DNA from: a bacterium | GTDB lineage: Bacteria; Patescibacteriota; Minisyncoccia; UBA6257 | DNA length: 58,958 nt | Assembly: GCA_039793615.1 (NCBI GenBank) | Contig: JBAMLJ010000028.1 | Location: 1-58,958 of the forward strand | Reading direction: 5' to 3' | In this document: piece by piece, positions 1 through 58,958 of the stretch | Position numbering within the stretch: position 1 is the stretch's first letter | Layout: every line of letters starts with the position of its first letter | Made by a program: the position numbers and the translations under genes | Notes under the pieces: model-generated | Told to the model about the DNA's origin: nothing | The model's input: only the letters and a program-made list of their open reading frames with translations | Databases searched by the model: none

Positions 1-175
1 TTAATTTTTTTAAACAGGAAGTACAAACAAGAATCCGCTTACCGCTACTAGTTTTATACCAATGTAAATTTGGTTTTTGGCGATGACGACTAGTAGGATT
101 ATAAGCAGAACGAGTTTTGACACGTGTTGTTGCTATATTATATTTTTTACCGCAAATAGCACAAACTCTAGCCAT
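1..175 (-). CDS. rpmB: 50S ribosomal protein L28 (C-terminal end runs off window start)
   Basis: Hand translation from the ATG at 175-173 gives MARVCAICGKKYNIATTRVKTRSAYNPTSRHRQKPNLHWYKTSSGKRILVCTSCLKKL. There is no stop before position 1. The size and basic pattern fit L28. It is shorter than the ORF-track cutoff. Confidence 0.75.
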   Translation of the reverse strand, partial: MARVCAICGKKYNIATTRVKTRSAYNPTSRHRQKPNLHWYKTSSGKRILVCTSCLKKL

Positions 176-404
176 ATTAATATTATTATTATTAAATTTT
201 TTAAATAAACCAATATTGCGTGATAAAAATTTATTCCAATATTGAATGCTCCACTCTAATTTTTTTATTAACTAAACAGCTCTTTTTATAATTCCAGAAT
301 GCTAGCCAAAGAGAGTAACCATCTAAAACCCATTTAAAACAAAACTATTAATTAAAAAACTGTCAAATATTTAAGCTGAAAAATTAAAGTAAAATAAAAA
401 AACT

Positions 405-542
405 TTAAAAAAGAGAGGGTTATTAGAAGGTCGATTTCAGCTTAAAACCAAGTGGGAATCCTCCCTTTTACCCCTCAGGATAAAAGACTCGGATCCCCTT
501 GTAGAAAAAAAATGACCTGAATCGTTTCCTCCTAATAACCCC
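405..542 (-). ncRNA. Unclassified structured RNA: rod-like hairpin with a large central internal loop (6S-like or SRP-like architecture, class not established)
   Basis: GC-richer island in an AT-rich spacer. Nested helices are 417-430/528-541, 432-440/517-524, 449-461/491-501 and 464-473/478-487 with tetraloop 474-477. Four non-Watson-Crick positions are G-U on the minus strand but A-C on the plus strand. A promoter lies just upstream, and the closing stem is followed by a U6 run on the minus strand. Confidence 0.5.
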
Positions 543-547
543 ATTGA

Positions 548-576
548 ATTATAACAAAATTTAAAATTTTTTACAA
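548..576 (-). promoter_or_regulatory. sigma70-type promoter with extended -10 driving the 405-542 RNA
   Basis: Minus strand reads TTGTAA (576-571), a 17-nt spacer, then TGT-TATAAT (556-548). The predicted start 6-7 nt downstream falls on the GGGG that opens the closing stem. Confidence 0.45.
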
Positions 577-582
577 ATTTCT

Positions 583-1188
583 TTATTCTAAAATACCATC
601 TAAATTAACATCATAGAGAATTGCTTCTTGAACCAAACGATAATTAATTATTTCCTCTGGTTTAAACCATACCAAAATTTCCTTTTCGGCATCACTCACC
701 GAACTTGAAGCATGAATTAAATTTCTTACCGCGCGGTTATCCAAATCAGCAATCTCATAAGAATCAATTGTAAAATCCCCTCTAATGGTACCAACATCAG
801 AAGATAATGGTTCAGTGCTACCTGTTATTTTACGAATAATCCCTACGGCATTCATCCCCTCCCAAATCATCAAAACAACCGGGCCAGAGGTTAAATAATT
901 TTTCAAGTTATTTAAAACTTTTTCTCCCACTTCTTGAGGATCATTACTTGGGGGTTCTAAACCCTTAGCTTTGTAAGCATTAATTGATTTTTCCCCTGCT
1001 TTTATTTTCCAATCAGGATCAACTAAATAATGTCTCTCAACTAATTCTGGTGTTGGCACTATCATTTTTAAAGCTACTAATTTCAAACCACTCTTTTCGT
1101 AGCGTTTAATAATTTCTCCGATTAATCCTCTTTGCACTCCATCTGGTTTAATAATTACTAAAGTTTTTTCTTTTTTATAATTTAGCAT
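583..1188 (-). CDS. ndk: Nucleoside diphosphate kinase, long form with internal insertions
   Basis: VIIKPDGVQRGLIGEIIKRYEKSGLKLVALKM, TIRGDF and the NLIHAS catalytic His region. It is 201 aa against a typical length of about 140-150 aa. Confidence 0.9.
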   Translation of the reverse strand: MLNYKKEKTLVIIKPDGVQRGLIGEIIKRYEKSGLKLVALKMIVPTPELVERHYLVDPDWKIKAGEKSINAYKAKGLEPPSNDPQEVGEKVLNNLKNYLTSGPVVLMIWEGMNAVGIIRKITGSTEPLSSDVGTIRGDFTIDSYEIADLDNRAVRNLIHASSSVSDAEKEILVWFKPEEIINYRLVQEAILYDVNLDGILE

Positions 1189-1246
1189 AGTTATATAAAA
1201 ATTTTATAATTTTATAATTTTTAAAATTTAATTTTTAATTATTTTT

Positions 1247-1315
1247 AATTTTTAAAATTTAATTATTTAGACTTCATTTAAAATTTAAAATTTAGCCTTT
1301 AAAATTTAAATGAAT
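1247..1315. repeat. 69-bp intergenic repeat, copy A (pairs with 25677-25745)
   Basis: aatttttaaaatttaattatttagacttcatttaaaatttaaaatttagcctttaaaatttaaatgaat. It is identical to copy B except for one t/c difference. Confidence 0.85.
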
Positions 1316-1336
1316 TATACTCAATACTCGATACTT
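1316..1336 (-). repeat. AGTATTN heptamer array ending in TATAAT
   Basis: Minus strand reads AAGTATCG AGTATTG AGTATAAT. It lies upstream of ndk. Confidence 0.7.
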
Positions 1337-1378
1337 ATTATTATTTGTCATTTGGAATTTATAATTTAACTCATTATG

Positions 1379-2788
1379 CTATTCTATTATCTTTAAATGT
1401 AATTCTTTTAATTGCCCGGGATCCAATTCTGCAGGGGCGTTCATCATTAAATCACGACCATCACCTGTTTTAGGAAAAGCAATTACCTCTCGAATAGAAG
1501 GTTCATTTTCTAAAATCATTAAAATACGATCAATTCCCAAAGCAATACCACCATGAGGAGGAACACCGTATTTAAAAGCTTCTAAAAGATGACCAAATTT
1601 ATTTTGGATTGCTTCTTCTGAATGTCCCATAATTTCAAAAATTGCCTTTAATAATTCTGGCTCATGAATTCTTAAGGAACCACCACCAACTTCATAACCA
1701 TTCAAAACAAAATCATATTGATGTGCCAAAGCCGCTTGAGGAGCTTGTTTTAAACGATTTATTAATTCATTTAATGTTTCTCCTTCTTTCATTTGAGGTC
1801 TAGTAAAAGGATGATGTACTGCATCAAAACGACGCTCACTTTCTTTCCATTCAAATAAAGGAAAATTAACTATAAAAGCCGGGGCTAATTCATCAGCATC
1901 GTTTTTGTTTACTCTTAAATCTGGCTTATCAGTTTGATATTTACTCATTACTTCTTGATAATCCAAACGCGGAAAAGGAAATTGTAAAATTTTTTTATGG
2001 GGATATAATTTTTCCACTAATTGTTTAAACAGATTTTCAATTAGACTTAAAATATCTTCTTCTTCGGGAAAATCCATTTCTAAATCCAATTGAGTAAATT
2101 CTGGCTGGCGGTCACCTCTAGTATCTTCATCACGAAAACAACGAGCAATTTGAAAATATCTCTCAAAACCGCTAACCATTAATAATTGTTTATATTGTTG
2201 TGGGCTTTGAGGTAAAGCATAAAATTTTCCCGGTGCTAAACGAGCAGGTACTACATAATCTCGCGCACCTTCTGGAGTAGATTTAGTTAAACTAGGAGTT
2301 TCGATTTCAATGAAATTGTGCTCAAAAAGAAAATCGCGAATAAATTTTGTAACATAAGCACGATTAATTAAATTTTTATGAAGTCTTCCTCTTCTTAAAT
2401 CAAGATAACGATATTTTAATCTTAAATCTTCTCCGATTTCTTTTCCATTAGTTGTTAAATCAAAAGGCGGTGTTAAAGCTTCATTAATAACTTCTAAATC
2501 AGTAATTTCGATTTCAATATTTCCGGTAACTAATTCTGGGTTTTCCATTCCTTTTGGTCTTTCCCGAACAATTCCTTTAATTTTAATCACCCATTCAGAG
2601 CGTAATTTATTAGCTAAATCATAAATCTCTTTTTTATTAGGCAAAAAAACTAACTGCACTATTCCAGTTTTATCTCTCAAATCAATAAAAATAATTTTTC
2701 CGTGATCCCTCCTTGAGTTTACCCACCCATAAAGAGTAATTTCTTGATTAAGGTAGTTTAAAGAATTTTTAATCCAAATTCTTTCCAT
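1379..2788 (-). CDS. aspS: Aspartyl-tRNA synthetase, bacterial type, lacking the GAD insertion domain
   Basis: OB-fold N-terminus, motif 2 FRDEDTRGDRQPEFTQLD, GGGSLRIH, and motif 3 GIALGIDR. Only about 12 aa separate DKPDLR from FIVNFPLFEW. Confidence 0.9.
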   Translation of the reverse strand: MERIWIKNSLNYLNQEITLYGWVNSRRDHGKIIFIDLRDKTGIVQLVFLPNKKEIYDLANKLRSEWVIKIKGIVRERPKGMENPELVTGNIEIEITDLEVINEALTPPFDLTTNGKEIGEDLRLKYRYLDLRRGRLHKNLINRAYVTKFIRDFLFEHNFIEIETPSLTKSTPEGARDYVVPARLAPGKFYALPQSPQQYKQLLMVSGFERYFQIARCFRDEDTRGDRQPEFTQLDLEMDFPEEEDILSLIENLFKQLVEKLYPHKKILQFPFPRLDYQEVMSKYQTDKPDLRVNKNDADELAPAFIVNFPLFEWKESERRFDAVHHPFTRPQMKEGETLNELINRLKQAPQAALAHQYDFVLNGYEVGGGSLRIHEPELLKAIFEIMGHSEEAIQNKFGHLLEAFKYGVPPHGGIALGIDRILMILENEPSIREVIAFPKTGDGRDLMMNAPAELDPGQLKELHLKIIE

Positions 2789-2849
2789 AATAAAAATTTT
2801 AATTTTTTATATCATACCCTAAAGTCGCATTTTATGCAATAGATTGTTA

Positions 2850-3695
2850 TTAAATATTTTCTGGCTTAATAAACAATCTTCCATTTTTAAAAATAAATTT
2901 AATCGTTCCGTTTAAATCAGTACGAAAAATTTTAATCTTTAAATTATTTAATCTTTCTAAAACAGTTTCGTGAGGTTCGTTAAATTTATTTTCACCCACT
3001 TCAATTACTGCTATTTCTGGTTTAATGCTTTCTAAGAATTCTAAAGAAGAAGCTGTTTTAGAGCCGTGATGCGCTACTTTTAAGATATCGATTTTTTCTT
3101 TAAAAATTTGTATTATTTGTTTTTCTATTTTAGCATCAATATCACCAGTAAAAAGAAATTTTCTTTGATTCAACTTTAGTAACACAACTAAACTTCGTTC
3201 GTTAACATTTAAATTCTTCAAAAAATTTTCATTAGGATAAATAATCAAAAAATAATTATTAAACCAAGAAATTTTTGTTCCTATCTTACCCCGCAAAAGT
3301 AAAACATTTTTATCTCTTAATGTCTTAATTAATTTTTGATAACGACTCGCGGGATAATTTAAATCATTAAGCAAAACTGCTCTAATTTTATAATGCTCTA
3401 AAAGAGAGAAAAGTCCATTAAAATGATCGGTATTAGGATGAGAAATAATAACCAAATCAATTGTTTTATCATAAAAAGGCAAAATTTTACTAATTTCAAA
3501 AAGAATTTGGTTATCGGGACCACTATCAATTAAAACATTTCCCGCCTTTGTTCTAATCAATTCACTATCCCCTTGTCCAATATTTAAAAAAGCGACCTCG
3601 TCATTTAAAAATAAAAAATCAAAAATAAGGTAATAGCAAAAAAGATTTAATAAAACAAAAAATAATACAGAAAAAAATAAAAATTTATTTTTCAT
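2850..3695 (-). CDS. ComEC-type metallo-beta-lactamase domain protein with its own N-terminal TM helix
   Basis: ISHPNTDHFNG (HxHxDH-like), AHHGS, and a hydrophobic N-terminus. It overlaps the upstream ComEC membrane-domain ORF by 11 nt. Confidence 0.75.
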   Translation of the reverse strand: MKNKFLFFSVLFFVLLNLFCYYLIFDFLFLNDEVAFLNIGQGDSELIRTKAGNVLIDSGPDNQILFEISKILPFYDKTIDLVIISHPNTDHFNGLFSLLEHYKIRAVLLNDLNYPASRYQKLIKTLRDKNVLLLRGKIGTKISWFNNYFLIIYPNENFLKNLNVNERSLVVLLKLNQRKFLFTGDIDAKIEKQIIQIFKEKIDILKVAHHGSKTASSLEFLESIKPEIAVIEVGENKFNEPHETVLERLNNLKIKIFRTDLNGTIKFIFKNGRLFIKPENI

Positions 3696-4782
3696 AAAAC
3701 GATGGGGTTAATTTTTTATTTTTAATAAAAAGTAAAACAAACAAAATAAAATAATAAATAAGTACTAATATTATAAATAAATGCGGAATAAAAATACGAA
3801 AAACATTTAAGTTTCCAAATATTTTTATTACCATTAAAAAATAATCTATTAAGAGTTTTAAAAACCAACTTGAAACTAATGCTAAAGAATTAAAAATAAA
3901 GGAAAGAAAAACAGTAATTAGACTTAAAATGAAAATCACTGGCATCATCGGAACAGTGAGAATATTAGTTAAGGGAGTAATTAAAGAAAATTCATGAAAA
4001 TAATAAATAATTAAAGGAAAAGTAAAAATAATTGCTGCAAGACACATTTTAAAATAATCAAAAATACTTAAAAGAAGTTTTGAAAATACATTTTGTTTAA
4101 TCAAATTATTTTCCTCTGCTCTAGATTGAGCAAATAAAGGATACAAACAAATTATTCCCATAGTTGCTAATACCGATAATTGAAAACCGATATCCTTAAA
4201 AATAATTAAAGGATTTACTAAAGCTAAAATTAAAATTGTAATAACTAAAGATCTAAAAGATTGATATTGACGATAATTTAAAAAAGCAAAAATCATTATC
4301 AAATTCATAAAAGCTGATCTCAGAATAGAGGCGGAAAAATCAGCCATCACTACATAGCTTAAAATAATTAAAATTAAAAAAGAAAACTTTAAAAATCGAG
4401 GTAATGGTAAAAAATTAAAAAAATAAAGAAAAATTTGTATTGTGATAGCTAAATGTAAGCCCGAAACAGCAAATAAATGAGAAAGGCCGCTTTTTTGAAT
4501 TAATTTCTTAATCGAAAAAGGTAAATTGTTTTTCTCGCCAAAAAGAAGACTCTTAACAACACTTAATTCTGGCTCTGATAATAAAAAATTAAAATTATCA
4601 ATGATTTTTTCCTGTAACAATTTAATTTTATTTCTAAAAAATAATGGTAGAAGTTGTTTATAAGATGAAGAAATTTGAGGATTGTATAAATTAAAAACAA
4701 GCTTAAATAAAATTATTAATAATATTAAAATCACCCCACCAATACGGAGTGATTTTAATATTATTCGTTTATCTAATTCCAC
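3685..4782 (-). CDS. ComEC/Rec2 competence membrane-channel domain protein
   Basis: Polytopic membrane protein with SGLSHLFAVSGLHLAI, the competence-domain signature. It has a GTG start at 4782. Confidence 0.75.
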   Translation of the reverse strand: MELDKRIILKSLRIGGVILILLIILFKLVFNLYNPQISSSYKQLLPLFFRNKIKLLQEKIIDNFNFLLSEPELSVVKSLLFGEKNNLPFSIKKLIQKSGLSHLFAVSGLHLAITIQIFLYFFNFLPLPRFLKFSFLILIILSYVVMADFSASILRSAFMNLIMIFAFLNYRQYQSFRSLVITILILALVNPLIIFKDIGFQLSVLATMGIICLYPLFAQSRAEENNLIKQNVFSKLLLSIFDYFKMCLAAIIFTFPLIIYYFHEFSLITPLTNILTVPMMPVIFILSLITVFLSFIFNSLALVSSWFLKLLIDYFLMVIKIFGNLNVFRIFIPHLFIILVLIYYFILFVLLFIKNKKLTPSFYEK

Positions 4783-5464
4783 ATTCTTTAAAGAATGGTT
4801 TTATTTGCTCAATAAGATCTTTTAAATCTTCCTCATCGAGTCCCTTAAGTTGAGTAAAACGAGGATCTAAAGTTTTAATTCCTTTAAAAATCTGAAGATA
4901 ATAAGCTCGCGCTGGTTTTATTAAATCGACAATTTTTAAAATATCTTCTTTTGTTACAATTTCGGGAGCGACAGTAGTACGAAATTCATAATCAATTCCG
5001 GAATCTTTGATTAATTTAATTGAGGTTAAAATATCTTCAACCGGAATTTGATTTAAAGTAACTAAATGATATTTTTCTAAACTAGTTTTCACATCCATCG
5101 CGAGATAATCAATTAATTTTTTTTCGAATAATTCTTTTAGAATTTCGGGCCGCGATCCATTACTATCCAATTTCACTAAATATCCTAATGATTTTACTTT
5201 TTCTAAAAAAGAAATTAAATCATAATGCAAAGTTGGTTCTCCTCCAGTAATACATAATCCTTCCAATAAACCCTTTCTTTCTTTTAAGAAATTTAAAACC
5301 TCTTCTTCGGAAATCTTTGGTTGTTTTTCGATTAATTCTGGTAAAACTAATTCTAAATTATGACAATAAGGACAACGGAAATTGCAACCCAAAGTAAAAA
5401 CCGTAGCCGCTATTTTGCCTGGATAATCTACCAAGGTAGTTTTTTGAAAGCCACCAAAAATCAT
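4769..5464 (-). CDS. nrdG: Anaerobic ribonucleoside-triphosphate reductase activating protein (radical SAM)
   Basis: CNFRCPYCHN radical-SAM cluster motif, directly downstream of nrdD. The start is placed at the first ATG (5464). The ORF track extends to a TTG at 5473. Confidence 0.85.
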   Translation of the reverse strand: MIFGGFQKTTLVDYPGKIAATVFTLGCNFRCPYCHNLELVLPELIEKQPKISEEEVLNFLKERKGLLEGLCITGGEPTLHYDLISFLEKVKSLGYLVKLDSNGSRPEILKELFEKKLIDYLAMDVKTSLEKYHLVTLNQIPVEDILTSIKLIKDSGIDYEFRTTVAPEIVTKEDILKIVDLIKPARAYYLQIFKGIKTLDPRFTQLKGLDEEDLKDLIEQIKPFFKECGIR

Positions 5465-5469
5465 AAAAA

Positions 5470-7575
5470 TCAAATCTTGAAAGTTTTTCTTTCTTTAAAT
5501 TCCTCTTGTTTACCAAAATGCCATTGTTGCACCGGACGAAGATAACCAACAATTCGTGAATAAACTTCGCATGGTTGTTCAATAGTACATTTAGGACAAA
5601 TAAAATGTTCTCCGGGAATATAACCATGAACGGGACAAATAGAAAAAGTAGGAGTTAAGGTAAAGTATGGCAAGCGGAATTTTTTAAAAACTGTTTTAAT
5701 TAAATTTTTTACAGTTTTATAATCAGAAATTGATTCTCCTAAAAAAGCATGAAAAACTGTTCCGCCTGTGTATTTTGTCTGGAGAGAATCTTGTAATTGC
5801 AAAGCCTCAAATAAATCATCAGTATAATTCACTGGTAGTTGAGTAGAATTAGTATAATATGGTTCTTTCTCACCAGCAGTAATAATATCAGGATATTTCT
5901 TTTTATCCTTTAAAGCCAAACGATAAGATGTTCCTTCAGCTGGAGTAGCTTCAAGATTATATAAATTACCAGTTTCTTCTTGATACTTTACTAATCGATT
6001 TCTCATATACTCCATTACTTCTTCAGTAAATTGAATACCCTTAGGATCCCCAATATTCACTCCCATAAAGTTTAATAAAGCTTCGTTCATTCCTAAAATG
6101 CCAATGGTTGAGAAATGATTAGCCCAATAATTTCCCCTCATTTTCTTAACTCCATCAAGATAATATTTTGAATAAGGATAAAGTCCTTTTTCAGTTAAAT
6201 CTTCTAAAACCTTTCTTTTAATTTCTAAACTAGTTTTTGCTAAGTCCATTAATTTTGTCAGACGATCGAAAAATTCTTTTTTAGTTTTTGATAAGTAGCC
6301 AATGCGCGGAAGATTAATAGTTACAACCCCAATAGAACCAGTTAAAGGATTAGCGCCAAATAAACCACCACCTCTTTTATATAATTCCCTATTATCTAAT
6401 CGCAAACGACAACACATGCTGCGAGCATCCTCTGGCTTCATATCGGAATTAATAAAATTAGAGAAATAAGGAATACCGTATTTAGCGGTCATTTTCCAAA
6501 TACCATCATAAACTTCGTTATCCCAATCAAAATCTTTAGTAATATTATAAGTTGGAATAGGAAAAGTAAAAACTCTACCAGTAGCATCGCCCTCAGTATA
6601 AACTTCTGTTAAAGCCTGATTTAAAATATCCATTTCTTTTTGAAAATCACCATAGACTTCTTTTTGCGGTTCTCCTCCAATTACTACAGGAGTATTTTTA
6701 TAGTAATCAGGAACTTTTAAATCTAAGGTAATATTAGTAAATGGAGTCTGAAAACCAACCCGTGTTGGTACATTGCAATTAAACATAAATTCCTGCAAAG
6801 CCTGTTTAACTTCTTGATAATTTAAATTATCGTATCTAATAAATGGTGCTAGTAAAGTATCGAAATTAGAAAATGCTTGAGCTCCCGCTGTTTCACCTTG
6901 TAAAGTATAAAAGTAATTAACAATTTGTCCTAAAGCAGAACGAAAATGCTTTGGTGGTTTAGATTGAATTTTTCCAAAAACTCCACCAAATCCTTTTTGT
7001 AGTAAATCAAATAAATCCCAACCACAGCAATAAGCTCCTAAAATATCTAAATCATGAAGATGCAAATCACCATCTTCATTAGCTTTTCTTATTTCGGGTG
7101 GATAAATCTTATTAAGCCAATATTTTTTGATTACATAAGAAGATACATAATGATTTAATCCCTGAAGGGAAAATGCCATATTACTATTTTCCTTAATTTC
7201 CCAATCGTTTCCGTTTAAATAATCATCTACTAAACTAATCGCCTCTTGGGTTGCTATTTGAGCTTCTCTTAATTGTCTTCTTTGCTCACGATAAAGAATA
7301 TATGCTTTGGCAGTTTCAGTAAAATTTTCTAAAATTAAAACTTCTTCTATGATATCTTGAATTTGCTCCACATGAGGCTTTTCCTCTTTTTTAAAACGAC
7401 GATTTAACAAAGTAATTACTTTTTTTGTAAGTTCCTGAGCATCTTTTTTACCTCCTTCATTAGTAGCGGTTAAAGCTTTAAAAATAGCTTCTTCAATTCT
7501 TGTTTTATCAAAAGGAACCTCTTTTCCGTCTCTCTTTATTACAGTTTTTATATAATTCAATTGTTTTACTTTCAT
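5470..7575 (-). CDS. nrdD: Anaerobic ribonucleoside-triphosphate reductase (class III) with N-terminal ATP-cone
   Basis: ATP-cone N-terminus (VIKRDGKEVPFDKTRIEEAI), a C-terminal Zn-Cys cluster CPVHG...CPKC, and the glycyl-radical motif SRIVGYLRP. Confidence 0.92.
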   Translation of the reverse strand: MKVKQLNYIKTVIKRDGKEVPFDKTRIEEAIFKALTATNEGGKKDAQELTKKVITLLNRRFKKEEKPHVEQIQDIIEEVLILENFTETAKAYILYREQRRQLREAQIATQEAISLVDDYLNGNDWEIKENSNMAFSLQGLNHYVSSYVIKKYWLNKIYPPEIRKANEDGDLHLHDLDILGAYCCGWDLFDLLQKGFGGVFGKIQSKPPKHFRSALGQIVNYFYTLQGETAGAQAFSNFDTLLAPFIRYDNLNYQEVKQALQEFMFNCNVPTRVGFQTPFTNITLDLKVPDYYKNTPVVIGGEPQKEVYGDFQKEMDILNQALTEVYTEGDATGRVFTFPIPTYNITKDFDWDNEVYDGIWKMTAKYGIPYFSNFINSDMKPEDARSMCCRLRLDNRELYKRGGGLFGANPLTGSIGVVTINLPRIGYLSKTKKEFFDRLTKLMDLAKTSLEIKRKVLEDLTEKGLYPYSKYYLDGVKKMRGNYWANHFSTIGILGMNEALLNFMGVNIGDPKGIQFTEEVMEYMRNRLVKYQEETGNLYNLEATPAEGTSYRLALKDKKKYPDIITAGEKEPYYTNSTQLPVNYTDDLFEALQLQDSLQTKYTGGTVFHAFLGESISDYKTVKNLIKTVFKKFRLPYFTLTPTFSICPVHGYIPGEHFICPKCTIEQPCEVYSRIVGYLRPVQQWHFGKQEEFKERKTFKI

Positions 7576-7604
7576 AGAGATGATAAATTAAAATTTAAAT
7601 TCAT

Positions 7605-7656
7605 GCTTGAAAAGTTTAAATTTGTAAAATTACAAAAATATTTTAAATTTTCAAGC
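7605..7656. promoter_or_regulatory. Long imperfect AT-rich inverted repeat in the nrdD upstream / ftsZ downstream spacer
   Basis: gcttgaaaagtttaaatttgtaa-aa-ttacaaaaatattttaaattttcaagc, with the perfect palindromic core tttgtaaaattacaaa. Confidence 0.3.
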
Positions 7657-7712
7657 AAGTAGTTAATTTATGATTTTATAAAAATTAAAAAATAAACTAA
7701 GTAATAAATAGT

Positions 7713-8918
7713 CTATTCTTTCTTTTTCTTTCTTAGAAAAGCTGGAATCTCTAAATCTTTTGCCTCTGCTTCAATCTTTTTAATTACGTCGTCTTCATTT
7801 TCCTCTTCTTGAACCGGTAATTTAGTTTCCACTCCCTTAACTTTTAATCCTAATGGTAATGGTGGATTAAATTCTCTAACTTCTTCTTCGAATCCCCCAG
7901 CAATTACCGTTACTTTCATTTCTCCTTTATTTAACTCTCTATCAAAACTAGTTCCAAAAATTACTTGGGCATCTTTAGAAATTGATTCTGTAATAACACG
8001 AGCAGCATTGTTAATTTCAATTAGAGTCATATCTCTTCCTCCACTAACATTAAACAAAACCCTTGTTGCTCCCTGAATTGATAAATCTAATAAAGGCGAG
8101 GAAATAGCTTTTTGAGCGGCAATTTTAGCCCGATCAGCACCCTTTGCCTTACCTAAACCAAGAATACTGGAGCCAGCATTTGTCATAATTGTTTTAATAT
8201 TAGCAAAATCTAAATTAATCAAGCCTGGATAAGCAATTAAATCAAATATTCCTTTCACTCCTTCTCTTAAAATTTCGTCGATTTTATTAAAAGCTTCAAG
8301 GATCGACGTTTTTTCATCAATAATATTAAAAACTCGATCATTAGAAATAGTTACAATAGCATCAACTTCATTGTATAATTTTTGCCATGCTTCTTCAGCA
8401 ATTTCCATTCTTTTATTTCCTTCAAAAGAAAAAGGTTTTGTCACTACAGCAATTGTTAAAGCACCTTGCTGTTTCGCTAAATTAGCTATTACAGGACTAG
8501 CCCCAGAACCAGTACCACCACCTAAGCCAGCAGTAATAAAAATCAAATCTGATCCCTTTATTGCTTTACTTATTTCTTCTAAATCTTCTTCGGCTGCTTC
8601 TTTGCCTTTTAAAGGATCCATTCCCGCACCTAAACCACGGCAAGACATTTTTCCAATCTGAATTTTAATATCAGCTTTAGTATGCTTTAATCCTTGAATA
8701 TCAGTGTTAATAGCGATTAATTCTATTCCCTCAATTCTTTTATCATATAATCTATTAATCACATTATTGCCACCGCCCCCAATTCCGATAATCTTTAATT
8801 TAATTTTCGAAGAAACCATGGTAGAATTTTTTTCTTTGGAGATCAAATGGATTACCTTTTCTTCTTCCCCTTTTTCTTTCGTTTTCAAAGAACGTTTTAA
8901 ATGTTTTATTTTTGTCAT
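7713..8918 (-). CDS. ftsZ: Cell division protein FtsZ
   Basis: GIGGGGNNVINR and the tubulin signature GGGTGSGASPVIA. The basic N-terminal extension is about 33 aa, so an internal start is possible. Confidence 0.95.
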   Translation of the reverse strand: MTKIKHLKRSLKTKEKGEEEKVIHLISKEKNSTMVSSKIKLKIIGIGGGGNNVINRLYDKRIEGIELIAINTDIQGLKHTKADIKIQIGKMSCRGLGAGMDPLKGKEAAEEDLEEISKAIKGSDLIFITAGLGGGTGSGASPVIANLAKQQGALTIAVVTKPFSFEGNKRMEIAEEAWQKLYNEVDAIVTISNDRVFNIIDEKTSILEAFNKIDEILREGVKGIFDLIAYPGLINLDFANIKTIMTNAGSSILGLGKAKGADRAKIAAQKAISSPLLDLSIQGATRVLFNVSGGRDMTLIEINNAARVITESISKDAQVIFGTSFDRELNKGEMKVTVIAGGFEEEVREFNPPLPLGLKVKGVETKLPVQEEENEDDVIKKIEAEAKDLEIPAFLRKKKKE

Positions 8919-8934
8919 AGATTATAATATTTTT

Positions 8935-10137
8935 TTATAAATTAAACAAATCTTTTATTTTTTCAAAAAAATTAATACCTAATTGAGGGGTATTATAGTT
9001 TTTCACTGTCAGAGATAATAAACCTAATGAAGGTACAAAAGAAGAATCCAGTTGGTCTTGATACCAATTGTTTTCTGTTTTAGCGATTCTTACTGGTAAT
9101 TTTAACCTATCTTTAGCTAAATCAATAATATAAGGCATTAAAGCACCTCCGCCAAAAAGAATAACTCCTCCCGGTAATTTGCCAAAGCGATTTAATTCTT
9201 TTAAACGTTCTCCCACTAAATCAAAAATTTCTGTGAGACGCGCCTCAATAATTTCTGCTACAAATTTTTTACTAAAATTCAAGTCTTCATTTTCTTCGAT
9301 ATTTTCTATAATATCTTTTAAATTGATTGTGGCTCCCTTTGATACTTTTTTAGCCAAAGCAATTCCTTCTTTTAATTTTATTTTTTCAGCTATATCAACA
9401 TAAGTTTTTAATCCTACTGCAATATCATTGGTAATATTATTTCCCCCTACAGGAAAAACTTTTAAATCAATTAATTCTCCTTCTTCGTAAACACACATTC
9501 CTGTTGTTCCACCTCCTAAGTCAATCGCTACTGCTCCCAAATCTTTATCTTGATTACTTAATGACCATTCTGCTCCAGCATAGGGAGTAATAATATAATT
9601 AAACTTCATTCCTAAAGTATCACTAACACGATTTAAATTACGCATCGCCATCGAAAAAGCATCAATTAATAAACATTCTACTTCTAATCTCAATCCTTTC
9701 ATTCCCGAAGGATCTTTTACTTTGTAATTACTGTCAATAATATAATTTTTAACAGTTGTTTGAACTAAAGTACGATTATTAGGCAAAACACAACTTTGAG
9801 CTGTTCTTAAAGCCCTTTCTTTATCATCTTCACTAATTTCACCGTCAGGTCTACTTATTACCGAAACCCCCTTAGAAATCCTTGTTTCTAAATGAGGTCC
9901 GTTTAATCCCACAACTGCTTCTTTAAAAAGAAAATTTTTATTAACACTGGAAATTTCATCAAACAAATCATCTAAATTATTCGCTACTGTTTCTACATTC
10001 TCTACCATCCCTTGTTTTACGCCTTGCGATTTTTTTAAGGCAGGAAAAACAATCTGCCAATTATCATTGGTATATTGTGCCACTAAAACTTTAATGTTAT
10101 TAGTTCCTAAATCTAAAACTAAAATATGGGATGGCAT
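8935..10137 (-). CDS. ftsA: Cell division protein FtsA
   Basis: Actin-like ATPase motifs VLDLGTNNIKV and AIDLGGGTTG, upstream of ftsZ. The start is placed at the first ATG. The ORF track extends to a TTG at 10161. Confidence 0.9.
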   Translation of the reverse strand: MPSHILVLDLGTNNIKVLVAQYTNDNWQIVFPALKKSQGVKQGMVENVETVANNLDDLFDEISSVNKNFLFKEAVVGLNGPHLETRISKGVSVISRPDGEISEDDKERALRTAQSCVLPNNRTLVQTTVKNYIIDSNYKVKDPSGMKGLRLEVECLLIDAFSMAMRNLNRVSDTLGMKFNYIITPYAGAEWSLSNQDKDLGAVAIDLGGGTTGMCVYEEGELIDLKVFPVGGNNITNDIAVGLKTYVDIAEKIKLKEGIALAKKVSKGATINLKDIIENIEENEDLNFSKKFVAEIIEARLTEIFDLVGERLKELNRFGKLPGGVILFGGGALMPYIIDLAKDRLKLPVRIAKTENNWYQDQLDSSFVPSLGLLSLTVKNYNTPQLGINFFEKIKDLFNL

Positions 10138-10170
10138 AGTAACAATTTTTATTTTTTCCAAAGAAATATA

Positions 10171-10587
10171 TTATTTATTTTTCAACAAAAGTGCAAAAAT
10201 CTTTTTTTCCAATTTTTCCATCTTTTGCCTTTCTTTTTCTTTTTGATGAGTGTAACCTAAAAGATGCAAAATTCCATGAATTAAAAGTTTTTGATATACA
10301 ATTTTTTCGGTAATTTTCCATTTTTGAGCACGTTTCTTAATTTCTTTAGGGCAAAGAAAAATATCTCCCTCTAAAAAAGTAATAATTGTAGTAATTTCAT
10401 TTTTCTTTCTCCAAAATGAATTAATTTTTTTAATTTTCAAAGGGGTAACGGCAATAATTGATAAAGATTCGATATTATTTTTAGGAAGATGTGACCAAAT
10501 TGTATTGATTGTATCTTTAAGAAGTTTACGGGGAATTCTAGTTTTCGAATAATTATAAATTAAAACTTCTGGTTTTTTAAAAACCAT
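10171..10587 (-). CDS. ybeY: rRNA maturation endoribonuclease YbeY
   Basis: HGILHLLGYTH zinc-binding motif, 138 aa. Confidence 0.85.
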   Translation of the reverse strand: MVFKKPEVLIYNYSKTRIPRKLLKDTINTIWSHLPKNNIESLSIIAVTPLKIKKINSFWRKKNEITTIITFLEGDIFLCPKEIKKRAQKWKITEKIVYQKLLIHGILHLLGYTHQKEKERQKMEKLEKKIFALLLKNK

Positions 10588-10588
10588 A

Positions 10589-10804
10589 TTAAATTAAACC
10601 CTTTTTACGTTTTAACTCCATTTCTTGTTTTACTCTTAAACGATGAAGAGCTGATAATTTTTTGCTTCTTTCGTTTGGTTTTTTATGGTAAAATTTTCTT
10701 TTTCGAGCTTCAATCAAAATTCCGCTTTTAGTTATTATTCTAGAAGCACGATTTAAAAAAGTTGATAAATTTTCTCCTTTTCTCCGTTTGATTGTAATAG
10801 GCAT
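10589..10804 (-). CDS. rpsU: 30S ribosomal protein S21
   Basis: Small basic protein of 71 aa. RKFYHKKPNERSKK is typical of S21. Confidence 0.88.
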   Translation of the reverse strand: MPITIKRRKGENLSTFLNRASRIITKSGILIEARKRKFYHKKPNERSKKLSALHRLRVKQEMELKRKKGLI

Positions 10805-10883
10805 AAAAATAAAAAAATTTTAATTTTTAATTTTTAAACATTTATCATTTATTTAAAATTTTGATTTTAAAATTTAAATAAAC

Positions 10884-10916
10884 CATACCAATACTGAATA
10901 CTCTATACTCAATACC
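10884..10916 (-). repeat. AGTATTN heptamer array
   Basis: Minus strand reads GGTATTG AGTATAG AGTATTC AGTATTG GTATG. It lies upstream of rpsU. Confidence 0.7.
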
Positions 10917-10920
10917 TTGC

Positions 10921-12234
10921 TTATATTCTTTTCTTTAATTCGTTTATTATTTTATCAAAAGGAATTGTCTCTTGCAAACCAGAAGTCATATCTTTTAAAA
11001 TTACCATTCCATTAATTACTTCTTCTTGCCCAATAATTAAAGCATAAGGAGTTTTTAACCGATCGGCATTTTTTAATTGTGATTTAATATTATCTTTTTC
11101 TAGATTATAAGCAACAGAAATATTATTATCTTTTAATTTTAATAAAAGTTTAAAAGCCTGTTTTTTAGCAGCATCACCTAATTGGATTAAAAATACTTTT
11201 GGTTGTGGAAATTCTATTTTCTTTTTAATAATCTTTAATTCTTCAACTAACCTTTCCACACCAAAAGCAACACCAACACTGGGGCGATCAATCCCTCCTA
11301 ATAACTTAACTAAATAATCATAACGACCACCTCCCGCAACAGCAAAATCTCCTTCTTTACTTTTACTTATCACTTCAAAAACAGTTTTAGTGTAATAATC
11401 TAATCCCCGTACCAATGTTTTATCTAAAACATAAGGAATTTCTAAATAATCCAATAAATCTAAAACAGTGGTAAAATGTTTTTTGCAATCATCGCATAAA
11501 TAATCTAAAATATTGGGAGCTTTTTCTTTAACATTTTGGCATTTATTATTTTTACAATCTAATACTCTTAAAGGATTTGTTTTTAAACGTTTTTTACAAT
11601 CTTCACAAATATTCTTATAATTAACTTCGTAATATTTTTTTAAGTCTTTTATATAGTTATGACGACATTTATTGCAGCCAATACTATTAATTCGAAACTC
11701 TAAGTTTTCGTCTTTAAAACCTAAAGATTTTAAAAATTCTCTTACTATTAAAATTAATTCTACATCCAATACTGGCGATTCATCACCAATAATTTCAGCA
11801 TTTAATTGATAAAATTGACGATATCTACCTGCCTGAGGTTTTTCATGACGAAACACTGGTCCAAATGAAAATAATTTTACGGGCTGAAGCCAATTAAACA
11901 TCCCGTTTTCTAAATAACTCCTAATAATACCCGCAGTATACTCTGGCCTTAAAGCTAACAATTCTCCTTCTTCTTTAGTTTTTAAAGTATACATCTCTTT
12001 TTCAATAATATCAGTATTAACTCCCACTCCTTTATTATATAATTCTGCCCTTTCTAGAAGTGGTGGCTCGCATCTTTGAAAACCGAAATATTCAAAAACT
12101 TTTTTTGCGTTTTCGTAAATATAATCATAATACAAAAAATCATTGGGTAAAATATCTTTCATCCCTCGCGGTGCCTGAAATTTTAATTTCTTAGATTGTA
12201 TTATTTCTTTATTATTATTTTTTGTATCGGGCAT
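10921..12234 (-). CDS. hisS: Histidyl-tRNA synthetase
   Basis: PRGMKDILP, RPEYTAG, FRHEKPQAGRYRQF and GGGRYD. The first ATG is at 12234 and a GTG at 12240 is also possible. It overlaps the lepB 3' end. Confidence 0.92.
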   Translation of the reverse strand: MPDTKNNNKEIIQSKKLKFQAPRGMKDILPNDFLYYDYIYENAKKVFEYFGFQRCEPPLLERAELYNKGVGVNTDIIEKEMYTLKTKEEGELLALRPEYTAGIIRSYLENGMFNWLQPVKLFSFGPVFRHEKPQAGRYRQFYQLNAEIIGDESPVLDVELILIVREFLKSLGFKDENLEFRINSIGCNKCRHNYIKDLKKYYEVNYKNICEDCKKRLKTNPLRVLDCKNNKCQNVKEKAPNILDYLCDDCKKHFTTVLDLLDYLEIPYVLDKTLVRGLDYYTKTVFEVISKSKEGDFAVAGGGRYDYLVKLLGGIDRPSVGVAFGVERLVEELKIIKKKIEFPQPKVFLIQLGDAAKKQAFKLLLKLKDNNISVAYNLEKDNIKSQLKNADRLKTPYALIIGQEEVINGMVILKDMTSGLQETIPFDKIINELKKRI

Positions 12235-12904
12235 AAGCACTATGGAACTGTTTAAAAATAAAATTAAAATTTATTGTTAATGGTTTTATCGGATTATTAA
12301 AAATAGTAATGCGATTTAAGGGCCAAACTCTTAACCAAACTCTTCCAACAATCTTATTTCGATCAAGTGGCCCCCAACTCCGAGAATCATAAGACACATT
12401 ACGGTTATCTCCTAAAACAAAATATTGATTTGGTTTTAATTTAATTAATAAATTCCCGTTAGTTAAAGTATTCGGCGATAAATAACTTTCATCTATATTT
12501 ATTTTTTTATTTTCAAAAGTAATAACAGATACTTCACCATTATTAATAATTACTGTTTCGTTAGGAAGGCCAATAATACGCTTGATATAATATTGTCCCC
12601 AAATTTTAGCTAACAAATTTAAACCAATAATATTTTTCGAATAATACAGAGCTCCTTGATCGGATGCCTTTAAAACAATTACTTCGTATCTTTGTGGATT
12701 ACGAAAATAATATGAAATCTCATCAACAATTAAAAAATCATTGGTGTAAAAATTAGGCTCCATGCTACTTCCCTTCACAATAAAAGGCTGAATTAAAAAA
12801 ATCTTTATCGGTATAACAATTGCTAAAGCAATCAAAACTAATTCAATATTTTCCCAAATAATTTGCTTATTTTCCCAAATAATTTGTTTTATCGTTTTAT
12901 TCAT
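12215..12904 (-). CDS. lepB: Signal peptidase I
   Basis: GSSMEPN (catalytic Ser box) and GDNRNVSYDSRSWGP (box E), with an N-terminal TM helix. Confidence 0.85.
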   Translation of the reverse strand: MNKTIKQIIWENKQIIWENIELVLIALAIVIPIKIFLIQPFIVKGSSMEPNFYTNDFLIVDEISYYFRNPQRYEVIVLKASDQGALYYSKNIIGLNLLAKIWGQYYIKRIIGLPNETVIINNGEVSVITFENKKINIDESYLSPNTLTNGNLLIKLKPNQYFVLGDNRNVSYDSRSWGPLDRNKIVGRVWLRVWPLNRITIFNNPIKPLTINFNFIFKQFHSAYARYKK

Positions 12905-12929
12905 AAGTATTTAAAGAGTATCACAAAAA

Positions 12930-13952
12930 TTGCTGAAAATCAAATTCTTTGCTAAATTATATTTAGTGTCTAAAAAATTATTTTTCTCAATTTTATTTAT
13001 TATTTTAGGGGTATTGTCGCTCCTTTTTATCTTATGGTATGGCTATTCCAAACCTAATATTTTAGAATTTTCTCGAAATAATAATTTTACTTTAATTCCC
13101 AGAAAAACAAGTATTAATATTTTGTTTTTAGGGGTTCCTGGTAGTGGCTATGAAGGATCCTATCTTACTGATACTATTTTTATTGTGAATTTAAATCCTA
13201 ATAATAATACCGTAACTCTTATTTCTATTCCCCGTGATTTGTGGATTAGGGTTCCCAATACTAATTATAAGTTAAAAATTAACGCTCTTTTTGCTTATGA
13301 CAATCCAAAATTAAAAGAACTTAATGAAGCAAAAAATTTCCAATCAATCAAAACTAAAATTTCGGAAATAACCGGTTTGAATATTGACTATGTTACTGTT
13401 TTTGATTTAGATGGCCTTAAAATTTTAATTGATCAAATTGGCGGCATTAATGTTTGGCTCGATAAAACTATTCTTGATCCGCGCTTTACAAATCCTTATG
13501 ATCCTAATGATATTTTTAATTTACCACCTGGATGGCACACTCTTGATGGTAAAACATCAATTAAATTTGTAAGAACAAGATATAATCCTCAGGGTGATTT
13601 TTATCGTATTAATAATCAACATTTAATTATTGGAGCAATAAAAGATAAATTAATTGATTTAATTAAGGTGTGGAGTATTACTGATTGGTTTAAACTCTGG
13701 CAATCTTTATCGAACCATTATATTACTAATATTGATTTTCCCACTTTATGGAATATCATTAGTAATTTCAAAAATGCTAATATTAAATATCTGACTCTGT
13801 CAAATCGCGAACCGGATAATTTACTTATAAGTACTTCAACTGAAGAATATTATAATAATGCCACTACTTCAGTTTATATTCTAATTCCTAAACAAGGATT
13901 TGAAAATTACGAAGAAATAAAAAACTATCTTAATAAAAATTTAAATCAATAA
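12930..13952 (+). CDS. LytR-CpsA-Psr (LCP) family cell-envelope transferase
   Basis: N-terminal TM helix followed by an LCP-like core (TDTIFIV, ISIPRDL, IKFVRTRY). TTG start, with no in-frame ATG nearby. Confidence 0.75.
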   Translation: MLKIKFFAKLYLVSKKLFFSILFIILGVLSLLFILWYGYSKPNILEFSRNNNFTLIPRKTSINILFLGVPGSGYEGSYLTDTIFIVNLNPNNNTVTLISIPRDLWIRVPNTNYKLKINALFAYDNPKLKELNEAKNFQSIKTKISEITGLNIDYVTVFDLDGLKILIDQIGGINVWLDKTILDPRFTNPYDPNDIFNLPPGWHTLDGKTSIKFVRTRYNPQGDFYRINNQHLIIGAIKDKLIDLIKVWSITDWFKLWQSLSNHYITNIDFPTLWNIISNFKNANIKYLTLSNREPDNLLISTSTEEYYNNATTSVYILIPKQGFENYEEIKNYLNKNLNQ

Positions 13953-13957
13953 TTTTT

Positions 13958-14536
13958 ATGGAAAAATTTCTTCTTATTGGTTTGGGTAATCCTGGGACAA
14001 AATATGAAAACACAAGACATAATATCGGTCAAATATTTGTATGGTGGCTAAAAAGCAATCTTAGTAATAATGATTTTACATATGATAAGCAATGCCTGAG
14101 TAAAATTATAAAGATTAATCTTATAATTACTAAACGAAAAAAAGAAAGAGAAATTGAAATTATTCTTGCCTTACCTCAAAGTTTTATGAATGAAAGTGGA
14201 AAACCAATAAAAAAACTTTTGGCCTATTATTATTTAAAACCAGAACAAGTTTTTATTGTTCATGATGATAATGATTTAAAATTAGGCGAGTTTAAAATTA
14301 CTTTTAACCAAAAATCTGCTGGCCATAAAGGTGTTAATTCAATTATTAATACCTTAAATACTCAAAAATTCCATCGCATTAAAATTGGTATTCAACCCCA
14401 AGAAGCATCCAAACGAATTAAAGCAGAAAAAATAGTATTACAAAAATTCACTCCCTTAGAAGAAGTTACTTTAAAAAAATTATTTCCCCAAATTAAAATT
14501 GCTTGGGAAAATTATTTAAGACAAATAATTAAATAA
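13958..14536 (+). CDS. pth: Peptidyl-tRNA hydrolase
   Basis: LLIGLGNPGTKYENTRHNIG, FMNESG and GHKGVNS. Confidence 0.9.
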   Translation: MEKFLLIGLGNPGTKYENTRHNIGQIFVWWLKSNLSNNDFTYDKQCLSKIIKINLIITKRKKEREIEIILALPQSFMNESGKPIKKLLAYYYLKPEQVFIVHDDNDLKLGEFKITFNQKSAGHKGVNSIINTLNTQKFHRIKIGIQPQEASKRIKAEKIVLQKFTPLEEVTLKKLFPQIKIAWENYLRQIIK

Positions 14537-14593
14537 TTAATTAAATAATTTCTTTAAAAACTGCCTTAGCTATAATTGATAAATTATAATTAG

Positions 14594-15244
14594 CTATAAT
14601 TGAAATAACAATATCCGACCTAAAAAAGTAAGAATCAAAGAAAACAGAAAACCATTGATTGATAAATAACTTAAAAGAAGAAATAATTCTACTTTAATCA
14701 AAATAAATATCCAATAATTAATTTGGATTTTTTTATTTTGAATTAAAAACAAATAAAAAGATAGGATGCTAATGCCTAATAAATAAATAATTAAGCCCAA
14801 ACTAAAAAATTGATTTCCGTAAAAATATAAACCATAAGACATTAAAGTCCAATTAAATTCACTAAAATAAAAAAGATAATTATTAGTCTCGGTTTGATTA
14901 TAAATAATTTTCTTAAAGAGAAAAAAAACAAAAATGAATAAATCAACTAAAATAAAAATTTTATTGAACCATACACTCAATAAAGACAAAGAAAAAATTG
15001 AAAATAATAGAAAATAAAAATTAAGCCAAGATAATCCTTGGATTATTTTCCATAAAAGCAAAATAATAATACTAACGATAATTTTTAATCCTAAAGAAAA
15101 ATTAAAAATAAAAGAAGAAAAAAGATAAACAAAAAATAATAAAGTAAAGAAAACACCTTTGAATAAAGACAAATCAAGAGGAACTGTTAGCTTGAAATTC
15201 CAAAAATATTTTTTAAGTTTAAAAAACAAATCTTTTAAAACCAT
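14594..15244 (-). CDS. Polytopic membrane protein of unknown function
   Basis: 216 aa, very Phe/Leu/Ile-rich with multiple predicted TM helices. It overlaps the clpB stop by 1 nt. I recognise no motif. Confidence 0.4.
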   Translation of the reverse strand: MVLKDLFFKLKKYFWNFKLTVPLDLSLFKGVFFTLLFFVYLFSSFIFNFSLGLKIIVSIIILLLWKIIQGLSWLNFYFLLFSIFSLSLLSVWFNKIFILVDLFIFVFFLFKKIIYNQTETNNYLFYFSEFNWTLMSYGLYFYGNQFFSLGLIIYLLGISILSFYLFLIQNKKIQINYWIFILIKVELFLLLSYLSINGFLFSLILTFLGRILLFQL

Positions 15245-17874
15245 TATTTCTTTGTTTTTATTATCAATCTCCCATTACTTTCATCAATAATCACAAGATC
15301 ATTACTTTTTATTTCTTGGCTAATTATCTTATCAGCTAATGGATTCACAACTTCTTTTTCAATTAATCTTTTAAGCGGTCGCGCACCAAAATTAGGATCG
15401 TAACCCTTCTGAGCCAAATATTTCTTTGCCTCTTTAGTAAATTCTAAAATAATTCCTTTTGCCCCTACTCTTTTTATAATCTTGTTAATTTGAATCTCAA
15501 CAATTTTTTCAATATTTTTAGGCGTTAAAGGATTAAAAATAATAATATCGTCGATGCGATTTAAAAATTCGGGACGGAAAAATTCTTGTAAAGCCTCTAA
15601 AATTTTAGCTTCTAATTTTTCTTTTTGGTTTTTATAATCATTATTTTCTTTATTACCATAAGCAAAACCTAAACCAGCAATTTCTTTGATATATTCCCCT
15701 CCTAAATTAGAGGTCATAATAATAATAGTATTGCGGAAATTAACAGTTCGTCCTTTTCCATCAGTTAAACGACCATTATCTAAAACCTGCAATAAAATAT
15801 TAAAAACTTCGGGATGAGCTTTTTCGATTTCATCAAAAAGAATTAAACTATAGGGACGATGTTTTACAATCTCTGTTAATTGACCACCTTCTTCATAACC
15901 AACATAACCAGGAGGAGAACCAATTAAACGAGCAACACTATATTTTTCCATATATTCAGACATATCAATTCTTACTAATGCTTTTTCATCATTAAACATA
16001 AATTCTGCTAAAGCACGTGCTAATTCTGTTTTTCCAACACCAGTGGGACCTAAAAACATAAATGACCCTAAAGGACGATCTTCCTCGGATAATCCGGCAC
16101 GGGCTCTTCTAATAGCGCGGCTAATTGCTTTAATTGCTTCGTCTTGGCCTACTACCCTTTGAGATAAAATTTCTTCCATTCGACTTAATTTTTGCATTTC
16201 ATCTTCAAGAATTTCTGTTACTGGAATACCAGTCCAACGAGAAACAACCCGAGCAACATCTTCACGAGTAACTATTTCTTTAAAGAATCTATCTTTCCCG
16301 GGGATTTTATTTAAAACACGCTCTAAAGAAGTAAGTTCTTTTTCTAATTGAGGAATCTTACCGTACACAATTTCTGCTACTTTTTCTAAATTACCATTTC
16401 TTTCTTCTTGTTGAGCCAATGAACGAGATTCTTCAAGTTCTTTTTTTATTTTCGCAATCGATAAGAATAACTCTTTTTCTTTTGTCCAACGATTAACTAA
16501 ATCATCATATTTCTTTTTCAATTTCTTTAATTCTTTATCAATTTCCTTTAAGCGTTCACCTAAATTTTCTTCCTTTTTCAAAGCCTCTTTTTCTAATTCT
16601 AAGTTTTTTATTTGTCTTTCTAATTCCAAAATTGGTAACGGAGTGCTACCAATTTCTAAGCTTAAAAGTGAAGCAGCCTCATCAATTAAATCAATAGCTT
16701 TATCAGGTAAATAACGATCAGTAATGTAACGAACTGATAACTGAACTGCAGCCACAATTGCATCATCAGAAATTTTTAATCCGTGATGAGCTTCATATTT
16801 TTCTTTTAATCCTCTTAAAATAGCGATGGCTTCTTCTTGACTGGGTTCCTCAACAACAACCGTTTGAAATCTTCTTTCAAAAGCTGGATCTTTTTCAATA
16901 TGTTCTCGATAATCACGATAAGTAGTAGCACCTATTAACCTTAACTCTCCTCTTGCTAAAGCTGGTTTTAATAAATTAGAGGCATCAATTGCTCCTTCAG
17001 CCGCACCAGCACCAACTAAAGTATGAATTTCATCAATAAAGGTAATAATAGTAGGGTCTTTTTGAATTTCTTTTAATACTTTTTTAAATCTTTCTTCAAA
17101 TTCACCACGAAAACGAGTACCAGCAATTAAAGCTCCTAAATCCAAAGAGATGATTCTCTTATTTTTTAAGATTTCTGGAACATCATTTTGTGCTATTTTT
17201 TGAGCTAATCCTTCAACAATTGCTGTTTTCCCCACACCTGCTTCCCCAATTAAAATTGGATTATTTTTAGTACGACGTGATAAAATTTGCATTACTCTTA
17301 ATAATTCTTTTTCTCGACCAATTACCGGATCTAATTTATTAGATTTTGCTAAAGCAACTAAATCTTGACTATATTTTTCTAAAATGCTTCCGGTGGGCTC
17401 AGTAAACTCATCCGTACTTTTTTCTTCTCCCACAAAAGAATGTAAAGCTTCTAAATATTTATCTTTATCAAGCTGATATTTTTTTATAATATCACTAGCA
17501 GAATTATTGGTCGCAATAATTCCGTATAATAAATATTCACAAGAAACATAATCATTTTTATCCTCAGTGGATTTTTTACTAGCAGTTTCTAAAATTTGAA
17601 TTATTTCTGGAGACAAATACATCTGTCCTATTTCTTCTTTATTAACAAAAATTCGCGGTAATTTTATTATCTCTTCTAAAATATCTTTCATTAAAGCTTC
17701 AATATCCAGATTAAATCCTTTATTTAAAATGTCTCTCACGCTTGTTTCCTCATCGTCTAATAAAGTATAAAAAAGATGAAGAGCTCTCATTTCTCCCTGA
17801 TGTCTTTCCCAAGCCATTTGTTGAGCACGTTCTAAAGCCGCCTGAGCTTTATTAGTAAATTTAGCAAAAGGCAT
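15244..17874 (-). CDS. clpB: Chaperone disaggregase ClpB
   Basis: Clp_N repeats, Walker [10 protein letters not shown] and GPTGVGKTE, a long coiled-coil middle domain, and GARPLKR. Confidence 0.93.
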
Positions 17875-17903
17875 AATAATATAATTTAAAATTACTATTT
17901 GAG

Positions 17904-17932
17904 ATTATAGCATAAAATTTCACAATTGAGAA
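17904..17932 (-). promoter_or_regulatory. Candidate clpB promoter with extended -10
   Basis: Minus strand reads TTCTCA, a 17-nt spacer, then TGC-TATAAT. It sits 29 nt upstream of the clpB ATG. Confidence 0.4.
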
Positions 17933-17972
17933 TATTTTATCGACCGAATCGCCTTTGACGTCTTTGAAATTC

Positions 17973-18284
17973 TTATAATTTAAATTTCTTTCTTAAATTA
18001 GAACTCATCATTTTAGGGTTCCAAGGAGGATCAAAAGTGAGTTGTAAGTCGACTTTACCAAATTTTAAATTAGTTAATGCTTCTTCAGTTTGCTTTATTA
18101 AGAAAGTATTAAAAGGACAAGTAATAGAAGTTAAAGTCATTAAAACCTTAATATTTTTTCTCTTTTTATCAATTTTTATTTGATAAATTAATCCCAGATC
18201 AACGATATTAATACCTAATTCAGGATCAAAAACATTTTTCAAAACTTTCTCAACATCTTTTTTAGTAATATTTTGTTTATTCAT
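17973..18284 (-). CDS. DUF59/MIP18-family (SufT-like) Fe-S assembly protein
   Basis: DPELGINIVDLGLIY and TLTSITCP, 103 aa. It overlaps the rpoC stop by 8 nt. Confidence 0.7.
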   Translation of the reverse strand: MNKQNITKKDVEKVLKNVFDPELGINIVDLGLIYQIKIDKKRKNIKVLMTLTSITCPFNTFLIKQTEEALTNLKFGKVDLQLTFDPPWNPKMMSSNLRKKFKL

Positions 18285-21200
18285 AATGAATTAATCTTTT
18301 TCTAAAACCAGTACCAGCAGGAATTAAACGACCAATTATTACATTTTCTTTTAACCCCCTTAAATAATCAACTCTTCCCTCTAAAGAAGCTTGAACTAAA
18401 ACTCTTGTTGTTTCTTGGAAAGAAGCCGGTGCTAAAACACTAGAAGAAGTTAAGGCAACAGTTTTAATACCTAAAACAATTTCTTCTACTTTTGGTGGTT
18501 TTTTGCCTTGTTTTTCAAATTCTTTACTAATCTTCTGATACAATTCCTTTTCAATGATTTCACCCTGAACAAATTCAGAATCATTGGGTTCTATTACTTT
18601 AACTCGAGAGAACATTTGTCTAATAATAATCTCTAAATGCTTATCATTAATTTTGTCTCCACCAGCATCTTGATAAACTTTTTTGATTTCTGCGAGAATA
18701 TATTTCTGACAAGCTTCTTTTCCTGAAATTCTTAATACTTTCTTTAGATTCAAACTACCCTCGCATAATTGATCTCCTTTTTTAACTTTATCTCCAACTT
18801 TAACCCATAAAGTATTTATATTTGGGATTTTGTACTCAATCACATCATTTGTCGATTTAGTATTTTTCTTTGGCTTTTCCTCCTCATTTTGTTTCTCTTT
18901 TTCAATTTTAATGCGCACAATATTATAATGAGCTTGTTTCTCAATATCGATCACTTCACCATTAACTTCACTAATAGGAGCCTCTCCTTTCGGTATTCGT
19001 GCCTCTACTAATTCTTCGACACGTGGTAAACCACGGGTAATATCCAAAGCCTGAGCCACACCTCCAGTATGGAAAGTTCTTAAAGTTAATTGTGTTCCTG
19101 GTTCACCAATAGATTGTGCCGCCACGATTCCCACTGCTTCCCCTAAATCAATTGGTTTAAGCCAAGCAAGATCAATACCATAACATTTCTGACAAACCCC
19201 GTAAGGAGTTTCGCAGGTTAAAGGAGATCTTACTATTACTTCATCTACTTCATTGGCAATTTTCTTTGATAATTCTAAAGTAATTAATTCGTTACGTCTT
19301 GCAATAATTTCTCCTTTTTTATTCAAAACATCCTGAGCCAAGTAACGACCGTAAATTTTTTCATCAAATTTTTCACCGGCATTTTCTACTTCTTGTTTAG
19401 AAATTTTAATACCACCTTTTGTACCACAATCTTCTTCTCTTACAATTACCTCTTGACTCACATCAATTAATCTTCTTGTTAAATAACCAGCTTTTGAAGT
19501 TTTTAAAGCTGTATCAGCTAAACCTTTCCTACCTCCATGAGAAGCAGCAAAATATTCCAAAACATCAAAACCTTCTTGATGAGAATGAAGAATTGGTAAC
19601 TCAATGATTTTACCACTAGGATTGACAACTAACCCCTTCATTCCCATAATTTGAGAAGCAATATCCCAACCACCACGTGCACCAGAGTTAAAAATAACAG
19701 CAACTGAATCTGTTTGTGATAAAGTATGAGGTACTAATTCACTTACTTTACTAATAGCCAAACGCCATTGTTCTTCTACTAAAATTTTCTTTTCATTTAA
19801 AGTTAATAGACCTTCTTCATATTGGGAGTTAATTTCTGCAACTTTTTTATTCGTTTCTTCAATTATTTGTTTTTTCTCTTGGGGCACTTTTAAATCCGAT
19901 AAACCCCAAGTAATACCTGAAAAAGTGGCATAATAAAAACCTAATTCTTTTATTTTATCCAAAATTTCAGCACAATAATTAAAATCTTTATAACGATAAA
20001 TTAAATCACGAGTGATCCCCTTTAAATTCTTATTAACTAATTCTTTATTAATAAAAGGAAAATCTTCTGGAAGAACCTGATTAAAAATAATTCTTCCTGC
20101 TGTAGTAGTAATTAATGTTCCCGGTTCCTCATTATTAGTGGTAATTTTATTCAAACGAACTTTAATTTTTTCTTGATAACTAATTTTTTGATTTTCAACT
20201 GCTAATAATACTTCATTAATATTACTAAAAACTTTATATTCCTCTTCTTTGCGAGAATCATTTAAATCCATTGTTAACCAATAAATACCTAAAGACATTT
20301 CATGTCGAGGTTGCATTACAGCATCACCATCCACTGGTTTTAATAAACCTAAACTAGCGAGCATTCTGTTTTGTGATTCTCTTTGGGCTTCTTCTGTTAA
20401 TGGTAAATGGACTGCCATCTGATCACCATCAAAATCAGCATTAAAAGGAGGACAAACCAAAGCAGGAATTTGTATTGCTAATCCCTCGATTAATTTAGGC
20501 TGAAAAGCCTCAATACTCAAACGGTGTAAAGTTGGAGCACGATTAAGTAAAACATATTTTCCCTTTACCACGTTTTCCAATATTTCCCAAACAATAGGCG
20601 GGCCTTCTTCGATTAATTTATTAGCAGCACGAGGATTAAAAACAATCTCTCTTTTTATTAATTCACTAATAACAAATGGTTTAAATAATTCCAGAGCCAT
20701 TTTTTTAGGTAAACCGCATTCATAAATATGTAAATCCGGCCCAATTACAATTACGGAACGACCTGAATAATCAACTCTTTTACCAAGTAAATTTTGACGA
20801 AAACGACCTTGTTTTCCCTGAAGAATATCAGATAAAGAACGAAGAGGACGATTCTGAGCTGCTTGCATTGGTGAACTACCAGAAGTTTTTCTAATAGAAT
20901 TATCAATCAAGGCATCAACTGCTTCTTGAAGCATCCTTTTTTCATTTTTAATAATTACTTCTGGGGCCCTTAACTCTAATAATTTCTTTAAGCGATTATT
21001 ACGATTAATAACTCTACGATATAAATCATTTAAATCAGAGGAAGCAAAACGACCCCCATCTAGTTGAACCATTGGTCTTAAATCAGGGGGCAAAACTGGT
21101 AAAACTGTTAAAAACATCCATTCTGGTCGAACTTGTGATTTAATTAAAGATTTAACCAATCTTAAACGAACAAGTAATTTTTTATCAATTTGGGCTCCCT

Positions 21201-21939
21201 CTTTTTTCTTCTTAATCTCTTCCTCTAATTCGTTCTTTAATTTTTCCAAATCTAACTCTTGAAGCATTTTTCTTAAAGGCTCGCTTCCTGTTTCTGCAGT
21301 AAAAATATGGGCATAATCTTTAGCTAATTGTAAATAATCTATTTCCGAAAGAATAGTTTTTACTTTAAGATTTTCGAGCTCTAATTTTGTTTTCTTATAA
21401 GATTCTTCTAATTCATTTCTTTGTTCTTTGGGCCAATTACTTAATTTATTTTTAAATTCTTTCTCTAAATCATCTAAAGCTTTATTTTTTTCCTTTTCAT
21501 CAATTGAAGTAATAATATAACTATTATAATAAATAACTTTCTCTAAAGCTGGTAAAGGAATATCTAAAATTAAACTTAAACGAGATGGAACACTTCTTAA
21601 ATACCAAATATGAGCTACAGGAGCAGCTAAAGTAATGTGCCCCATTCTTTCGCGACGCACTAAAGAACGTGTTACCTCAACTCCACAACGATCACAAATA
21701 ATTCCTTTATAACGAATTCCTTTATATTTACCACAAGCACATTCGTAATCTTTAACTGGACCAAAAATCTGTTCAGAAAACAACCCTTCTTTTTCTGGTT
21801 TTTGAGTACGATAATTAATTGTCTCTGCTCTTGTTACTTCCCCATAAGACCAATCCAAAATTTCTTCGGGGGACGCTAGTTTGATTGATAAAGCATCAAA
21901 ATCGTTAATTTTTATTTCTTTAGTTTCTTTTGGTGCCAT
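18277..21939 (-). CDS. rpoC: DNA-directed RNA polymerase subunit beta'
   Basis: Zn-binding CACGKY...CDRCG, catalytic [12 protein letters not shown], 1220 aa. Confidence 0.97.
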
Positions 21940-21992
21940 AGAGATAAAATAAATTAAAATTATTGTTTATGATTGTTTATGGATATTTTAAA

Positions 21993-24900
21993 TTATTCAA
22001 TTATTTTCTCTTGTTGAATAAAGTTTTCTTTGTTATTTTCCTCATTTTTAATACCTAATAAATTAACCGCCAAACCTAATGCTTGTAATTCTTTAAGAAT
22101 TACATTAAAGGCCGCGGGGATGTTAGGACTTTTTATTTTTTCTCCTCGAATAATAGCTTCATAAGTAGCCGCTCTTCCGATAATATCATCGGATTTTATA
22201 GTAATCATTTCTTGCAAAGTATAAGCGGCACCATAACCCTCTAAAGCCCAAACCTCCATTTCTCCAAATCTCTGGCCACCATGATGAGCTTTTCCTCCTA
22301 ATGGCTGTTGGGTTACTAAAGAATAGGGTCCAATAGAACGCATATGAACCTTATCTTCAACCATATGTTCCAATTTCAAAATATACATTACTCCAACTGA
22401 AACTGGCTGTTTAAACGGTTCTCCTGTTTTTCCGTCATAAACTGTTAATTTTCCATCTTCGGGCAAACCAGCGGCTTTTAATTCATTTTTGATATCCTCC
22501 TCAGAAGCACCATCTAAAGCAGGGGTAATCGCTTGATAATTTAAAACTTTACAGGCCAAACCTAAAGCATTTTCAAAAATTTGCCCCAAGTTCATTCTTT
22601 TACCAACTCCTAAAGGATTTAAAACAATATCAACTGGAGTTCCATCTTCTAAATAAGGCATATCTTCCTCGGGGAGAATAACAGAGATTACTCCTTTATT
22701 ACCATGACGACCAGCTAATTTATCACCTGCCTGTAATTTTCTTAATTCCGCGATCTCAACACTAATTCTTTTGATAATACCAGGATCTAATTTATCATTA
22801 TTTTCTCGGCTTAAAATCTTTGTTCTAATAACTCTTCCCCGACGAGAAGGATCTAGAGTTAAAGATGTATCTTTTACATCTTTTATCTCTTCGCCAAAAA
22901 TTGCTTGAAGCAATCTTTCCTCTGGGGTTAATTCTACTTTTCCTTTGGGAGTAATTTTACCAACTAAAATATCACCGGGTTTTACTTCAGCTCCAATTCT
23001 TACTATTCCATCTTCATCTAAATCTTTTAATTTTTCTTCTGAAACATTAGGGATATCCCTAGTTGTCATTTCCGGTCCCAATTTTGTATCTAATACATCA
23101 CAAGTAAATTCTTCTAAATAAACAGAGGTGAAATAATCATTTTTTAAAACCCTTTCTGAAACAACAATTGCATCCTCGTAATTAAAACCATAAAAAGGAA
23201 TAAAAGCAACTACTAAATTTTGCCCCAATGCTAATTGACCATTATCACTAATAGAACCATCGGCTAATAAATCATATTTTTTAACTCTTTGTCCCTTCTT
23301 TACTACTGGTCTTTGATGGAGACAACTATTTTTATTACTTCTTTCAAAAACAATTAATTGGTATTCTTTTAATTTATTTTCATCTGTTTTAATAATAATT
23401 TTAGAACTATCAACAAAAACAACTTCTCCATCAACATCACTTAATAAACAATGGCCTGATTCAAGAGCAATTTTCTTTTCCATTCCCGTAGCTACTAACG
23501 GAGCCTGTGGCCTAACACAAGCTACTGCCTGTCTTTGCATATTAGCACCCATTAAAGCACGATTAGATTCATCGTGTTCTAAGAACGGGATCAAACTCAC
23601 AGCTGCCGAAATTGTCTGTTGACACGAAATATCCATTAAATCAACCTCTTCGCGAGAGACCATAGTTGGCTCACCATTTACCCTTGCCCCCACAAATTTG
23701 TCTTTAATACGATAATTTTCATCTAGATCGATTCCTCCATGAGCTATTTTATGTTTTAGTTCTTCAAAAGCATCTAACCAAACAATTTCTTTGCTAACTT
23801 GACCATTTTTAACCTTAACATAAGGCGTTTCAATAAAACCAAATTCATTTAATTGAGCATATAAAGCCAAAGATAGTACTAAACCAATATTTTGACCTTC
23901 TGGAGTTTGGATGGGACATAAACGGCCATAATGACTTGGGTGAACATCACGTACTTCTAAGCCAGCCCTTTCTCTAACCAAACCGCCTGGACCGGTAGTA
24001 GTAACTTTCCTTTTGTGTTCCAATTCAGAAAGCATATTCATCTGCTCCATAAATTGACACAAAGGAGAAGTATTAAAAAACTCTCTTAAACTGTTTATTA
24101 ATTGTCGAGGATTAATTAATTGCGCCGGGGTTAAAGTTGAAGGATCTAAAGTAGCCATGCGATCCTGAATAGTTCTTCTCATTCTCATTACTCCAACGCG
24201 AAAACGCTCTGTTAAAAGCTCTCCTACAGCTCGAATTCTTCTATTCCCTAAATGGTCAATATCATCATCTTCGCTATTAGGATCTAAATTTAATCTAATA
24301 ATTTCTTTTATTGTCTCAATTAAATCATCTTTGGTTAAAAATCTTTGTGTAATAGGAATATTTAAATTTAATCTTTGATTTATTTTATGACGGCCAACTT
24401 TACCTAAATCGTAACGATCTCGACGAAAAAACATATTGTCGATTAAATCTTTACTGTTATCGTAAGTAGCCAATTCTCCTGGTCTTAAACGACGGTAGAC
24501 CTCAATATACCCCTCTTCTTGATTAGTTGATTCGTCATGTTTTAAAGTGGCATCAATATATTCCATTAAAGAGGGATCTTTAAAACCATCAAAATATTCC
24601 CTAATTTGTTCGTTATTTTCAAAACCAAAAATTTTGAGTAAAGCAGTGACCGCAATTTTTCTTTTTTTATCTATTTTAACCCAAATAGTTTTTTCCGGAT
24701 CAGTTTCGAATTCCAACCAAGAACCGTGGGTTGGTAATAATTTAGCACCAAATAATTTAATTCCTCTAAAATTTACTGATTGAAAATAAACTCCAGGAGA
24801 ACGATTGATTTGCGAAATAACAACTTTTTCGACACCATTAATAATAAAAGTGCCACGGGGTGTCATCAAAGGTATTTCTCCAAAATATACTTCTGCTTCT

Positions 24901-25205
24901 TTTTCGGTGTTTAATTTTTTATCTTTTAATCTTAATCTAACTTTTAAAGATGCTTCATAATTTAGTTCTTTTAGCTTTGCTTCTTTTTCAGTAAGTTTTG
25001 GTTCACTCAAATAATAATCTAAAAATTCTAATTCTAATTCTTTATTAGTATAATCCCTAATTGGAGACAATTCTTCAAAAACATCCCTAATGCCGGTTTT
25101 TAAAAACCAATTATATGATTGAATTTGAAAATCGGTTAAGGGGGGTGGTTCTAAAAAATCCCATTGATGATGAGCAAAATTTTTAACCGTTAATTTTTTA
25201 GACAT
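21993..25205 (-). CDS. rpoB: DNA-directed RNA polymerase subunit beta
   Basis: Conserved beta-subunit blocks (GRHGNKGVIS, EDMPY, GGQRFGEMEVWALE), 1070 aa. Confidence 0.97.
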   Translation of the reverse strand: MSKKLTVKNFAHHQWDFLEPPPLTDFQIQSYNWFLKTGIRDVFEELSPIRDYTNKELELEFLDYYLSEPKLTEKEAKLKELNYEASLKVRLRLKDKKLNTEKEAEVYFGEIPLMTPRGTFIINGVEKVVISQINRSPGVYFQSVNFRGIKLFGAKLLPTHGSWLEFETDPEKTIWVKIDKKRKIAVTALLKIFGFENNEQIREYFDGFKDPSLMEYIDATLKHDESTNQEEGYIEVYRRLRPGELATYDNSKDLIDNMFFRRDRYDLGKVGRHKINQRLNLNIPITQRFLTKDDLIETIKEIIRLNLDPNSEDDDIDHLGNRRIRAVGELLTERFRVGVMRMRRTIQDRMATLDPSTLTPAQLINPRQLINSLREFFNTSPLCQFMEQMNMLSELEHKRKVTTTGPGGLVRERAGLEVRDVHPSHYGRLCPIQTPEGQNIGLVLSLALYAQLNEFGFIETPYVKVKNGQVSKEIVWLDAFEELKHKIAHGGIDLDENYRIKDKFVGARVNGEPTMVSREEVDLMDISCQQTISAAVSLIPFLEHDESNRALMGANMQRQAVACVRPQAPLVATGMEKKIALESGHCLLSDVDGEVVFVDSSKIIIKTDENKLKEYQLIVFERSNKNSCLHQRPVVKKGQRVKKYDLLADGSISDNGQLALGQNLVVAFIPFYGFNYEDAIVVSERVLKNDYFTSVYLEEFTCDVLDTKLGPEMTTRDIPNVSEEKLKDLDEDGIVRIGAEVKPGDILVGKITPKGKVELTPEERLLQAIFGEEIKDVKDTSLTLDPSRRGRVIRTKILSRENNDKLDPGIIKRISVEIAELRKLQAGDKLAGRHGNKGVISVILPEEDMPYLEDGTPVDIVLNPLGVGKRMNLGQIFENALGLACKVLNYQAITPALDGASEEDIKNELKAAGLPEDGKLTVYDGKTGEPFKQPVSVGVMYILKLEHMVEDKVHMRSIGPYSLVTQQPLGGKAHHGGQRFGEMEVWALEGYGAAYTLQEMITIKSDDIIGRAATYEAIIRGEKIKSPNIPAAFNVILKELQALGLAVNLLGIKNEENNKENFIQQEKIIE

Positions 25206-25347
25206 TTTAGAAATAATTAAAATTTTTATTAGCTATTTCAATTAGTTAAAAGCACAAATACAAAAATAAAAAAAAATTAATAAAAAATGCTAAACAATGG
25301 GAAACTTAGATAAAATAGAAAAAATTTTACCAAACATAAATACGCAT

Positions 25348-25373
25348 AAAAAACCCCTTCGCCTCTTAGGGTT
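25348..25373 (-). terminator. Weak candidate intrinsic terminator
   Basis: Minus strand has a short GC stem (ACCC(U)...(A)GGGU) followed by U6. It lies downstream of the 75-aa ORF. Confidence 0.3.
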
Positions 25374-25401
25374 ACCCTTTCTTATTCAAATTGAATATTA
25401 T

Positions 25402-25629
25402 TTAATAACACTCTTTAGCAATATTTAAAGCTTTAAGAATAGCTTGTGCTATTCTGATTGAAGTAACACTTTTTTCTTGAGATGTATCTAAAGAAAAATC
25501 TTTAACTTGAGATATTTTCATTTTATTCTTTTTTAAAAATTTGTCAAGAGAAACAAGCAAATCTTCGCCATTATCACAAATCACTTTGCATTTCTTTTTA
25601 TCTTTAGTAGTAAAATTTAAAATTAACAT
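25402..25629 (-). CDS. Small hypothetical protein, weakly resembling the N-terminal part of TsaB/YeaZ
   Basis: 75 aa. The pattern LVSLDKFLKK...ISQVKDFSL......SVTSIRIAQAILKAL parallels the TsaB region L.....L......L.DI.....GPGSFTG.RIG...A..L, but the GPGS motif is missing. Confidence 0.3.
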   Translation of the reverse strand: MLILNFTTKDKKKCKVICDNGEDLLVSLDKFLKKNKMKISQVKDFSLDTSQEKSVTSIRIAQAILKALNIAKECY

Positions 25630-25676
25630 AATAATAAATTTTAAATCAATTTTAAATTTTCTATTTTAAATTTTAT

Positions 25677-25745
25677 AATTTTTAAAATTTAATTATTTAG
25701 ACTCCATTTAAAATTTAAAATTTAGCCTTTAAAATTTAAATGAAT
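25677..25745. repeat. 69-bp intergenic repeat, copy B (pairs with 1247-1315)
   Basis: 68 of 69 positions are identical to copy A. Both copies sit between an AGTATTN array and the downstream minus-strand gene. Confidence 0.85.
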
Positions 25746-25746
25746 G

Positions 25747-25772
25747 CACTCAATACTTAATACTGAATATTC
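25747..25772 (-). repeat. AGTATTN heptamer array
   Basis: Minus strand reads GAATATTC AGTATTA AGTATTG AGTG. Confidence 0.65.
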
Positions 25773-25832
25773 AACATCTTTTCTTGTTATTTGTTATTTG
25801 GCCTGTTTGTATGGGTAGGAATTAGCAATCAA

Positions 25833-26537
25833 CTATTTTACTTTTAAATGTTTTTCTCGCCATTCTTGAATCTTTTTATGGTTACCTGATAAAAGTATTC
25901 TGGGTACTCGCCAAGCTATTTTTTTATTTTTTTTATCGGGATAAAATATTTCTGGCCTTGTATACTGAGGATATTCATAATATAAATTTTTAATTTTAAA
26001 TTTTAAATTTTTAAACAAGAGGGGCGAAAAGGATTCTTCTTTTAAAGAATCGGCTCGAATAACACCGGGGATTAAGCGAGTAATAGCATCAATTACTACC
26101 ATAGCTGGTAATTCGCCACCAGTTAAGATATAATCACCAATTGAAATTTCTTCATCAACTATTTTTTTTACCCTCTCATCGACTCCTTCATAGCGAGGGC
26201 AGATAAAAATAATTTCTTCATATTTCTTTAACCTTTCGATATCTTTTTGAGTAATTTTTTTCCCACTAACAGAAAAAAGAATAATGCGCCGTTTTATTTT
26301 TTTATTTTTTGTTAATGATTTTAAAGCTTTAAAAATTGGCTCAATCATAAAAATCATTCCTGCTCCTCCGCCATAGGGATGATCATCTACAGTTTGATGA
26401 CGATCGGTAGTCCATTTTCTTAGATTAAAAATTTTAATTTTGATTAACTTTTTAGAAAGAGCGCGTTTAATAATAGAAATATTAAAATAACTCAAAAAAG
26501 CTTCGGGAAAAATTGTTAAAATCTTAAAAGTAATCAT
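25833..26537 (-). CDS. trmD: tRNA (guanine37-N1)-methyltransferase
   Basis: MITFKILTIFPEAF is the canonical TrmD N-terminus, with GGGAGMI and LTGGELPAMV. The start is moved to the ATG at 26537, because the upstream 18 codons of the tracked ORF cover a terminator-like hairpin. Confidence 0.88.
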   Translation of the reverse strand: MITFKILTIFPEAFLSYFNISIIKRALSKKLIKIKIFNLRKWTTDRHQTVDDHPYGGGAGMIFMIEPIFKALKSLTKNKKIKRRIILFSVSGKKITQKDIERLKKYEEIIFICPRYEGVDERVKKIVDEEISIGDYILTGGELPAMVVIDAITRLIPGVIRADSLKEESFSPLLFKNLKFKIKNLYYEYPQYTRPEIFYPDKKNKKIAWRVPRILLSGNHKKIQEWREKHLKVK

Positions 26538-26540
26538 AAA

Positions 26541-26578
26541 AAAATAAAACCGCAGTAATTTTATCATACCGCGGTTTT
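26541..26578 (-). terminator. Intrinsic terminator-like hairpin between the KH-protein gene and trmD
   Basis: Minus strand reads ACCGCGGUA-UGAUAAAAU-UACUGCGGU followed by UUUUAUUUUUUU. Confidence 0.55.
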
Positions 26579-26602
26579 TAGTTTTTTTCAATAATATAAG
26601 GA

Positions 26603-26920
26603 TTAAAGATTTAATCCTTCGGTTAACTGATCAGCTACTTGATCAGCAGAGCGAGTATTATGAGAACCTTGAGGCTCTTCGATTTTTAAATTGATACGAG
26701 CACGATTTTTGGCTCCCACTACTCTTAAGATAGTTCTCAATGCTTTTGCCATCACCCCTTGTCGGCCAATAATTTGAGCCATATCTTGAGGGTCTACCTT
26801 CAAAGAGAGAAGAACCCCCATTTCATCAATTTTTCTTTCGATTTGAACAGCTTCGGGATGATTGACAATACTTTTAACAATAGTTTCGAGAACTAATTGA
26901 TCAACTGGTTTTTCTGTCAT
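26603..26920 (-). CDS. KH-domain RNA-binding protein (YlqC/UPF0109-like)
   Basis: IIGRQGVMAKALRTIL contains the GxxG KH motif, and the gene sits next to trmD as in rpsP-operon contexts. The first ATG is at 26920 and a TTG at 26929 is possible. Confidence 0.8.
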   Translation of the reverse strand: MTEKPVDQLVLETIVKSIVNHPEAVQIERKIDEMGVLLSLKVDPQDMAQIIGRQGVMAKALRTILRVVGAKNRARINLKIEEPQGSHNTRSADQVADQLTEGLNL

Positions 26921-26954
26921 AGTAATCAATTAAGATTAACGTGCAAAACATTCG

Positions 26955-26980
26955 AGTAGCTGTCGACCCGTTCAGCTACT
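26955..26980 (-). terminator. Hairpin downstream of the smc-like gene (weak terminator or 5' UTR structure)
   Basis: An 8-bp stem agtagctg/cagctact with a 10-nt loop. The U-tract on the minus strand is only modest. Confidence 0.3.
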
Positions 26981-27011
26981 AAAGCTAATTAATTATAACT
27001 CAAATCCAAAT

Positions 27012-29156
27012 TTATTTCAATATTGCTTCTGATCCCTCTAATTTAATTGATAACAATTGTGAAGAGTTATCTTTTAAAGTGACACCATAAAGAATTTGAG
27101 CTGCAGCCATAATCATTCGATTATGGGTAATCGCAATAAATTGAGTATCGTGACATAATTCTTTTAAAATTTGAGCAAATCTTCGTGAATTATCTTCATC
27201 TAAAGCAACATCAATTTCATCAACAATTACTAATGGCGGTCGCGATTGATTAATAATGGCAAAAAGTAAGGCAATTGCCACCAAAGTTTTTTCACCCCCT
27301 GATAAAATTTCTAAACTTTTAAGATTTGTTTTGGGAATATCTATTTTAATTTCTACTCCCCAATAAACATCATTTAAATTTTGACTTTCTTCCTTTACTT
27401 CTGCTTTATTTTCTCCTTCTTCTAAAACAGTTTTATTCTTTTTGATTTGTTCTAATTTAGCAGAACCACCATTAAACATCAAACGAAAATAACGATTAAA
27501 ATCATAATTAATATTAGAAATTGCCTCATTGAAGCTATTTTCTATTTCTTTAGTTAGTGTTTTAATTAAAAGTTTTAAATCATTAATACTTTTTTCCAAA
27601 TCTTCGATTTGATGAGATAAAAATTCATAACGGGTATTTACTTCTTCGTATTCTTTAATAACATTTTCATCCCGAACTCCCATTTCTGCTAATTCTCTTG
27701 TTAATCTAAAAATATGCCTTTCTAATTCATTAAGTTCATTCGGGGCCAAAACTTGAGTTTTATTTTTTTGATAATACTCATTAATTTCATCAAATTGGTA
27801 ACCAGCTTCGTTAATACGTCGTTTTAAATCATTTAACTTTAAATTATATCTTTCTTTTTCTAATTCCTGTTTTTGTATTAATTTTAAAATTTCTTCCTTT
27901 TGATTTCTTAACTGAGTAATTTTATCGTATTCCTCACGAAAATTAATATTACTTTGATTTAAAACTGTTTCATTTTGTTCTAATAAATTATTTTTTTCTT
28001 TTAGCTGTTCCTGCAAAGAATTTATTTTTTTCTTTAATTCTTCGATTTCATTATTATTTATTTCTTCCTTTTTCGGAATTAAAAGTTGATTAATATCTTT
28101 TAATAATTCTTCTATTTTTTTATGAATTTCAGAAATTTCGTTTATCTTTAAAAGATTGGTTAAAACATTTTTTATTTTTATAATTGCATTTTTAAAATCA
28201 ATTAACGAGTAATCAACTTCTGCTTTTGTTTCCTTGCGACCTAATTCTCGTAATAATTCTGATTTTTCGTCTTGTAAATTAATTATTTCTTGAGTAATAT
28301 TTTTAATTTTCAATTCTAAATCCTTACTTTTATTTTCTTTAACAGTGATTAAATTATTTTCTCTTTCCTTAATTAAAGAATCTAATTTTGATAATTTATT
28401 CCGCAAATTAATAAAATCTTGAGGTTGATATTTCTCTTCACTTAATAATTGATCTAACAAAGAAATAAAATATATTTTTTCTTTTTCTTTTAATTCATTC
28501 TCTAAAGTTTCTCGTTTTTCCCAACGATCTACTTGCCTTTTTAAAAAACGTAAACGAGGTAAAATTTCTTTTTCTAAGGCAATCGTTTTATCAAGGTTAA
28601 TATTTGCCTCCTCTAATTTTCTTTTTGCTTCTTCTTTTTTTAACTCTAAATTTTTCAAACCTAAAACTTCTTCTAGCATTAATCTTCTTTCTTGTGGTGG
28701 AGCCAATAAAACATTTTCAACTGATCCTTGATTAATAATAGAAAATCCTTTTAAGCCTATTTTAGCGCTTGCAGTTAAATCGATTATATCTTTTAAACGT
28801 GCTGCTTTGTGATTAATAAAATATTCATTATTGCCTTCTTTATCAATTCTTCTCAAAATACTAATTTCGGTAAAATCACTATTAAAAAGTTTTTTTTGAT
28901 TATCAAAAATTAACTCAACTTCGCAAAAAGAAGCTCCTCCCTCATTACTATTTCCTGCATAAATCAAATCTTGACCCTTATCAATCCTAATATTTTTAAA
29001 ACTCTGCTCTCCTAAAGCCCATCTGATTGCATCCACAATATTAGATTTACCCGAACCATTGGGACCAACAATTCCAGTAATTACAGCCGGAAAATCAATT
29101 ATATTTTTTCCTTTAAACGATTTAAAATTTTTCAGAATTACTTGTTTTAAAAACAT
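27012..29156 (-). CDS. smc: SMC-like chromosome partition ATPase, short form without a recognisable hinge
   Basis: The N-terminal head ITGIVGPNGSGKSNIVDAIRWALGEQS and the C-terminal head LSGGEKTLVAIALLFAI...VDEIDVALD are present. The middle is continuous coiled-coil. It is 714 aa against about 1150-1200 aa for canonical SMC. Confidence 0.8.
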   Translation of the reverse strand: MFLKQVILKNFKSFKGKNIIDFPAVITGIVGPNGSGKSNIVDAIRWALGEQSFKNIRIDKGQDLIYAGNSNEGGASFCEVELIFDNQKKLFNSDFTEISILRRIDKEGNNEYFINHKAARLKDIIDLTASAKIGLKGFSIINQGSVENVLLAPPQERRLMLEEVLGLKNLELKKEEAKRKLEEANINLDKTIALEKEILPRLRFLKRQVDRWEKRETLENELKEKEKIYFISLLDQLLSEEKYQPQDFINLRNKLSKLDSLIKERENNLITVKENKSKDLELKIKNITQEIINLQDEKSELLRELGRKETKAEVDYSLIDFKNAIIKIKNVLTNLLKINEISEIHKKIEELLKDINQLLIPKKEEINNNEIEELKKKINSLQEQLKEKNNLLEQNETVLNQSNINFREEYDKITQLRNQKEEILKLIQKQELEKERYNLKLNDLKRRINEAGYQFDEINEYYQKNKTQVLAPNELNELERHIFRLTRELAEMGVRDENVIKEYEEVNTRYEFLSHQIEDLEKSINDLKLLIKTLTKEIENSFNEAISNINYDFNRYFRLMFNGGSAKLEQIKKNKTVLEEGENKAEVKEESQNLNDVYWGVEIKIDIPKTNLKSLEILSGGEKTLVAIALLFAIINQSRPPLVIVDEIDVALDEDNSRRFAQILKELCHDTQFIAITHNRMIMAAAQILYGVTLKDNSSQLLSIKLEGSEAILK

Positions 29157-29159
29157 AAA

Positions 29160-29864
29160 CTAATTATTATTCTGTACCCAACCCTTTTTAATTAAAGCTT
29201 TTTTAGCTGCTTCTAATTCTGCTTCTTGTTTAGAATAACCTTTTGCGGTAGCAATTAATTCTTCACCAAGATAAACCCCAACTTCAAATTGTTTCTCATG
29301 ATCAGGACCCCATGATTTCAAGGTTTTATAAGTTGGAGTAATTCCATAAATTTCTTGGCTTTTCTCCTGAAACAAGCTTTTATTATCTTTATAAGCCGCT
29401 TTTTTAATTATTTCCTCTGTTTTAGGAAAAATATATTTTTCTACAAACTGTTTTGCTTTTTCTACGCCACCATCCAAATATAAAGCACCAATAATTGCTT
29501 CAATGGCATTAGCTAATACATAAGAACGATTTGTTTTTAAATCTTTAGCCTCCCCTTTTGAAGTTAAAATAAAATGCTCTAATCCTAACTCATGGGCAAC
29601 TGATAATAAAGAATCAGTATTTACTAAAGCAGCACGAATGCTTGTTAATTTACCTTCAGAAAAATTAGAATAGTTTTTAAATAAATATTCTGCGGTTAGA
29701 AAACCTAAAATTGAATCACCTAAAAATTCCAACCTTTCATTATGAGTAGTTGGCCAATCTTTATTTTCGTTTAAAAAAGAACGATGGGTTATTGCTTCTA
29801 AAATTAGATTTTGATTATGAAAATGATGATTTAATTTTTCTTCTAATTGTTTAATATCTTTCAT
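29160..29864 (-). CDS. rnc: Ribonuclease III
   Basis: NERLEFLGDS signature plus a C-terminal dsRBD (SKQEAELEAAKKAL). Confidence 0.92.
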   Translation of the reverse strand: MKDIKQLEEKLNHHFHNQNLILEAITHRSFLNENKDWPTTHNERLEFLGDSILGFLTAEYLFKNYSNFSEGKLTSIRAALVNTDSLLSVAHELGLEHFILTSKGEAKDLKTNRSYVLANAIEAIIGALYLDGGVEKAKQFVEKYIFPKTEEIIKKAAYKDNKSLFQEKSQEIYGITPTYKTLKSWGPDHEKQFEVGVYLGEELIATAKGYSKQEAELEAAKKALIKKGWVQNNN

Positions 29865-29900
29865 TATATAAAATATATAAAATTCTTAATTTTGTTCAAT

Positions 29901-30374
29901 TTATCTGTTTTTATCCTCTTGCTCTTTTAATGATGTATTTTTATGTTGCTCAATTTCCTCCATTTCCCGATAAATCGTTCCTAAAACACCATTTACGAAT
30001 TTTCGCGAAGAATCGCCCCCAAAAATTTTAGCCAATTCCACTGCTTCATTAATAGCCACTTTAGGAGGAACTTCATTTTTATTACCAAAAACTAATTCAT
30101 AAATGCCAATTCTTAAAACATTACGATCAACAGTATTAATTTGCTCCAAGGGCCATTCAGGAGCACTTTTTTCAATTAATTTATTAATTTTATCCCAATG
30201 TTTTAAAATTTCTTCTAATAATTTTTGAGGGTATTCTTTATCTTGAAGTCCTTCTCCTAAAGACTGCAAATTTTCTTTTAAAATTTCAAATATTCTTTCC
30301 TGAGGTAATTTATTAAAATCCCACTCAAAAAGAGTTTGAAAAACAATTGAACGTGATAAATGGCGAAATCCCAT
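29901..30374 (-). CDS. nusB: Transcription antitermination factor NusB
   Basis: NusB fold pattern ([25 protein letters not shown]). Confidence 0.85.
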
Positions 30375-30462
30375 GCCCTAAAATCTAAATTAAATTTTAA
30401 ATTTTAAAATAATTTTTAAGCAACAATCTCTATAAAGTTTTATATATTCCAAGGTTTTTCTT

Positions 30463-30690
30463 TTACTTTTTCATTTCTTTCTCTTTTATTTTCTTTTCTT
30501 TCTTAGAAAGCCCTTTATAAACATCAATTACTTCTTTCCCTTTATAATAACCACAATAAGGGCACACTCGATGTGGTAAAATTTTTCTTCCGCAATTAGG
30601 GCATTTGACTAAATTTGCCTTTTTCAAAGCAGAATGAGATCTCCTTTTATTAATACGCGAACGTGAATGATGTCTTGCTGGTATCGCCAT
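30463..30690 (-). CDS. rpmF: 50S ribosomal protein L32
   Basis: MAIPARHHSRSRINKRRSH and the zinc ribbon CPNCG...CPYCG. Confidence 0.88.
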   Translation of the reverse strand: MAIPARHHSRSRINKRRSHSALKKANLVKCPNCGRKILPHRVCPYCGYYKGKEVIDVYKGLSKKEKKIKEKEMKK

Positions 30691-30733
30691 AAGCTAGATG
30701 AATTTTAATTTTTAATTTTTAATTTTAAATAAT

Positions 30734-30754
30734 TATACTTAATACTCAATACTT
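30734..30754 (-). repeat. AGTATTN heptamer array ending in TATAAT
   Basis: Minus strand reads AAGTATTG AGTATTA AGTATAAT followed by TAAAATTAAAAATTAAAAATT. It lies upstream of rpmF. Confidence 0.7.
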
Positions 30755-30780
30755 TAATTTAATTTTTAAAAGGTATTTGG

Positions 30781-30818
30781 AATAAAACCGGAGAAGATCC
30801 TTAGGATTTCGTCTTCGG
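30781..30818 (-). terminator. Candidate intrinsic terminator downstream of ileS
   Basis: Minus strand has CCGAAGACGAAAUCC-UAA-GGAUCUUCUCCGG as an imperfect hairpin, followed by UUUUAUU. It is a GC-richer island in the spacer. Confidence 0.4.
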
Positions 30819-30930
30819 GATGACAGCCTCATAGTTATTTTGAATTCAAATTCCAAATCCTAAATTCTAAAGCGGAATAATGATTAATAACTTTTATAGA
30901 ATAACATAAAAAGCTAAAAAAGACAAATTA

Positions 30931-33882
30931 TTATTTTTCCAAAATAACATAAACTTTTATCTGATCAATTAAAATTTCATTACCACCATCTTCGGAAATC
31001 TTATCTAGGATATTAAATTCTTTACTCAGGGTTTCTTTTTTAATTATATCCTGATATTTAACAAGAAAATTTTTTATCATTTCGTCTTCAGTAAAACACT
31101 TTAAAATAATTCGATCGTTGGGAGTTAATTTTAAATTTTTACGCAATTCCTGAATTTGATGAATAAATTCTCTTAAATCACCCTCTTCTTTTAATTCTTT
31201 TGTGATATTAGTATCTAAAACCATCTCTTCTTTAAGATTAGCATCAAAAACGATATTTTTAACATTAATTTCATCTTTTATTACATTAATTAATTTTTTT
31301 TCTTTTAATAAATTACTATCCTTTAATTTTAATTCTTTTAACGGTTGCTTCACTTTAATATTGAATTTTTGTCTCAAGCTTAAAGCTTTAGTGGTAATAT
31401 CACGAGCCTCTTCCATTAATTTTAATAATTCTTCATTAAATAAAGATTCATCAAATTTAGGATAATCAGCTAAATGAACACTTATTGGTTCATCGTTCCT
31501 TCTTAACTCTTGCCACACACTTTCAGTAATAAAAGGGCAAAAAGGTGCTAATAATAAAACGAATTCCTTTAAAACTTTTTTTAAGACTGCTGAACTAATA
31601 GCAAATTCATTTAAATCATCGGGTTTTTGGAAAATACGACGTGAACGCCTTAAATACCAACGTGATAAATCATCAACAAATAAATCTAATTCTTTTGCTG
31701 CTTCATAAACATGATAATTATCTAAATTTTCACCTACTTTCTTTTTAGTTTCTTCTAATCTTGATAAAATCCATTGATTTAAAATATTAAGATCCGTCTT
31801 TTTGAAATCTTCCTGCTCTTTATTAGCATAAGTTCGATAAAATATAAAAACATTCCATAAAGTATTTAAAAATCTTCTAGTAACATTAATCAAATCAGAT
31901 TCATTAAATCTTTTTTCTTCGCCAGGAGAATTAATGGTATATAAATACCACCTTAAAGCATCGGCACCATATTCATCCATAATTTTCATGGGGTCAATAA
32001 CATTTCCTCTTGATTTTGACATTTTCTCTCCTTTGGCATCTAAAATTAATCCCAAACAAATAACATTTTTGTAACTAGGGCCAAGATCTAAAATAGTAGA
32101 AATTGCTAAAAGCGTATAAAACCATCCTCTAGTTTGGTCGATTGCTTCGGAAATAAAATCAGCGGGGAAAGGAATTGCCTTTATCATTTCTTTTATATCT
32201 TGCTCTTTGTGATCAAATTGCTCAAAAGGAAAATGATATTGAGCATAAGGCATACTTCCGGAATCAAACCAGCAATCTAATACCTCTTCCCTTCTGGTCA
32301 TTATTCCTCCGCAATGAGGACATTTTAAAGTAATCTTATCAATAAAAGGTCGGTGTAAATCAAGATTATGATTTTCATCATAAGGCAGTTCATGATTAAT
32401 TGATTTTTCTTCTAATTCTTTTAAAGAGCCAATTACTTCGTAATGACCACAATTTTTACACTCCCAAACATTTAATGGTGTTCCCCAATAACGATTTCTT
32501 GAAATTGCCCAATCTTTAATTTCTTTTAACCATTGACCAAATCTCCCTTCTTTAATATGTTCGGGAACCCAATTAATTAATTCATTATTTTTAATTAATT
32601 TTTCTCTTAATTGGGACATCCTAATATACCAAGCCTCAAAAGCGAAATACAAAAGAGGAGTATGACAACGCCAACAGAAAGGATATTCATGATAAATTCC
32701 TTTTAAATCCCCCCAATATAAAACACCTCTTTCTTTTAAATTATTAAAAATAATTTCGTCTGCATCTTTAAAAAACAAACCCTTAATTGATTCTAATTCA
32801 TGCGGTCCTCCAATGATATATCCTTTATCATCAACGTGTTTTATCATTGCCAATCCTTTTTCATTTTTTAAATTCATATCATCTTCTCCAAAAGTAGGGG
32901 CAATATGTACTAAGCCAGTTCCTTCTTCAGTAGAAATAAAATTAGCACCAACAACTTGATATTTTAAACCATCATTAACAAATAAAAATTGAGGAACCTC
33001 ATATAATGGCTCGTAAGACAAACCTATTAAATCCTTTCCTTTAATAGTGCCTAATAAATCTCCTTTTTTATCGGGTAGTTCTTTAAAACTAATAAGGTAC
33101 TCGTCATCAATTTTGAAAATTTTATAATCCAAATTTTCATCAACTGCGATAGCCACATTACTAATCAAAGTCCAGGGTGTTGTTGTCCAAACCAATAGAA
33201 AAATTTTAAATTCTAAATTTGTAATTTTTAATAATTTTAATAAAGAAGTAGTGGGATTGCTGATTTTAAATTTAATATAAAGAGAAGGGTCTTGAACTGT
33301 TTCATAACCTTGAGCCACTTCGTGGCTTGATAATGGTGTTCCGCAACGAGGGCAATAAGGCAACACTTTGTAACTCTTATATAATAAACCCTTATTGTTA
33401 GTCTGTTTTAATAACCACCAAATTGTTTCGATATAATTATTATTAAAAGTAATATAAGGATTTTCGGTATCAATCCAGTAAGCCATTCTTTCTGTTAATT
33501 TCTCCCACTCCTCCTTATACTGCCAAACCGATTCTTTTGCTTTTTGATTAAATTTCTCAATACCATATTTTTCAATATCGGTTTTATTTTTAAAACCTAA
33601 TGTTTTTTCTACTTCCAATTCAACTGGTAAACCATGAGTATCCCAACCTGCCTTTCTTATAACTTTGAATCCCTGCATTGTTTTATAACGACAAATAATA
33701 TCTTTGAAAGAACGAGCTAAAACATGATGAATTCCTGGTTTTCCATTGGCCGTAGGAGGACCTTCGTAAAAAACAAAATCAGGCTTTCCTTCCCTGTTTT
33801 TAATACTCTTTTTAAAAATATCATTTTTTTTCCAAAATTCTAAAACACTTAATTCTTTTTTAATAAATTCTAAATCCAGCAT
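30931..33882 (-). CDS. ileS: Isoleucyl-tRNA synthetase
   Basis: PPTANGKPGIHHVL (HIGH region), KMSKSRGN (KMSKS), and an editing-domain insertion. 983 aa. Confidence 0.95.
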   Translation of the reverse strand: MLDLEFIKKELSVLEFWKKNDIFKKSIKNREGKPDFVFYEGPPTANGKPGIHHVLARSFKDIICRYKTMQGFKVIRKAGWDTHGLPVELEVEKTLGFKNKTDIEKYGIEKFNQKAKESVWQYKEEWEKLTERMAYWIDTENPYITFNNNYIETIWWLLKQTNNKGLLYKSYKVLPYCPRCGTPLSSHEVAQGYETVQDPSLYIKFKISNPTTSLLKLLKITNLEFKIFLLVWTTTPWTLISNVAIAVDENLDYKIFKIDDEYLISFKELPDKKGDLLGTIKGKDLIGLSYEPLYEVPQFLFVNDGLKYQVVGANFISTEEGTGLVHIAPTFGEDDMNLKNEKGLAMIKHVDDKGYIIGGPHELESIKGLFFKDADEIIFNNLKERGVLYWGDLKGIYHEYPFCWRCHTPLLYFAFEAWYIRMSQLREKLIKNNELINWVPEHIKEGRFGQWLKEIKDWAISRNRYWGTPLNVWECKNCGHYEVIGSLKELEEKSINHELPYDENHNLDLHRPFIDKITLKCPHCGGIMTRREEVLDCWFDSGSMPYAQYHFPFEQFDHKEQDIKEMIKAIPFPADFISEAIDQTRGWFYTLLAISTILDLGPSYKNVICLGLILDAKGEKMSKSRGNVIDPMKIMDEYGADALRWYLYTINSPGEEKRFNESDLINVTRRFLNTLWNVFIFYRTYANKEQEDFKKTDLNILNQWILSRLEETKKKVGENLDNYHVYEAAKELDLFVDDLSRWYLRRSRRIFQKPDDLNEFAISSAVLKKVLKEFVLLLAPFCPFITESVWQELRRNDEPISVHLADYPKFDESLFNEELLKLMEEARDITTKALSLRQKFNIKVKQPLKELKLKDSNLLKEKKLINVIKDEINVKNIVFDANLKEEMVLDTNITKELKEEGDLREFIHQIQELRKNLKLTPNDRIILKCFTEDEMIKNFLVKYQDIIKKETLSKEFNILDKISEDGGNEILIDQIKVYVILEK

Positions 33883-33989
33883 TATAGTAATTTTTATAAA
33901 TTTTAGATATAATAAATTATATAAAATTATAATAAATTATAATAAAAAATCATTATAATAAAAAATCTAAGAAAAAGTAAATATATTAT

Positions 33990-34445
33990 ATGGCAAAACA
34001 CGTTTTTATTCAAGAAATTGTCACTAATCGAAGGGCATTTTATGATTACGAAATTTTAGATAAATTTGAAGCAGGAATTAAGCTTTCGGGAAATGAAGTA
34101 AAAGCAGTAAAAAACGGTTGGGTAAATCTTACGGGAAGTTATGTAGTAATTAGAAATAATGAAGCTTTTATTATTAATTTAAATATTTCGCCTTATCAAC
34201 CTAATAATTTATCATCAAAAATTGAACCACTAAGAACAAGAAAATTATTACTCCAAAAAAGAGAGATACTTAATCTAAATCAAAAAACTAAAAAAGAAAA
34301 ATTGACTTTAATACCCTTAAAGGTATATAATAAAAATGGTTTAATCAAGCTAGAAATAGCTTTAGTAAAAAATAAAAAGAAATACAATAAAAAAGAAATA
34401 ATTAAAAAAAGAGAGGAAGAAAGAAGAATAAAGCAAGTATATTAA
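33990..34445 (+). CDS. smpB: SsrA-binding protein SmpB
   Basis: NRRAFYDYEILDKFEAGIKLSGNEVK and a basic C-terminal tail. It lies immediately upstream of the tmRNA. Confidence 0.93.
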   Translation: MAKHVFIQEIVTNRRAFYDYEILDKFEAGIKLSGNEVKAVKNGWVNLTGSYVVIRNNEAFIINLNISPYQPNNLSSKIEPLRTRKLLLQKREILNLNQKTKKEKLTLIPLKVYNKNGLIKLEIALVKNKKKYNKKEIIKKREEERRIKQVY

Positions 34446-34468
34446 AATATATTTATTAGATAAATAAT

Positions 34469-34838
34469 GGGGATGTTCGGATTCGCTAGAAAGGAATTTC
34501 TTAATACGCGAACTGAGGAACTTCGTTAGCTCATTAAAATCGAAGGGCACAAAAAATGCCAATCAAATTCCTGCCTATGCCTATGCTTAATAGCTTAGGA
34601 TAGGTTTCTCCTTCTTTAAGGAGCCCTCTTTAATTAATTCTCGGTAAATTAAAGGGGGAAGAATATCGAGATAGATTTAAATTAACTTATCCGATTAATT
34701 TAAATCGAAATTCATTCGGATAGTTTTAAGAAAACGTTTTGTTCAGTTTCGTTTCTTAAAACTATAAAAACTGAACTACGTTCGTAGAAGTATTAAGAAT
34801 GCACTTTCTAGACGCGAGTTCAACTCTCGCCATCTCCA
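34469..34838 (+). ncRNA. ssrA: tmRNA (SsrA), tag ORF ANQIPAYAYA*
   Basis: The 5' end GGGGAUGUUCGGAUUCG pairs with the 3' end CAUCUCCA. T-arm is GCGAG-UUCAACU-CUCGC. The resume region AAAAAAU|GCC AAU CAA AUU CCU GCC UAU GCC UAU GCU UAA UAG spans 34558-34590. CCA is not encoded. Confidence 0.9.
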
Positions 34839-34885
34839 CTCTCGAGCCATAACAAACAGTAATAAATTGTTAATCTTTAAACATT

Positions 34886-34906
34886 TATACCGAATACTCT
34901 ATACTT
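34886..34906 (-). repeat. AGTATTN heptamer array (opposite orientation to the flanking genes)
   Basis: Minus strand reads AAGTATAG AGTATTC GGTATAAAT. Confidence 0.6.
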
Positions 34907-34990
34907 TTTTCTGTATCACTGAGAAAAAGATAAAAAAAATAAAGTTTAAATCTTAAATTTTAATTCTTAAATTTTAATCAATAAACTACC

Positions 34991-35467
34991 TTGCAGCCTA
35001 AAGAAATTCGTCTCATTGGAGCAGAAGGCAAATTAATTGGTGTTATACCATACGAAGAAGCTCTTTTAAAAGCAAAAGAGGCTAATCTTGATTTAGTTCT
35101 TATTAGTGAAAAAGCCAATCCTCCTGTTTATAAATTAGGAAATTATTCAAAAATAAAATATGAACAGGAAAAGAAACTAAAAGCACAAAAATTAAAAGAA
35201 AGAAAAAATACGAATAAGTACATCAGGATTGGTTTTAACGAAGGTGATCATGATTTAATAATTAAAGCCGAAAAGGGTAAAAAATTTCTAGAAGAAGGCA
35301 AAATTTTAGTAATTGAATTACCTTTAAGGGGAAGGGAAAAAGCCCATCAGGATATTGCTAAAAGTAAATTGGAAAAATTTTTGACTTTTATTCAAATTTC
35401 TTATAAAATTATTCAACCGATTACTAAAAGTCCCAGAGGGTTAATAATAACTATCAAAAAGAATTAA
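34991..35467 (+). CDS. infC: Translation initiation factor IF-3
   Basis: IRLIGAEGKLIGVI, DLVLISEKANPPVYKL and the C-terminal domain. It has a non-ATG (TTG) start, in line with the atypical start codons known for infC. Confidence 0.88.
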   Translation: MQPKEIRLIGAEGKLIGVIPYEEALLKAKEANLDLVLISEKANPPVYKLGNYSKIKYEQEKKLKAQKLKERKNTNKYIRIGFNEGDHDLIIKAEKGKKFLEEGKILVIELPLRGREKAHQDIAKSKLEKFLTFIQISYKIIQPITKSPRGLIITIKKN

Positions 35468-35477
35468 TAAAATCACA

Positions 35478-35654
35478 ATGAGCAAAAAAACAATTTTAAA
35501 AAGAGTAAAAATTACGAAAAACTCCAAAATTCTTCATCGTATAAGTAAACAAGGTCATAATCAAGCCAAAAAATCACCAAAAGTAAAAAGAATTCATCGC
35601 AAGATGGTTGCTTTTTACGCACCTCACGCTAAAACTATTAAAAAAACTACTTAA
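35478..35654 (+). CDS. rpmI: 50S ribosomal protein L35
   Basis: Hand translation gives MSKKTILKRVKITKNSKILHRISKQGHNQAKKSPKVKRIHRKMVAFYAPHAKTIKKTT*. It lies between infC and rplT and is below the ORF-track cutoff. Confidence 0.85.
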   Translation: MSKKTILKRVKITKNSKILHRISKQGHNQAKKSPKVKRIHRKMVAFYAPHAKTIKKTT

Positions 35655-35655
35655 T

Positions 35656-36003
35656 ATGGTAAGAGTAAAAAGGGGTACTATTAAAAACAAAAGAAAGAAA
35701 AATCTTTTAAAATATACAAAGGGGTTTCGTTATGGTAGAAAAAATAAATATCGCCTAGCAAAAGAAGCCTTGCTTCATGCCTTTACTCATGCTTTTAAAG
35801 ATCGTAAAAGAAAAAAGAGAGAAAAAAGACAATTATGGAACATTAAAATCAATGCCCAAACGCGTCAATTAGGATTAACATATAATCAATTAATAAAATT
35901 ACTAAGAGAAAATAATATTAAACTTGATCGGAAAATATTAGCAGAATTAGCTGAAAATTATCCAGAAATATTCCAAAAAATAGTCGAGGAAATAAAAAAA
36001 TAA
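35656..36003 (+). CDS. rplT: 50S ribosomal protein L20
   Basis: MVRVKRGTIKNKRKKNLLKYTKGFRYGRKN is the canonical L20 N-terminus. The tracked ORF (35608) extends spuriously into rpmI. Confidence 0.9.
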   Translation: MVRVKRGTIKNKRKKNLLKYTKGFRYGRKNKYRLAKEALLHAFTHAFKDRKRKKREKRQLWNIKINAQTRQLGLTYNQLIKLLRENNIKLDRKILAELAENYPEIFQKIVEEIKK

Positions 36004-36029
36004 AATTCAACAAAACTTAATTTTAAAAA

Positions 36030-36052
36030 CCCTTCATTAGTGAAGGGTTTTT
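36030..36052 (+). terminator. Intrinsic terminator after rplT (symmetric, could act in both directions)
   Basis: CCCUUCA-UUAG-UGAAGGG followed by UUUUU, and preceded by AAAAA. Confidence 0.7.
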
Positions 36053-36058
36053 AATTCG

Positions 36059-36703
36059 TTAACTTTTAAGGGGAATATAATAATCTAAATACGGTTTCTT
36101 TTTACTAATGAAATATTTTTTTAAAGAAAGAAGAATAATAAAACTAATGGCCTGACAAAGTGCTACAAAAATAAAAGTTAATGGAAAACCAAAAATTAAA
36201 GCCAAAGAACTGCCCATTAAAATTGCTAAAGCCGAGCCTAAATTTACCCCAGTACTATTTAAAGCCCACTCAAAACTTATCCTCTTGATATTAAGATAAC
36301 GTGTAAAAATTGAATTCCAGGGTGGAACATATAAAGAATCTGCAATACCATAAATAAAAAAAACTAAATATAATTCTCCAGTATTTTTTACCAAAAGAAA
36401 GGCTAAAGGAACTATCAGATCAAGGAATTGTCCTAAAATCAAAGTAAAATAATCGTCTGCCTCTCCTTCTACTCTATCTAAATAATCAGAAACAAATAAT
36501 TGCAAAATACCTTTTGTTATCCAATAAATAAAATAGCAAATACCTACTACTTGAATATTACCCCCTTTTATTTTATCAACAACATAAATAGCAAAAACCG
36601 GATTAATAAAAGCCCAACCAGTTGAGGCAAAAATATTACTCAGAATTAAATTCCTCGCTACCACGTGTATTTTTTCTTTAAACAATGCCTTAATTTTTAT
36701 CAT
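36059..36703 (-). CDS. Half-size MFS-like membrane protein (about 6 TM)
   Basis: 214 aa with about six hydrophobic helices and an MFS-like loop DYLDRVEGEADD. It is about half the length of a canonical 12-TM MFS. Confidence 0.45.
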   Translation of the reverse strand: MIKIKALFKEKIHVVARNLILSNIFASTGWAFINPVFAIYVVDKIKGGNIQVVGICYFIYWITKGILQLFVSDYLDRVEGEADDYFTLILGQFLDLIVPLAFLLVKNTGELYLVFFIYGIADSLYVPPWNSIFTRYLNIKRISFEWALNSTGVNLGSALAILMGSSLALIFGFPLTFIFVALCQAISFIILLSLKKYFISKKKPYLDYYIPLKS

Positions 36704-36785
36704 GGGTTTAGTTTGCTTTCAATTTAATTTTTCTTATAAATTTTTCTTTTCTTATAAATTTTTCTTATAAATTATTTTTAATTAA

Positions 36786-39293
36786 TCATTTCAAAGTTAT
36801 TATTTCAAAGTTATTATTTCGATAAACAAAATGTATTTTACTATGAGTTTTTATTTCCCCTTTTAAAATTACTTGCGCTAATCTATCTTTAATATAATGT
36901 CTAATTACAGAATCTAGAGGACGGGCACCAAAAACTGGATTATATCCTAATTGAGCAATTTTATTAATAACTGAATCATCAAAATCAACTGATATGTTTT
37001 TATTCTGTAATATTTTAGTTAAATTATTTAATTTTAATTTTACAATTTGTTTAAGATTATCCTCAGTTAAAGGTTTAAAAACAACGATTTCATCAAAACG
37101 ATTTATTAGTTCAGGCTTAAAGTAATTGGTTAATTTTTTCTTTAAATCATCAGTTAATTCTTTAAATGGCACTTTAACTTCAATTTGCTTTTTAATGTAA
37201 TCCGATAAAGCATTGGAAGTGGCAATAATAATAGTATTAGTAAAATCAATTACTTCGCCTAAATTATCGGTTAATCTTCCTTCGTCAAATAAAGGCAAAA
37301 AGAGATCTAAAACTTTAGGATGAGCTTTTTCAAATTCATCCAAAAGAATTAAAGAAAAAGGCTTATCTTTTACAGCTTCAGTCAAAGCCCCCCTTGTTGT
37401 TCCTTCAGGATCGCCAATAAAACGGAAAATGCCTCGTTGATCCTGATATTCTGACATATCAAATCTAATCATAGTTTTAACACTTCCAAAATAAACTTGG
37501 GCCAGATTTTTAGCTAATTCAGTTTTTCCTACTCCAGTGGGACCGACAAATAAGAAAACTGCAATTGGTTTATTGGGATTACTTAAACCAGCACGATATT
37601 GCCTAATAGCACTTGCTACCAAACGCACTGCTTCTTCTTGATTAATATAATTTTCGTGAAGATATTTTTCTAAATTTAATAATTTATTTTTATCTTCTTC
37701 ATCAGAAATTTCTAAAGGAATACTAGTTTTAACACTTACTAAATCCACAATATCTTTTTCAGTTACCACACTTTTACCCATTTGTTTTACCCCTTCCAAT
37801 GCTTCATGAATTAATTTTTCTGCCGAAGATGGCAAGGGAACATTAGTCAAGAAGCGTTTTGCTAAAAAAACAGCTCTTTTAATTGCTTGATAAGTAATAG
37901 TTATTTTTTCTTTTCTTTCTAAATCGATACTTCGGAAGGCTAAAATTTGAATCGCCTCTTCTTCTGATACTTCATTTACTTTTATGATTTCAAAATTATC
38001 CTGAATAAAAGAGTCTTTTTCTAAAAATTTCTTATAATCTTCTATTGTAGAAGTGGCAATTAATGGTAAATCACTAACGATTAATGGTTTTAAAATTTCT
38101 AAAGAACTCAATCCTCCTTCTTGGGTAACTAATTTATAATTATGAAGGTCCGGTAAATATAAAATAATATCATTATTATTTAAAACTTCTCTTACAATAT
38201 TTGATAAATGATTGGTAACATCTAAAGGAGAAGTAATATTTTGTAGTAAATTAGTAAAAGGAAGTTTAATGAGGCGAAAATCTAAAAGTGGTTTGGGAAC
38301 ATTATTTTTAGTTAAATTATGCGCTAGATAAGAGATAATTGTTTCTTTACCTGAACCCTCTTGACCAATTAATAAAACACACTTTTTAAGGGGACGGCTT
38401 AAAACAGTAATTAAAGTTTTATATTCTTCATTATGGCCAATCATTATTCCGATACGATATTGTTGGGCCAAATCAGTATAATCTAAACCAAATTCATCGA
38501 GAGTTGGGGTTGGTAATGATGTTAAAGAACGATTAACTTTTGCCCTCTTTTTAAATTTTTCGTATCTATTTTGAATTTCCGAAATACCGCTAATTAAATT
38601 AAGGTTTCTTTGTTTTGATAATAAATTAATAATAATACCAATTTGCGCATCTGTTAGGGTAATATTTAAATCAGTAAAAATATTATTAATGGTAGGATCA
38701 TTTAAGTCAAAAAGAGCCAAGAAAAGACAATAATTATTTAAAAATGATTGTTTAATTAAAAATGATTTTTGCAAAGCACTTAAGAGTAAAGAATAAATAA
38801 AATCTTTTTCTTTTTGTTTTAAGATTGTTATTTCTGAACTATTTTTAAAGTTTTGAATAATTAATTCTTTAATTTGTTTTATTTTTACAAAATCAATGTC
38901 TAAATATTTTAAACTAGTAATAATTTCTTGTTTTTCCAATAAAACATAAATTAAAGAACTCCCTAAAGGCATTTTAAAATAATAGGACAAAAAACGAGCT
39001 TCAACTAAGACATTTTTAGTATTTTCATCTAAAAACCAACCTAAATTAACTCGATCTTTTTTAAGAATTTTTTCGGTCAAAGGATAATCGGAAAAACGAG
39101 AGCGAAAGACAAGAAAGATAAAAAAGAAAGTTAGAAGAATGCCAAAATAAGAATAAGGTTTAATTGATACTAAACTAATGATAATACAAATAATTAATCC
39201 TGACCAAAGAAAAAAATAAAAAAGCAAACGATAAATAATAATTTTCCAGCGAGGCCAAAAAAGATATTTATTTTCTAAATAATATAATGACAT
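36786..39293 (-). CDS. Membrane-anchored Clp/Hsp100-like double AAA+ ATPase with a degenerate first Walker A
   Basis: N-terminal TM helices (aa about 15-75) and Clp_N-like repeats. D1 reads LLIGQEGSGKETIISY (GK-E instead of GK-T/S). D2 reads [19 protein letters not shown], with LLDEFEKAH and GARPLDSVI. Confidence 0.75.
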   Translation of the reverse strand: MSLYYLENKYLFWPRWKIIIYRLLFYFFLWSGLIICIIISLVSIKPYSYFGILLTFFFIFLVFRSRFSDYPLTEKILKKDRVNLGWFLDENTKNVLVEARFLSYYFKMPLGSSLIYVLLEKQEIITSLKYLDIDFVKIKQIKELIIQNFKNSSEITILKQKEKDFIYSLLLSALQKSFLIKQSFLNNYCLFLALFDLNDPTINNIFTDLNITLTDAQIGIIINLLSKQRNLNLISGISEIQNRYEKFKKRAKVNRSLTSLPTPTLDEFGLDYTDLAQQYRIGIMIGHNEEYKTLITVLSRPLKKCVLLIGQEGSGKETIISYLAHNLTKNNVPKPLLDFRLIKLPFTNLLQNITSPLDVTNHLSNIVREVLNNNDIILYLPDLHNYKLVTQEGGLSSLEILKPLIVSDLPLIATSTIEDYKKFLEKDSFIQDNFEIIKVNEVSEEEAIQILAFRSIDLERKEKITITYQAIKRAVFLAKRFLTNVPLPSSAEKLIHEALEGVKQMGKSVVTEKDIVDLVSVKTSIPLEISDEEDKNKLLNLEKYLHENYINQEEAVRLVASAIRQYRAGLSNPNKPIAVFLFVGPTGVGKTELAKNLAQVYFGSVKTMIRFDMSEYQDQRGIFRFIGDPEGTTRGALTEAVKDKPFSLILLDEFEKAHPKVLDLFLPLFDEGRLTDNLGEVIDFTNTIIIATSNALSDYIKKQIEVKVPFKELTDDLKKKLTNYFKPELINRFDEIVVFKPLTEDNLKQIVKLKLNNLTKILQNKNISVDFDDSVINKIAQLGYNPVFGARPLDSVIRHYIKDRLAQVILKGEIKTHSKIHFVYRNNNFEIITLK

Positions 39294-39295
39294 AA

Positions 39296-39634
39296 CTAAA
39301 AACTTTTAATAACTAAATAAAAAGGCATTAAAATCCATAATATATATAAAAACCAATAAAAAATGCTAAAAATTATTATTACCAAGCTTCCAAAAATAAT
39401 TTTTGTTAATCTAATAATAATACTTAGAAAATAAGCAGTAACGGAGTAATATCTCCATAATGGCACTAAAAAGTAACGAATATTAATTGATAAATTAGTT
39501 ACCCGATCCAATTGTAAAACTTTATCCCAATAATTATTATTGAAAAAATCAAAAGAACCCAAAAAATAGGCTCTTAAAAAATCCTTTAGATAAAATCCTA
39601 TTCTGAAAAAAAAGTAATTTAAAACATCAAGCAT
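39296..39634 (-). CDS. Small membrane protein, apparently translationally coupled to the downstream AAA+ gene
   Basis: 112 aa with 2-3 hydrophobic helices. Its stop is 2 nt before the AAA+ ATG. Confidence 0.4.
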   Translation of the reverse strand: MLDVLNYFFFRIGFYLKDFLRAYFLGSFDFFNNNYWDKVLQLDRVTNLSINIRYFLVPLWRYYSVTAYFLSIIIRLTKIIFGSLVIIIFSIFYWFLYILWILMPFYLVIKSF

Positions 39635-39662
39635 TGTTTAATTATACCACGGCATAAATATT

Positions 39663-40922
39663 TTAAAAAAGCAATTTTTGTTCTTTATCTTTCTCAAATT
39701 TTTTATTTTCATCGATTAAAACATGAATTTTCCCATATTCTCCATCATAACCAGCAATAAGTTCAACTTTATCTTGTCGCACATTAATAATTGCTTCAGC
39801 AATTTGTTCTTTTGTTATTGTTTTTAATTCTTCTAAAGAAGTATCTAATAAAATTGTAAATTCATTTTTAAAATGATGAACTAGTTTTTGATATTCTTCT
39901 TCTACTAATTTTGTTTTTACTTGAACATTTAAAACATCAGCAATAATTTCTCTTAGGGGAATTAAATGTTTAAAAGGAATTGCATTGTCTGGAATAAAAC
40001 CATACGGACGATCAGCTAAATCTTCTACCCTTGATAAAACTCCAATTGTTAAAGGCTTGTGACAAACGGGACAAATTCCATTTACTTTTTTTCTTTCTTC
40101 TGGGCTCATACTCACTTTACATAATCGATGACCATCATAATGGTATTTACCTTCTTCAGGATAAAATTCGATAGTATATAAAAATTTATTTCGATCTTTA
40201 TTAACAATTGCTTCTTTTAGGGCGTAATAATCAAAATCAATATCGAAAACGTTTGCTTCTCTACCTAAATTATTAAGAGAATGAGCATCAGAATTAGAAA
40301 CTAAAGCAAATTGATCTAATTTCGAAAACATCCAATTCATCTTGGGATCACTACTTAAACCAGTTTCTAAGGCAGAAATTAAATTAATATTATTATTAAA
40401 AGCCTCTTCTAAACTATCAAAACCAGACATTGAACCAAAAACAGAAAACCAGGGTGTCCAAATATGAGCCGGAATAAACATTGCTTCCTTCTCGATATTA
40501 AAAACAATTTTTAATAATTCCTCCGAATCTAATCCTAAAATTGGCCTCCCATCGGCTTTTAAATTTCCATGCCAAGATAAAACATTATTAATTTTTTCTG
40601 CAGCTTCTAAAGACGGAACGATTACCAAATTATGAACCCTTCTTACTCTTTTATTTTTCGTATAAATATTAGAAATTTCTACACTTAAGATAAAACGGAG
40701 TTTAGAGTTTTGGTCATCATTTTTTAAACGATATAAACCTCTTTCTGCCGGCTCTAATTTTTCTTTTAATTCTTGAAACCATTCTGGGTGAGTAAAATCT
40801 CCAGTAGCCACAATATTTAGTCCTTTTTCTTTAGCTTTTAAGGCAATATGTTCTAAATCCATATCCTTCGAGGTTGCTCTCGAATATTTAGAATGAATGT
40901 GTAGATCAACTATTATTCTCAT
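39663..40922 (-). CDS. PHP-domain nuclease of the endonuclease Q-like (TIGR00375-type) family
   Basis: VDLHIHSKYSRATS (PHP motif I), GDFTHPEW, SNSDAHS, the Zn finger CPVCHKPLTIGVLSRVEDLA, and C-terminal GYDGEYGKI. Confidence 0.55.
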   Translation of the reverse strand: MRIIVDLHIHSKYSRATSKDMDLEHIALKAKEKGLNIVATGDFTHPEWFQELKEKLEPAERGLYRLKNDDQNSKLRFILSVEISNIYTKNKRVRRVHNLVIVPSLEAAEKINNVLSWHGNLKADGRPILGLDSEELLKIVFNIEKEAMFIPAHIWTPWFSVFGSMSGFDSLEEAFNNNINLISALETGLSSDPKMNWMFSKLDQFALVSNSDAHSLNNLGREANVFDIDFDYYALKEAIVNKDRNKFLYTIEFYPEEGKYHYDGHRLCKVSMSPEERKKVNGICPVCHKPLTIGVLSRVEDLADRPYGFIPDNAIPFKHLIPLREIIADVLNVQVKTKLVEEEYQKLVHHFKNEFTILLDTSLEELKTITKEQIAEAIINVRQDKVELIAGYDGEYGKIHVLIDENKKFEKDKEQKLLF

Positions 40923-40950
40923 AATTTTATCGTATCCCCATTAATTTTTG

Positions 40951-41022
40951 TATCCCCAACAAGACTCGAACTTGTATCTCAAGCTCCGGAAGCTTGCGTT
41001 TTATCCGTTAAACTATGGGGAC
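40951..41022 (-). tRNA. tRNA-Arg (anticodon CCG)
   Basis: Hand-folded cloverleaf. Acceptor is GUCCCCA/UGGGGAU plus discriminator A. D arm is GUUU-AACGGAUA-AAAC. Anticodon arm is CAAGC-UUCCGGA-GCUUG. T arm is ACAAG-UUCGAGU-CUUGU. CCA is not encoded. Confidence 0.85.
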
Positions 41023-41054
41023 AAAATTATTTGGCACGTTAAATTATAAATTAA

Positions 41055-42224
41055 TTAAAAATTAATTAATGATTGAATTAATGCTCCGGCTAATAAAGCA
41101 AAAATTAATCCAAAATAGAGTAAAGGAGTGAGATTAATTTCATAATTCGGAAGTAAATCCGACTTTTCTTTAGCCTTCTTCAAACTCATTAAAATAATAA
41201 TCCCCTCTAATCCTCCTATTGTTGCCCCCAAAATTGACATCAAACGAGGAAGATTATTAATTCCTAAGAAATATAAAGTAATTGGTGAAAGGATCACTAA
41301 AAAATTACTTACGAAAGGAGAAAAATGAAAATCGTTGGTAAAACTATTCTTAATATATAAAGCAAACATTAAATAAGAAGTAATCACAGCCAAAAACCCT
41401 AAAATTGAACCAAGAATAATAATAGGTTTTCCTAAAACTTCTTTTAATCCCGAAATTGCATCAATAGTAGTATTTTCTCCAGAAACTCCATAAACAGAAA
41501 TCATAAAAATTAAATAGCAAAAAACTGTAATCAAAATTCCATTAATAATAATGTTCTTCAAATTATTAATTAATTTCCTTTTTTTTAATATATTATGCAC
41601 TTCAGGAATTGCTACCATCCCATTTAAAGCGTAAAAAAGAACACCGTAAGGCAAAATAAAAAACCAACGATTATTATTAATCTGAAAATTAAAATTACTT
41701 TTAATAATATGAGGAAACAACAAGAAACCAATAACAATAAAAATAATTAATAATAAAAGCGAAAGTATTAAATTTACTTTAGATGCTAAATTCTTTTTAC
41801 TTAAAATAATGATACTTAAAAAAAGCCAAGTAATTATTACCAAAAATCCTAACGGAATTATTTCTGGAGAAACAAAAAGAGAAAAAAAGTTTTGTAAAAA
41901 TTTTGCACCCAAGATAAGATAAATTAAAAGGGAAAAAGCAAAAGTTAAATTCGTGGTAAGAAATAAAAATTTTTTTGCCTGACTACCAAGATAATAACCA
42001 GCAAAACCTGGTAAACGAAAATCTTTAGCTGTTCTTAAAACCAGTTCACCGTAAGCTAAATGGAGATAGAGCAAAATTAAAGTAGTGATAATAAACCAAA
42101 AAATAGTAGCAAAAAGTCCCGATATTTTTATTAAATATGGTAAAACAAAAACACCAGCACCAATAATAGTACCGATCAAAGCAAATAATGCTTCGGCTTT
42201 AGTAATATTATCTTTTGTAAACAC
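41055..42224 (-). CDS. Amino acid permease-like transporter
   Basis: 389 aa, about 11 TM, with N-terminal ALIGTIIGAGVFVLPY typical of amino-acid/aromatic amino-acid permease families. GTG start. Confidence 0.6.
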   Translation of the reverse strand: MFTKDNITKAEALFALIGTIIGAGVFVLPYLIKISGLFATIFWFIITTLILLYLHLAYGELVLRTAKDFRLPGFAGYYLGSQAKKFLFLTTNLTFAFSLLIYLILGAKFLQNFFSLFVSPEIIPLGFLVIITWLFLSIIILSKKNLASKVNLILSLLLLIIFIVIGFLLFPHIIKSNFNFQINNNRWFFILPYGVLFYALNGMVAIPEVHNILKKRKLINNLKNIIINGILITVFCYLIFMISVYGVSGENTTIDAISGLKEVLGKPIIILGSILGFLAVITSYLMFALYIKNSFTNDFHFSPFVSNFLVILSPITLYFLGINNLPRLMSILGATIGGLEGIIILMSLKKAKEKSDLLPNYEINLTPLLYFGLIFALLAGALIQSLINF

Positions 42225-42226
42225 AA

Positions 42227-42478
42227 CTATTCTATTAAATAAATTTCATCACCCTCTTTTACTTTTTGATCTACTTTCATCCCAATCATTTCCCCTTTTG
42301 AGGCACTGGACACATTCTGATGCTCTTTCTGGATAGAAGTTACAACCTGATTAAAATCAGTATTATTGCCTTTAATGTGAATATTATCATTAACTTTTAA
42401 ATCACTGGTTAATTCAACAATGGCTACTTGAATTTTATCGTAATAATGGGTGATTTTTCCAACTAATTTTTCTTCCAT
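42227..42478 (-). CDS. Small beta-barrel protein (EF-Tu domain II-like, 'translation elongation factor-like')
   Basis: 83 aa. VGKITHYYDKIQVAIVEL...GDEIYLIE resembles the small translation-factor domain-2-like barrels. This is a weak call. Confidence 0.35.
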   Translation of the reverse strand: MEEKLVGKITHYYDKIQVAIVELTSDLKVNDNIHIKGNNTDFNQVVTSIQKEHQNVSSASKGEMIGMKVDQKVKEGDEIYLIE

Positions 42479-42544
42479 AATAAATTAATATTTATATTTT
42501 CTCGACCTTTTAAATATTATACCATTTTCAAATTAAAATCTCAA

Positions 42545-43987
42545 TTAACCTTTAATTACTGCCAAAGGCACTAATTGAATTACTTTTTGAGCTAAATAAG
42601 CTTTTGAAACCACTTCCACTACCCGATTAACATCTTTATAAGCTAAGGGTGCTTCTTCAGCTAAATTATAAACCGAATTAACCATTACTATAATTCCTTT
42701 TTTTTCTAATTCTTCTTTTAAAGTTTGGCTAGACATTTTTCGCATTGCCTCATGACGTGACATTGTTCTTCCGGCACCATGACAAACAGAATAAAAACTT
42801 TCTTCTGCCTCTTTTAACCCTTTTAAAATATAAGAAGCTGTTCCCATTGAACCAGGAATTAAAATTGGTTGCCCAATTTCTTGATATTTAAAAGGAATTT
42901 CTGGGTGAAAAGGAGGAAAAGCACGAGTTGCTCCTTTGCGATGAATCAATAATTTTTTTTCTTTTCCATCGATTTGAAATGTCTCTAATTTAATAATATT
43001 ATGAGCCACATCATATAAAATATCTAAATCATCCTTGAGGCTAGGAAATACTTTTTTAATTGCTTTTCTTATATAATAAGTAATCATCTGACGATTAGCC
43101 CAAGCATAATTAGCAGCTGCAGCAGAAGCCTTAAACCCCTCCTGACCTTCTTGTGATTGAAACGGAACACAAGCAAATTCTTGATCAGGCACATTGATTT
43201 TATATTTGGGCATTAAATTAACGAATTTTTTGATATAATCAGTTGCCACCTGATGCCCTAAACCACGCGATCCTGTATGAATCATGATTACTATTTGATT
43301 TTTAAATAAACCAAAAACTTGTGCCGCTTTTTCATCATAAATTTCATTAACTTTTTGAATTTCTAAAAAATGATTACCCGAACCAAGAGTTCCTATTTGA
43401 TCTCTCCCTCTTTCTTTAGCAGTTAAAGAAATATAACGATGGTCAGCATAATTTAAATTGCCATTACTTTCGCAAAACTCTAAATCATTTTCATTTCCGT
43501 AACCTTTTTTTACTAAATATTTAGCACCTTCATCTAAAATATTATTTAATTCTTCATCACTTAATTTTATTTTTCTTCCCTTGCCTAAACCAGATGGAAC
43601 TGCCTCATAAATTTCTCGTGCTAATTTTTTTAAAAATTGTTTGATTTCATTTTCTTCAAAATTAGTTTTAATTAATCTCATGCCACAATTAATATCATAA
43701 CCCTGCATTCCAGGCGCAATTATTCCAATTTCGCTATCAATTGCAGCTACTCCCCCAATAGGAGAAGCGTAACCCTCATGAATATCGGGCATTGCTAAAG
43801 CATACTTATAAATTCCGTTTAAAGCGCTAACATTTATGAGCTGTTCTAAAGAGCGATCTTTTAAAATATCTTCTAACAAAACTTCATCCGCATAAAAACG
43901 AGCACTAACTTTCATAAAATCTTTGTAACCTTTTGGAATCTCCCAAAGATAATCGTTAATTTTAATAATATCTGATTTATTAATCAT
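42545..43987 (-). CDS. rtcB: RNA 3'-phosphate ligase RtcB
   Basis: PDIHEGY, GYDINCGMR, GSGNHF, HTGSRGLGHQV, and CHGAGR with the catalytic His. Confidence 0.93.
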   Translation of the reverse strand: MINKSDIIKINDYLWEIPKGYKDFMKVSARFYADEVLLEDILKDRSLEQLINVSALNGIYKYALAMPDIHEGYASPIGGVAAIDSEIGIIAPGMQGYDINCGMRLIKTNFEENEIKQFLKKLAREIYEAVPSGLGKGRKIKLSDEELNNILDEGAKYLVKKGYGNENDLEFCESNGNLNYADHRYISLTAKERGRDQIGTLGSGNHFLEIQKVNEIYDEKAAQVFGLFKNQIVIMIHTGSRGLGHQVATDYIKKFVNLMPKYKINVPDQEFACVPFQSQEGQEGFKASAAAANYAWANRQMITYYIRKAIKKVFPSLKDDLDILYDVAHNIIKLETFQIDGKEKKLLIHRKGATRAFPPFHPEIPFKYQEIGQPILIPGSMGTASYILKGLKEAEESFYSVCHGAGRTMSRHEAMRKMSSQTLKEELEKKGIIVMVNSVYNLAEEAPLAYKDVNRVVEVVSKAYLAQKVIQLVPLAVIKG

Positions 43988-44406
43988 ATATCAAAAGTAA
44001 TTATTGCTTTATATTGTCGATTATTTGTTTCAATTTTTAAACCATAATAAGTGGCTGCCTTTATTTCCAAATCGAATCTTTTAACTTTTATTCCCAAAAT
44101 TCTTGCTTTTAATTTATTATCTTTAAGATCATTAATCTCACAATGAGGAAAAATGGCATTATTAATATCGCTTAAAGATAAAACCTCATTTAAAGAATCA
44201 ACCATTAATTGTTCCAAAGAATTAGCTTCAATATTAATGTCTTTCTCAAGAGACAATTTCTTTTTTTTAACTAATTCGTTTACTCTCTTATAAAGAAGAG
44301 AGGCCATTAACTCAATGGCCCCCTGAAATAGTTCTTCTAATGAAGAAGCTTCAACCTCAATTCTTAAATCAGCTGGATGATTAAGAATTTTTAGCTGATA
44401 ACTCAT
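43984..44406 (-). CDS. Archease (RtcB activator)
   Basis: 140 aa with the N-terminal HPADLRIEVEASSLEELF pattern and the C-terminal ATYYGLKI strand. A 4-nt ATGA overlap with rtcB. Confidence 0.8.
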   Translation of the reverse strand: MSYQLKILNHPADLRIEVEASSLEELFQGAIELMASLLYKRVNELVKKKKLSLEKDINIEANSLEQLMVDSLNEVLSLSDINNAIFPHCEINDLKDNKLKARILGIKVKRFDLEIKAATYYGLKIETNNRQYKAIITFDI

Positions 44407-44668
44407 TAATTTTATTAACTAATTTTTTAGCTAATTGAGATTTTTCTCGGCTAGCTTTATTCTTATGAATTAAATGAATTTTAGCCATTTTATCTATTTT
44501 TTTATAAAGTAAGCCGAGCTGTTTTTTACTTACTTCGATATCATTTTTAACCAAACTCTTTAAAAATTCTTTCTTTAGTTTTTTGTACTCTTCTTTTTTT
44601 TGATAATTTCGTTCCTTATTTCTTAAGCTTTTCTTTAAAGCTCTTTTTGCGGTACGAGTTACTGCCAT
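44381..44668 (-). CDS. rpsT: 30S ribosomal protein S20
   Basis: MAVTRTAKRALKKSLRNKERN is the canonical S20 start. Helical and basic, 95 aa. Confidence 0.88.
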   Translation of the reverse strand: MAVTRTAKRALKKSLRNKERNYQKKEEYKKLKKEFLKSLVKNDIEVSKKQLGLLYKKIDKMAKIHLIHKNKASREKSQLAKKLVNKINELSAKNS

Positions 44669-44793
44669 AAAATTTATTTTATTGATTAATTATTTGTTTT
44701 ATTATTTATTTAATTTATTTATTTTTAAATTATTTAAATTCTTTATTTATTTTATCATTTATTTATTTTATCAAAGTAAAAAGAAAAAATCAA

Positions 44794-45747
44794 TCAAACC
44801 TTGCTAAAATCCAAAACAATTAAATTTAAAGCTAAACCAGGATCGATTTTTCCGCTTTTTATTTTTAAATCATAATTACTTAATTTCTGATAAATCGAAA
44901 GTAATTTTGTAAAATTATATTTTTTGCTTAATAAAAATAATTTTTTGGCTACATAGGGATGAATATCAAATTTTTTACTTACTATATAAATATTTTTATC
45001 AGAAGTTTGATTTAAAATAATTAAGGTTTTAATTTCTTTAATTATTTGCCATAAAATTAATCCCACGGATCCTGATTCCATTTCTTTTTCTAAATATTTA
45101 AAAGCTAGTGCTATCTTTTTATTTACCAAGGCATCGAGCAAATTAAAAATATTACTATTATTTTCTAAATAAATATTATTCAAAACATCATTTTTAGTGA
45201 TTAAACTTTTGTCAAGCTGCGATAACTTTTTTAAAGCGAAATAAATGAAAGCGGTATCATCTTTAAAATTTGCTTCTAAAATATTTAAAGCTTCGCTATC
45301 TAATTGAATTCCAAAAGATTTTGCTTCTTCTTTAATAAAATCGGTTAATTCTTTTCCTTTTTTAAAAGAGAAATCTTTAAAAATTTTTGCCTTATCTTTA
45401 AAGAAATTTAAATTAACTTTTGAATTATCTTCAAAAATAATAACCAAAATATCTTTTGCTTTAAAAATTTTATTTTCTTTGAATAATCTAATAATTTCTT
45501 CCTGAAAACTTTTGGGAGCATAAGAAAAAATATTTTCTAATAAAATAACCTTAGTACTACTGAATAAATTTCTCTCATTAAAAATACTTTTTAAAATATC
45601 TAAATCTTCATTAATATTGTTTTTTATATTCTTTTCTTTAAAATCATAAGAAAAATAAAAAGGATTGGTTTTAAAATAAAAATTTCTTACCTCATTTAAA
45701 TAACGGCGTGATAAAAAAGTGTCATCACCATAAATAACAATCAACAT
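44794..45747 (-). CDS. holA: DNA polymerase III delta subunit
   Basis: 317 aa. Starts MLIVIYGDDTFL with a delta-like three-domain length. Family-level call by pattern and context. Confidence 0.7.
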   Translation of the reverse strand: MLIVIYGDDTFLSRRYLNEVRNFYFKTNPFYFSYDFKEKNIKNNINEDLDILKSIFNERNLFSSTKVILLENIFSYAPKSFQEEIIRLFKENKIFKAKDILVIIFEDNSKVNLNFFKDKAKIFKDFSFKKGKELTDFIKEEAKSFGIQLDSEALNILEANFKDDTAFIYFALKKLSQLDKSLITKNDVLNNIYLENNSNIFNLLDALVNKKIALAFKYLEKEMESGSVGLILWQIIKEIKTLIILNQTSDKNIYIVSKKFDIHPYVAKKLFLLSKKYNFTKLLSIYQKLSNYDLKIKSGKIDPGLALNLIVLDFSKV

Positions 45748-45756
45748 AGGATTATA

Positions 45757-46617
45757 TTATTTTTGACATTTGGGACAATAAAAAGTGGAGCGATTATTTT
45801 CAGTTTTCCGAAGAATAATACCATTACAGCGAGGACATTTTTCTCCTTCTTTTTGATAAATTTTTAAGAATTTCCCAAAATTTCCTTTCCTCCCATAAAG
45901 ATCACGATAAGCCTCATCCTTGGCAGAGGTGCCGCGATAAGTAATCGCTTTCATAAGTATTTTTCTTATTACTAAAAATAAGGTATTAATTTCTTCGGCT
46001 GATAAAGAATTAGCTTTCCGGAAGGGATTAATTTTAGCCTCAAATAAAATTTCGTTAGCATAAATATTACCAATCCCACTGATATATTTTTGATCCATTA
46101 AGAATTTTTTAACGCTTATTTTTACCTTTTTTAGTTTTTCACTTAAATATTCTTTAGTAAATTTATTAGTCAAAGGATCGGGGCCTAATTTTTTTTCAAA
46201 ATCATCCATTTCTTTTAAAGAAATTATCTTAACTTTAGCAAAACGACGGCTATCTGATAAAACTAATTTCTTTGAATTATCTAACATAAAAACCCAATGA
46301 ATATACAAATTTTGTCGATCTAGATAAAGACCTTTTTCTTTGGGCACCCACTTATTATTTTCTAATTTATATTGACCTAATAATAAATGTCCGGTTAATT
46401 TTAAATGAAACCATAAAACATTTTTATTTTGAAAAATAATAAAAATATTTTTTCCTTTTCGAACAACTTCTTCTATCTTTTGATTAAATATTTTTTTCTC
46501 AAATTCTTTTTTATCAAAATCTTTTAAATTATCAGTCCAAACATCAATAATTCGCCTTCTTTTTAAGGCTTTATTTAAATCTCTTTTTATTGTTTCTATT
46601 TCTGGTAATTCTGGCAT
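45757..46617 (-). CDS. mutM: Formamidopyrimidine-DNA glycosylase
   Basis: MPELPEIETI (catalytic Pro2/Glu3), the H2TH region, and a C-terminal zinc finger CPRCNG...FYCPKCQ. Confidence 0.9.
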   Translation of the reverse strand: MPELPEIETIKRDLNKALKRRRIIDVWTDNLKDFDKKEFEKKIFNQKIEEVVRKGKNIFIIFQNKNVLWFHLKLTGHLLLGQYKLENNKWVPKEKGLYLDRQNLYIHWVFMLDNSKKLVLSDSRRFAKVKIISLKEMDDFEKKLGPDPLTNKFTKEYLSEKLKKVKISVKKFLMDQKYISGIGNIYANEILFEAKINPFRKANSLSAEEINTLFLVIRKILMKAITYRGTSAKDEAYRDLYGRKGNFGKFLKIYQKEGEKCPRCNGIILRKTENNRSTFYCPKCQK

Positions 46618-46762
46618 AGTAAAAATAATTTACAATTTCTAATTTACAATTTTTAATCTTTTCAATCAATATCACAATTTTAAATTTTCAAACCTCTAAT
46701 ATCTATTTGTAAATTTAATCATTAAAAATGTATTGTAAATTGTAAATTGAGAATTGAAAATT

Positions 46763-48079
46763 CTATTGAGGAGGAATATATATCGGATCAAGAGGCAAAG
46801 AAAAAGTAAAAATAGAACCGCGCCCAACTTCTGATTTTACCCAAATCCTTCCCCCGTGACGTTCAACAATATTTTTTGCTAAATATAAACCTAATCCAGT
46901 ACCACTTGTTTCTTCTTTAATAACTTTTTCCGAACGGAAAAATTTAGTAAATAATCGATCTAAATCTTTTTTCTCAATTCCGATTCCCGTATCCTGAATA
47001 GAAATATTAATAAATGGTTTAGCGTTATCCATGGATAAACTTACATGTACTTCTCCGTTTTGAACATTATATTTTATCGCGTTATCAATCAAAATCTCTA
47101 AAACTAATTTAATTCTTATCGGATCAAAAACAAATGAATCTAATTTAAAATCAGGGCGATGAAATATTAGTTTTATATTTCTTTGTTTTGCCGATGGTTC
47201 AAATTTAGTTAAAGCTTCTTCAATTAAAGGAATAATATCGGTTCGCGTAAATTGAAAACCAAATCTTCCCTCCTCGATTTGAGCAGCATTCAATAAATCT
47301 TCGACCGTTTTTAAACTTGATTGAATTGCTAATTGCCCTTGTAATAATAATTGTTCTTGCTCTTTAGTTAAAGAACCAAGTTCTTTTTTTAACATCATCT
47401 CGAAAATCCATGATAAACCAGCTAAGGGAGTTCGTAATTGATGAGCAGCAACTGTAATAAAATCCTTTTGTATTTTTTGTAGAGTTTCTTCTTTTGTTAA
47501 ATCATGAATAATTTTTACAAAACCATAATCATGATTGTTTTCATCAATTACTTTTGAGGTAATAATTTCCAGAGTTCTTTCAGGATTATTAAATTTCACC
47601 TTTATCTTTTGGGGATAAGCATCGGTACTTTTTTCTAAAACTAAGGGGGCTAAACTAGGAAACATAATCCTTGCTAAAAATCCATAACGATCATTATTCA
47701 CTAACTCGGGAGTAATAATTTTTCCAATAATTTCTTTTTTAGATATGCCAACTAATTTTTCTAAAGCAGAATTAACCAAAATTATTTCAAAATCTTTAGT
47801 ATAGGTAATAACCGGGTCATCAATGCTTAAAATAATAGCATTAATCTGTCCTTTTTCTAAAATCAAACGGCTTTTAACATCGATTAGATTCAAAGTAATA
47901 AGACTTAAAATTAACCACAAAATAAAGATAAAAACACTTAAACTAACAAAAATAATAGCTGAAGCATTTAAAAGTAAAGTAAGAATTAAATTCGTAATAG
48001 CTAATAAGCCAAGAAATAAAAAGGGCAAAAATTCATTATCAAAAAAATGTTGTTGAATTTTTCTAAAAAAATTCGTCAT
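46763..48079 (-). CDS. Sensor histidine kinase (2 TM, PAS, HisKA, HATPase_c), no adjacent response regulator
   Basis: H-box AAHQLRTPL, N-box DNAIKYN, and G-boxes DTGIGI / GTGLGL. Confidence 0.85.
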   Translation of the reverse strand: MTNFFRKIQQHFFDNEFLPFLFLGLLAITNLILTLLLNASAIIFVSLSVFIFILWLILSLITLNLIDVKSRLILEKGQINAIILSIDDPVITYTKDFEIILVNSALEKLVGISKKEIIGKIITPELVNNDRYGFLARIMFPSLAPLVLEKSTDAYPQKIKVKFNNPERTLEIITSKVIDENNHDYGFVKIIHDLTKEETLQKIQKDFITVAAHQLRTPLAGLSWIFEMMLKKELGSLTKEQEQLLLQGQLAIQSSLKTVEDLLNAAQIEEGRFGFQFTRTDIIPLIEEALTKFEPSAKQRNIKLIFHRPDFKLDSFVFDPIRIKLVLEILIDNAIKYNVQNGEVHVSLSMDNAKPFINISIQDTGIGIEKKDLDRLFTKFFRSEKVIKEETSGTGLGLYLAKNIVERHGGRIWVKSEVGRGSIFTFSLPLDPIYIPPQ

Positions 48080-48096
48080 AAAAATACATCGTAATT

Positions 48097-50685
48097 TTAA
48101 TCTAAATCACCCCAATTATCACCGATGGCACTATTTGTTTTAAGAGGAACTATTAAAAGATAGGCATGATTCATAATATCAATTAATTGAGGCAATACTT
48201 CTTTTATTATCTCAGTTTTTACCTCAAAAATCAATTCATCATGGATTTGTAAAATTAATCGCACTTTATTTTCATAATTATTCTCCTTAATAAAGTTAAA
48301 ACAATTAATCATTGCTAATTTAATGATATCACTAGCTAATCCCTGAATGGGCATATTAATTGCCATTCTTTCTTCTTCGCGACCAATCTGTCCTAAAGAA
48401 CCGATTAAAGGCAGAATCCTTTTTCTTCCTAAAATTGTTTGCGAATACCCTAATTCTTTCGCCTGTTTTAAAGTATTATCTAAATACATCTTTAAACCAC
48501 TAAATTCTTCGAAATATTTTTCTTTAAATGCTTTTGCTTCTTTTAAACTAATATTAGCACTCTCACTTAAAGACTTATCTCCAATGCCATATAAAATGCC
48601 AAAATTAATAATTTTTGCTAATCTTCTTAACTCTGGTGTGACTTCTGATTCTTTAATATTCTTAAGATAACTTGCAGTTAAAGTATGAATATCTTTATCT
48701 GATTTAAAAGCTTCGATTAATTTAGAATCCTGAGATAAATGAGCAGCAATTCTTAATTCAATTTGAGAATAATCTAATGATAAAAACTGAAAACCCTCTT
48801 GCGCTTTAAAAGCATGTCTAATTTTCTTCCCCCACTCCCCTTTTAAAGGAATATTCTGTAAATTTGGTTCTTCAGAAGATAAACGACCAGTACTTGTTCC
48901 CGTTTGTTTCCAAATAGTATGAATTCGCTTTGTTAAAGGATTAATAAATTGGGGTAACGGGATTAAAAAACTATTTAACATCTTTTCTAGTTGACGATAT
49001 TCAATAATTTTAGGAACAATAGGGTGATCATTTTTGATTTTTTCTAATTCATTAATATCAGTAGAAGGAATGCCGGAAGCTGTTTTCCTTACTTTATTAA
49101 TATCTAATTTCAAATCAGTAAACAAAACTTCAGCTAATTTTTGGTAAGAATTAATATTAAATGTTTTTTGGGCTAAATGATAAATTTCTGAAGCTAATTT
49201 TTGAATTTCATCTTCAGCCTCTTTTGATAATTCATCTAATTCTTGAGAATCAGCAAAAATACCGTTTTTTTCCATTGATACTAAAACAGGAATCAGTGGT
49301 TTTTCAATTGTTTCCCATAAATGTTTTAAATTAAGTGACTGTACCTTATTTTCAATTTCCTCTCCTAAATTTATAATTTCTTGTAAATAATTTAATTTTT
49401 CATTAAAAGTTTTCTTAAGGAAAAATTTAACTAATGATGATAATTCGTAATTTTTTCTTTCAGAATCAATAAGCCAACTTAAAATTTCTAAATCTTTTAA
49501 ATCTAAATTTTTTACCTCTTCTATTTCTTCAATTAAATTTTTTAATCCTAAAGTATAACCAGGAATTTTAAAATTAATTTGATTTATTTTCTTTTTGAAA
49601 TCATTTAATTTTTTTTCTTCTAAAAAATATACTCCGTGAGGCAAAATTATATATAAACCATTAATTTGCCTCTCATAAATTTTTTTACCATTGTAGTCTA
49701 AATACAACCCGTATTTTAAAGAAGAGTTTATTTTTTTAATAACCTCATCTAAATCTTCATTATTATTTATATAATTTAAGTTTACTTTAATCTCTGGTGT
49801 TGTTAATGGTTTCGAAGTTAAACGGTTTAATAAACTATTAAAACCTAACGTTTTAAATAGCGGGGCAATCTTATCCAAAGGAGGTTCATGATATCTTAAA
49901 TCTTCTAAAGAATAATCTAAAGGAATAGTAGTATCAATTAGAGATAAATGGCGACTAAAATAAGCTTGATCTTTATTTTCTAAAAGCGTCTTTTTTAATT
50001 TTTCACTGAGAGAAGTAATTTTTTTATTACTTTCTAAAGCTTCGTATAAATTATCTAAGGAACCAAATTCCTTAATAAGCTTAATTGCTGTTTTTTCACC
50101 CACTGAAGGTACCCCGGGAATATTATCAGAAGGATCTCCTTTTAAAGCTTTAAAATCAATTAATTGTTTTGGTATTAAATCATATTTTTCCTTAATTGCT
50201 TTTTCGTCATAAATTACCACGTCTTGCAAACCCTTTTTAAAAGTATAAATTTTCGTTTTATCATTAACCAATTGAAGAGTATCTAAATCGCCAGTTACAA
50301 TAATAAATTCTAAATCTTCGTGATAAAATTTATTTACCAAAGAACCAATAATATCATCGGCTTCATAGCTTTCCTGAGCAATTATGGGAATCCCCCATGT
50401 GTTCAAAATATTTTTTAAAACACCAATTTGCTCATAAAAATTATCTGGTGCTTTTACTCTTTGAGCTTTATATTCTTTATACTCTAAGTGGCGAAAAGTT
50501 GGTTTTGCTAAATCAAAAGCAGCCACTAAGTAATCCGGTTTTAAAATATCAATCATTTTTAAAAACACCAACAAAAAACCATAAACTGCATTTACTAATT
50601 TTCCCTCAGGAGAAACTAAAGGTGGTAAGGCATGATAAGCCCGATGAGCCAAAGCATAGCTATCAACAATGACAAATTTTTTCAT
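48097..50685 (-). CDS. polA: DNA polymerase I
   Basis: 5' nuclease domain (GDPSDNIPGVPSVGEKTA) and polymerase motifs LDYSQIELR, RRLAKIINFGILYG and QIHDELIFE. Confidence 0.95.
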   Translation of the reverse strand: MKKFVIVDSYALAHRAYHALPPLVSPEGKLVNAVYGFLLVFLKMIDILKPDYLVAAFDLAKPTFRHLEYKEYKAQRVKAPDNFYEQIGVLKNILNTWGIPIIAQESYEADDIIGSLVNKFYHEDLEFIIVTGDLDTLQLVNDKTKIYTFKKGLQDVVIYDEKAIKEKYDLIPKQLIDFKALKGDPSDNIPGVPSVGEKTAIKLIKEFGSLDNLYEALESNKKITSLSEKLKKTLLENKDQAYFSRHLSLIDTTIPLDYSLEDLRYHEPPLDKIAPLFKTLGFNSLLNRLTSKPLTTPEIKVNLNYINNNEDLDEVIKKINSSLKYGLYLDYNGKKIYERQINGLYIILPHGVYFLEEKKLNDFKKKINQINFKIPGYTLGLKNLIEEIEEVKNLDLKDLEILSWLIDSERKNYELSSLVKFFLKKTFNEKLNYLQEIINLGEEIENKVQSLNLKHLWETIEKPLIPVLVSMEKNGIFADSQELDELSKEAEDEIQKLASEIYHLAQKTFNINSYQKLAEVLFTDLKLDINKVRKTASGIPSTDINELEKIKNDHPIVPKIIEYRQLEKMLNSFLIPLPQFINPLTKRIHTIWKQTGTSTGRLSSEEPNLQNIPLKGEWGKKIRHAFKAQEGFQFLSLDYSQIELRIAAHLSQDSKLIEAFKSDKDIHTLTASYLKNIKESEVTPELRRLAKIINFGILYGIGDKSLSESANISLKEAKAFKEKYFEEFSGLKMYLDNTLKQAKELGYSQTILGRKRILPLIGSLGQIGREEERMAINMPIQGLASDIIKLAMINCFNFIKENNYENKVRLILQIHDELIFEVKTEIIKEVLPQLIDIMNHAYLLIVPLKTNSAIGDNWGDLD

Positions 50686-50690
50686 AAAAA

Positions 50691-51170
50691 TTAAAGTTTG
50701 AAAGGAAAATAAATTTCGATTAATCTTTTATCGTCAGCGATAATTTTAAATTTAAGACGAAGGGAATTTTTTGGTAATAATTTTTTAATTTTGTTACCCC
50801 ACTCAATAAAAATAATATTATTTTTATCATTAATAATATCTTGTAAACCAATCTCAGTTAATGATTTTTTATCAAAAACGCGATAGCAATCTAAATGCCA
50901 TAAACTTTTAAAGAAACAATCATTCAAATCATATTTTCTCATCACAATAAAAGTCGGGCTAATAATTTTATTTTTTAATTTTAAACTCTTTGCTATTCCT
51001 TTTAAAAATTCTGTTTTCCCGCTTCCTAAACTACCCTCTAAGGAAACAACTATTGCTTTTCCTTTAAAATATTTTTGAAAAAATTCCTTGTTATAAAAAA
51101 TCGTTTTGATTAATAAATCAGCTAAATCATGGGTTTCTTTTATACTTTTACTTTCTAATAAAATCTTCAT
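50691..51170 (-). CDS. tsaE: tRNA t6A37 biosynthesis ATPase TsaE
   Basis: LEGSLGSGKTEFLKG Walker A, SPTF, and HLDCYR. Confidence 0.85.
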   Translation of the reverse strand: MKILLESKSIKETHDLADLLIKTIFYNKEFFQKYFKGKAIVVSLEGSLGSGKTEFLKGIAKSLKLKNKIISPTFIVMRKYDLNDCFFKSLWHLDCYRVFDKKSLTEIGLQDIINDKNNIIFIEWGNKIKKLLPKNSLRLKFKIIADDKRLIEIYFPFKL

Positions 51171-51191
51171 AAATTGTATTTTAACATATTT

Positions 51192-51220
51192 TTGACTTTA
51201 AGGGAAAGAGATGAGATAAT
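51192..51220 (+). promoter_or_regulatory. Candidate sigma70 promoter for the tandem PilB gene
   Basis: TTGACT (51192-51197), a 17-nt spacer, then GATAAT (51215-51220). It sits 21 nt upstream of the ATG. Confidence 0.45.
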
Positions 51221-51241
51221 AAATATATAATTTAGTTTATT

Positions 51242-54142
51242 ATGGATGATATTTTAAAGAAACAACAAGATAAAATCAAGCGTCTTTGGCAAGATTCAAA
51301 AGAAAGATTAACAAACGAATTAGCGATAAAAAAGAATCTTTTGTATGCTAATTTAAAATTAGTGAATATTAGCCCAAGTGCTGTTGAAGTTATTCCCGAA
51401 GAAGAAGCAAAACAAGCACGAGCAGTTGTTTTTGAAAAAGTAAGCAATAATTTAAGATTGGGTGTCGTTGATCCTGATAATCTAGAAACAATAAAACTAA
51501 TCGAGAAATTAAAAGCACAAAACTATCGCGTTGTTATTTATGTTATTACCGAAGAAAGCCTAAAACATGCTTTATCTTATTATCAATTCGTTAAAAAAAG
51601 AGCTAACGAAATTAGTAATTTTATTGATGTTAGTTCGATTAAAGAAATCGAATTTTCTAATTTAAATCAAGAGCTATTAAATTACCCTTCAACTGAAGTT
51701 ACCAGTATCATTGGTTTAATTTTAAAAACGGCTATTTTAATTGACGCCTCTGATATTCATATTGAACCACAAAGCAAGACAGCTTTAATTCGTTTTCGTG
51801 TTGGTGGGATTTTATACGAAGTAGCAGAAATTGATAAAGATAAATATCAAAAACTTTTATCGCGTTTTAAAATTTTAAGTGGAATCAAATTAAATATCAC
51901 TCTTTCTCCACAAAATGGACGTTTTACTATTAAAAATCATAATGATTTCTTTGATGTTCGTGTTTCCACTTTACCGGGCCCAGAAGGAGAATTTATTGTT
52001 TGCCGTATTTTAAATCCCAAAAGAGCTACTTTTGGATTAAAAGATTTAGGATTGAGAGAAAAAGATGAAAAACTTTTGAAAGAAGTAATGTCTTTACCTA
52101 ATGGAATGATAATTTTAACTGGTCCAACTGGTTCTGGTAAAACTACTACCCTATACGCTCTATTAAAAGAAAAAATTTCGCCGGGAATAAAAATTATAAC
52201 CATTGAAGATCCCATTGAATATCATATAAATGGCGTGAATCAAACACAAGTTTCTAAAGATTATACTTTCGAAACAGGTTTAAAATCGATTTTACGTCAG
52301 GATCCTGATGTTATTATGATTGGTGAGATGCGTGATAAAGAAACGGTCAAAATTGCCCTTCAAGCAGCTTTAACCGGGCACTTAGTTTTATCAACTCTAC
52401 ACACCAACGAAACAGCCGGAGCAATTGATCGTTTAAAAGAATTGGGAGCTGATTTAAATATCATTCCAGGAGCAGTACGTTTAATTGTAGCCCAAAGATT
52501 AGTAAGAAGACTATGTCCTTATTGTAAAGCAAAATACGAATTAACGCCTGAAGAAAAGCAACAAATCATTGATGCTTTCTCTATTTTATCTCCTAAAAGC
52601 GGGGTTAAAATTCCTAATGATATCCCCCTTATTTATAAAAGCGTTGGTTGTGAAAAATGCCATTATTTGGGTTATACTTCTCAAATTGGTCTTTTTGAAA
52701 TGATGCCTATTACTCCTAAAATTACTGAAAAAATACTACATAATGCCAGTAAAGACGAAATCAGAAAAACAGCTATTGACGAAGGAATGATTCCCCTTTT
52801 TCATGATGGTTTATTAAAGGTAATGGAAGGAATTACTTCTTTAGAGGAAATAATTCGTGTTGCTGGGGATATTGAATATGTAAAAAAGAGTTATGAAGAA
52901 CTTTTTTCTCAAACTCTTTTAAGAGGCATAAAACTCCTTCCTCAAGATGAAGAAAAAATTGAAGAATATCAAAAAAATAGAAAACCCATCAATGAATTAA
53001 TTGAAAATTTACCTTTAGACAAACAAATTCATTATCTTATTAGCTGGGCTTTAAAAGCTCGTGCTACTGATATTCATTTTGAACCCGAAGAAAAACAATT
53101 AGTAGTAAGAATTCGTGTTGACGGTATTTTGTATCTCTTAACCTCTTTCGATTTAAGCGAAGCTAATCAAATTTTAAACGAGATAAAATCTCTAAGTGGG
53201 TTAAATACCGAAGAAACACAAAAGGTTCAAGAGGGCCGTTTTCGCATTATCACTAAGGATAAATCATTAGATGTTCGCGTGTCTATTTTACCAAGTGGCT
53301 ATGGGGAAAGCGCTGTTTTAAGATTATTAGGAAGCGATATTAAAGCAGTTTCTATTAATAATATCGGATTATTAGACGAACAGAAAAAAATAGTTTTAGA
53401 ATCACTAAAAGATAAAGTTGGTTTAATTCTAACTACTGGCCCAACTTCCTCTGGGAAAACCACAACTCTTTTCGCTCTTCTTAAAGAATTAAATCAACCT
53501 GGAGTAAAAATTATTACTGTAGAGGACCCAATAGAATATCGTTTAGAAGGCGTTAATCAAACTCAGGTAAACGAAGAAAAAGGTTATACTTTTGCTAATG
53601 CTTTAAGAACTCTTCTAAGACAAAATCCCAATATCTTTCTTATCGGCGAAATTAGAGATGATGAAACTGCAAAAATGGCTTGGCAAGCAGCTCTAACCGG
53701 TCATTTAGTTTTATCAACCATTCATGCTAATGATACCCTAGAGGTTTTACCTCGTCTAAAAAGTCTAGGGATCGAAGCGCCTGATATTAAAAAAGCTTTA
53801 AGATTAGTAATTGCTCAAAGATTAGTAAGAAAATTATGCCCTTATTGCAAAAAAGAAGTATTAGCACCTAAAGAATTAAAAGAGTATATTGAACACGCTT
53901 TAGACAAATATCCTTCTTATAAAGACAAATTTAAACCTCCTTATAAAATTTATCAACCCTCGGGTTGCGAACATTGTAATTTTATTGGTTATTTAGGGCA
54001 AACAGCAATTTTTGAATTATCAACTCCACAAGATTTAGAAAAAGACAAACCAGAATTCCCCCGTTTGATTGATAGTGCCATTATAAAAATGCTAGAAGGA
54101 GAAACTTCTTTCGAAGAAATAAAAAGAGTTTTAGGAATATAA
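51242..54142 (+). CDS. Tandem-duplicated type II/IV secretion (GspE/PilB-family) ATPase: N1E-like domain plus two complete N2E-ATPase-Zn modules in one ORF
   Basis: Module A has GPTGSGKTTT, ITIEDPIEY, DPDVIMIGEMRD, TGHLVLSTLHTN and CPYC...CEKC. Module B has GPTSSGKTTT, ITVEDPIEY, NPNIFLIGEIRD, TGHLVLSTIHAN and CPYC...CEHC. 966 aa, uninterrupted. Confidence 0.85.
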   Translation: MDDILKKQQDKIKRLWQDSKERLTNELAIKKNLLYANLKLVNISPSAVEVIPEEEAKQARAVVFEKVSNNLRLGVVDPDNLETIKLIEKLKAQNYRVVIYVITEESLKHALSYYQFVKKRANEISNFIDVSSIKEIEFSNLNQELLNYPSTEVTSIIGLILKTAILIDASDIHIEPQSKTALIRFRVGGILYEVAEIDKDKYQKLLSRFKILSGIKLNITLSPQNGRFTIKNHNDFFDVRVSTLPGPEGEFIVCRILNPKRATFGLKDLGLREKDEKLLKEVMSLPNGMIILTGPTGSGKTTTLYALLKEKISPGIKIITIEDPIEYHINGVNQTQVSKDYTFETGLKSILRQDPDVIMIGEMRDKETVKIALQAALTGHLVLSTLHTNETAGAIDRLKELGADLNIIPGAVRLIVAQRLVRRLCPYCKAKYELTPEEKQQIIDAFSILSPKSGVKIPNDIPLIYKSVGCEKCHYLGYTSQIGLFEMMPITPKITEKILHNASKDEIRKTAIDEGMIPLFHDGLLKVMEGITSLEEIIRVAGDIEYVKKSYEELFSQTLLRGIKLLPQDEEKIEEYQKNRKPINELIENLPLDKQIHYLISWALKARATDIHFEPEEKQLVVRIRVDGILYLLTSFDLSEANQILNEIKSLSGLNTEETQKVQEGRFRIITKDKSLDVRVSILPSGYGESAVLRLLGSDIKAVSINNIGLLDEQKKIVLESLKDKVGLILTTGPTSSGKTTTLFALLKELNQPGVKIITVEDPIEYRLEGVNQTQVNEEKGYTFANALRTLLRQNPNIFLIGEIRDDETAKMAWQAALTGHLVLSTIHANDTLEVLPRLKSLGIEAPDIKKALRLVIAQRLVRKLCPYCKKEVLAPKELKEYIEHALDKYPSYKDKFKPPYKIYQPSGCEHCNFIGYLGQTAIFELSTPQDLEKDKPEFPRLIDSAIIKMLEGETSFEEIKRVLGI

Positions 54143-54146
54143 AAAT

Positions 54147-54225
54147 AAAATTACAAACAATAAAAAGAAATATTCCATTCAGTATTCAATATGAATATGA
54201 AGGCTTAAAAATTAAAAATTAATAA
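54147..54225 (+). repeat. Composite intergenic module (AAATTACAAA - A-rich - heptamer array - AAAAATT tracts), copy f
   Basis: aaaattacaaacaataaaaagaaatattccattcagtattcaatatgaatatgaaggcttaaaaattaaaaattaataaaa. Homologous to the copies at 54496-54585 and 58877-58958. Confidence 0.7.
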
Positions 54226-54399
54226 AAAACCCATTAACCTGCAGGCAAAGTTCCCTCATCAAGAGGAATTTAGAATTCGATCAAGGTACATTTCAGTCGG
54301 AACCAAAATGCCCATTGATACAGAATTCCAACAAGCCATCCACAAATATTGTAGCTTGTTTGCCCACAGATTAATGGGTTTTTTAAAATTAAAAATACT
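54224..54399 (-). ncRNA. Unclassified structured RNA of about 175 nt (6S-like candidate, class not established)
   Basis: A perfect 14-bp closing helix 54224-54237/54371-54384, extended by 54239-41/54367-69 and 54244-49/54359-64. There are internal hairpins and an apical stem 54280-93/54306-19. Two near-consensus promoters lie upstream on the minus strand, and the 3' stem is followed by U6. The region is a GC-richer island. Confidence 0.5.
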
Positions 54400-54405
54400 A
54401 ACTAT

Positions 54406-54434
54406 ATAGTAGCACAAAAATATTCTTTTGTCAA
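54406..54434 (-). promoter_or_regulatory. Proximal sigma70 promoter (P2) for the 54224-54399 RNA
   Basis: Minus strand reads TTGACA (54434-54429), a 17-nt spacer, then TGC-TACTAT (54414-54406, extended -10). Confidence 0.5.
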
Positions 54435-54455
54435 GAAATGGTGGCAACGTTATTT

Positions 54456-54483
54456 ATTATATTCAAACTTTCCTCTTTGTCAA
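54456..54483 (-). promoter_or_regulatory. Distal consensus sigma70 promoter (P1)
   Basis: Minus strand reads TTGACA (54483-54478), a 16-nt spacer, then TATAAT (54461-54456). Both hexamers are perfect consensus. Confidence 0.5.
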
Positions 54484-54495
54484 GACAAAAAAGCA

Positions 54496-54585
54496 AAAAT
54501 TACAAATAAAAGAAAAATTACCTGGTATTCAGTATTAAGTATTAAGTATAGAGATTTAAAAATTAAAAATTAAAAATTTATTATT
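54496..54585 (+). repeat. Composite intergenic module, copy g
   Basis: aaaattacaaataaaagaaaaattacctGGTATTC AGTATTA AGTATTA AGTATAG agatttaaaaattaaaaattaaaaatt. Confidence 0.7.
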
Positions 54586-54630
54586 TTTTATTATATTTAT
54601 TATTATATTTCAAATTCTGGATTCTAATTT

Positions 54631-56997
54631 TTAATCTGCTATTTTATCCCATTCCCCTTTCTCAACTATCTCAATAAAGTTATTCACCGCTTCTTGATAC
54701 TGAGAATTTAATTCAACAACTTTTTTTGCGTATTCAATCGCTTTTTCTTTATTGTGTAATTTAGCGTAAGTAGCAGCGAGATGAATGTATACTGATGGAT
54801 TTTTAGGATCTAATTTTAATTCTTGCTCATAAAGCTTAATAATTCTTTGATAGTCTTTATGTTGTGCCAATATTTTAACTAAATTATTCATTAATTGAGA
54901 ATCATTAAAAACATAACCATTATCCAAAGCTTTGACGAAATAATCAAAACTTGAAGTGGTGTTATTTTGCATCAAATAATAATACCCCATTAAATAATTA
55001 GCAATATTATTATTAGGATCCAATTGTAAAACTTTCTCAAGCTCCAATTTTGCTTTTTCTGATTCATTTAAAAGAAAATCTAATTTGGCTGAAATTAAAT
55101 AAGTTTGCGGAAAATAAGGAGCAATTTTAATTAAATCATCCCTGATTTGTTTTGCTTCCTCTAATTTTTCTTTATTCCACCGAGACTCATAAATGATTAA
55201 TTGTAATTTATTAAATACTAAACGATAATTCCATGGTTCTTTCTTTAATAAATCATCGCTTAATTTGATTAATTCGTTAATTAATGGTTCGATTTTTTCA
55301 TTAATAACGCCGTAACTGCCTATAATATTATACGTACCAATTACTAAATCTTTTCTTAAATTATCCATTTTGCCAATGGAATAATTTAAACTCTTAAATT
55401 CGCTTAAAGCGTCATCATATTTTTGAGCAGCGATTAAACGAGCCAAATTAATAATTCCTTGACTAATGGAATAAGTTTTTACTACTATTTGGGATAGAGA
55501 GAAAATAATTAAACAAAAAGCACTAATTAAAATAAAACCCTTTAATAGCTGAAAAGCATAATCTTTTCTTTTTAAAGCGACTGAAGAAAAACCATATTCT
55601 TTTAAAATCATATCTTCTGATCGGCTTAAAACTGGAATAAATCCTAATACCAAAAAGAACATCAAATAACTTTCATGAAAATCAAAAAGAAAAATATTTT
55701 GAACAAAATAACTAATAATTAACGACTCGAAAACAACGCTTTGAATAAAACCTCCCTCTTGTTGGCGTTTTCTTTGAAGTAAAATAAAAGTAACGATAAA
55801 AATTCCTAAATAAGAAATAAATCCAACCAAACCAGTAGTAGCTAAAACTTCCATTATTTTATTATGAGCACGATCAAAATAAAAATCTTCAGGTAAAACT
55901 TTTACTACCTCAGGATTAAAATTCTTTAAATAGGCAGGCTCATAATTTTCGATCCCCCATCCAAAAATTGGTTTTTCCAGAAAACTTTTAAAGGCAGTTT
56001 CTGCTGATAAAAGACGTGACATTCCAGTAGGATCTTTATAAGAAATTGAGGTTAAGCGCATTAGGGCAAAATTATTTTTAACAAAATTAGTATTCTTCAA
56101 ACTAAAAACTGTGATCAAAAAAATAGTAATTATTACCAAAACAATTAATGATAATTTTTTAAAAACTAAAAACTCTTTGCGGGAAGAAATTAATAAATTA
56201 ACAATTAAAAATAAAATACCAATTCCTAAACCAATCATCCCTCCTCTTGTTCCTGAAATAAAAACCAATAAAGCATCAAAAACAGCAATCCCTAACCACA
56301 AGAAGCTCTCTTTTTGAGGAAAGAGACTTTTTACTGTTGTTTTAAGTGAAGCCTTAACCGAATCTCTTAATCCAAAATGTTTTGCAGTTTTAATGGCATT
56401 AGAATTCTTGGCAATGATATTTATTTGCTCCAGCAATAAGCTGTCAAAATAAAAGTATAAAGCTAAAAAACAATTAAATATAAAATAAGTAGCCAAATAA
56501 GAAGGATTACCGGTAAAACCAGATAAACGTGGCGTTGGCTGCACTGATCCAATTGCCATCCCCTTATAAATTAATAATGATAAAATACCATAAAAAGTAC
56601 TAATAAAAATTTCAATTTTAAATAATTGTTTAAACTCATTAAAATCAAAAACATTAGTAATGATGATAAAGAAGATAATGAAATGCCAGACACCAATTAC
56701 TCCCTCCATTCTTTCACAACCAGATAACAAACTCCAAATTAAATTAACTCCAAAAAATGCTGATAGAAAAACAGCAATCCCATAAATTAATAAAAAAACC
56801 GTTAAGGCATTAACTTTAAATTTTGCTTCCCCTCTCGTAATCATTAACAAATACACCAAAAGCATTGCTTCTACAATTATCCGAAAAACAGTTGCTTTAG
56901 CAACAATAAAAGGAAAATAAGTGCGAGAAGAAACCAAAAAAGGCGTCAATAAAGTCGCGATTGTAAGGTAAAAAAGTATAGATTTTAAGTTTGACAT
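54631..56997 (-). CDS. O-antigen ligase (Wzy_C)-like polytopic membrane protein fused to C-terminal TPR repeats
   Basis: About 12 TM helices with the ligase-like loop SGTRGGMIGLGIG, then a TPR-like C-terminal third (AKLELEKVLQLDPNN, YEQELKLDPKNPSVYIHLAATYAKL). Confidence 0.7.
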   Translation of the reverse strand: MSNLKSILFYLTIATLLTPFLVSSRTYFPFIVAKATVFRIIVEAMLLVYLLMITRGEAKFKVNALTVFLLIYGIAVFLSAFFGVNLIWSLLSGCERMEGVIGVWHFIIFFIIITNVFDFNEFKQLFKIEIFISTFYGILSLLIYKGMAIGSVQPTPRLSGFTGNPSYLATYFIFNCFLALYFYFDSLLLEQINIIAKNSNAIKTAKHFGLRDSVKASLKTTVKSLFPQKESFLWLGIAVFDALLVFISGTRGGMIGLGIGILFLIVNLLISSRKEFLVFKKLSLIVLVIITIFLITVFSLKNTNFVKNNFALMRLTSISYKDPTGMSRLLSAETAFKSFLEKPIFGWGIENYEPAYLKNFNPEVVKVLPEDFYFDRAHNKIMEVLATTGLVGFISYLGIFIVTFILLQRKRQQEGGFIQSVVFESLIISYFVQNIFLFDFHESYLMFFLVLGFIPVLSRSEDMILKEYGFSSVALKRKDYAFQLLKGFILISAFCLIIFSLSQIVVKTYSISQGIINLARLIAAQKYDDALSEFKSLNYSIGKMDNLRKDLVIGTYNIIGSYGVINEKIEPLINELIKLSDDLLKKEPWNYRLVFNKLQLIIYESRWNKEKLEEAKQIRDDLIKIAPYFPQTYLISAKLDFLLNESEKAKLELEKVLQLDPNNNIANYLMGYYYLMQNNTTSSFDYFVKALDNGYVFNDSQLMNNLVKILAQHKDYQRIIKLYEQELKLDPKNPSVYIHLAATYAKLHNKEKAIEYAKKVVELNSQYQEAVNNFIEIVEKGEWDKIAD

Positions 56998-57146
56998 AAT
57001 GAGTATGATTTATTCAATATTAAATCCCTAATAACCCATAACAAATGATAAAAAACAATTTAAAATTCAAAAATCAAAATTTAGAATAATCAAAATTTAG
57101 AATCCGGAATCTGAAATCTGACATTTGGAATTTGAAATACAATAAT

Positions 57147-57192
57147 AAATTTTTAATTTTAATTTTAAATTTTAAACTTATACTCAATACTT
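57147..57192 (-). repeat. Composite module (heptamer array plus A/T tracts)
   Basis: Minus strand reads AAGTATTG AGTATAAG TTTAAAATTTAAAATTAAAATTAAAAATTT. It is preceded by CAATGACAAGAAAAAAG. Confidence 0.65.
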
Positions 57193-57200
57193 TTTTCTTG

Positions 57201-58847
57201 TCATTGTAAACTTTGATTGGCAACTGTCCGGGTTAACGGTCCAAAATAACCAGTCTGCGCTATTCCCTTCATTGCTTGATAACGTTTTACTGCTAACATA
57301 GTTAATGGTCCGTAATAACCAGTAATTAATTTTTCTGGGTAAATATCACTTCCTAAATTAGCCAAAAATTGCTGCAAACATTTTACTTCATTAGATTTCA
57401 TACCATAAGATAAATCCTGAGTAAAAACAGAACATTTTAAATTATTCTGATAAACATTTTTTAAAGCAATCAACATTTGTAATTGAGCCACTCTTCTTTT
57501 TAATTCCTCAATTTGAGCCTGAAGTTGATTAATTAAAGCCTGGTCATTATCTTTATTCTGTCCTAAATTTTGCGCTTCAAAGGAATAATAATAAAGTCTT
57601 CCTTTTTCTGCTCTACTTGGTAAATAAGGGATGAAATAAATGGCGATATTTTTAGTACCTATATCAGTAACATATATTTCTTGAATATTAGTATTATTAA
57701 AATCAACAAAATTTAAAGTTTTCTTGCCATCAATACTTTCAATAATATAAGGAATTTTAGAAATAGGTGTTTGCTCGGGGATAGTAAACTTCAATTTTAC
57801 TGTTCCTAATCCGCCGTTAAGTTTTTGCCATTTACCTGTTAAAGCTTTTAAAGAATCGGTTACTGATAATGAACTTTTCTCTTGTAGTGGCAAATAATAA
57901 GAATAAGCTTTAATAGAATAATTTTTTAAAATAGGATCTTGATAACAATATTTAAAATTATTCGTTTCGCAAGTATTATATAAATTAGTAATTAACCAAT
58001 TTAAGAAAACTTCGTCTAAATTCGTTCCCCTTTTTTTTAAAGCTTCATTTAAAGAAACAAAACCGTCTTTGGAGGGGTATTTTAAGGCATCAGCAAAAAT
58101 TCCGTTACCAAATTGTTCTCTTAAATACAAAGCCAATAAATAAACTTTACCATAATCTTTATTAGAATTAGCCCAATCTTCTAAATTAACTTCAGTGGAA
58201 TAAAGTAATGCTTGAGCTCGTTGTTTAGTAATTTGGCTGATATCAACGCCAATGGCCTGGCCAGCAAATTCAGACATCATCTCATAAAACCAAGTTTGAG
58301 AATCTGGTTTTTGTTTTAAAGTAATTAAGTGAGTAAATTCGTGAGCTAATTCATAATCTAAAAAATTACTATCAGCCTTAGTAATTAAATTACTATTTAA
58401 ATAAATAATTTGGCCTTGATTAGACTGCGGGTAAATTGTTTTGGGATATTCATCCCCTGACTGGATATAGCCGCCATAATTATCTTTTAAGGGTTCTAAA
58501 ACAATCACAATTTTTGGATCATTATCAACTCCGGGATTATCCTCTGAACCTAATAAATTTGTTAAAAAAGGATAAATTTTATATTCAAAATCGCTGGTTA
58601 AATTATAAAGCTTACTATCTAAAGTATTTTTATCAGGAAAATTATTATACCAAGTTTTATCAGCATAAAAATAGAGCTTATTGGTAATTTTAATTAGTTG
58701 AACATCAATTTGATTTCTGCCACTTAAATCATAATTAGAATCAACAAAAAGAGTTTCATTTTGCGACCAAGCAAAAACCAAAGAAGGTAGAATTAAAAGC
58801 CCTAAAAAGAAACCAAAAAAAATCTTTTTGTTTAATAATAGCGACAT
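57201..58847 (-). CDS. Secreted putative zinc metallopeptidase (HExxH) with coiled-coil and a C-terminal peptidoglycan-binding domain
   Basis: Signal-like N-terminus MSLLLNKKIFFGFFLGLLILPSLVFA, HEFTH within ELAHEFTHLI, coiled coil LINQLQAQIEELKRRVAQLQ, and a PG_binding_1-like tail (VKCLQQFL...YYGPLT..AVKRYQ...G..TGYFGPLT). The first ATG is at 58847 and a TTG at 58871 is possible. Confidence 0.6.
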   Translation of the reverse strand: MSLLLNKKIFFGFFLGLLILPSLVFAWSQNETLFVDSNYDLSGRNQIDVQLIKITNKLYFYADKTWYNNFPDKNTLDSKLYNLTSDFEYKIYPFLTNLLGSEDNPGVDNDPKIVIVLEPLKDNYGGYIQSGDEYPKTIYPQSNQGQIIYLNSNLITKADSNFLDYELAHEFTHLITLKQKPDSQTWFYEMMSEFAGQAIGVDISQITKQRAQALLYSTEVNLEDWANSNKDYGKVYLLALYLREQFGNGIFADALKYPSKDGFVSLNEALKKRGTNLDEVFLNWLITNLYNTCETNNFKYCYQDPILKNYSIKAYSYYLPLQEKSSLSVTDSLKALTGKWQKLNGGLGTVKLKFTIPEQTPISKIPYIIESIDGKKTLNFVDFNNTNIQEIYVTDIGTKNIAIYFIPYLPSRAEKGRLYYYSFEAQNLGQNKDNDQALINQLQAQIEELKRRVAQLQMLIALKNVYQNNLKCSVFTQDLSYGMKSNEVKCLQQFLANLGSDIYPEKLITGYYGPLTMLAVKRYQAMKGIAQTGYFGPLTRTVANQSLQ

Positions 58848-58876
58848 TAAAAATATAATACCACAAAACAATGTAA

Positions 58877-58958
58877 AATTACAAATGACAAAAAGAAGTA
58901 TTCAGTATTCAGTATTCTGTATTCTGTATTGAGTATAATTGTTTAAAAATTAAAAATT
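58877..58958 (+). repeat. Composite intergenic module, copy i (six heptamers), continues to the window end
   Basis: aaaattacaaatgacaaaaagaAGTATTC AGTATTC AGTATTC TGTATTC TGTATTG AGTATAAT tgtttaaaaattaaaaatt. Confidence 0.75.

Follow-up and report, generated by a model that had tools for sequence, protein, structure and literature searches.

The RNA gene downstream of ndk on the minus strand of the window (the whole analyzed stretch of 58,958 nt) is a structurally conserved, independent gene and not a chance hairpin, and it belongs to a family of Patescibacteria RNAs that has both the architecture and the sequence signatures of 6S RNA. We consider it probable, at roughly three chances in four, that the window RNA is a compact, divergent homologue of 6S RNA (ssrS-type) and acts like 6S. 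6S RNA sequesters RNA polymerase. The assignment of the window RNA would be a transitive one, in which the window copy matches the family by a covariance model and a profile HMM, and some members of the family in turn match the Rfam 6S model (RF00013).

The minus-strand gene order in the window is aspS (1379-2788), ndk (583-1188), the RNA and rpmB (ATG at 175). The window is AT-rich, and the GC content is 0.41-0.42 over positions 401-550 compared with 0.19-0.24 in the flanks. The nearest homologues of its ndk are named Minisyncoccia, Paceibacterota or Parcubacteria, and five contigs near-identical to the window are present in public MAGs. The minus strand of 405-560 folds into a single interrupted rod of -54.2 kcal/mol (z = -4.60), and none of 200 shuffled sequences is as stable, so that the interrupted hairpin is as a preliminary description of this locus had presented it. 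The plus strand folds more weakly (-40.9 kcal/mol). Four G-U wobbles on the minus strand (416/542, 427/531, 464/487, and 471/480) turn into A-C mismatches on the plus strand, which fits the poorer energy of that strand and agrees with the earlier choice of the minus strand as the functional one.

The same description had placed a promoter and a terminator at the two ends of a discrete RNA gene, and this is upheld by the promoter scan, the U-run and the signals that the relatives carry themselves. The scan locates TTGTAA-17-TATAAT, with a TG preceding the -10 box, at 576..548 of the minus strand, matching at 10 of 12 positions, and this promoter places the start of the RNA at about G542. The 5' end is thus predicted near G542 and the 3' end within the U-run. 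The closing stem and the U-rich tail that follows it (Table 1) are likely an intrinsic terminator; a strict terminator scan gives no call at the closing stem and this tail, the loop being far too long for the rule. The window has no further terminator in the stretch from ndk to the RNA, which suggests that read-through from ndk probably ends at the same stem and U-run.

Table 1. Predicted parts of the RNA gene in the window.
Feature	Position	Strand	Basis and remarks
-35-like box TTGTAA	571..576	minus	promoter scan; begins 7 nt past the ndk stop codon
Extended -10 box TGtTATAAT	548..556	minus	promoter scan
Predicted mature RNA, ~135 nt	408..542	minus	fold; R1 covariance model match at 410-543, 151 bits
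Closing stem, 5' strand GGGGUUAUUAGGAGG	528..542	minus	15 bp with 416-430
Inner closing helix, 5' strand CGAUUCAG	517..524	minus	8 bp with 432-440, one bulge; helix 3 of the family covaries
5' central bulge GUCAUUUUUUUUCUACAA, A/U-rich	499..516	minus	fold; the RF00013 consensus has its A/U-rich bulge in register here
Bulge-proximal helix, 5' strand GGGGAUCC	491..498	minus	pairs with 454-461; 8 bp (MFE) or 11 bp (centroid)
Apical hairpin	464..487	minus	10 bp (487-478 with 473-464), loop UGAG at 474-477
CCCAC motif, 3' edge of the bulge-proximal helix	452..456	minus	nearly invariant in 36 members
3'-bulge hairpin region CUUGGUUUUAAGCUGAAAUCG	432..452	minus	fold; helix 7 of the family is 95% paired and covaries
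Closing stem, 3' strand CCUUCUAAUAACCCU	416..430	minus	fold
Tail CUCUUUUUU	407..415	minus	sequence; directly after the closing stem

The loci searched for relatives of the RNA were gathered through their ndk gene, which yielded 80 species-level Patescibacteria loci. A single-sequence nhmmer search against 85 loci found, besides copies from the same species, only two weak relatives of the same shape, and these two seeded a covariance model (A3, then R1). The R1 model matches 36 of the 80 species-level loci, all on the ndk strand and usually 20-400 nt past the ndk stop codon. A profile HMM built from the R1-derived alignment adds 10 loci with the RNA in the same place, bringing the family to at least 46 of the 80. 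Each of the 36 copies folds alone into the same architecture. In the 36-sequence alignment, 86.9% of the cells are paired, compared with 58.1% in shuffled alignments and 38-50% with slid partners; 41 of the 44 pairs vary on both sides; and the covariation score is 0.707, compared with 0.21 after shuffling, with none of 500 shuffles reaching 0.707. Since this alignment was fitted to R1, the values are biased toward the structure, but the margin is very large and the single-sequence folds agree independently.

The family RNAs have a median length of 132 nt (range 117-158). On the 5' side, the consensus consists of the closing stem, an inner helix ending in YC-YRG, and an A/U-rich bulge of 15-22 nt that starts with R-U-C-A-A. 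The middle part pairs GGGAG-NCC with GG-N-CACCC; in this helix a conserved 1x1 A.A loop comes after three G-C pairs, and an internal loop lies beyond it. The apex is a hairpin with a loop of the CUUG/UUCG type or carries large insertions, and the 3' side consists of CCCAC, a small hairpin of the CUAG-N5-CUAG type and the return strand. Conservation sits around the central bulge and not at the apex. The closing stem (helices 1 and 2) is 94% and 86% paired and all 15 of its pairs covary, and three extra base pairs of the inner-helix region are backed by U-A/C-G and A-U/G-C exchanges. The two outermost G-C pairs of the bulge-proximal helix are invariant in all 36 copies. A 3x2 internal loop separates this helix from the apical stem in the window RNA. 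The apical helices 5 and 6 covary, while the loop and the stem length are variable and insertions are tolerated in relatives. The relatives refine the large asymmetric internal loop of the preliminary description, whose 3' side is no plain 8-nt strand but holds a conserved small hairpin.

Position 495/457 of the window RNA corresponds to the conserved 1x1 (A.A) loop of the family and is non-canonical in 28 of the 36 copies. Among six near-identical strain contigs, substitutions within the RNA occur only at 495 (G/A), 457 (U/A), and 477 (U/C, the first loop base), and the strains show G-U, A-U, A.A, and G.A at 495/457, the site of the 1x1 loop. The only other strain difference is seen in one contig (L003), where the length of the U-run within the 5' bulge is altered by a single base.

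The family RNAs also carry the signals of their own transcription units. A TATAAT-like box (at least 5 of 6 matches) ends 2-11 nt before the closing stem in 33 of the 36 copies, often together with a TTGACA-like -35 box, so a sigma-70-type promoter consensus is evidently in use upstream of the family RNAs. A GC hairpin with a perfect stem followed by a U-run is found downstream in 19 of the 36 copies under a strict rule, and most of the others have an imperfect one as judged by eye. In most relatives, a short A-rich tail stands between the rod and this separate hairpin with its U-run; the window copy and a few others have the U-run directly after the closing stem itself. Six loci (L009, L082, L084, L040, L041, and L066) have the RNA 0.5-2.2 kb away from ndk, showing that the RNA is not simply the end of ndk. 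A tRNA gene on either strand is located directly after the RNA in five loci (L012:3446-3516, L020:3335-3405, L038:3368-3440, L040:4051-4124, and L058:3488-3559).

We then compared the family with the known RNA classes in Rfam. A scan of the 59-kb window at the Rfam gathering thresholds finds no SRP RNA, RNase P RNA, or canonical 6S; the only families above threshold are tmRNA (135.7 bits, 34469-34841, plus strand) and one tRNA (40951-41022, minus strand). Scans of positions 150-700 and 400-555 at E<=10 give no 6S, SRP, or Y RNA, only chance-level matches. Permissive scans of the loci of 37 relatives (~193 kb) show that RF00013 matches fall exactly on family RNAs, on the correct strand and in register, and nowhere else in the ~193 kb, and RF00013 is the only Rfam family that repeatedly matches these RNAs. 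The scores are 33.5 bits in L013, 22.9 in L022, 21.3 in the first of two tandem copies in L026 (a local match), 20.8 in L027, 20.5 in L012, and 19.8 in L084; the match in L013 has an E value of 0.0047 in a 65-kb scan and of 1.6e-5 when scanned alone. RF00013 matches of any strength are found in only 6 of ~38 scanned copies, and none reaches the RF00013 gathering score of 46.4 bits, a threshold that is an operational cut-off and not a biological definition. The Rfam check for SRP, 6S, and Y RNA that had been suggested thus leaves the window without a match to these classes and six relatives with sub-threshold matches to RF00013, and the 6S-like character noted at the outset is borne out by relatives that share the architecture and match this model in register.

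The tandem copies in L026 (JBNJEF010000003.1) are 6S-like and lie after ndk at 3170-3340 and 3477-3655. Each is ~170 nt long with a longer apical arm, and RF00013 matches copy A and gives no match in copy B. They may be paralogues, like 6S-1 and 6S-2 of B. subtilis.

The register of the RF00013 matches can be followed motif by motif. In the RF00013 consensus, the A/U-rich bulge is followed by GGGAG, an A left unpaired behind three G-C pairs, a loop of sequence CUUG, and finally CACCCACCUGG, with which a hairpin begins. The alignment of L013 shows the same signatures in the same order in the family RNAs, and the window copy is slightly degenerate, with GGGGAUCC ... GGAUUCCCACUUGG at the corresponding places. 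The CCCAC motif is the same as that in CACCCACCUgg of the RF00013 consensus. The family HMM aligns to this consensus in register with 17 bits. The alignment of L013 to RF00013 has large deletions in the closing and apical arms of the model. Neither R1 (run with filters off) nor the family HMM gives a meaningful match to the annotated E. coli ssrS locus, and E. coli ssrS, checked against the annotation, itself lacks the GGGAG and CACCCAC of the RF00013 consensus.

Canonical 6S RNA has been described as a rod of 160-200 nt in which a closing stem and an apical stem flank a 5' central bulge; a hairpin lies opposite this bulge, and the product RNA (pRNA) starts within it (PMC8414754). Except for length, the structural points of this description match the family one by one. 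The rod fold, with closing stem, 5' central bulge, and apical stem with small internal loops, is found in the window RNA and in 36 of 36 relatives. The hairpin opposite the 5' bulge is present as helix 7, in which five of five pairs vary on both sides, and the sequence signature of the bulge region (A/U-rich bulge, GGGAG, 1x1 loop, and CACCCACCUGG) is present as well. The window RNA is ~135 nt long and stays below 46.4 bits, as do all relatives, and the family measures 117-158 nt against 160-200 nt for 6S because both the closing and the apical arm are shortened. Like RF00013 and its members E. coli ssrS and B. subtilis 6S-1, the family combines a closing stem, an A/U-rich 5' bulge, an apical stem, and a 3'-side hairpin; GGGAG and motifs resembling CACCCACCUGG occur in both, as does a 1x1 loop separated from the bulge by three G-C pairs; and both are free-standing genes with a sigma-70-type promoter. 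The genomic neighborhoods differ. The window RNA lies downstream of ndk, whereas E. coli ssrS is annotated next to fau/ygfA, and in lactic acid bacteria 6S adjoins rarA/uspA (PMC8414754).

That a lineage can have a 6S version of its own which the standard model is unable to recognize is shown by 6S-Flavo (RF01685) of Bacteroidetes, a divergent precedent that was found by comparative genomics, needed its own model, and was judged to do the job of 6S (PMC2864571). It comes from a different phylum and has no sequence or structure match here; RF01685 gives no match at E<=10 in the window or in the relatives' loci that were scanned.

A possible mode of action is outlined by analogy with the 6S RNAs of E. 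coli and B. subtilis. With its central bulge open, the rod would imitate an open promoter and sequester the holoenzyme of RNA polymerase that carries the housekeeping sigma factor. At rising NTP levels, this enzyme would use the 5' bulge as a template and start near the conserved R-U-C-A, opposite U515/C514; the pRNA is predicted to read 5'-(G)ACCUGAAUCGUUU. Synthesis of the pRNA would read into the inner closing helix, unzip 517..524, and free the 3' strand CUGAAAUCG. This strand and UUGGUUUUA would then form a new hairpin at the 3' side of the bulge, with release of the RNA. Both the binding of RNA polymerase and the templating of the pRNA are transferred here from the known 6S RNAs. The three nucleotides that follow the inner helix (517-519, CAG) can pair with 438-440 (CUG), the 3' half of the bulge hairpin, and this pairing is found in 77% of cells family-wide; the alternative helix contains two covarying pairs, with U-A/C-G and A-U/G-C exchanges. 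The same 3' nucleotides (438-440) thus have two mutually exclusive partners, 517-519 or the bulge hairpin. The 3'-bulge hairpin of the window RNA is weak in the free fold, and blocking the 5' strand in silico changes the 3' region from a 4-bp to a 9-bp hairpin (UUGGUUUUA/UGAAAUCGA), while other members gain or keep the hairpin. The alternative pairing and the refolding of the model fit the release step, and a switch of this kind is possible. In this ability to refold the 3' bulge strand into a hairpin, seen in silico for the window RNA, the family again resembles 6S, for which a release hairpin is reported in E. coli and B. subtilis by papers cited in PMC8414754. A GG at pRNA positions 4-6 is reported to be widely conserved in 6S (PMC8414754); the predicted pRNA of the window lacks it, whereas family members of the CCGG type have it.

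Several other readings of the RNA were weighed against a 6S homologue. The family could be a lineage-specific structured RNA that is 6S-shaped by descent or by convergence and acts otherwise, as a sponge or scaffold for another protein or in a role tied to ndk. Such an RNA would account for a length ~30% below that of canonical 6S, for scores below the Rfam threshold, and for the tight linkage to ndk in place of a classical 6S neighborhood. However, the in-register RF00013 matches and the signature of GGGAG, the 1x1 loop, and the CACCCACCUGG hairpin favor homology over convergence, and the bulge and its flanking helices, which bind RNA polymerase in known 6S RNAs, are exactly the parts that are conserved here; we regard this reading as unlikely. 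A more specific form, to which we give slightly less credence still, is that only the 6S shape was kept in these host-dependent bacteria with reduced genomes and was re-purposed, for instance to bind some protein different from the sigma-A holoenzyme or to sense NTPs in functional coupling with the neighboring ndk. If true, the RNA would represent a new functional class and not merely a small 6S. Another conceivable reading is that the RNA has no role as a free molecule and merely provides ndk with its 3' UTR and intrinsic terminator. It follows ndk in most relatives, and in the window its promoter begins 7 nt past the ndk stop codon with no other terminator in between. A 130-nt rod in which 41 pairs covary and some motifs are invariant is, however, more than a terminator needs, and the family RNAs have their own -10 box in 33 of 36 copies, a separate terminator after the rod in most, and a distance of 0.5-2.2 kb from ndk in the six loci named above. 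These observations contradict what the preliminary description had named as grounds for dismissing the gene, that it is only the end of the ndk transcript, and make this explanation very improbable.

The resemblance to SRP (4.5S) RNA in the preliminary description was based on a single rod-like hairpin of roughly 4.5S size, and the window RNA does share both with RF00169. The resemblance goes no further, as RF00169 and Y RNA give no match at E<=10 in any scan of the window or the relatives' loci. The apex is the conserved functional part of SRP RNA, but in the family it is variable, with UGAG or CGAG in the window strains and a CUUG/UUCG-type loop or a large insertion in relatives, and conservation sits around the central bulge. 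A GNRA-type tetraloop with the flanking symmetric and asymmetric loops of domain IV is not present, and the absence of domain IV motifs that had been reported is thus correct. We find a divergent SRP RNA hardly credible. A cis-regulatory leader of rpmB (L28) is suggested by the position of rpmB in the window, on the same strand with its start 232 nt after the RNA. In relatives, however, rpmB near the RNA is on the opposite strand (L012, L020, L024, L038, and L040), in most loci it is absent nearby, and a terminator follows the RNA. A leader of rpmB was rejected on this synteny and these terminators, and its probability is as negligible as that of an SRP RNA. Of the three options that the preliminary description had left open, only a known class in compact or divergent form, here 6S, survives, and neither SRP RNA nor a new class is supported; the RNA is most likely a compact, lineage-specific variant of a known RNA class.

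6S RNA is described as nearly universal. A literature search found no paper that treats 6S RNA together with Patescibacteria/CPR in any relevant way. Because the Rfam model misses the family copies, current pipelines would annotate no 6S across the genomes of this very large radiation, and a family-specific model would mend this. If the 6S reading is true, ~120-135 nt would be an unusually small size for a natural 6S, compared with the usual 160-200 nt. The compact form would show which parts are dispensable, namely much of both arms, and which are kept, namely the bulge, the GGG/CCC clamp with the 1x1 loop, and the 3' hairpin. The RNA would also be one of the earliest proposals of a regulatory RNA in these bacteria, which can hardly be cultivated, and the conserved site after ndk provides an easy genomic anchor for locating it. 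The presence of 6S in these bacteria would not astonish a specialist; that it is so small, escapes Rfam, and keeps a fixed site after ndk is still useful and mildly surprising.

The surroundings of the RNA in the window show some further features. The preliminary description had called the RNA the second one between ndk and rpmB, but no other structured RNA is found in the ndk-rpmB spacer. The spacer between the U-run of the RNA and the rpmB start codon (176-406, minus strand, ~230 nt) has no significant fold (z -0.36) and no Rfam match; it contains TTGACA at 366..361 on the minus strand. The aspS-ndk spacer (1189-1378) has ~6% GC over ~150 nt, is built of repeated AATTTTTAAAATTTAA-like units, and contains several promoter-like matches. 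The window also carries rpoC and rpoB (18277-25205, minus strand) and a full-length RtcB RNA ligase (42545-43987, minus strand; 550 bits).

Follow-up and report, generated by a model that had tools for sequence, protein, structure and literature searches.

A tandem PilB-family ATPase with two modules per polypeptide in an orphan locus of Patescibacteria

We identified a PilB-family ATPase in which two ATPase modules are joined in one polypeptide, in a 59-kb window (the whole stretch of DNA analysed, 58,958 nt) from a member of the Patescibacteria (CPR), bacteria of very small size. The double ATPase is a conserved family and not a curiosity of one genome. The full-length architecture was found in at least 120 protein clusters (90% level) from NCBI, JGI, ENA and Logan assemblies, with 39-86% identity, 96-100% coverage and lengths of 925-1020 aa. 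At the 50% level there were 13 full-length double-module representatives among 14,705 family matches (E<=1e-30). GenBank has contained such proteins, under generic names, from 2015 on, and no description of a double-module PilB/GspE architecture was found in the full-text literature or among PDB chains. This agrees with the initial annotation of the window, in which the architecture was held not to be described for type IV pilus motors. The same annotation had considered that fusions of this length might prove common and already characterised; they occur in 120 clusters or more, and no characterisation came to light.

We favour, with somewhat better than even confidence, the explanation that the protein is a tandem PilB-family motor of an orphan Patescibacteria lineage, which assembles as a trimer (pseudo-hexamer) and works as a second filament motor. 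With the double ATPase, nature provides a test case for the working of the ring motors of pilus ATPases.

Domain layout and family type

The gene is a single ATG-to-stop frame encoding 966 aa. The layout first proposed, an N1E/MshEN domain followed by two full modules of N2E, ATPase and tetracysteine element, agreed with a Pfam MshEN match and two Pfam T2SSE stretches, and the module bounds (about aa 150-545 and 590-966) were refined. Modules 1 and 2 are also referred to as the N-module and the C-module.

51242..54142, + strand: tandem-module PilB-family ATPase, whole ORF, 966 aa and stop (NCBI MGB9763066.1, annotated 'GspE/PulE family protein')
51344..51586, + strand: N1E/MshEN-like N-terminal domain, aa 35-115 (Pfam MshEN, 34.3 bits)
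51692..52870, + strand: module 1, aa 151-543, with N2E-1 (~151-270) and CTD-1 (~271-543), from motifs and alignment
52871..53014, + strand: inter-module linker, aa 544-591 (48 aa), from conservation and AF2
53015..54139, + strand: module 2, aa 592-966, with N2E-2 (~592-709) and CTD-2 (~710-966), from motifs and alignment

A long helix (aa 2-30 in the AF2 secondary structure) lies ahead of the N1E/MshEN-like domain. This domain, for which the Pfam cutoff is 23.1 bits, is found in one copy per polypeptide with only a possible remnant before module 2, so that there is one docking domain per two modules. The MshEN motif for c-di-GMP binding, RLGxx(L/V/I)(L/V/I)xxG(L/V/I)(L/V/I)xxxxLxxxLxxQ, gave no regex match anywhere in the 966-aa protein, which speaks against an MshE-type c-di-GMP receptor ATPase. 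Pfam T2SSE (PF00437) scored 709.4 bits in total over its two stretches (gathering cutoff 24.9), the best of which, aa 153-539, covered nearly the full profile length. In this double-module subfamily the C-terminal subdomain of module 2 is about 15 aa shorter than that of module 1. With Foldseek, one PilB-sized module of the full-length AF2 model (module 1 or 2 unspecified) matched 5tsh/5oiu at TM 0.90-0.91. The full-length model had a pLDDT of 87.4 and a pTM of 0.51, and a model of CTD1-linker-N2E2 had a pTM of 0.67; both have low confidence in the inter-module geometry, which is a point against the explanation that we favour.

Based on profile searches of each half, as proposed in the initial annotation, both modules are assigned to the PilB/GspE type. 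Pfam and NCBIfam placed the protein in T2SSE-type families only, and the PDB sequence matches were PilB, GspE and PilF chains. Module 1 with N1E and module 2 scored 427.8 and 353.7 bits with the PilB model TIGR02538 (equivalog cutoff 675.65), and 426.5 and 366.7 bits with the GspE model TIGR02533 (equivalog cutoff 630.25), which was the best or second-best NCBIfam model for either half. Neither module reaches the curated cutoff of the PilB or GspE equivalogs proper; the whole protein lies above these cutoffs only because the scores of its two modules add up. The ComGA model NF041000, fifth-best NCBIfam model for each half, gave 247.0 and 258.8 bits, below its cutoff of 300, and the ComGA equivalog was rejected. 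A PilT/PilU retraction ATPase was rejected as well: the halves scored 167.3 and 158.6 bits with TIGR01420 (PilT), below the subfamily cutoff of 319.1, and the tetracysteine element, which PilB/GspE proteins typically have and PilT lacks, is found in both modules. The earlier suggestion that extension and retraction might be combined in one protein is therefore unsupported.

The halves were confirmed to have diverged clearly. They share 44% protein identity (blastp 2e-102), their best nucleotide match is 67% over 446 nt, and no exact word of 17 nt or longer is common to both, which excludes assembly stutter or a recent duplication; the divergence between the halves is old. Two ordinary pilB genes lying side by side could also give the appearance of such a fusion if the assembly were wrong or chimeric there, or if a stop or frameshift between them had been missed, and neighbouring separate pilB genes do exist in other bacteria (577 + 567 aa with a 4-nt gap in locus L061). 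However, the same unbroken ORF was found in independent assemblies from all four data sources, in the 120 or more clusters and in 14 loci (among them L001-L003, L006, L084-L087 and L093-L095). No second module comes with an N1E domain or start context of its own, the linker has a conserved motif under purifying selection, and a long nucleotide repeat between the halves is absent. The artefact reading is thus effectively refuted.

The linker itself had been described as acidic and about 45 aa long; it is present, at 48 aa, but with 10 D/E against 8 K/R it has no marked acidity. In the 121 clusters it carries the motif Y546...Y551...Q557.L559.R561-G562, 74-94% conserved and followed by a variable stretch. 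The AF2 model has a helix at 544-555 (with Y546/Y551), a disordered segment at 554-560, then R561-G562, a short strand at 562-564 and variable helices. The linker was aligned collinearly with aa 107-151 by hhalign, as a weak match (P=0.006), and it may have been left over from an ancestral second gene, of which it would represent the last N1E helix and the N1E-N2E connector.

Nucleotide sites of the two modules

All motifs that the initial annotation had listed were found in both modules:

Walker A: aa 294-301, GPTGSGKT (module 1); aa 733-740, GPTSSGKT (module 2)
Asp box: aa 320-327, TIEDPIEY (module 1); aa 759-766, TVEDPIEY (module 2)
Walker B: aa 357-365, IGEMRD with catalytic Glu E362 (module 1); aa 798-806, IGEIRD with E803 (module 2)
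His box: aa 378-387, TGHLVLSTLH (module 1); aa 819-828, TGHLVLSTIH (module 2)
Predicted Zn-binding cysteines, in CxxC pairs: aa 425/428/470/473 (module 1); aa 866/869/909/912 (module 2)
RQDPD site: aa 352-356, canonical (module 1); aa 793-797, derived RQNPN (module 2)

Purifying selection acts on both modules, and neither has lost any of the residues for ATP binding, catalysis or zinc binding or any of the arginines. The Walker A Lys, the Asp-box E/D, GE.RD and both His were conserved in at least 120 of the 121 clusters in both halves, as were the N2E arginines R240/R255 and R666/R679/R694. All eight aligned Cys columns were conserved in 121/121, with the first pair spaced CxC in some members. 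Compared with an 86%-identical ortholog, dN/dS was 0.08 for module 1, 0.15 for module 2 and 0.18 for the linker. No catalytic residue was lost from either half on alignment, and both modules look catalytically competent.

The modules are not equivalent, and the C-module is the more derived of the two. Single PilBs have 70 columns with 90% conservation or more; 67 of these are kept in the N-module and 56 in the C-module, the 14 lost columns including two acidic residues beside Walker B. RQDPD, which adjoins the Walker B strand, has become RQNPN in the C-module (Asn in 96% and 84%), and the Walker A sequence has changed from GPTG to GPTS in 61% of the members. The C-module also evolves faster, with a median C-C identity of 46% as compared to 51.5% for N-N and with the higher dN/dS given above. 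The initial view that neither half looks dead stands for the motifs. A C-module with 14 of 70 conserved positions lost may not hydrolyse ATP, and this too counts against the favoured explanation.

The derived state of the C-module, with its losses, its RQNPN and GPTS changes and its faster evolution, would also fit a trimeric ring in which the N-module alone turns over ATP and the C-module binds nucleotide as a structural or allosteric partner. Two site classes, catalytic and non-catalytic, alternate in this way in the alpha3beta3 rings of F1/V1-ATPases. Asymmetric doubles do evolve, as the first module of an independent double (P0136) had no Walker A or His-box match in a regex scan. Nevertheless we regard such a division of labour as unlikely. 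The catalytic Glu, Walker A Lys/Thr, Asp box, His-box His and N2E Arg of the C-module are kept in at least 120/121 clusters, which is unusual for a dead site, and R666 never varies, while the corresponding R227 of the N-module is substituted in 15/121 members.

Orphan clade and genomic setting

The neighbourhood of the gene was as follows:

48097-50685: PolA, upstream beyond TsaE
50691..51170, - strand: TsaE, divergently transcribed (Pfam TsaE), the conserved left neighbour of the orphan ATPase slot across Patescibacteria
51192..51220, + strand: promoter-like site TTGACT-17 nt-GATAAT with TG extension, ending 22 nt 5' of the start codon (consensus scan, pattern match only)
54362..54379, + strand: terminator-like hairpin followed by a T-run, 220 nt past the stop codon (consensus scan, pattern match only)

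From these sites the ATPase gene looks monocistronic. It had been noted as an orphan with respect to pilus genes, with ComEC and surface-glycosylation-type genes in the window, and this was borne out. No T2SSF, PilM/N/O or prepilin-motif ORF was found in the 59-kb window, which also has ComEC (as two ORFs), Wzy_C and LytR_cpsA_psr genes. Within 10 kb of the fused loci, no pilC, pilM-O, pilin or gsp gene was found except for a pilM 9.4 kb off in L085. At most orphan loci a pilC, pilM or pilin gene was absent within 10 kb, so that it is through homology only that the protein is linked to a filament machine; this also counts against the favoured explanation.

The slot is conserved and can be written as PolA-TsaE-(DHH) <-> ATPase -> RuvB-RuvC ... 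dnaN-dnaA, a housekeeping setting near the replication origin. RuvB was co-directional and 172-1583 bp downstream in 13 of the 21 orphan-type loci; DHH was directly upstream in 8 of these loci and dnaA 6.4-9.3 kb away in 10 of them. The PolA/TsaE arrangement on the left was also found in L001, L087, L093/L094, L095 and many single-module loci. The sublineage of the window has kept this left side, while the right side has been replaced by Wzy_C/TPR and PG_binding genes; the RuvB adjacency is lost there and the ATPase gene is intact. Other doubles keep RuvB downstream (L002, L006, L086) or RuvC, dnaN and dnaA (L087).

Neighbour-joining trees with corrected p-distances, addressing the phylogeny of the halves proposed at the outset, placed both halves in one orphan PilB paralog clade. 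This clade, comprising N-halves, C-halves and standard and short singles, was separated from operon-type and other PilBs in 199/200 bootstrap replicates; the deep order within it is not robust. The slot holds three forms, namely a short N1E-less form (~440 aa), a standard one-module form (~566 aa) and the two-module form (~966-1020 aa). Orphan status is a property of the whole Patescibacteria-specific paralog clade, including its one-module members in the same slot. The single paralogs (L035 and L028 of Paceibacterota, L012 of Doudnabacteria, and the short L021, L026, L027, L046 and L067) have PolA, TsaE, DHH, RuvB, RuvC, dnaN or dnaA as neighbours and lack a C-type module and the linker motif; no characterisation of them was found. 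The N-modules of the doubles interleave with one-module forms in the tree. The C-halves were monophyletic in 169/200 replicates (85%), and the split between N and C was recovered in 184/200. The N and C subtrees have 15 of 23 splits in common (0.18 expected by chance), and N-N and C-C identities correlate (r=0.95). The second module arose once, at the 85% bootstrap of the C-halves, and has co-diverged with the first since.

A fused protein (P0034) with the same neighbourhood as in the window is located on a 299,657-bp JGI contig. A canonical PilB (P0347) lies in a pilM-x-pilO-x-pilB cluster, and its longest contig is also 299,657 bp, from the same sources and the same ENA sample. From this match we deduce, as very probable, that one contig of a close relative bears both the double and a separate canonical pilM-pilO-pilB cluster, and the double would then be an additional motor.

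Genes of DNA replication and recombination are the conserved neighbours; they could hint at a different role, which is another argument against the favoured explanation. In that case the orphan ATPase would not be a pilus motor and would serve DNA uptake or processing, or some other origin-proximal role, its fold being reused apart from pilM-pilO-pilB. The placement beside RuvB (13/21), DHH and dnaA, the absence of PilC/PilM within 10 kb of most orphan loci, the very probable co-occurrence with a canonical PilB, the rank of ComGA as fifth-best model (247/259 bits, cutoff 300) and ComEC in the window are consistent with this. However, streamlined genomes can inherit gene order without a functional link, the gene is intact in the window's sublineage even though RuvB is no longer adjacent, and the protein has retained two features typical of filament assembly ATPases, namely the N1E docking domain and the Zn element. 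We consider it quite unlikely that the protein is no pilus motor at all. The two explanations partly overlap, since DNA uptake of the ComGA type is a type IV filament function. In a further possibility, the whole orphan clade, beside DHH/RuvB/RuvC near oriC, would link a pilus-type ATPase with DNA uptake or recombination in nucleotide-scavenging bacteria.

Ring assembly and comparison with known systems

In the tandem-motor explanation that we favour, module 2 probably derives from a full-length copy, either a neighbour or a duplicate, that lost most of its N1E. Three polypeptides would form one six-module ring, in which canonical (N-type) and derived (C-type, RQNPN) nucleotide sites would alternate. 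Such a ring would have only three N1E docking domains, and its symmetry would be limited to three-fold or lower. With platform proteins encoded elsewhere, it would drive the assembly of a type IV filament, either a pilus or a competence-type pseudopilus, as a second motor beside the canonical pilM-pilO-linked PilB. The presence of one- and two-module forms in the same slot argues for the same kind of ring, as three double or six single chains both give six modules.

A trimer as pseudo-hexameric ring, the trimer of dimers of the initial annotation, seems the most plausible assembly, and a stacked double ring is a live rival, to which we assign a smaller probability than to a division of labour between the modules or to a role outside pili. 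In the stacked form, six chains would place a ring of C-modules on a ring of N-modules, in the manner of KaiC, p97 or ClpB, with only one ring facing the membrane platform. In other ATPase superfamilies, chains with tandem modules mostly build stacked rings. The 48-aa linker with its disordered segment could allow stacking, and AF2 leaves the inter-module geometry unfixed (pTM 0.51 and 0.67). On the other hand, the one-module forms interleave with the N-modules and occupy the same slot, for which a six-module ring is easier than the gain or loss of a whole ring. Known PilB-type hexamer structures have the N2 domain of a subunit packed against the adjacent subunit's C-terminal domain, a geometry that suits a covalent pair of neighbours. 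PDB searches gave no stacked PilB/GspE double-module chain. KaiC and the type II AAA+ proteins (p97, NSF, ClpB), with two modules per chain, and F1/V1 resemble the window protein in architecture only and are unrelated at the family level; together they illustrate both types of assembly and how sites can divide the work.

More tentatively, the double may be a natural hard-wired heteromeric motor of three chains, with a permanent alternation of RQDPD and RQNPN and opposite subunits that are never equivalent. If this is true and the ring drives filament assembly, a PilB-type motor can work without the two-fold symmetric cycle inferred from homohexameric PilB structures. Such a motor would also lend itself directly to working out what each ring site does.

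Among known systems, the best PDB sequence matches were PilB chains, with E ~1e-94 for module 1 and ~1e-74 for module 2 (5tsh/5tsg at TM 0.90-0.91). PilB of Geobacter metallireducens (5TSG/5TSH/6OLJ), G. sulfurreducens (5ZFR) and Myxococcus xanthus (3JC8) has the N2, RecA-like CTD, Walker A/B, Asp and His boxes and tetracysteine element in common with each module, and the N1E/MshEN-type N-terminus in common with the window protein. One module per chain, assembled as a homohexamer, is the norm in the PilB family, whereas the window protein has two modules and one N1E. Its gene, unlike that of PilB, is unlinked to pilT, pilC and pilMNO, and the protein groups apart from the phylum's operon-linked PilBs (199/200).

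GspE/EpsE of Vibrio (1P9R, 4KSS, 4PHT) has the same domain set and motifs, and the N1E of the window protein is of the GspL-binding type present in 4PHT. In contrast to GspE, there are no T2SS genes near the window gene, and the architecture is double-module. Patescibacteria are not known to have an outer membrane. In 4KSS and 4KSR, GspE is listed as joined to Hcp1, a fusion that was presumably engineered to force the hexamer, whereas the window protein is a natural fusion of two ATPase modules. Thermus thermophilus PilF (6F8L, 5OIU) is another expanded PilB-family ATPase, with a core 39% identical to the window protein (TM 0.91). The core of PilF (913 aa) is C-terminal and single, as judged from a match at about residues 400-885, and its long N-terminus consists of repeated N1E/GSPII-type domains; in the window protein it is the ATPase module itself that is repeated.

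Two ATPase modules in one reading frame

The double ATPase is encoded in a window with a G+C content of about 28%. In the protein, Pfam identified MshEN/N1E at aa 35-115 as well as two stretches of T2SSE, and PilB and GspE were the top-ranked NCBIfam models. Every motif that the initial annotation had listed as present twice was found in both modules, at the following positions:

51242..54142, + strand: double ATPase ORF, single uninterrupted frame, 966 aa
aa 294 and aa 733: Walker A, one per module
aa 320 and aa 759: Asp box, one per module
E362 and E803: Walker B catalytic Glu, one per module
aa 378 and aa 819: His box, one per module
aa 425/470 and aa 866/909: CxxC pairs, one set per module
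end 22 nt 5' of the ATG: promoter-like site, pattern only
3' of the stop codon: terminator-like hairpin, pattern only

The described architecture held as well, but the linker, which had been called acidic, is of mixed charge (10 D/E vs 8 K/R); it contains a conserved motif. The c-di-GMP motif of MshE-type N-domains was absent from the window protein, so that a c-di-GMP-sensing, MshE-like N-terminus was ruled out. The two halves were 44% identical as proteins (2e-102). At the DNA level their best match was 67% across a 446-nt core, and no exact words of 17 nt or longer were shared between the half-genes.

In at least 120 of 121 clusters, the Walker A Lys, the Asp-box acids, GE.RD and both His-box histidines were conserved in both halves, as were all eight Cys and the N2-domain arginines R240/R255 and R666/R679/R694. 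A dead pseudo-subunit was rejected, as the classical catalytic residues were intact in both halves; this agrees with the initial annotation, in which neither module looked dead, although the C-half is more derived. Against an 86%-identical ortholog (locus L095), module 1 had a dN/dS of 0.08, module 2 of 0.15 and the linker of 0.18. Among 70 columns that are at least 90% conserved in a comparison set of 127 one-module PilBs, the N-modules kept 67 and the C-modules 56. The C-modules have a family-wide signature immediately N-terminal to the Walker B strand, where RQDPD is changed to RQNPN (N795/N797 in the window protein), and in 61% of members the Walker A of the C-module is changed from GPTG to GPTS (S736). 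Both modules are maintained, yet non-equivalent.

The PilB/GspE scores were 428/427 bits for the first half and 354/367 bits for the second. For PilT the halves reached 167/159 bits, where the cutoff is 319, and ComGA was below cutoff in each. By these family scores each half is of the PilB/GspE type and far from PilT. A PilB-PilT fusion was ruled out by the per-half scores together with the tetracysteine element in both halves. The suggestion that extension and retraction are combined in one protein was unsupported, because both halves are PilB/GspE-type and far below the PilT cutoff. PilB-PilT fusions in other phyla were rejected too, as the long matches, among those listed, were adjacent pilB-pilT or pilB-pilT-pilB genes.

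A full-length AF2 model, made with an 81-sequence family alignment, had a mean pLDDT of 87.4 and a pTM of 0.51. Linker residues 554-560 were disordered in this model, and the conserved R561-G562 led through a short strand to helices entering N2E-2. With Foldseek, one PilB-sized part of the model matched the PilB chains of 5tsh/5tsg/5oiu (TM 0.90-0.91), and there was no double-module chain among the PDB matches. An AF2 model of CTD-1, linker and N2E-2 had a pLDDT of 89.2 and a pTM of 0.67, which is low for relative domain placement; the two domains may or may not pack rigidly.

Distribution and origin of the double architecture

In NCBI the window protein has the accession MGB9763066.1 and the title 'GspE/PulE family protein [Minisyncoccia bacterium]'. 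In a search of 5.8 billion protein clusters, the best 120 matches were all 925-1020 aa long, with a query coverage of 96-100% and an identity of 39-86%. They came from NCBI, JGI, ENA and Logan assemblies, and the names on the matched assemblies were Parcubacteria, Paceibacterota, Falkowbacteria, Buchananbacteria and Patescibacteria. Dozens of further doubles were found in a later search, and one has been in GenBank since 2015 (KKU82539.1). An assembly stutter or chimera was ruled out by the nucleotide divergence of the halves and by the family-wide conservation, and an artefact origin is effectively excluded. The double is real, conserved and under selection, and it adds a new architecture to an ATPase family that was already known.

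HMMER, run exhaustively on 1.84 billion representatives at the 50% level (E<=1e-30), identified 13 full-length two-module representatives among 14,705 family members; the double architecture is therefore rare across the family as a whole, yet it forms a solid lineage. Tandem GspE proteins of such length, which the initial annotation had considered might be common and already characterised, are with this count neither frequent nor, in the full texts searched, which were those readable without a subscription, described as tandem PilB/GspE; no earlier characterisation of the double architecture was found. All such proteins have generic annotations ('GspE/PulE family protein' or 'PilB'), and for this reason gene-presence surveys conflate the orphan and double proteins with the canonical motor.

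When the main-family halves alone were analyzed, N-halves and C-halves were separated by a single split (bootstrap 184/200). The N and C subtrees had 15 of 23 splits in common, with 0.18 expected by chance, and N-N and C-C identities were correlated (r=0.95). These results indicate one fusion event, with co-divergence afterwards and no gene conversion. The linker profile was collinear with a part of the first half, the last N1E helix plus connector (P=0.006, weak), a match that would fit a fusion of two full-length genes lying side by side. A pair of this kind was present in the Omnitrophota locus L061 (9872-13306), with two full-length pilB genes of 577 and 567 aa head-to-tail and a gap of 4 nt. 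The Planctomycetes loci L009, L044 and L069 had the order pilB-pilT-pilB. Both arrangements are plausible precursors of a fusion.

Three other representatives (P0131, P0132 and P0136) were independent two-module doublings. The halves of P0131 were 74% identical and those of P0132 54%, and the linkers of both differed from the main family. In P0136 (1047 aa) the first module had no Walker A or His-box match, and its different, Ala/Arg-rich N-terminus might resemble the PilC cytoplasmic domain.

The orphan slot and the canonical PilB

In agreement with the description of the gene as an orphan with respect to pilus genes, no T2SSF, PilM/N/O or prepilin-motif ORF was found in the 59-kb window. The housekeeping genes of the window are TsaE, PolA, histidine kinase, Fpg, HolA, RtcB, RpoB/C, FtsZ/A and aminoacyl-tRNA synthetases; ComEC, a protein with Wzy_C and TPR and a PG_binding protein are encoded there as well. 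The surroundings of the fused genes in eight other lineages were likewise housekeeping, without those pilus genes. The idea that the downstream gap of 490 bp hides a gene for a pilin or an RNA was rejected, as the gap contained short ORFs only, with no prepilin motif and no Rfam match.

We classed 90 fetched loci by phmmer seeds with a Pfam check. The PilB loci of Patescibacteria were of two kinds, the operon type (pilM ... pilB-pilT-pilC) and the orphan type (PolA-TsaE-(DHH) <-> ATPase -> RuvB -> RuvC ... dnaN-dnaA). The orphan slot was occupied by doubles, by standard singles of ~566 aa (L010, L012, L028, L035 and others) or by short N1E-less singles of ~440 aa (L021, L026, L027, L046, L067). 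RuvB was co-directional, 172-1583 bp downstream of the ATPase and followed by RuvC, in 13 of 21 orphan loci (L002, L006, L010, L024, L026-L028, L033-L035, L046, L067, L086). A DHH-family gene was often located 5' of the ATPase, and dnaA was 6.4-9.3 kb away in 10 of the 21. A DNA-related role of the ATPase is a rival explanation that has DHH, RuvB and RuvC as neighbours in its favour; this neighbourhood reflects either a functional link to DNA processing or a conserved origin-proximal gene order. In the sublineage of the window (L001, L093/L094), the place of the RuvB neighbour is taken by a conserved arrangement of two genes convergent to the ATPase. In the window these encode a 788-aa Wzy_C (O-antigen-ligase-like) and TPR protein (54631-56997, - strand) and a PG_binding_1 protein (57201-58871, - strand). 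Wzy_C-family enzymes include pilin O-glycosylases.

A preliminary tree of every 50%-level representative left N and C clades unresolved, since it also contained ordinary single PilBs whose context was unknown. Loci were sorted by synteny before a neighbour-joining tree of 101 modules was made, in which the orphan-slot modules formed one clade, apart from operon PilBs and other bacteria (199/200). The C-halves were monophyletic (169/200), with a long-branch effect possible, and the N-halves interleaved with one-module orphans. In the simplest reading, module 1 would be the ortholog of the single orphan ATPase, and module 2 would have been gained once and later lost in some lineages. The double belongs to a previously unremarked orphan paralog lineage, which is the second, origin-proximal PilB lineage of Patescibacteria.

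The fused protein P0034, 60% identical to the window protein and with the same neighbours on both sides, is encoded on JGI contig Ga0315285_10000005 (299,657 bp). The canonical PilB P0347 (584 aa) is part of a cluster with the order comF-like <-> pilM-x-pilO-x-pilB. The size and the sources of its longest contig are those of the P0034 contig, and both proteins occur in the same ENA sample. From these matches we deduced that the two are very probably on one contig, with the double as an extra motor beside the canonical PilB. At L085, a locus with a fused gene, the start of a pilus operon was 9.4 kb away, and a related UGA-recoding lineage (locus L088) had the full operon pilM...pilO-pilB-pilT-pilC-pilin.

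In the L085 lineage, with the fused ATPase P0076 (NCBI GCA_964475745.1), UGA is read as a sense codon. One in-frame TGA was found in the ATPase gene (10001-12985) and one in pilM (22432-22985), and the database protein matches under table 4. The PilM of relatives (L088, L089) was truncated at this pilM codon in table-11 gene calls. At L091, a pilM-pilO-pilB cluster from a genome that very probably also has a fused ATPase, neither pilT nor pilC was seen within 10 kb downstream; three ORFs of 120, 252 and 269 aa without a Pfam match (12029-14170) directly followed pilB.

Ring model and further genes of the window

As one- and two-module forms substitute for one another in a single slot and share one clade, a common ring of six modules is most likely for both. 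Made of three double chains, the ring would be a pseudo-hexamer with canonical and derived sites alternating. It would carry three N1E docking domains, fewer than in the standard orphan form (six) and more than in the short form (zero). Opposite positions in this trimer ring would always be of different type, which would make strict two-fold equivalence impossible. The non-equivalent modules could also form an alternating catalytic/regulatory ring, and a stacked double hexamer like that of KaiC or p97 is a further rival to the single ring. The target of the six-module ring would be a type IV filament platform with its genes elsewhere. The number of docking domains per ring has switched within the orphan lineage (zero, six, and probably three), suggesting an unrecognised layer in the running of surface filaments.

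PilB/GspE motors have been studied as homohexamers, and snapshots by crystallography and cryo-EM are the source of the inferences on the firing order of their six sites and on the two- versus three-fold symmetry of the ring. With two non-identical modules joined covalently in a natural, conserved protein, neighbouring versus opposite sites are fixed, and models of firing order and symmetry are therefore constrained. The double also allows one class of site to be mutated on its own, without mixed oligomers. The protein family itself is well known, and the appeal is mainly for pilus-motor specialists. The life of Patescibacteria as epibionts and scavengers is believed to rely on pili and on the uptake of DNA (PMC8672522).

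In the window, ComEC is present as two overlapping ORFs (2850-4782, - strand), with the Competence domain in one (3685-4782) and the metallo-beta-lactamase domain in the other (2850-3695), which is either a natural split or a frameshift. The only Rfam matches at the gathering threshold were a tmRNA (34469-34841, + strand, 135.7 bits) and a single tRNA gene (40951-41022, - strand). No Pfam match at E<=1e-5 was obtained for the ORFs 39663-40922 (- strand, 418 aa) and 14594-15244 (- strand, 215 aa). The window also encodes two ClpB-like AAA+ proteins. One is a complete ClpB type (15244-17874, - strand); the other (36786-39293, - strand) has its strong Pfam matches in the second AAA domain (AAA_2, ClpB_D2-small) and only weak ones in the first AAA region.

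Follow-up and report, generated by a model that had tools for sequence, protein, structure and literature searches.

What kind of gene, if any, lies in the spacer between pilB and a Wzy_C/TPR protein gene of a Minisyncoccia bacterium? CPR/Patescibacteria account for much of the diversity of bacteria, and their episymbiotic lifestyle depends on pili, but to our knowledge their non-coding RNAs are almost entirely uncharacterized. The window analyzed here is a 58,958-nt stretch of a Minisyncoccia (Patescibacteria) MAG. An initial annotation had placed in this spacer a GC-richer island encoding a minus-strand, stand-alone structured RNA, driven by two tandem promoters and resembling 6S RNA. All of the sequence features that it described were found where it had placed them. 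The GC content of the island is 0.33–0.39 versus 0.12–0.23 in the flanks, and the flanking genes are convergent. Our results support a stand-alone structured RNA of ~165–180 nt on the minus strand, with its own strong promoter(s) and a terminator-like 3′ end. The features of the locus are listed below.

51242–54142, plus strand: pilB, encoding a 966-aa tandem fusion with two T2SSE ATPase domains, convergent with the RNA gene
54221–54399, minus strand: predicted primary transcript from promoter P2 (~179 nt), with ends deduced from the promoter and the U-run
54385–54223, minus strand: conserved core (covariance-model positions 1–163; CM R1/R2, 175 bits)
54223–54249, minus strand: 3′ arm of closing helix P1, UUUGCCUGCAGGUUAAUGGGUUUUUUA, including the U6 run at 54229–54224
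54253–54267, minus strand: P4 hairpin (UCCUC UUGAU GAGGG)
54272–54329, minus strand: P3 long arm, comprising P3a (54329–54323/54278–54272), P3b, and P3c (54313–54302/54297–54285)
54332–54358, minus strand: P2 hairpin (stem CAAGCUA/UGGCUUG, 13-nt loop)
54359–54385, minus strand: 5′ arm of closing helix P1, UAAAAAACCCAUUAAUCUGUGGGCAAA
near 54399, minus strand: predicted start from proximal promoter P2
54406–54434, minus strand: proximal promoter P2 (−35 TTGACA, 54434–54429; 17-nt spacer ending TGc; −10 TACTAT, 54411–54406)
54412–54455, minus strand: mini-hairpin/terminator remnant (AAAUAACGUUGCCACC...), reduced to a weak 5-bp hairpin that overlaps the promoter P2 −35 element
near 54449, minus strand: predicted start from distal promoter P1
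54456–54483, minus strand: distal promoter P1 (−35 TTGACA, 54483–54478; 16-nt spacer; −10 TATAAT, 54461–54456; 12/12)
54631–56997, minus strand: Wzy_C/TPR protein gene, the upstream neighbor of the RNA on the same strand; not a conserved neighbor

No sigma70 match of 12/12 other than distal promoter P1 occurs on the two strands of the entire window; proximal promoter P2 scores 10/12 plus a TG extension. The word that the two promoters had been said to share, TTTGTCAAGA, is indeed repeated at 54427–54436 and 54476–54485. Most homologues carry the equivalent of promoter P2, a TTGACA-17-TATAAT promoter (11–12/12) located 8–31 nt upstream of the closing helix. The tandem arrangement reported in the initial annotation is present in the window, but only a few relatives share it. 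Distal promoter P1 is orthologous to a promoter that, in many homologues, drives its own short hairpin and U-run as a separate mini-unit. The mini-hairpin has predicted energies of −33, −19, and −12 kcal/mol in relatives L118, L090, and L085, each followed by a U-run; the window copy reaches only −5 kcal/mol, no better than shuffles. Because the mini-hairpin is decayed in the window, the distal promoter probably reads through it. Direct repeats of ~80 nt flank the promoter–RNA cassette in the window.

The minus strand from 54385 to 54223 folds with a minimum free energy of −75.4 kcal/mol (z = −9.9; none of 200 shuffles was as good), compared with −51.4 kcal/mol for the plus strand. The predicted architecture is a four-way junction in which closing helix P1 (27 bp) and hairpins P2, P3, and P4 meet, with ~9 unpaired junction nucleotides in the consensus. 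The closing helix noted initially was confirmed, and its full arms (54223–54249 and 54359–54385) measure 27 nt each and are 89% complementary as DNA; all three DNA mismatches become G·U pairs on the minus strand. The run of six U residues after the 3′ arm was likewise confirmed at 54229–54224 of that strand. P3 ends in a UCCG (UNCG-type) tetraloop.

Conservation of this fold was analyzed using 55 homologous loci from other genomes and metagenomes, of which 43 distinct sequences entered the covariation alignment. A further ~35 pattern matches from metagenomes, representing 12 distinct sequences, proved on covariance-model scoring to be unrelated coding DNA and were dropped. Family members are 156–171 nt long (median, 163). 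RNAalifold analysis of the 10 protein-anchored homologues revealed compensatory changes in 27 of 61 pairs. For the 43 distinct sequences, 95.5% of cells were paired and 33 of the 61 pairs changed on both sides, a level reached by none of 500 shuffles; slid controls were 36–54% paired. Closing helix P1 was uninterrupted and bulge-free in all 43 sequences (27 pairs, 95.7% of cells paired), with compensatory changes in 12 pairs, and P4 showed such changes in each of its five pairs. P2 was retained as a hairpin of 5–13 bp in all lineages with differing apical parts; it was elaborated to 9–13 bp in divergent members, and in the subfamily of L002 and L088 the 5′ strand forms only a 5-bp hairpin of 14–16 nt. 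In P3, G·U pairs were invariant or nearly so (columns 77–158 and 106–135 in 43/43 sequences, 105–136 in 41/43, and 99–142 in 40/43), and apical loops across the family were of the UNCG type or variable extensions. Conservation is held by the helices, namely inner P1 (CUGYRGGCAA/UUGCCYRCAG), the P2 stem, and P3c with its fixed G·U pairs. The invariance of inner P1 was partly imposed by the search pattern in the 45 metagenome members; only the 10 protein-anchored members and L174 show it independently.

The alignment contained 435 G·U cells and 32 A·C cells, which fixes the minus strand as the RNA strand. Covariance-model scores were 56–184 bits forward versus 27–49 bits in reverse. A search for homologous loci with covarying helices, proposed in the initial annotation as a check, yielded these 55 loci, which show compensatory changes and place the conservation well beyond chance; strand, helices, and promoter are conserved and covarying. 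CM R1/R2 detected no members among 78 more distant pilB loci (other Patescibacteria, Saccharibacteria, Methylococcales, and others). Two weak full-length matches, L010:2291-2457 and L016:790-938, were rejected as unrelated long hairpins.

These data bear on whether the spacer might instead hold a DNA-level element, such as a MITE or recombination site whose terminal inverted repeats measure 27 bp, or a small protein gene. A long near-perfect inverted repeat around ~110 bp, the ~80-nt direct repeats around the window cassette, and overlapping ORFs of 62 and 33 aa are features that such a reading would account for. However, the covariance-model scan found a single copy in the 59-kb window, the element occupies one syntenic position in all genomes, its mismatches are strand specific (the G·U excess given above), its internal helices covary, and its promoter is conserved. 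MITEs occur as multiple dispersed copies at variable insertion sites and have strand-neutral terminal inverted repeats; the MITE was rejected on the copy number, the constant site, and the G·U to A·C ratio. The 62-aa (minus) and 33-aa (plus) ORFs are present, but the protein-level conservation that the initial annotation had named as evidence against an RNA was not found: they are interrupted, or score at background, in distant members, and the small protein gene was rejected as well. Loop indels among members have lengths that are not multiples of three. A scan of viral contigs with the family pattern gave no matches. We regard a DNA-level element or protein gene as extremely improbable.

If the spacer encodes an RNA, does it belong to a known class? 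The window and 14 homologous loci were compared with Rfam (4,227 families) at the gathering score, and the window, L001, L002, and L082 also at E ≤ 10; no family matched, SRP and RNase P RNAs included. The matches listed at E ≤ 10 were chance matches of 17–26 bits, and the miRNA and snoRNA models among these lax matches were rejected as such. The models singled out in the initial annotation (6S, RF00013; SRP, RF00169; RNase P) were all covered, and none matched. In SRP RNAs (4.5S and large bacterial forms), domain IV (helix 8) carries a GNAR tetraloop together with symmetric and asymmetric loops that are conserved; SRP RNA (RF00169/RF01854) was rejected since, in addition to the lack of an Rfam match, the apical loops here are UNCG-type or variable extensions. 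Bacterial RNase P RNA exceeds 250 nt and was rejected for a family of only 156–171 nt with no Rfam match. Retron msr-msd RNAs have flanking inverted repeats and an adjacent reverse transcriptase gene; these were rejected because the neighbors encode PilB, Wzy_C, GFO_IDH_MocA, RecG, TsaE, and PolA, with no reverse transcriptase in the fetched loci. Our literature search on CPR/Patescibacteria 6S or structured non-coding RNAs, and on pilB-linked RNAs, found nothing relevant.

The proposed kinship to 6S RNA required closer comparison. 6S RNA is an abundant, single-copy transcript of ~160–200 nt made from a housekeeping-sigma promoter; it binds the sigma70/sigmaA RNA polymerase holoenzyme and templates pRNA. 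The molecule is rod-shaped, its central bubble is largely unstructured, with an open 5′ strand that acts as the pRNA template, and its arms are non-continuous, with interspersed loops and bulges that produce a B-form-like geometry (PMC8876501). The RNA described here has a closed junction instead of an open bubble, and its 5′-side strand forms P2 in every lineage. Apical arm P3 has loops and bulges, but closing helix P1 is uninterrupted. With a four-way junction, a 5′ hairpin, and a bulge-free closing helix, it falls outside the structural definition of 6S RNA and is probably not a 6S RNA. The resemblance drawn in the initial annotation was not supported, although size, expression signals, and the hairpin on the 3′ side are 6S-like.

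It might still be a highly divergent 6S RNA of this lineage that sequesters the sigma70 holoenzyme and is released by pRNA synthesis. In that case, the closing helix would act as a mimic of downstream promoter DNA, and P3 as one of the upstream duplex; the 5′ and 3′ bubble strands would contain P2 and P4 as hairpins that melt on RNA polymerase, and the pRNA would be templated on the invariant GGCAAGCAAGC stretch. The length of 156–171 nt, the ends paired in a long closing stem, the apical arm with internal loops, the single copy, and the strongest promoters of the window (tandem in some members) are as expected for a 6S RNA. A 3′ central-bubble hairpin of 5–7 bp is normal for Firmicutes 6S-1 (PMC8876501), the 5′ strand of the L002 and L088 subfamily forms only the 5-bp hairpin of 14–16 nt, and the 5′-arm sequence beside the junction does not vary, which would suit a pRNA template. 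Nevertheless, RF00013 and the other 6S-like models were silent even down to ~17 bits in four members (the window, L001, L002, and L082, searched at E ≤ 10), and 11 more diverse members had no 6S match at the gathering score. Only ~9 junction nucleotides are unpaired, the 5′-side P2 hairpin occurs in every lineage and grows to 9–13 bp in divergent members, and the closing helix is unbroken over 27 bp in 43/43 sequences, whereas 6S arms are bulged (PMC8876501). A divergent 6S RNA thus appears unlikely.

pilB adjoins the RNA in all 47 informative aligned loci (37 of which came from a context-free DNA pattern), over a PilB identity range of 46–100%. On the far side, a GFO_IDH_MocA gene, a RecG-side gene, or L25 elsewhere replaces the Wzy_C/TPR gene. 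The RNA is convergent with pilB in 46 loci and co-directional in L119 and L174, the two lineages in which the promoter–RNA cassette is inverted in place; because of these inversions, the cassette is considered an autonomous unit. In most homologues, the distance from the pilB stop codon to the 3′ arm is 4–30 nt, or the stop codon falls within the arm by up to 18 nt (the distance in the window is 81 nt), and most genomes have no other terminator between the stop and the helix. In several lineages, insertions of 250–440 nt part the RNA from pilB. L086, a pilB relative lacking the RNA, has an ordinary hairpin terminator in this position. Helix P1 pairs a 5′ A-run with the 3′ U-run and so has the form of a terminator for the RNA and, on the opposite strand, for pilB; this AAAAAA-helix-UUUUUU layout between convergent genes is that of a predicted bidirectional intrinsic terminator. 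Since pilB is usually convergent and within 4–30 nt, the closing helix with its flanking A and U runs probably also terminates pilB. The constant adjacency points either to termination and insulation that the two genes share or to a connection with pilus expression.

Such strict adjacency could also mean that the element acts primarily in cis on pilB rather than in trans. It would then be a bidirectional terminator combined with a strongly transcribed antisense RNA that sets the pilB mRNA level, by pairing with the pilB 3′ UTR or by colliding with pilB transcription, and the internal structure would merely stabilize the antisense RNA. Such a module would explain why pilB is the neighbor in 47/47 informative loci, at 46–100% PilB identity, while the far side changes, and why A and U runs flank the helix on both strands. 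Convergence in 46 loci, often with 4 nt to the pilB stop or an 18-nt overlap, implies that pilB transcripts cross the whole element before the terminator can form. Against this, the co-directional cassettes of L119 and L174 indicate that antisense overlap is not required, and obligatory cis-antisense control of pilB was rejected on that basis. The 250–440-nt insertions separate the two genes in several lineages, four helices with strand-specific G·U and compensatory changes exceed what an antisense RNA or terminator needs, and the L086 relative makes do with a simple hairpin. We consider a primarily cis-acting module distinctly unlikely.

Taken together, the sequence and covariation data indicate that the RNA is a new stand-alone structured sRNA family. 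We think it reasonably probable that the gene encodes an undescribed, lineage-specific, trans-acting, protein-bound structured sRNA of Minisyncoccia/Paceibacteria-type CPR bacteria. In the model that we propose, a near-consensus sigma70-type promoter would fire ~1–24 nt upstream of the 27-bp closing helix; in the window, this would be promoter P2, with read-through from perfect promoter P1, 50 nt further up. The transcript (163-nt core) folds into the four-way junction of P1, P2, P3 (with its UNCG loop and invariant G·U pairs), and P4, and the closing helix would act as the intrinsic terminator for both the RNA and convergent pilB. The consensus promoters and fully paired ends lead us to expect an abundant and stable RNA. 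Helices, rather than single-stranded seed-like loops, are conserved, and we therefore expect the RNA to work in trans while bound to protein. Against this, tests for pairing partners yielded nothing above chance: in 10 genomes, duplexes predicted between the pilB 5′ region and the RNA had z values of ~0 and no shared site, and a search of the window for P2-loop targets gave 4 matches versus 1.75 expected, none of them exact besides the locus itself. The uninterrupted 27-bp closing helix would be long enough to serve as an RNase III substrate; the outer part, which covaries, may serve for processing and termination, and the invariant inner half may remain in the mature particle.

A more specific role would tie the RNA to the CPR type IV pilus/competence machinery, either as an RNA partner of the unusual tandem-ATPase PilB or as a riboregulator acting on PilB or on pilus expression. 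It would explain the constant pilB adjacency despite changing orientation and other neighbors, although we judge it quite improbable. If true, a pilus ATPase would have a structured RNA component or regulator specific to it, the first such case. A divergent 6S RNA would extend regulation by RNA polymerase mimicry to reduced-genome symbionts and imply that a four-way junction suffices, and an RNA other than 6S would open a new ribonucleoprotein or riboregulator class to biochemistry. The locus combines the strongest promoter of the contig, textbook-quality covariation for four helices, and a fixed pilB-side position. An RNA of ~160 nt with a well-defined fold suits pull-downs and structure work, and the covariance model lets annotators mark a gene that current pipelines leave as empty spacer.

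Several known systems share features with this family. Like 6S RNAs (ssrS; RF00013, 6S-Flavo), it is a stand-alone, single-copy RNA in the ~160–200-nt range with ends paired in a long stem, an apical arm with internal loops, a small 3′-side hairpin as in B. subtilis 6S-1, and very strong, sometimes tandem, sigma70 promoters. It differs in lacking a covariance-model match, in having a closed four-way junction where 6S has an open bubble, in the stable hairpin formed by its 5′-side strand, and in a closing arm free of the bulges typical of 6S. Bidirectional Rho-independent terminators also place a helix flanked by A and U runs directly after the stop codon of a convergent gene, as L086 exemplifies. 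Their helices are 5–14 bp long, however, whereas that of the RNA is 27 bp, its “loop” is a 109-nt covarying domain of three hairpins, and it has its own consensus promoter.

Bacterial Y RNAs, including YrlA, resemble the family in that the two ends pair in a long helix, which closes off a multi-branched, cloverleaf-like module, and in that conservation is concentrated in helices, suggesting protein recognition. Unlike them, this RNA has no Rfam match and no conserved T-loop-like motif, and no Ro/Rsr or RtcB context was present among the genes called in the fetched loci. The RNase III processing stems of rRNA precursor stalks similarly consist of an unbroken duplex of >22 bp that flanks a structured RNA and covaries freely in its outer part; the stem described here differs in carrying a terminator U-run and in belonging to a small independent gene. 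Finally, as with the orphan non-coding RNAs raiA, OLE, and HEARO, the family is defined by covariation and genomic context within one lineage, but it differs from them in sequence and architecture, matches none of their models, and is a pilB-linked RNA of Patescibacteria.

The RNA candidate occurs once in the window, in the spacer between convergent genes for a tandem pilus ATPase (pilB) and a Wzy_C protein. All the sequence features that the initial annotation had placed in this spacer were found: helix arms, two promoters, a U6 run (54229-54224) ending the 3' arm of the closing helix on the minus strand, and an island of 33-39% G+C in flanking DNA of 12-23%. Each arm of the closing helix spans 27 nt; as DNA the arms are 89% complementary, and all three of their mismatches become G·U pairs if the minus strand is the RNA.

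Features of the locus in the window
51242-54142, plus strand: pilB, 966 aa, two T2SSE/PilB ATPase domains (gene calling and domain search)
54385-54359 with 54249-54223, minus strand: helix P1 (closing)
54358-54352 with 54338-54332, minus strand: helix P2, with a 13-nt loop
54329-54272, minus strand: arm P3, three helical segments interrupted by an internal loop and a bulge and capped by a UCCG tetraloop
54267-54263 with 54257-54253, minus strand: helix P4
54434..54406, minus strand: proximal promoter, TTGACA-17-TACTAT with TG extension, 10/12 (promoter scan)
54483..54456, minus strand: distal promoter, TTGACA-16-TATAAT, 12/12 (promoter scan)
54631-56997, minus strand: Wzy_C O-antigen-ligase-like protein with TPR repeats

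The PilB protein is a tandem fusion that also carries an MshEN N-terminal domain; this architecture is common to hundreds of Patescibacteria proteins of 960-1020 aa. Imperfect direct repeats (~80 nt, ~80% identical with gaps; 54147-54225 and 54496-54576) bracket the whole promoter-plus-RNA cassette, were not seen in the closest relative, L082, and may record a duplication or rearrangement at this site. Beside the RNA in the window, and also in the related locus L001, are short AT-rich repeats (attcagtatt, gattctagattc). The contig of the closest PilB relative (L081, 86% identity) stops 67 nt past pilB (6846-6912), within similar GAATCAT/GAATTAT heptamer tandem repeats; such repeats probably break assemblies at this locus.

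Homologous loci, which the initial annotation had suggested seeking, were found by two routes. The best PilB relatives all belong to Patescibacteria/Parcubacteria/Paceibacterota, and DNA downstream of relatives at 55-86% identity contained the element in all but one of the loci with enough sequence (L001, L002, L082-L085, L087, L088/L089, and L090). A degenerate pattern from ten sequences, used in one context-free scan of metagenome contigs, returned 83 stretches, 45 of which scored 51-184 bits with a covariance model (CM) built from the ten; by CM scoring, the rest were unrelated coding DNA. A further member, L174, lies outside the search pattern, beside a PilB of only 50% identity, and scored 85 bits. 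The CM detected no element near more distant pilB genes (78 loci), and a scan of viral contigs was likewise negative. Two very stable hairpins of 150-170 nt in other Patescibacteria (L010:2291-2457 and L016:790-938; perfect closing stems of ~28 bp, z = -10.2 and -6.3) matched the CM weakly on both strands and were set aside as unrelated.

The element is an RNA encoded on the minus strand. That strand folds at -75.4 kcal/mol (z = -9.9, equaled by 0/200 shuffles), versus only -51.4 kcal/mol for the plus strand. RNAalifold on the ten protein-anchored sequences gave a four-way junction of 61 pairs, 27 of them with compensatory double changes. In the full set, which took in 44 of the 45 metagenome members (56-184 bits) and comprised 43 distinct sequences, 95.5% of pair cells were canonical and both sides had changed at 33/61 pairs. 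None of 500 column shuffles matched these values, and sliding the 3' partners by 1-3 columns lowered pairing to 36-54%. The helices proposed from the single sequence covary. Strand is indicated by cell counts (435 G·U versus 32 A·C), by fixed G·U pairs (columns 77-158 and 106-135 in 43/43 sequences, 105-136 in 41/43, and 99-142 in 40/43), and by CM scores of 56-184 bits on the forward strand versus 27-49 bits on the reverse. A small-protein gene was rejected: the 62-aa minus-strand and 33-aa plus-strand ORFs, whose conservation would have argued against an RNA, are both lost in relatives, and loop indels in the family are not multiples of three.

In the window, only ~9 junction nucleotides are unpaired. 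Family members have a median length of 163 nt (156-171 nt). Conservation sits in the helices, namely the inner 10-11 bp of P1 (CUGYRGGCAA/UUGCCYRCAG), the P2 stem (CAAGC/GCUUG), and P3c, which carries fixed wobble pairs, whereas the P2 loop, P3 tip, and P4 loop vary. Because inner P1 belonged to the metagenome search pattern, only the ten protein-anchored members and L174, which also keeps it, bear independent witness to its invariance.

Nearly all members carry a TTGACA-17-TATAAT promoter (11-12/12, frequently with TG) 8-31 nt ahead of helix P1. At the 8-nt distance, the predicted start is the first base of P1, and the functional RNA would therefore be the four-helix body itself. A second, distal promoter-like site was present in 28/47 distinct upstream regions, and in many of them a conserved 18-54-nt hairpin, A(G/A)AUAA(U/C)GCUGC...GCAGC, comes directly 3' of it together with a U-run. 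This forms a mini transcription unit of its own just ahead of the RNA gene, or else an insulator; a tiny sRNA and an attenuator are also conceivable.

Mini-units (in the relatives, TTGACA-17-TATAAT, hairpin, and U-run; all minus strand)
L118:6970-7035, hairpin -33 kcal/mol
L090:7155-7200, hairpin -19 kcal/mol
L085:7375-7425, hairpin -12 kcal/mol
Window 54412-54483, hairpin decayed to -5 kcal/mol, with only the distal promoter and the 5' half of the hairpin left

The distal promoter of the window, the sole 12/12 match on both strands of its 58,958 nt, is the orthologue of the mini-unit promoter. Because its hairpin has decayed, it most likely reads through into the RNA gene. The tandem promoters initially described are thus real in the window, but they are not the ancestral design. 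Elsewhere in the contig, a sigma70-like site matching at 11/12 starts at 34302 (+), 167 nt ahead of a one-piece tmRNA (34469-34841; Rfam, 135.7 bits), and the sole tRNA is at 40951-41022 (-). On this contig, a consensus promoter seems to signal an RNA gene.

pilB was the immediate neighbor in 47/47 aligned loci with enough flank, 37 of which had been found without reference to context, across PilB C-terminal identities of 46-100%. The two genes are convergent in 46 of these loci, and the distance between the RNA 3' end and the pilB stop codon is typically 4-30 nt, or there is an 18-nt overlap; the far-side neighbor differs (Wzy_C, GFO_IDH_MocA, a RecG-side gene, or ribosomal protein L25). With an A-run and a U-run at its borders, and nothing else in the 4-nt gap to pilB, helix P1 is shaped like a bidirectional terminator that both genes would share. 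From this layout, pilB transcripts would have to cross the element before termination is possible. A purely cis-acting role at pilB is nevertheless argued against. In L119 the entire cassette, from distal promoter and mini-hairpin to proximal promoter and RNA, is inverted, and in L174 the RNA runs in the same direction as pilB. Several lineages have inserts of 250-440 nt between the pilB stop codon and the RNA 3' end; these have inverted repeats at their termini (in L085, for example, AAGGAAAAATATTTTCTC.../...GAGAAAATATTTTTCCTT) and look like small mobile elements:
L083:6917-7261
L085:6905-7152
also in L103, L118, L124, L145, and L154
Finally, in L086, whose PilB is 61% identical, the RNA is missing and a plain GC-rich hairpin terminator (AAAAAGCCCCCGAAATTTTTCGGGGGTT, 6902-6960) takes its place. 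For these reasons the cassette is an autonomous gene, yet its adjacency to pilB is conserved beyond what we can explain.

These comparisons show a predicted RNA of ~165-180 nt, apparently driven by a consensus promoter and self-terminating, with a conserved four-way-junction fold and a closing helix placed where pilB would need a terminator. Since both ends are paired, the RNA would be abundant and nuclease resistant. Several features suggest that it acts in trans as a protein-bound particle: conservation is centered on helices, some G·U pairs never change, no single-stranded seed is conserved, and no pairing with the pilB 5' region or with other parts of the window was detectable. The constant, uninterrupted 27 bp of P1 would exceed what termination or end protection needs and are of RNase III length; speculatively, P1 combines a processing stem (the freely covarying outer half) with a core helix (the invariant inner half).

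Rfam 15, including its 6S (RF00013), SRP (RF00169), RNase P, Y RNA-like, ribozyme, and orphan-motif models, gave no family match at gathering thresholds for the window element or 11 diverse members, and only chance matches of 17-26 bits for four members at E<=10. The main rival reading, that the element is a 6S RNA, is in our judgment unlikely. 6S RNA is described as a ~200-nt rod with a relatively unstructured central bubble between two non-continuous helical arms; the 5' strand of the bubble stays open as the pRNA template, and a 5-7-bp hairpin is allowed on the 3' side in Firmicutes (PMC8876501). The resemblance noted initially holds in outline, in size, end-to-end closing stem, bulged apical arm, 3'-side hairpin (P4), and strong promoters. 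However, the 5'-side strand is a hairpin (P2) in every lineage, grown to 9-13 bp in the divergent L087, L136, L140, L148, and L174, and every sequence has an unbroken closing helix of 27 bp. Because of these two differences, the element was not filed as 6S. We found neither an RNA of this kind nor any 6S-like RNA of Patescibacteria described in the literature, and we rate this real, clean, and previously unannotated feature of an under-studied phylum as a candidate new RNA family. It shares its outline with end-paired housekeeping and regulatory sRNAs but differs from them in its own architecture and its strict linkage to a pilus ATPase gene.
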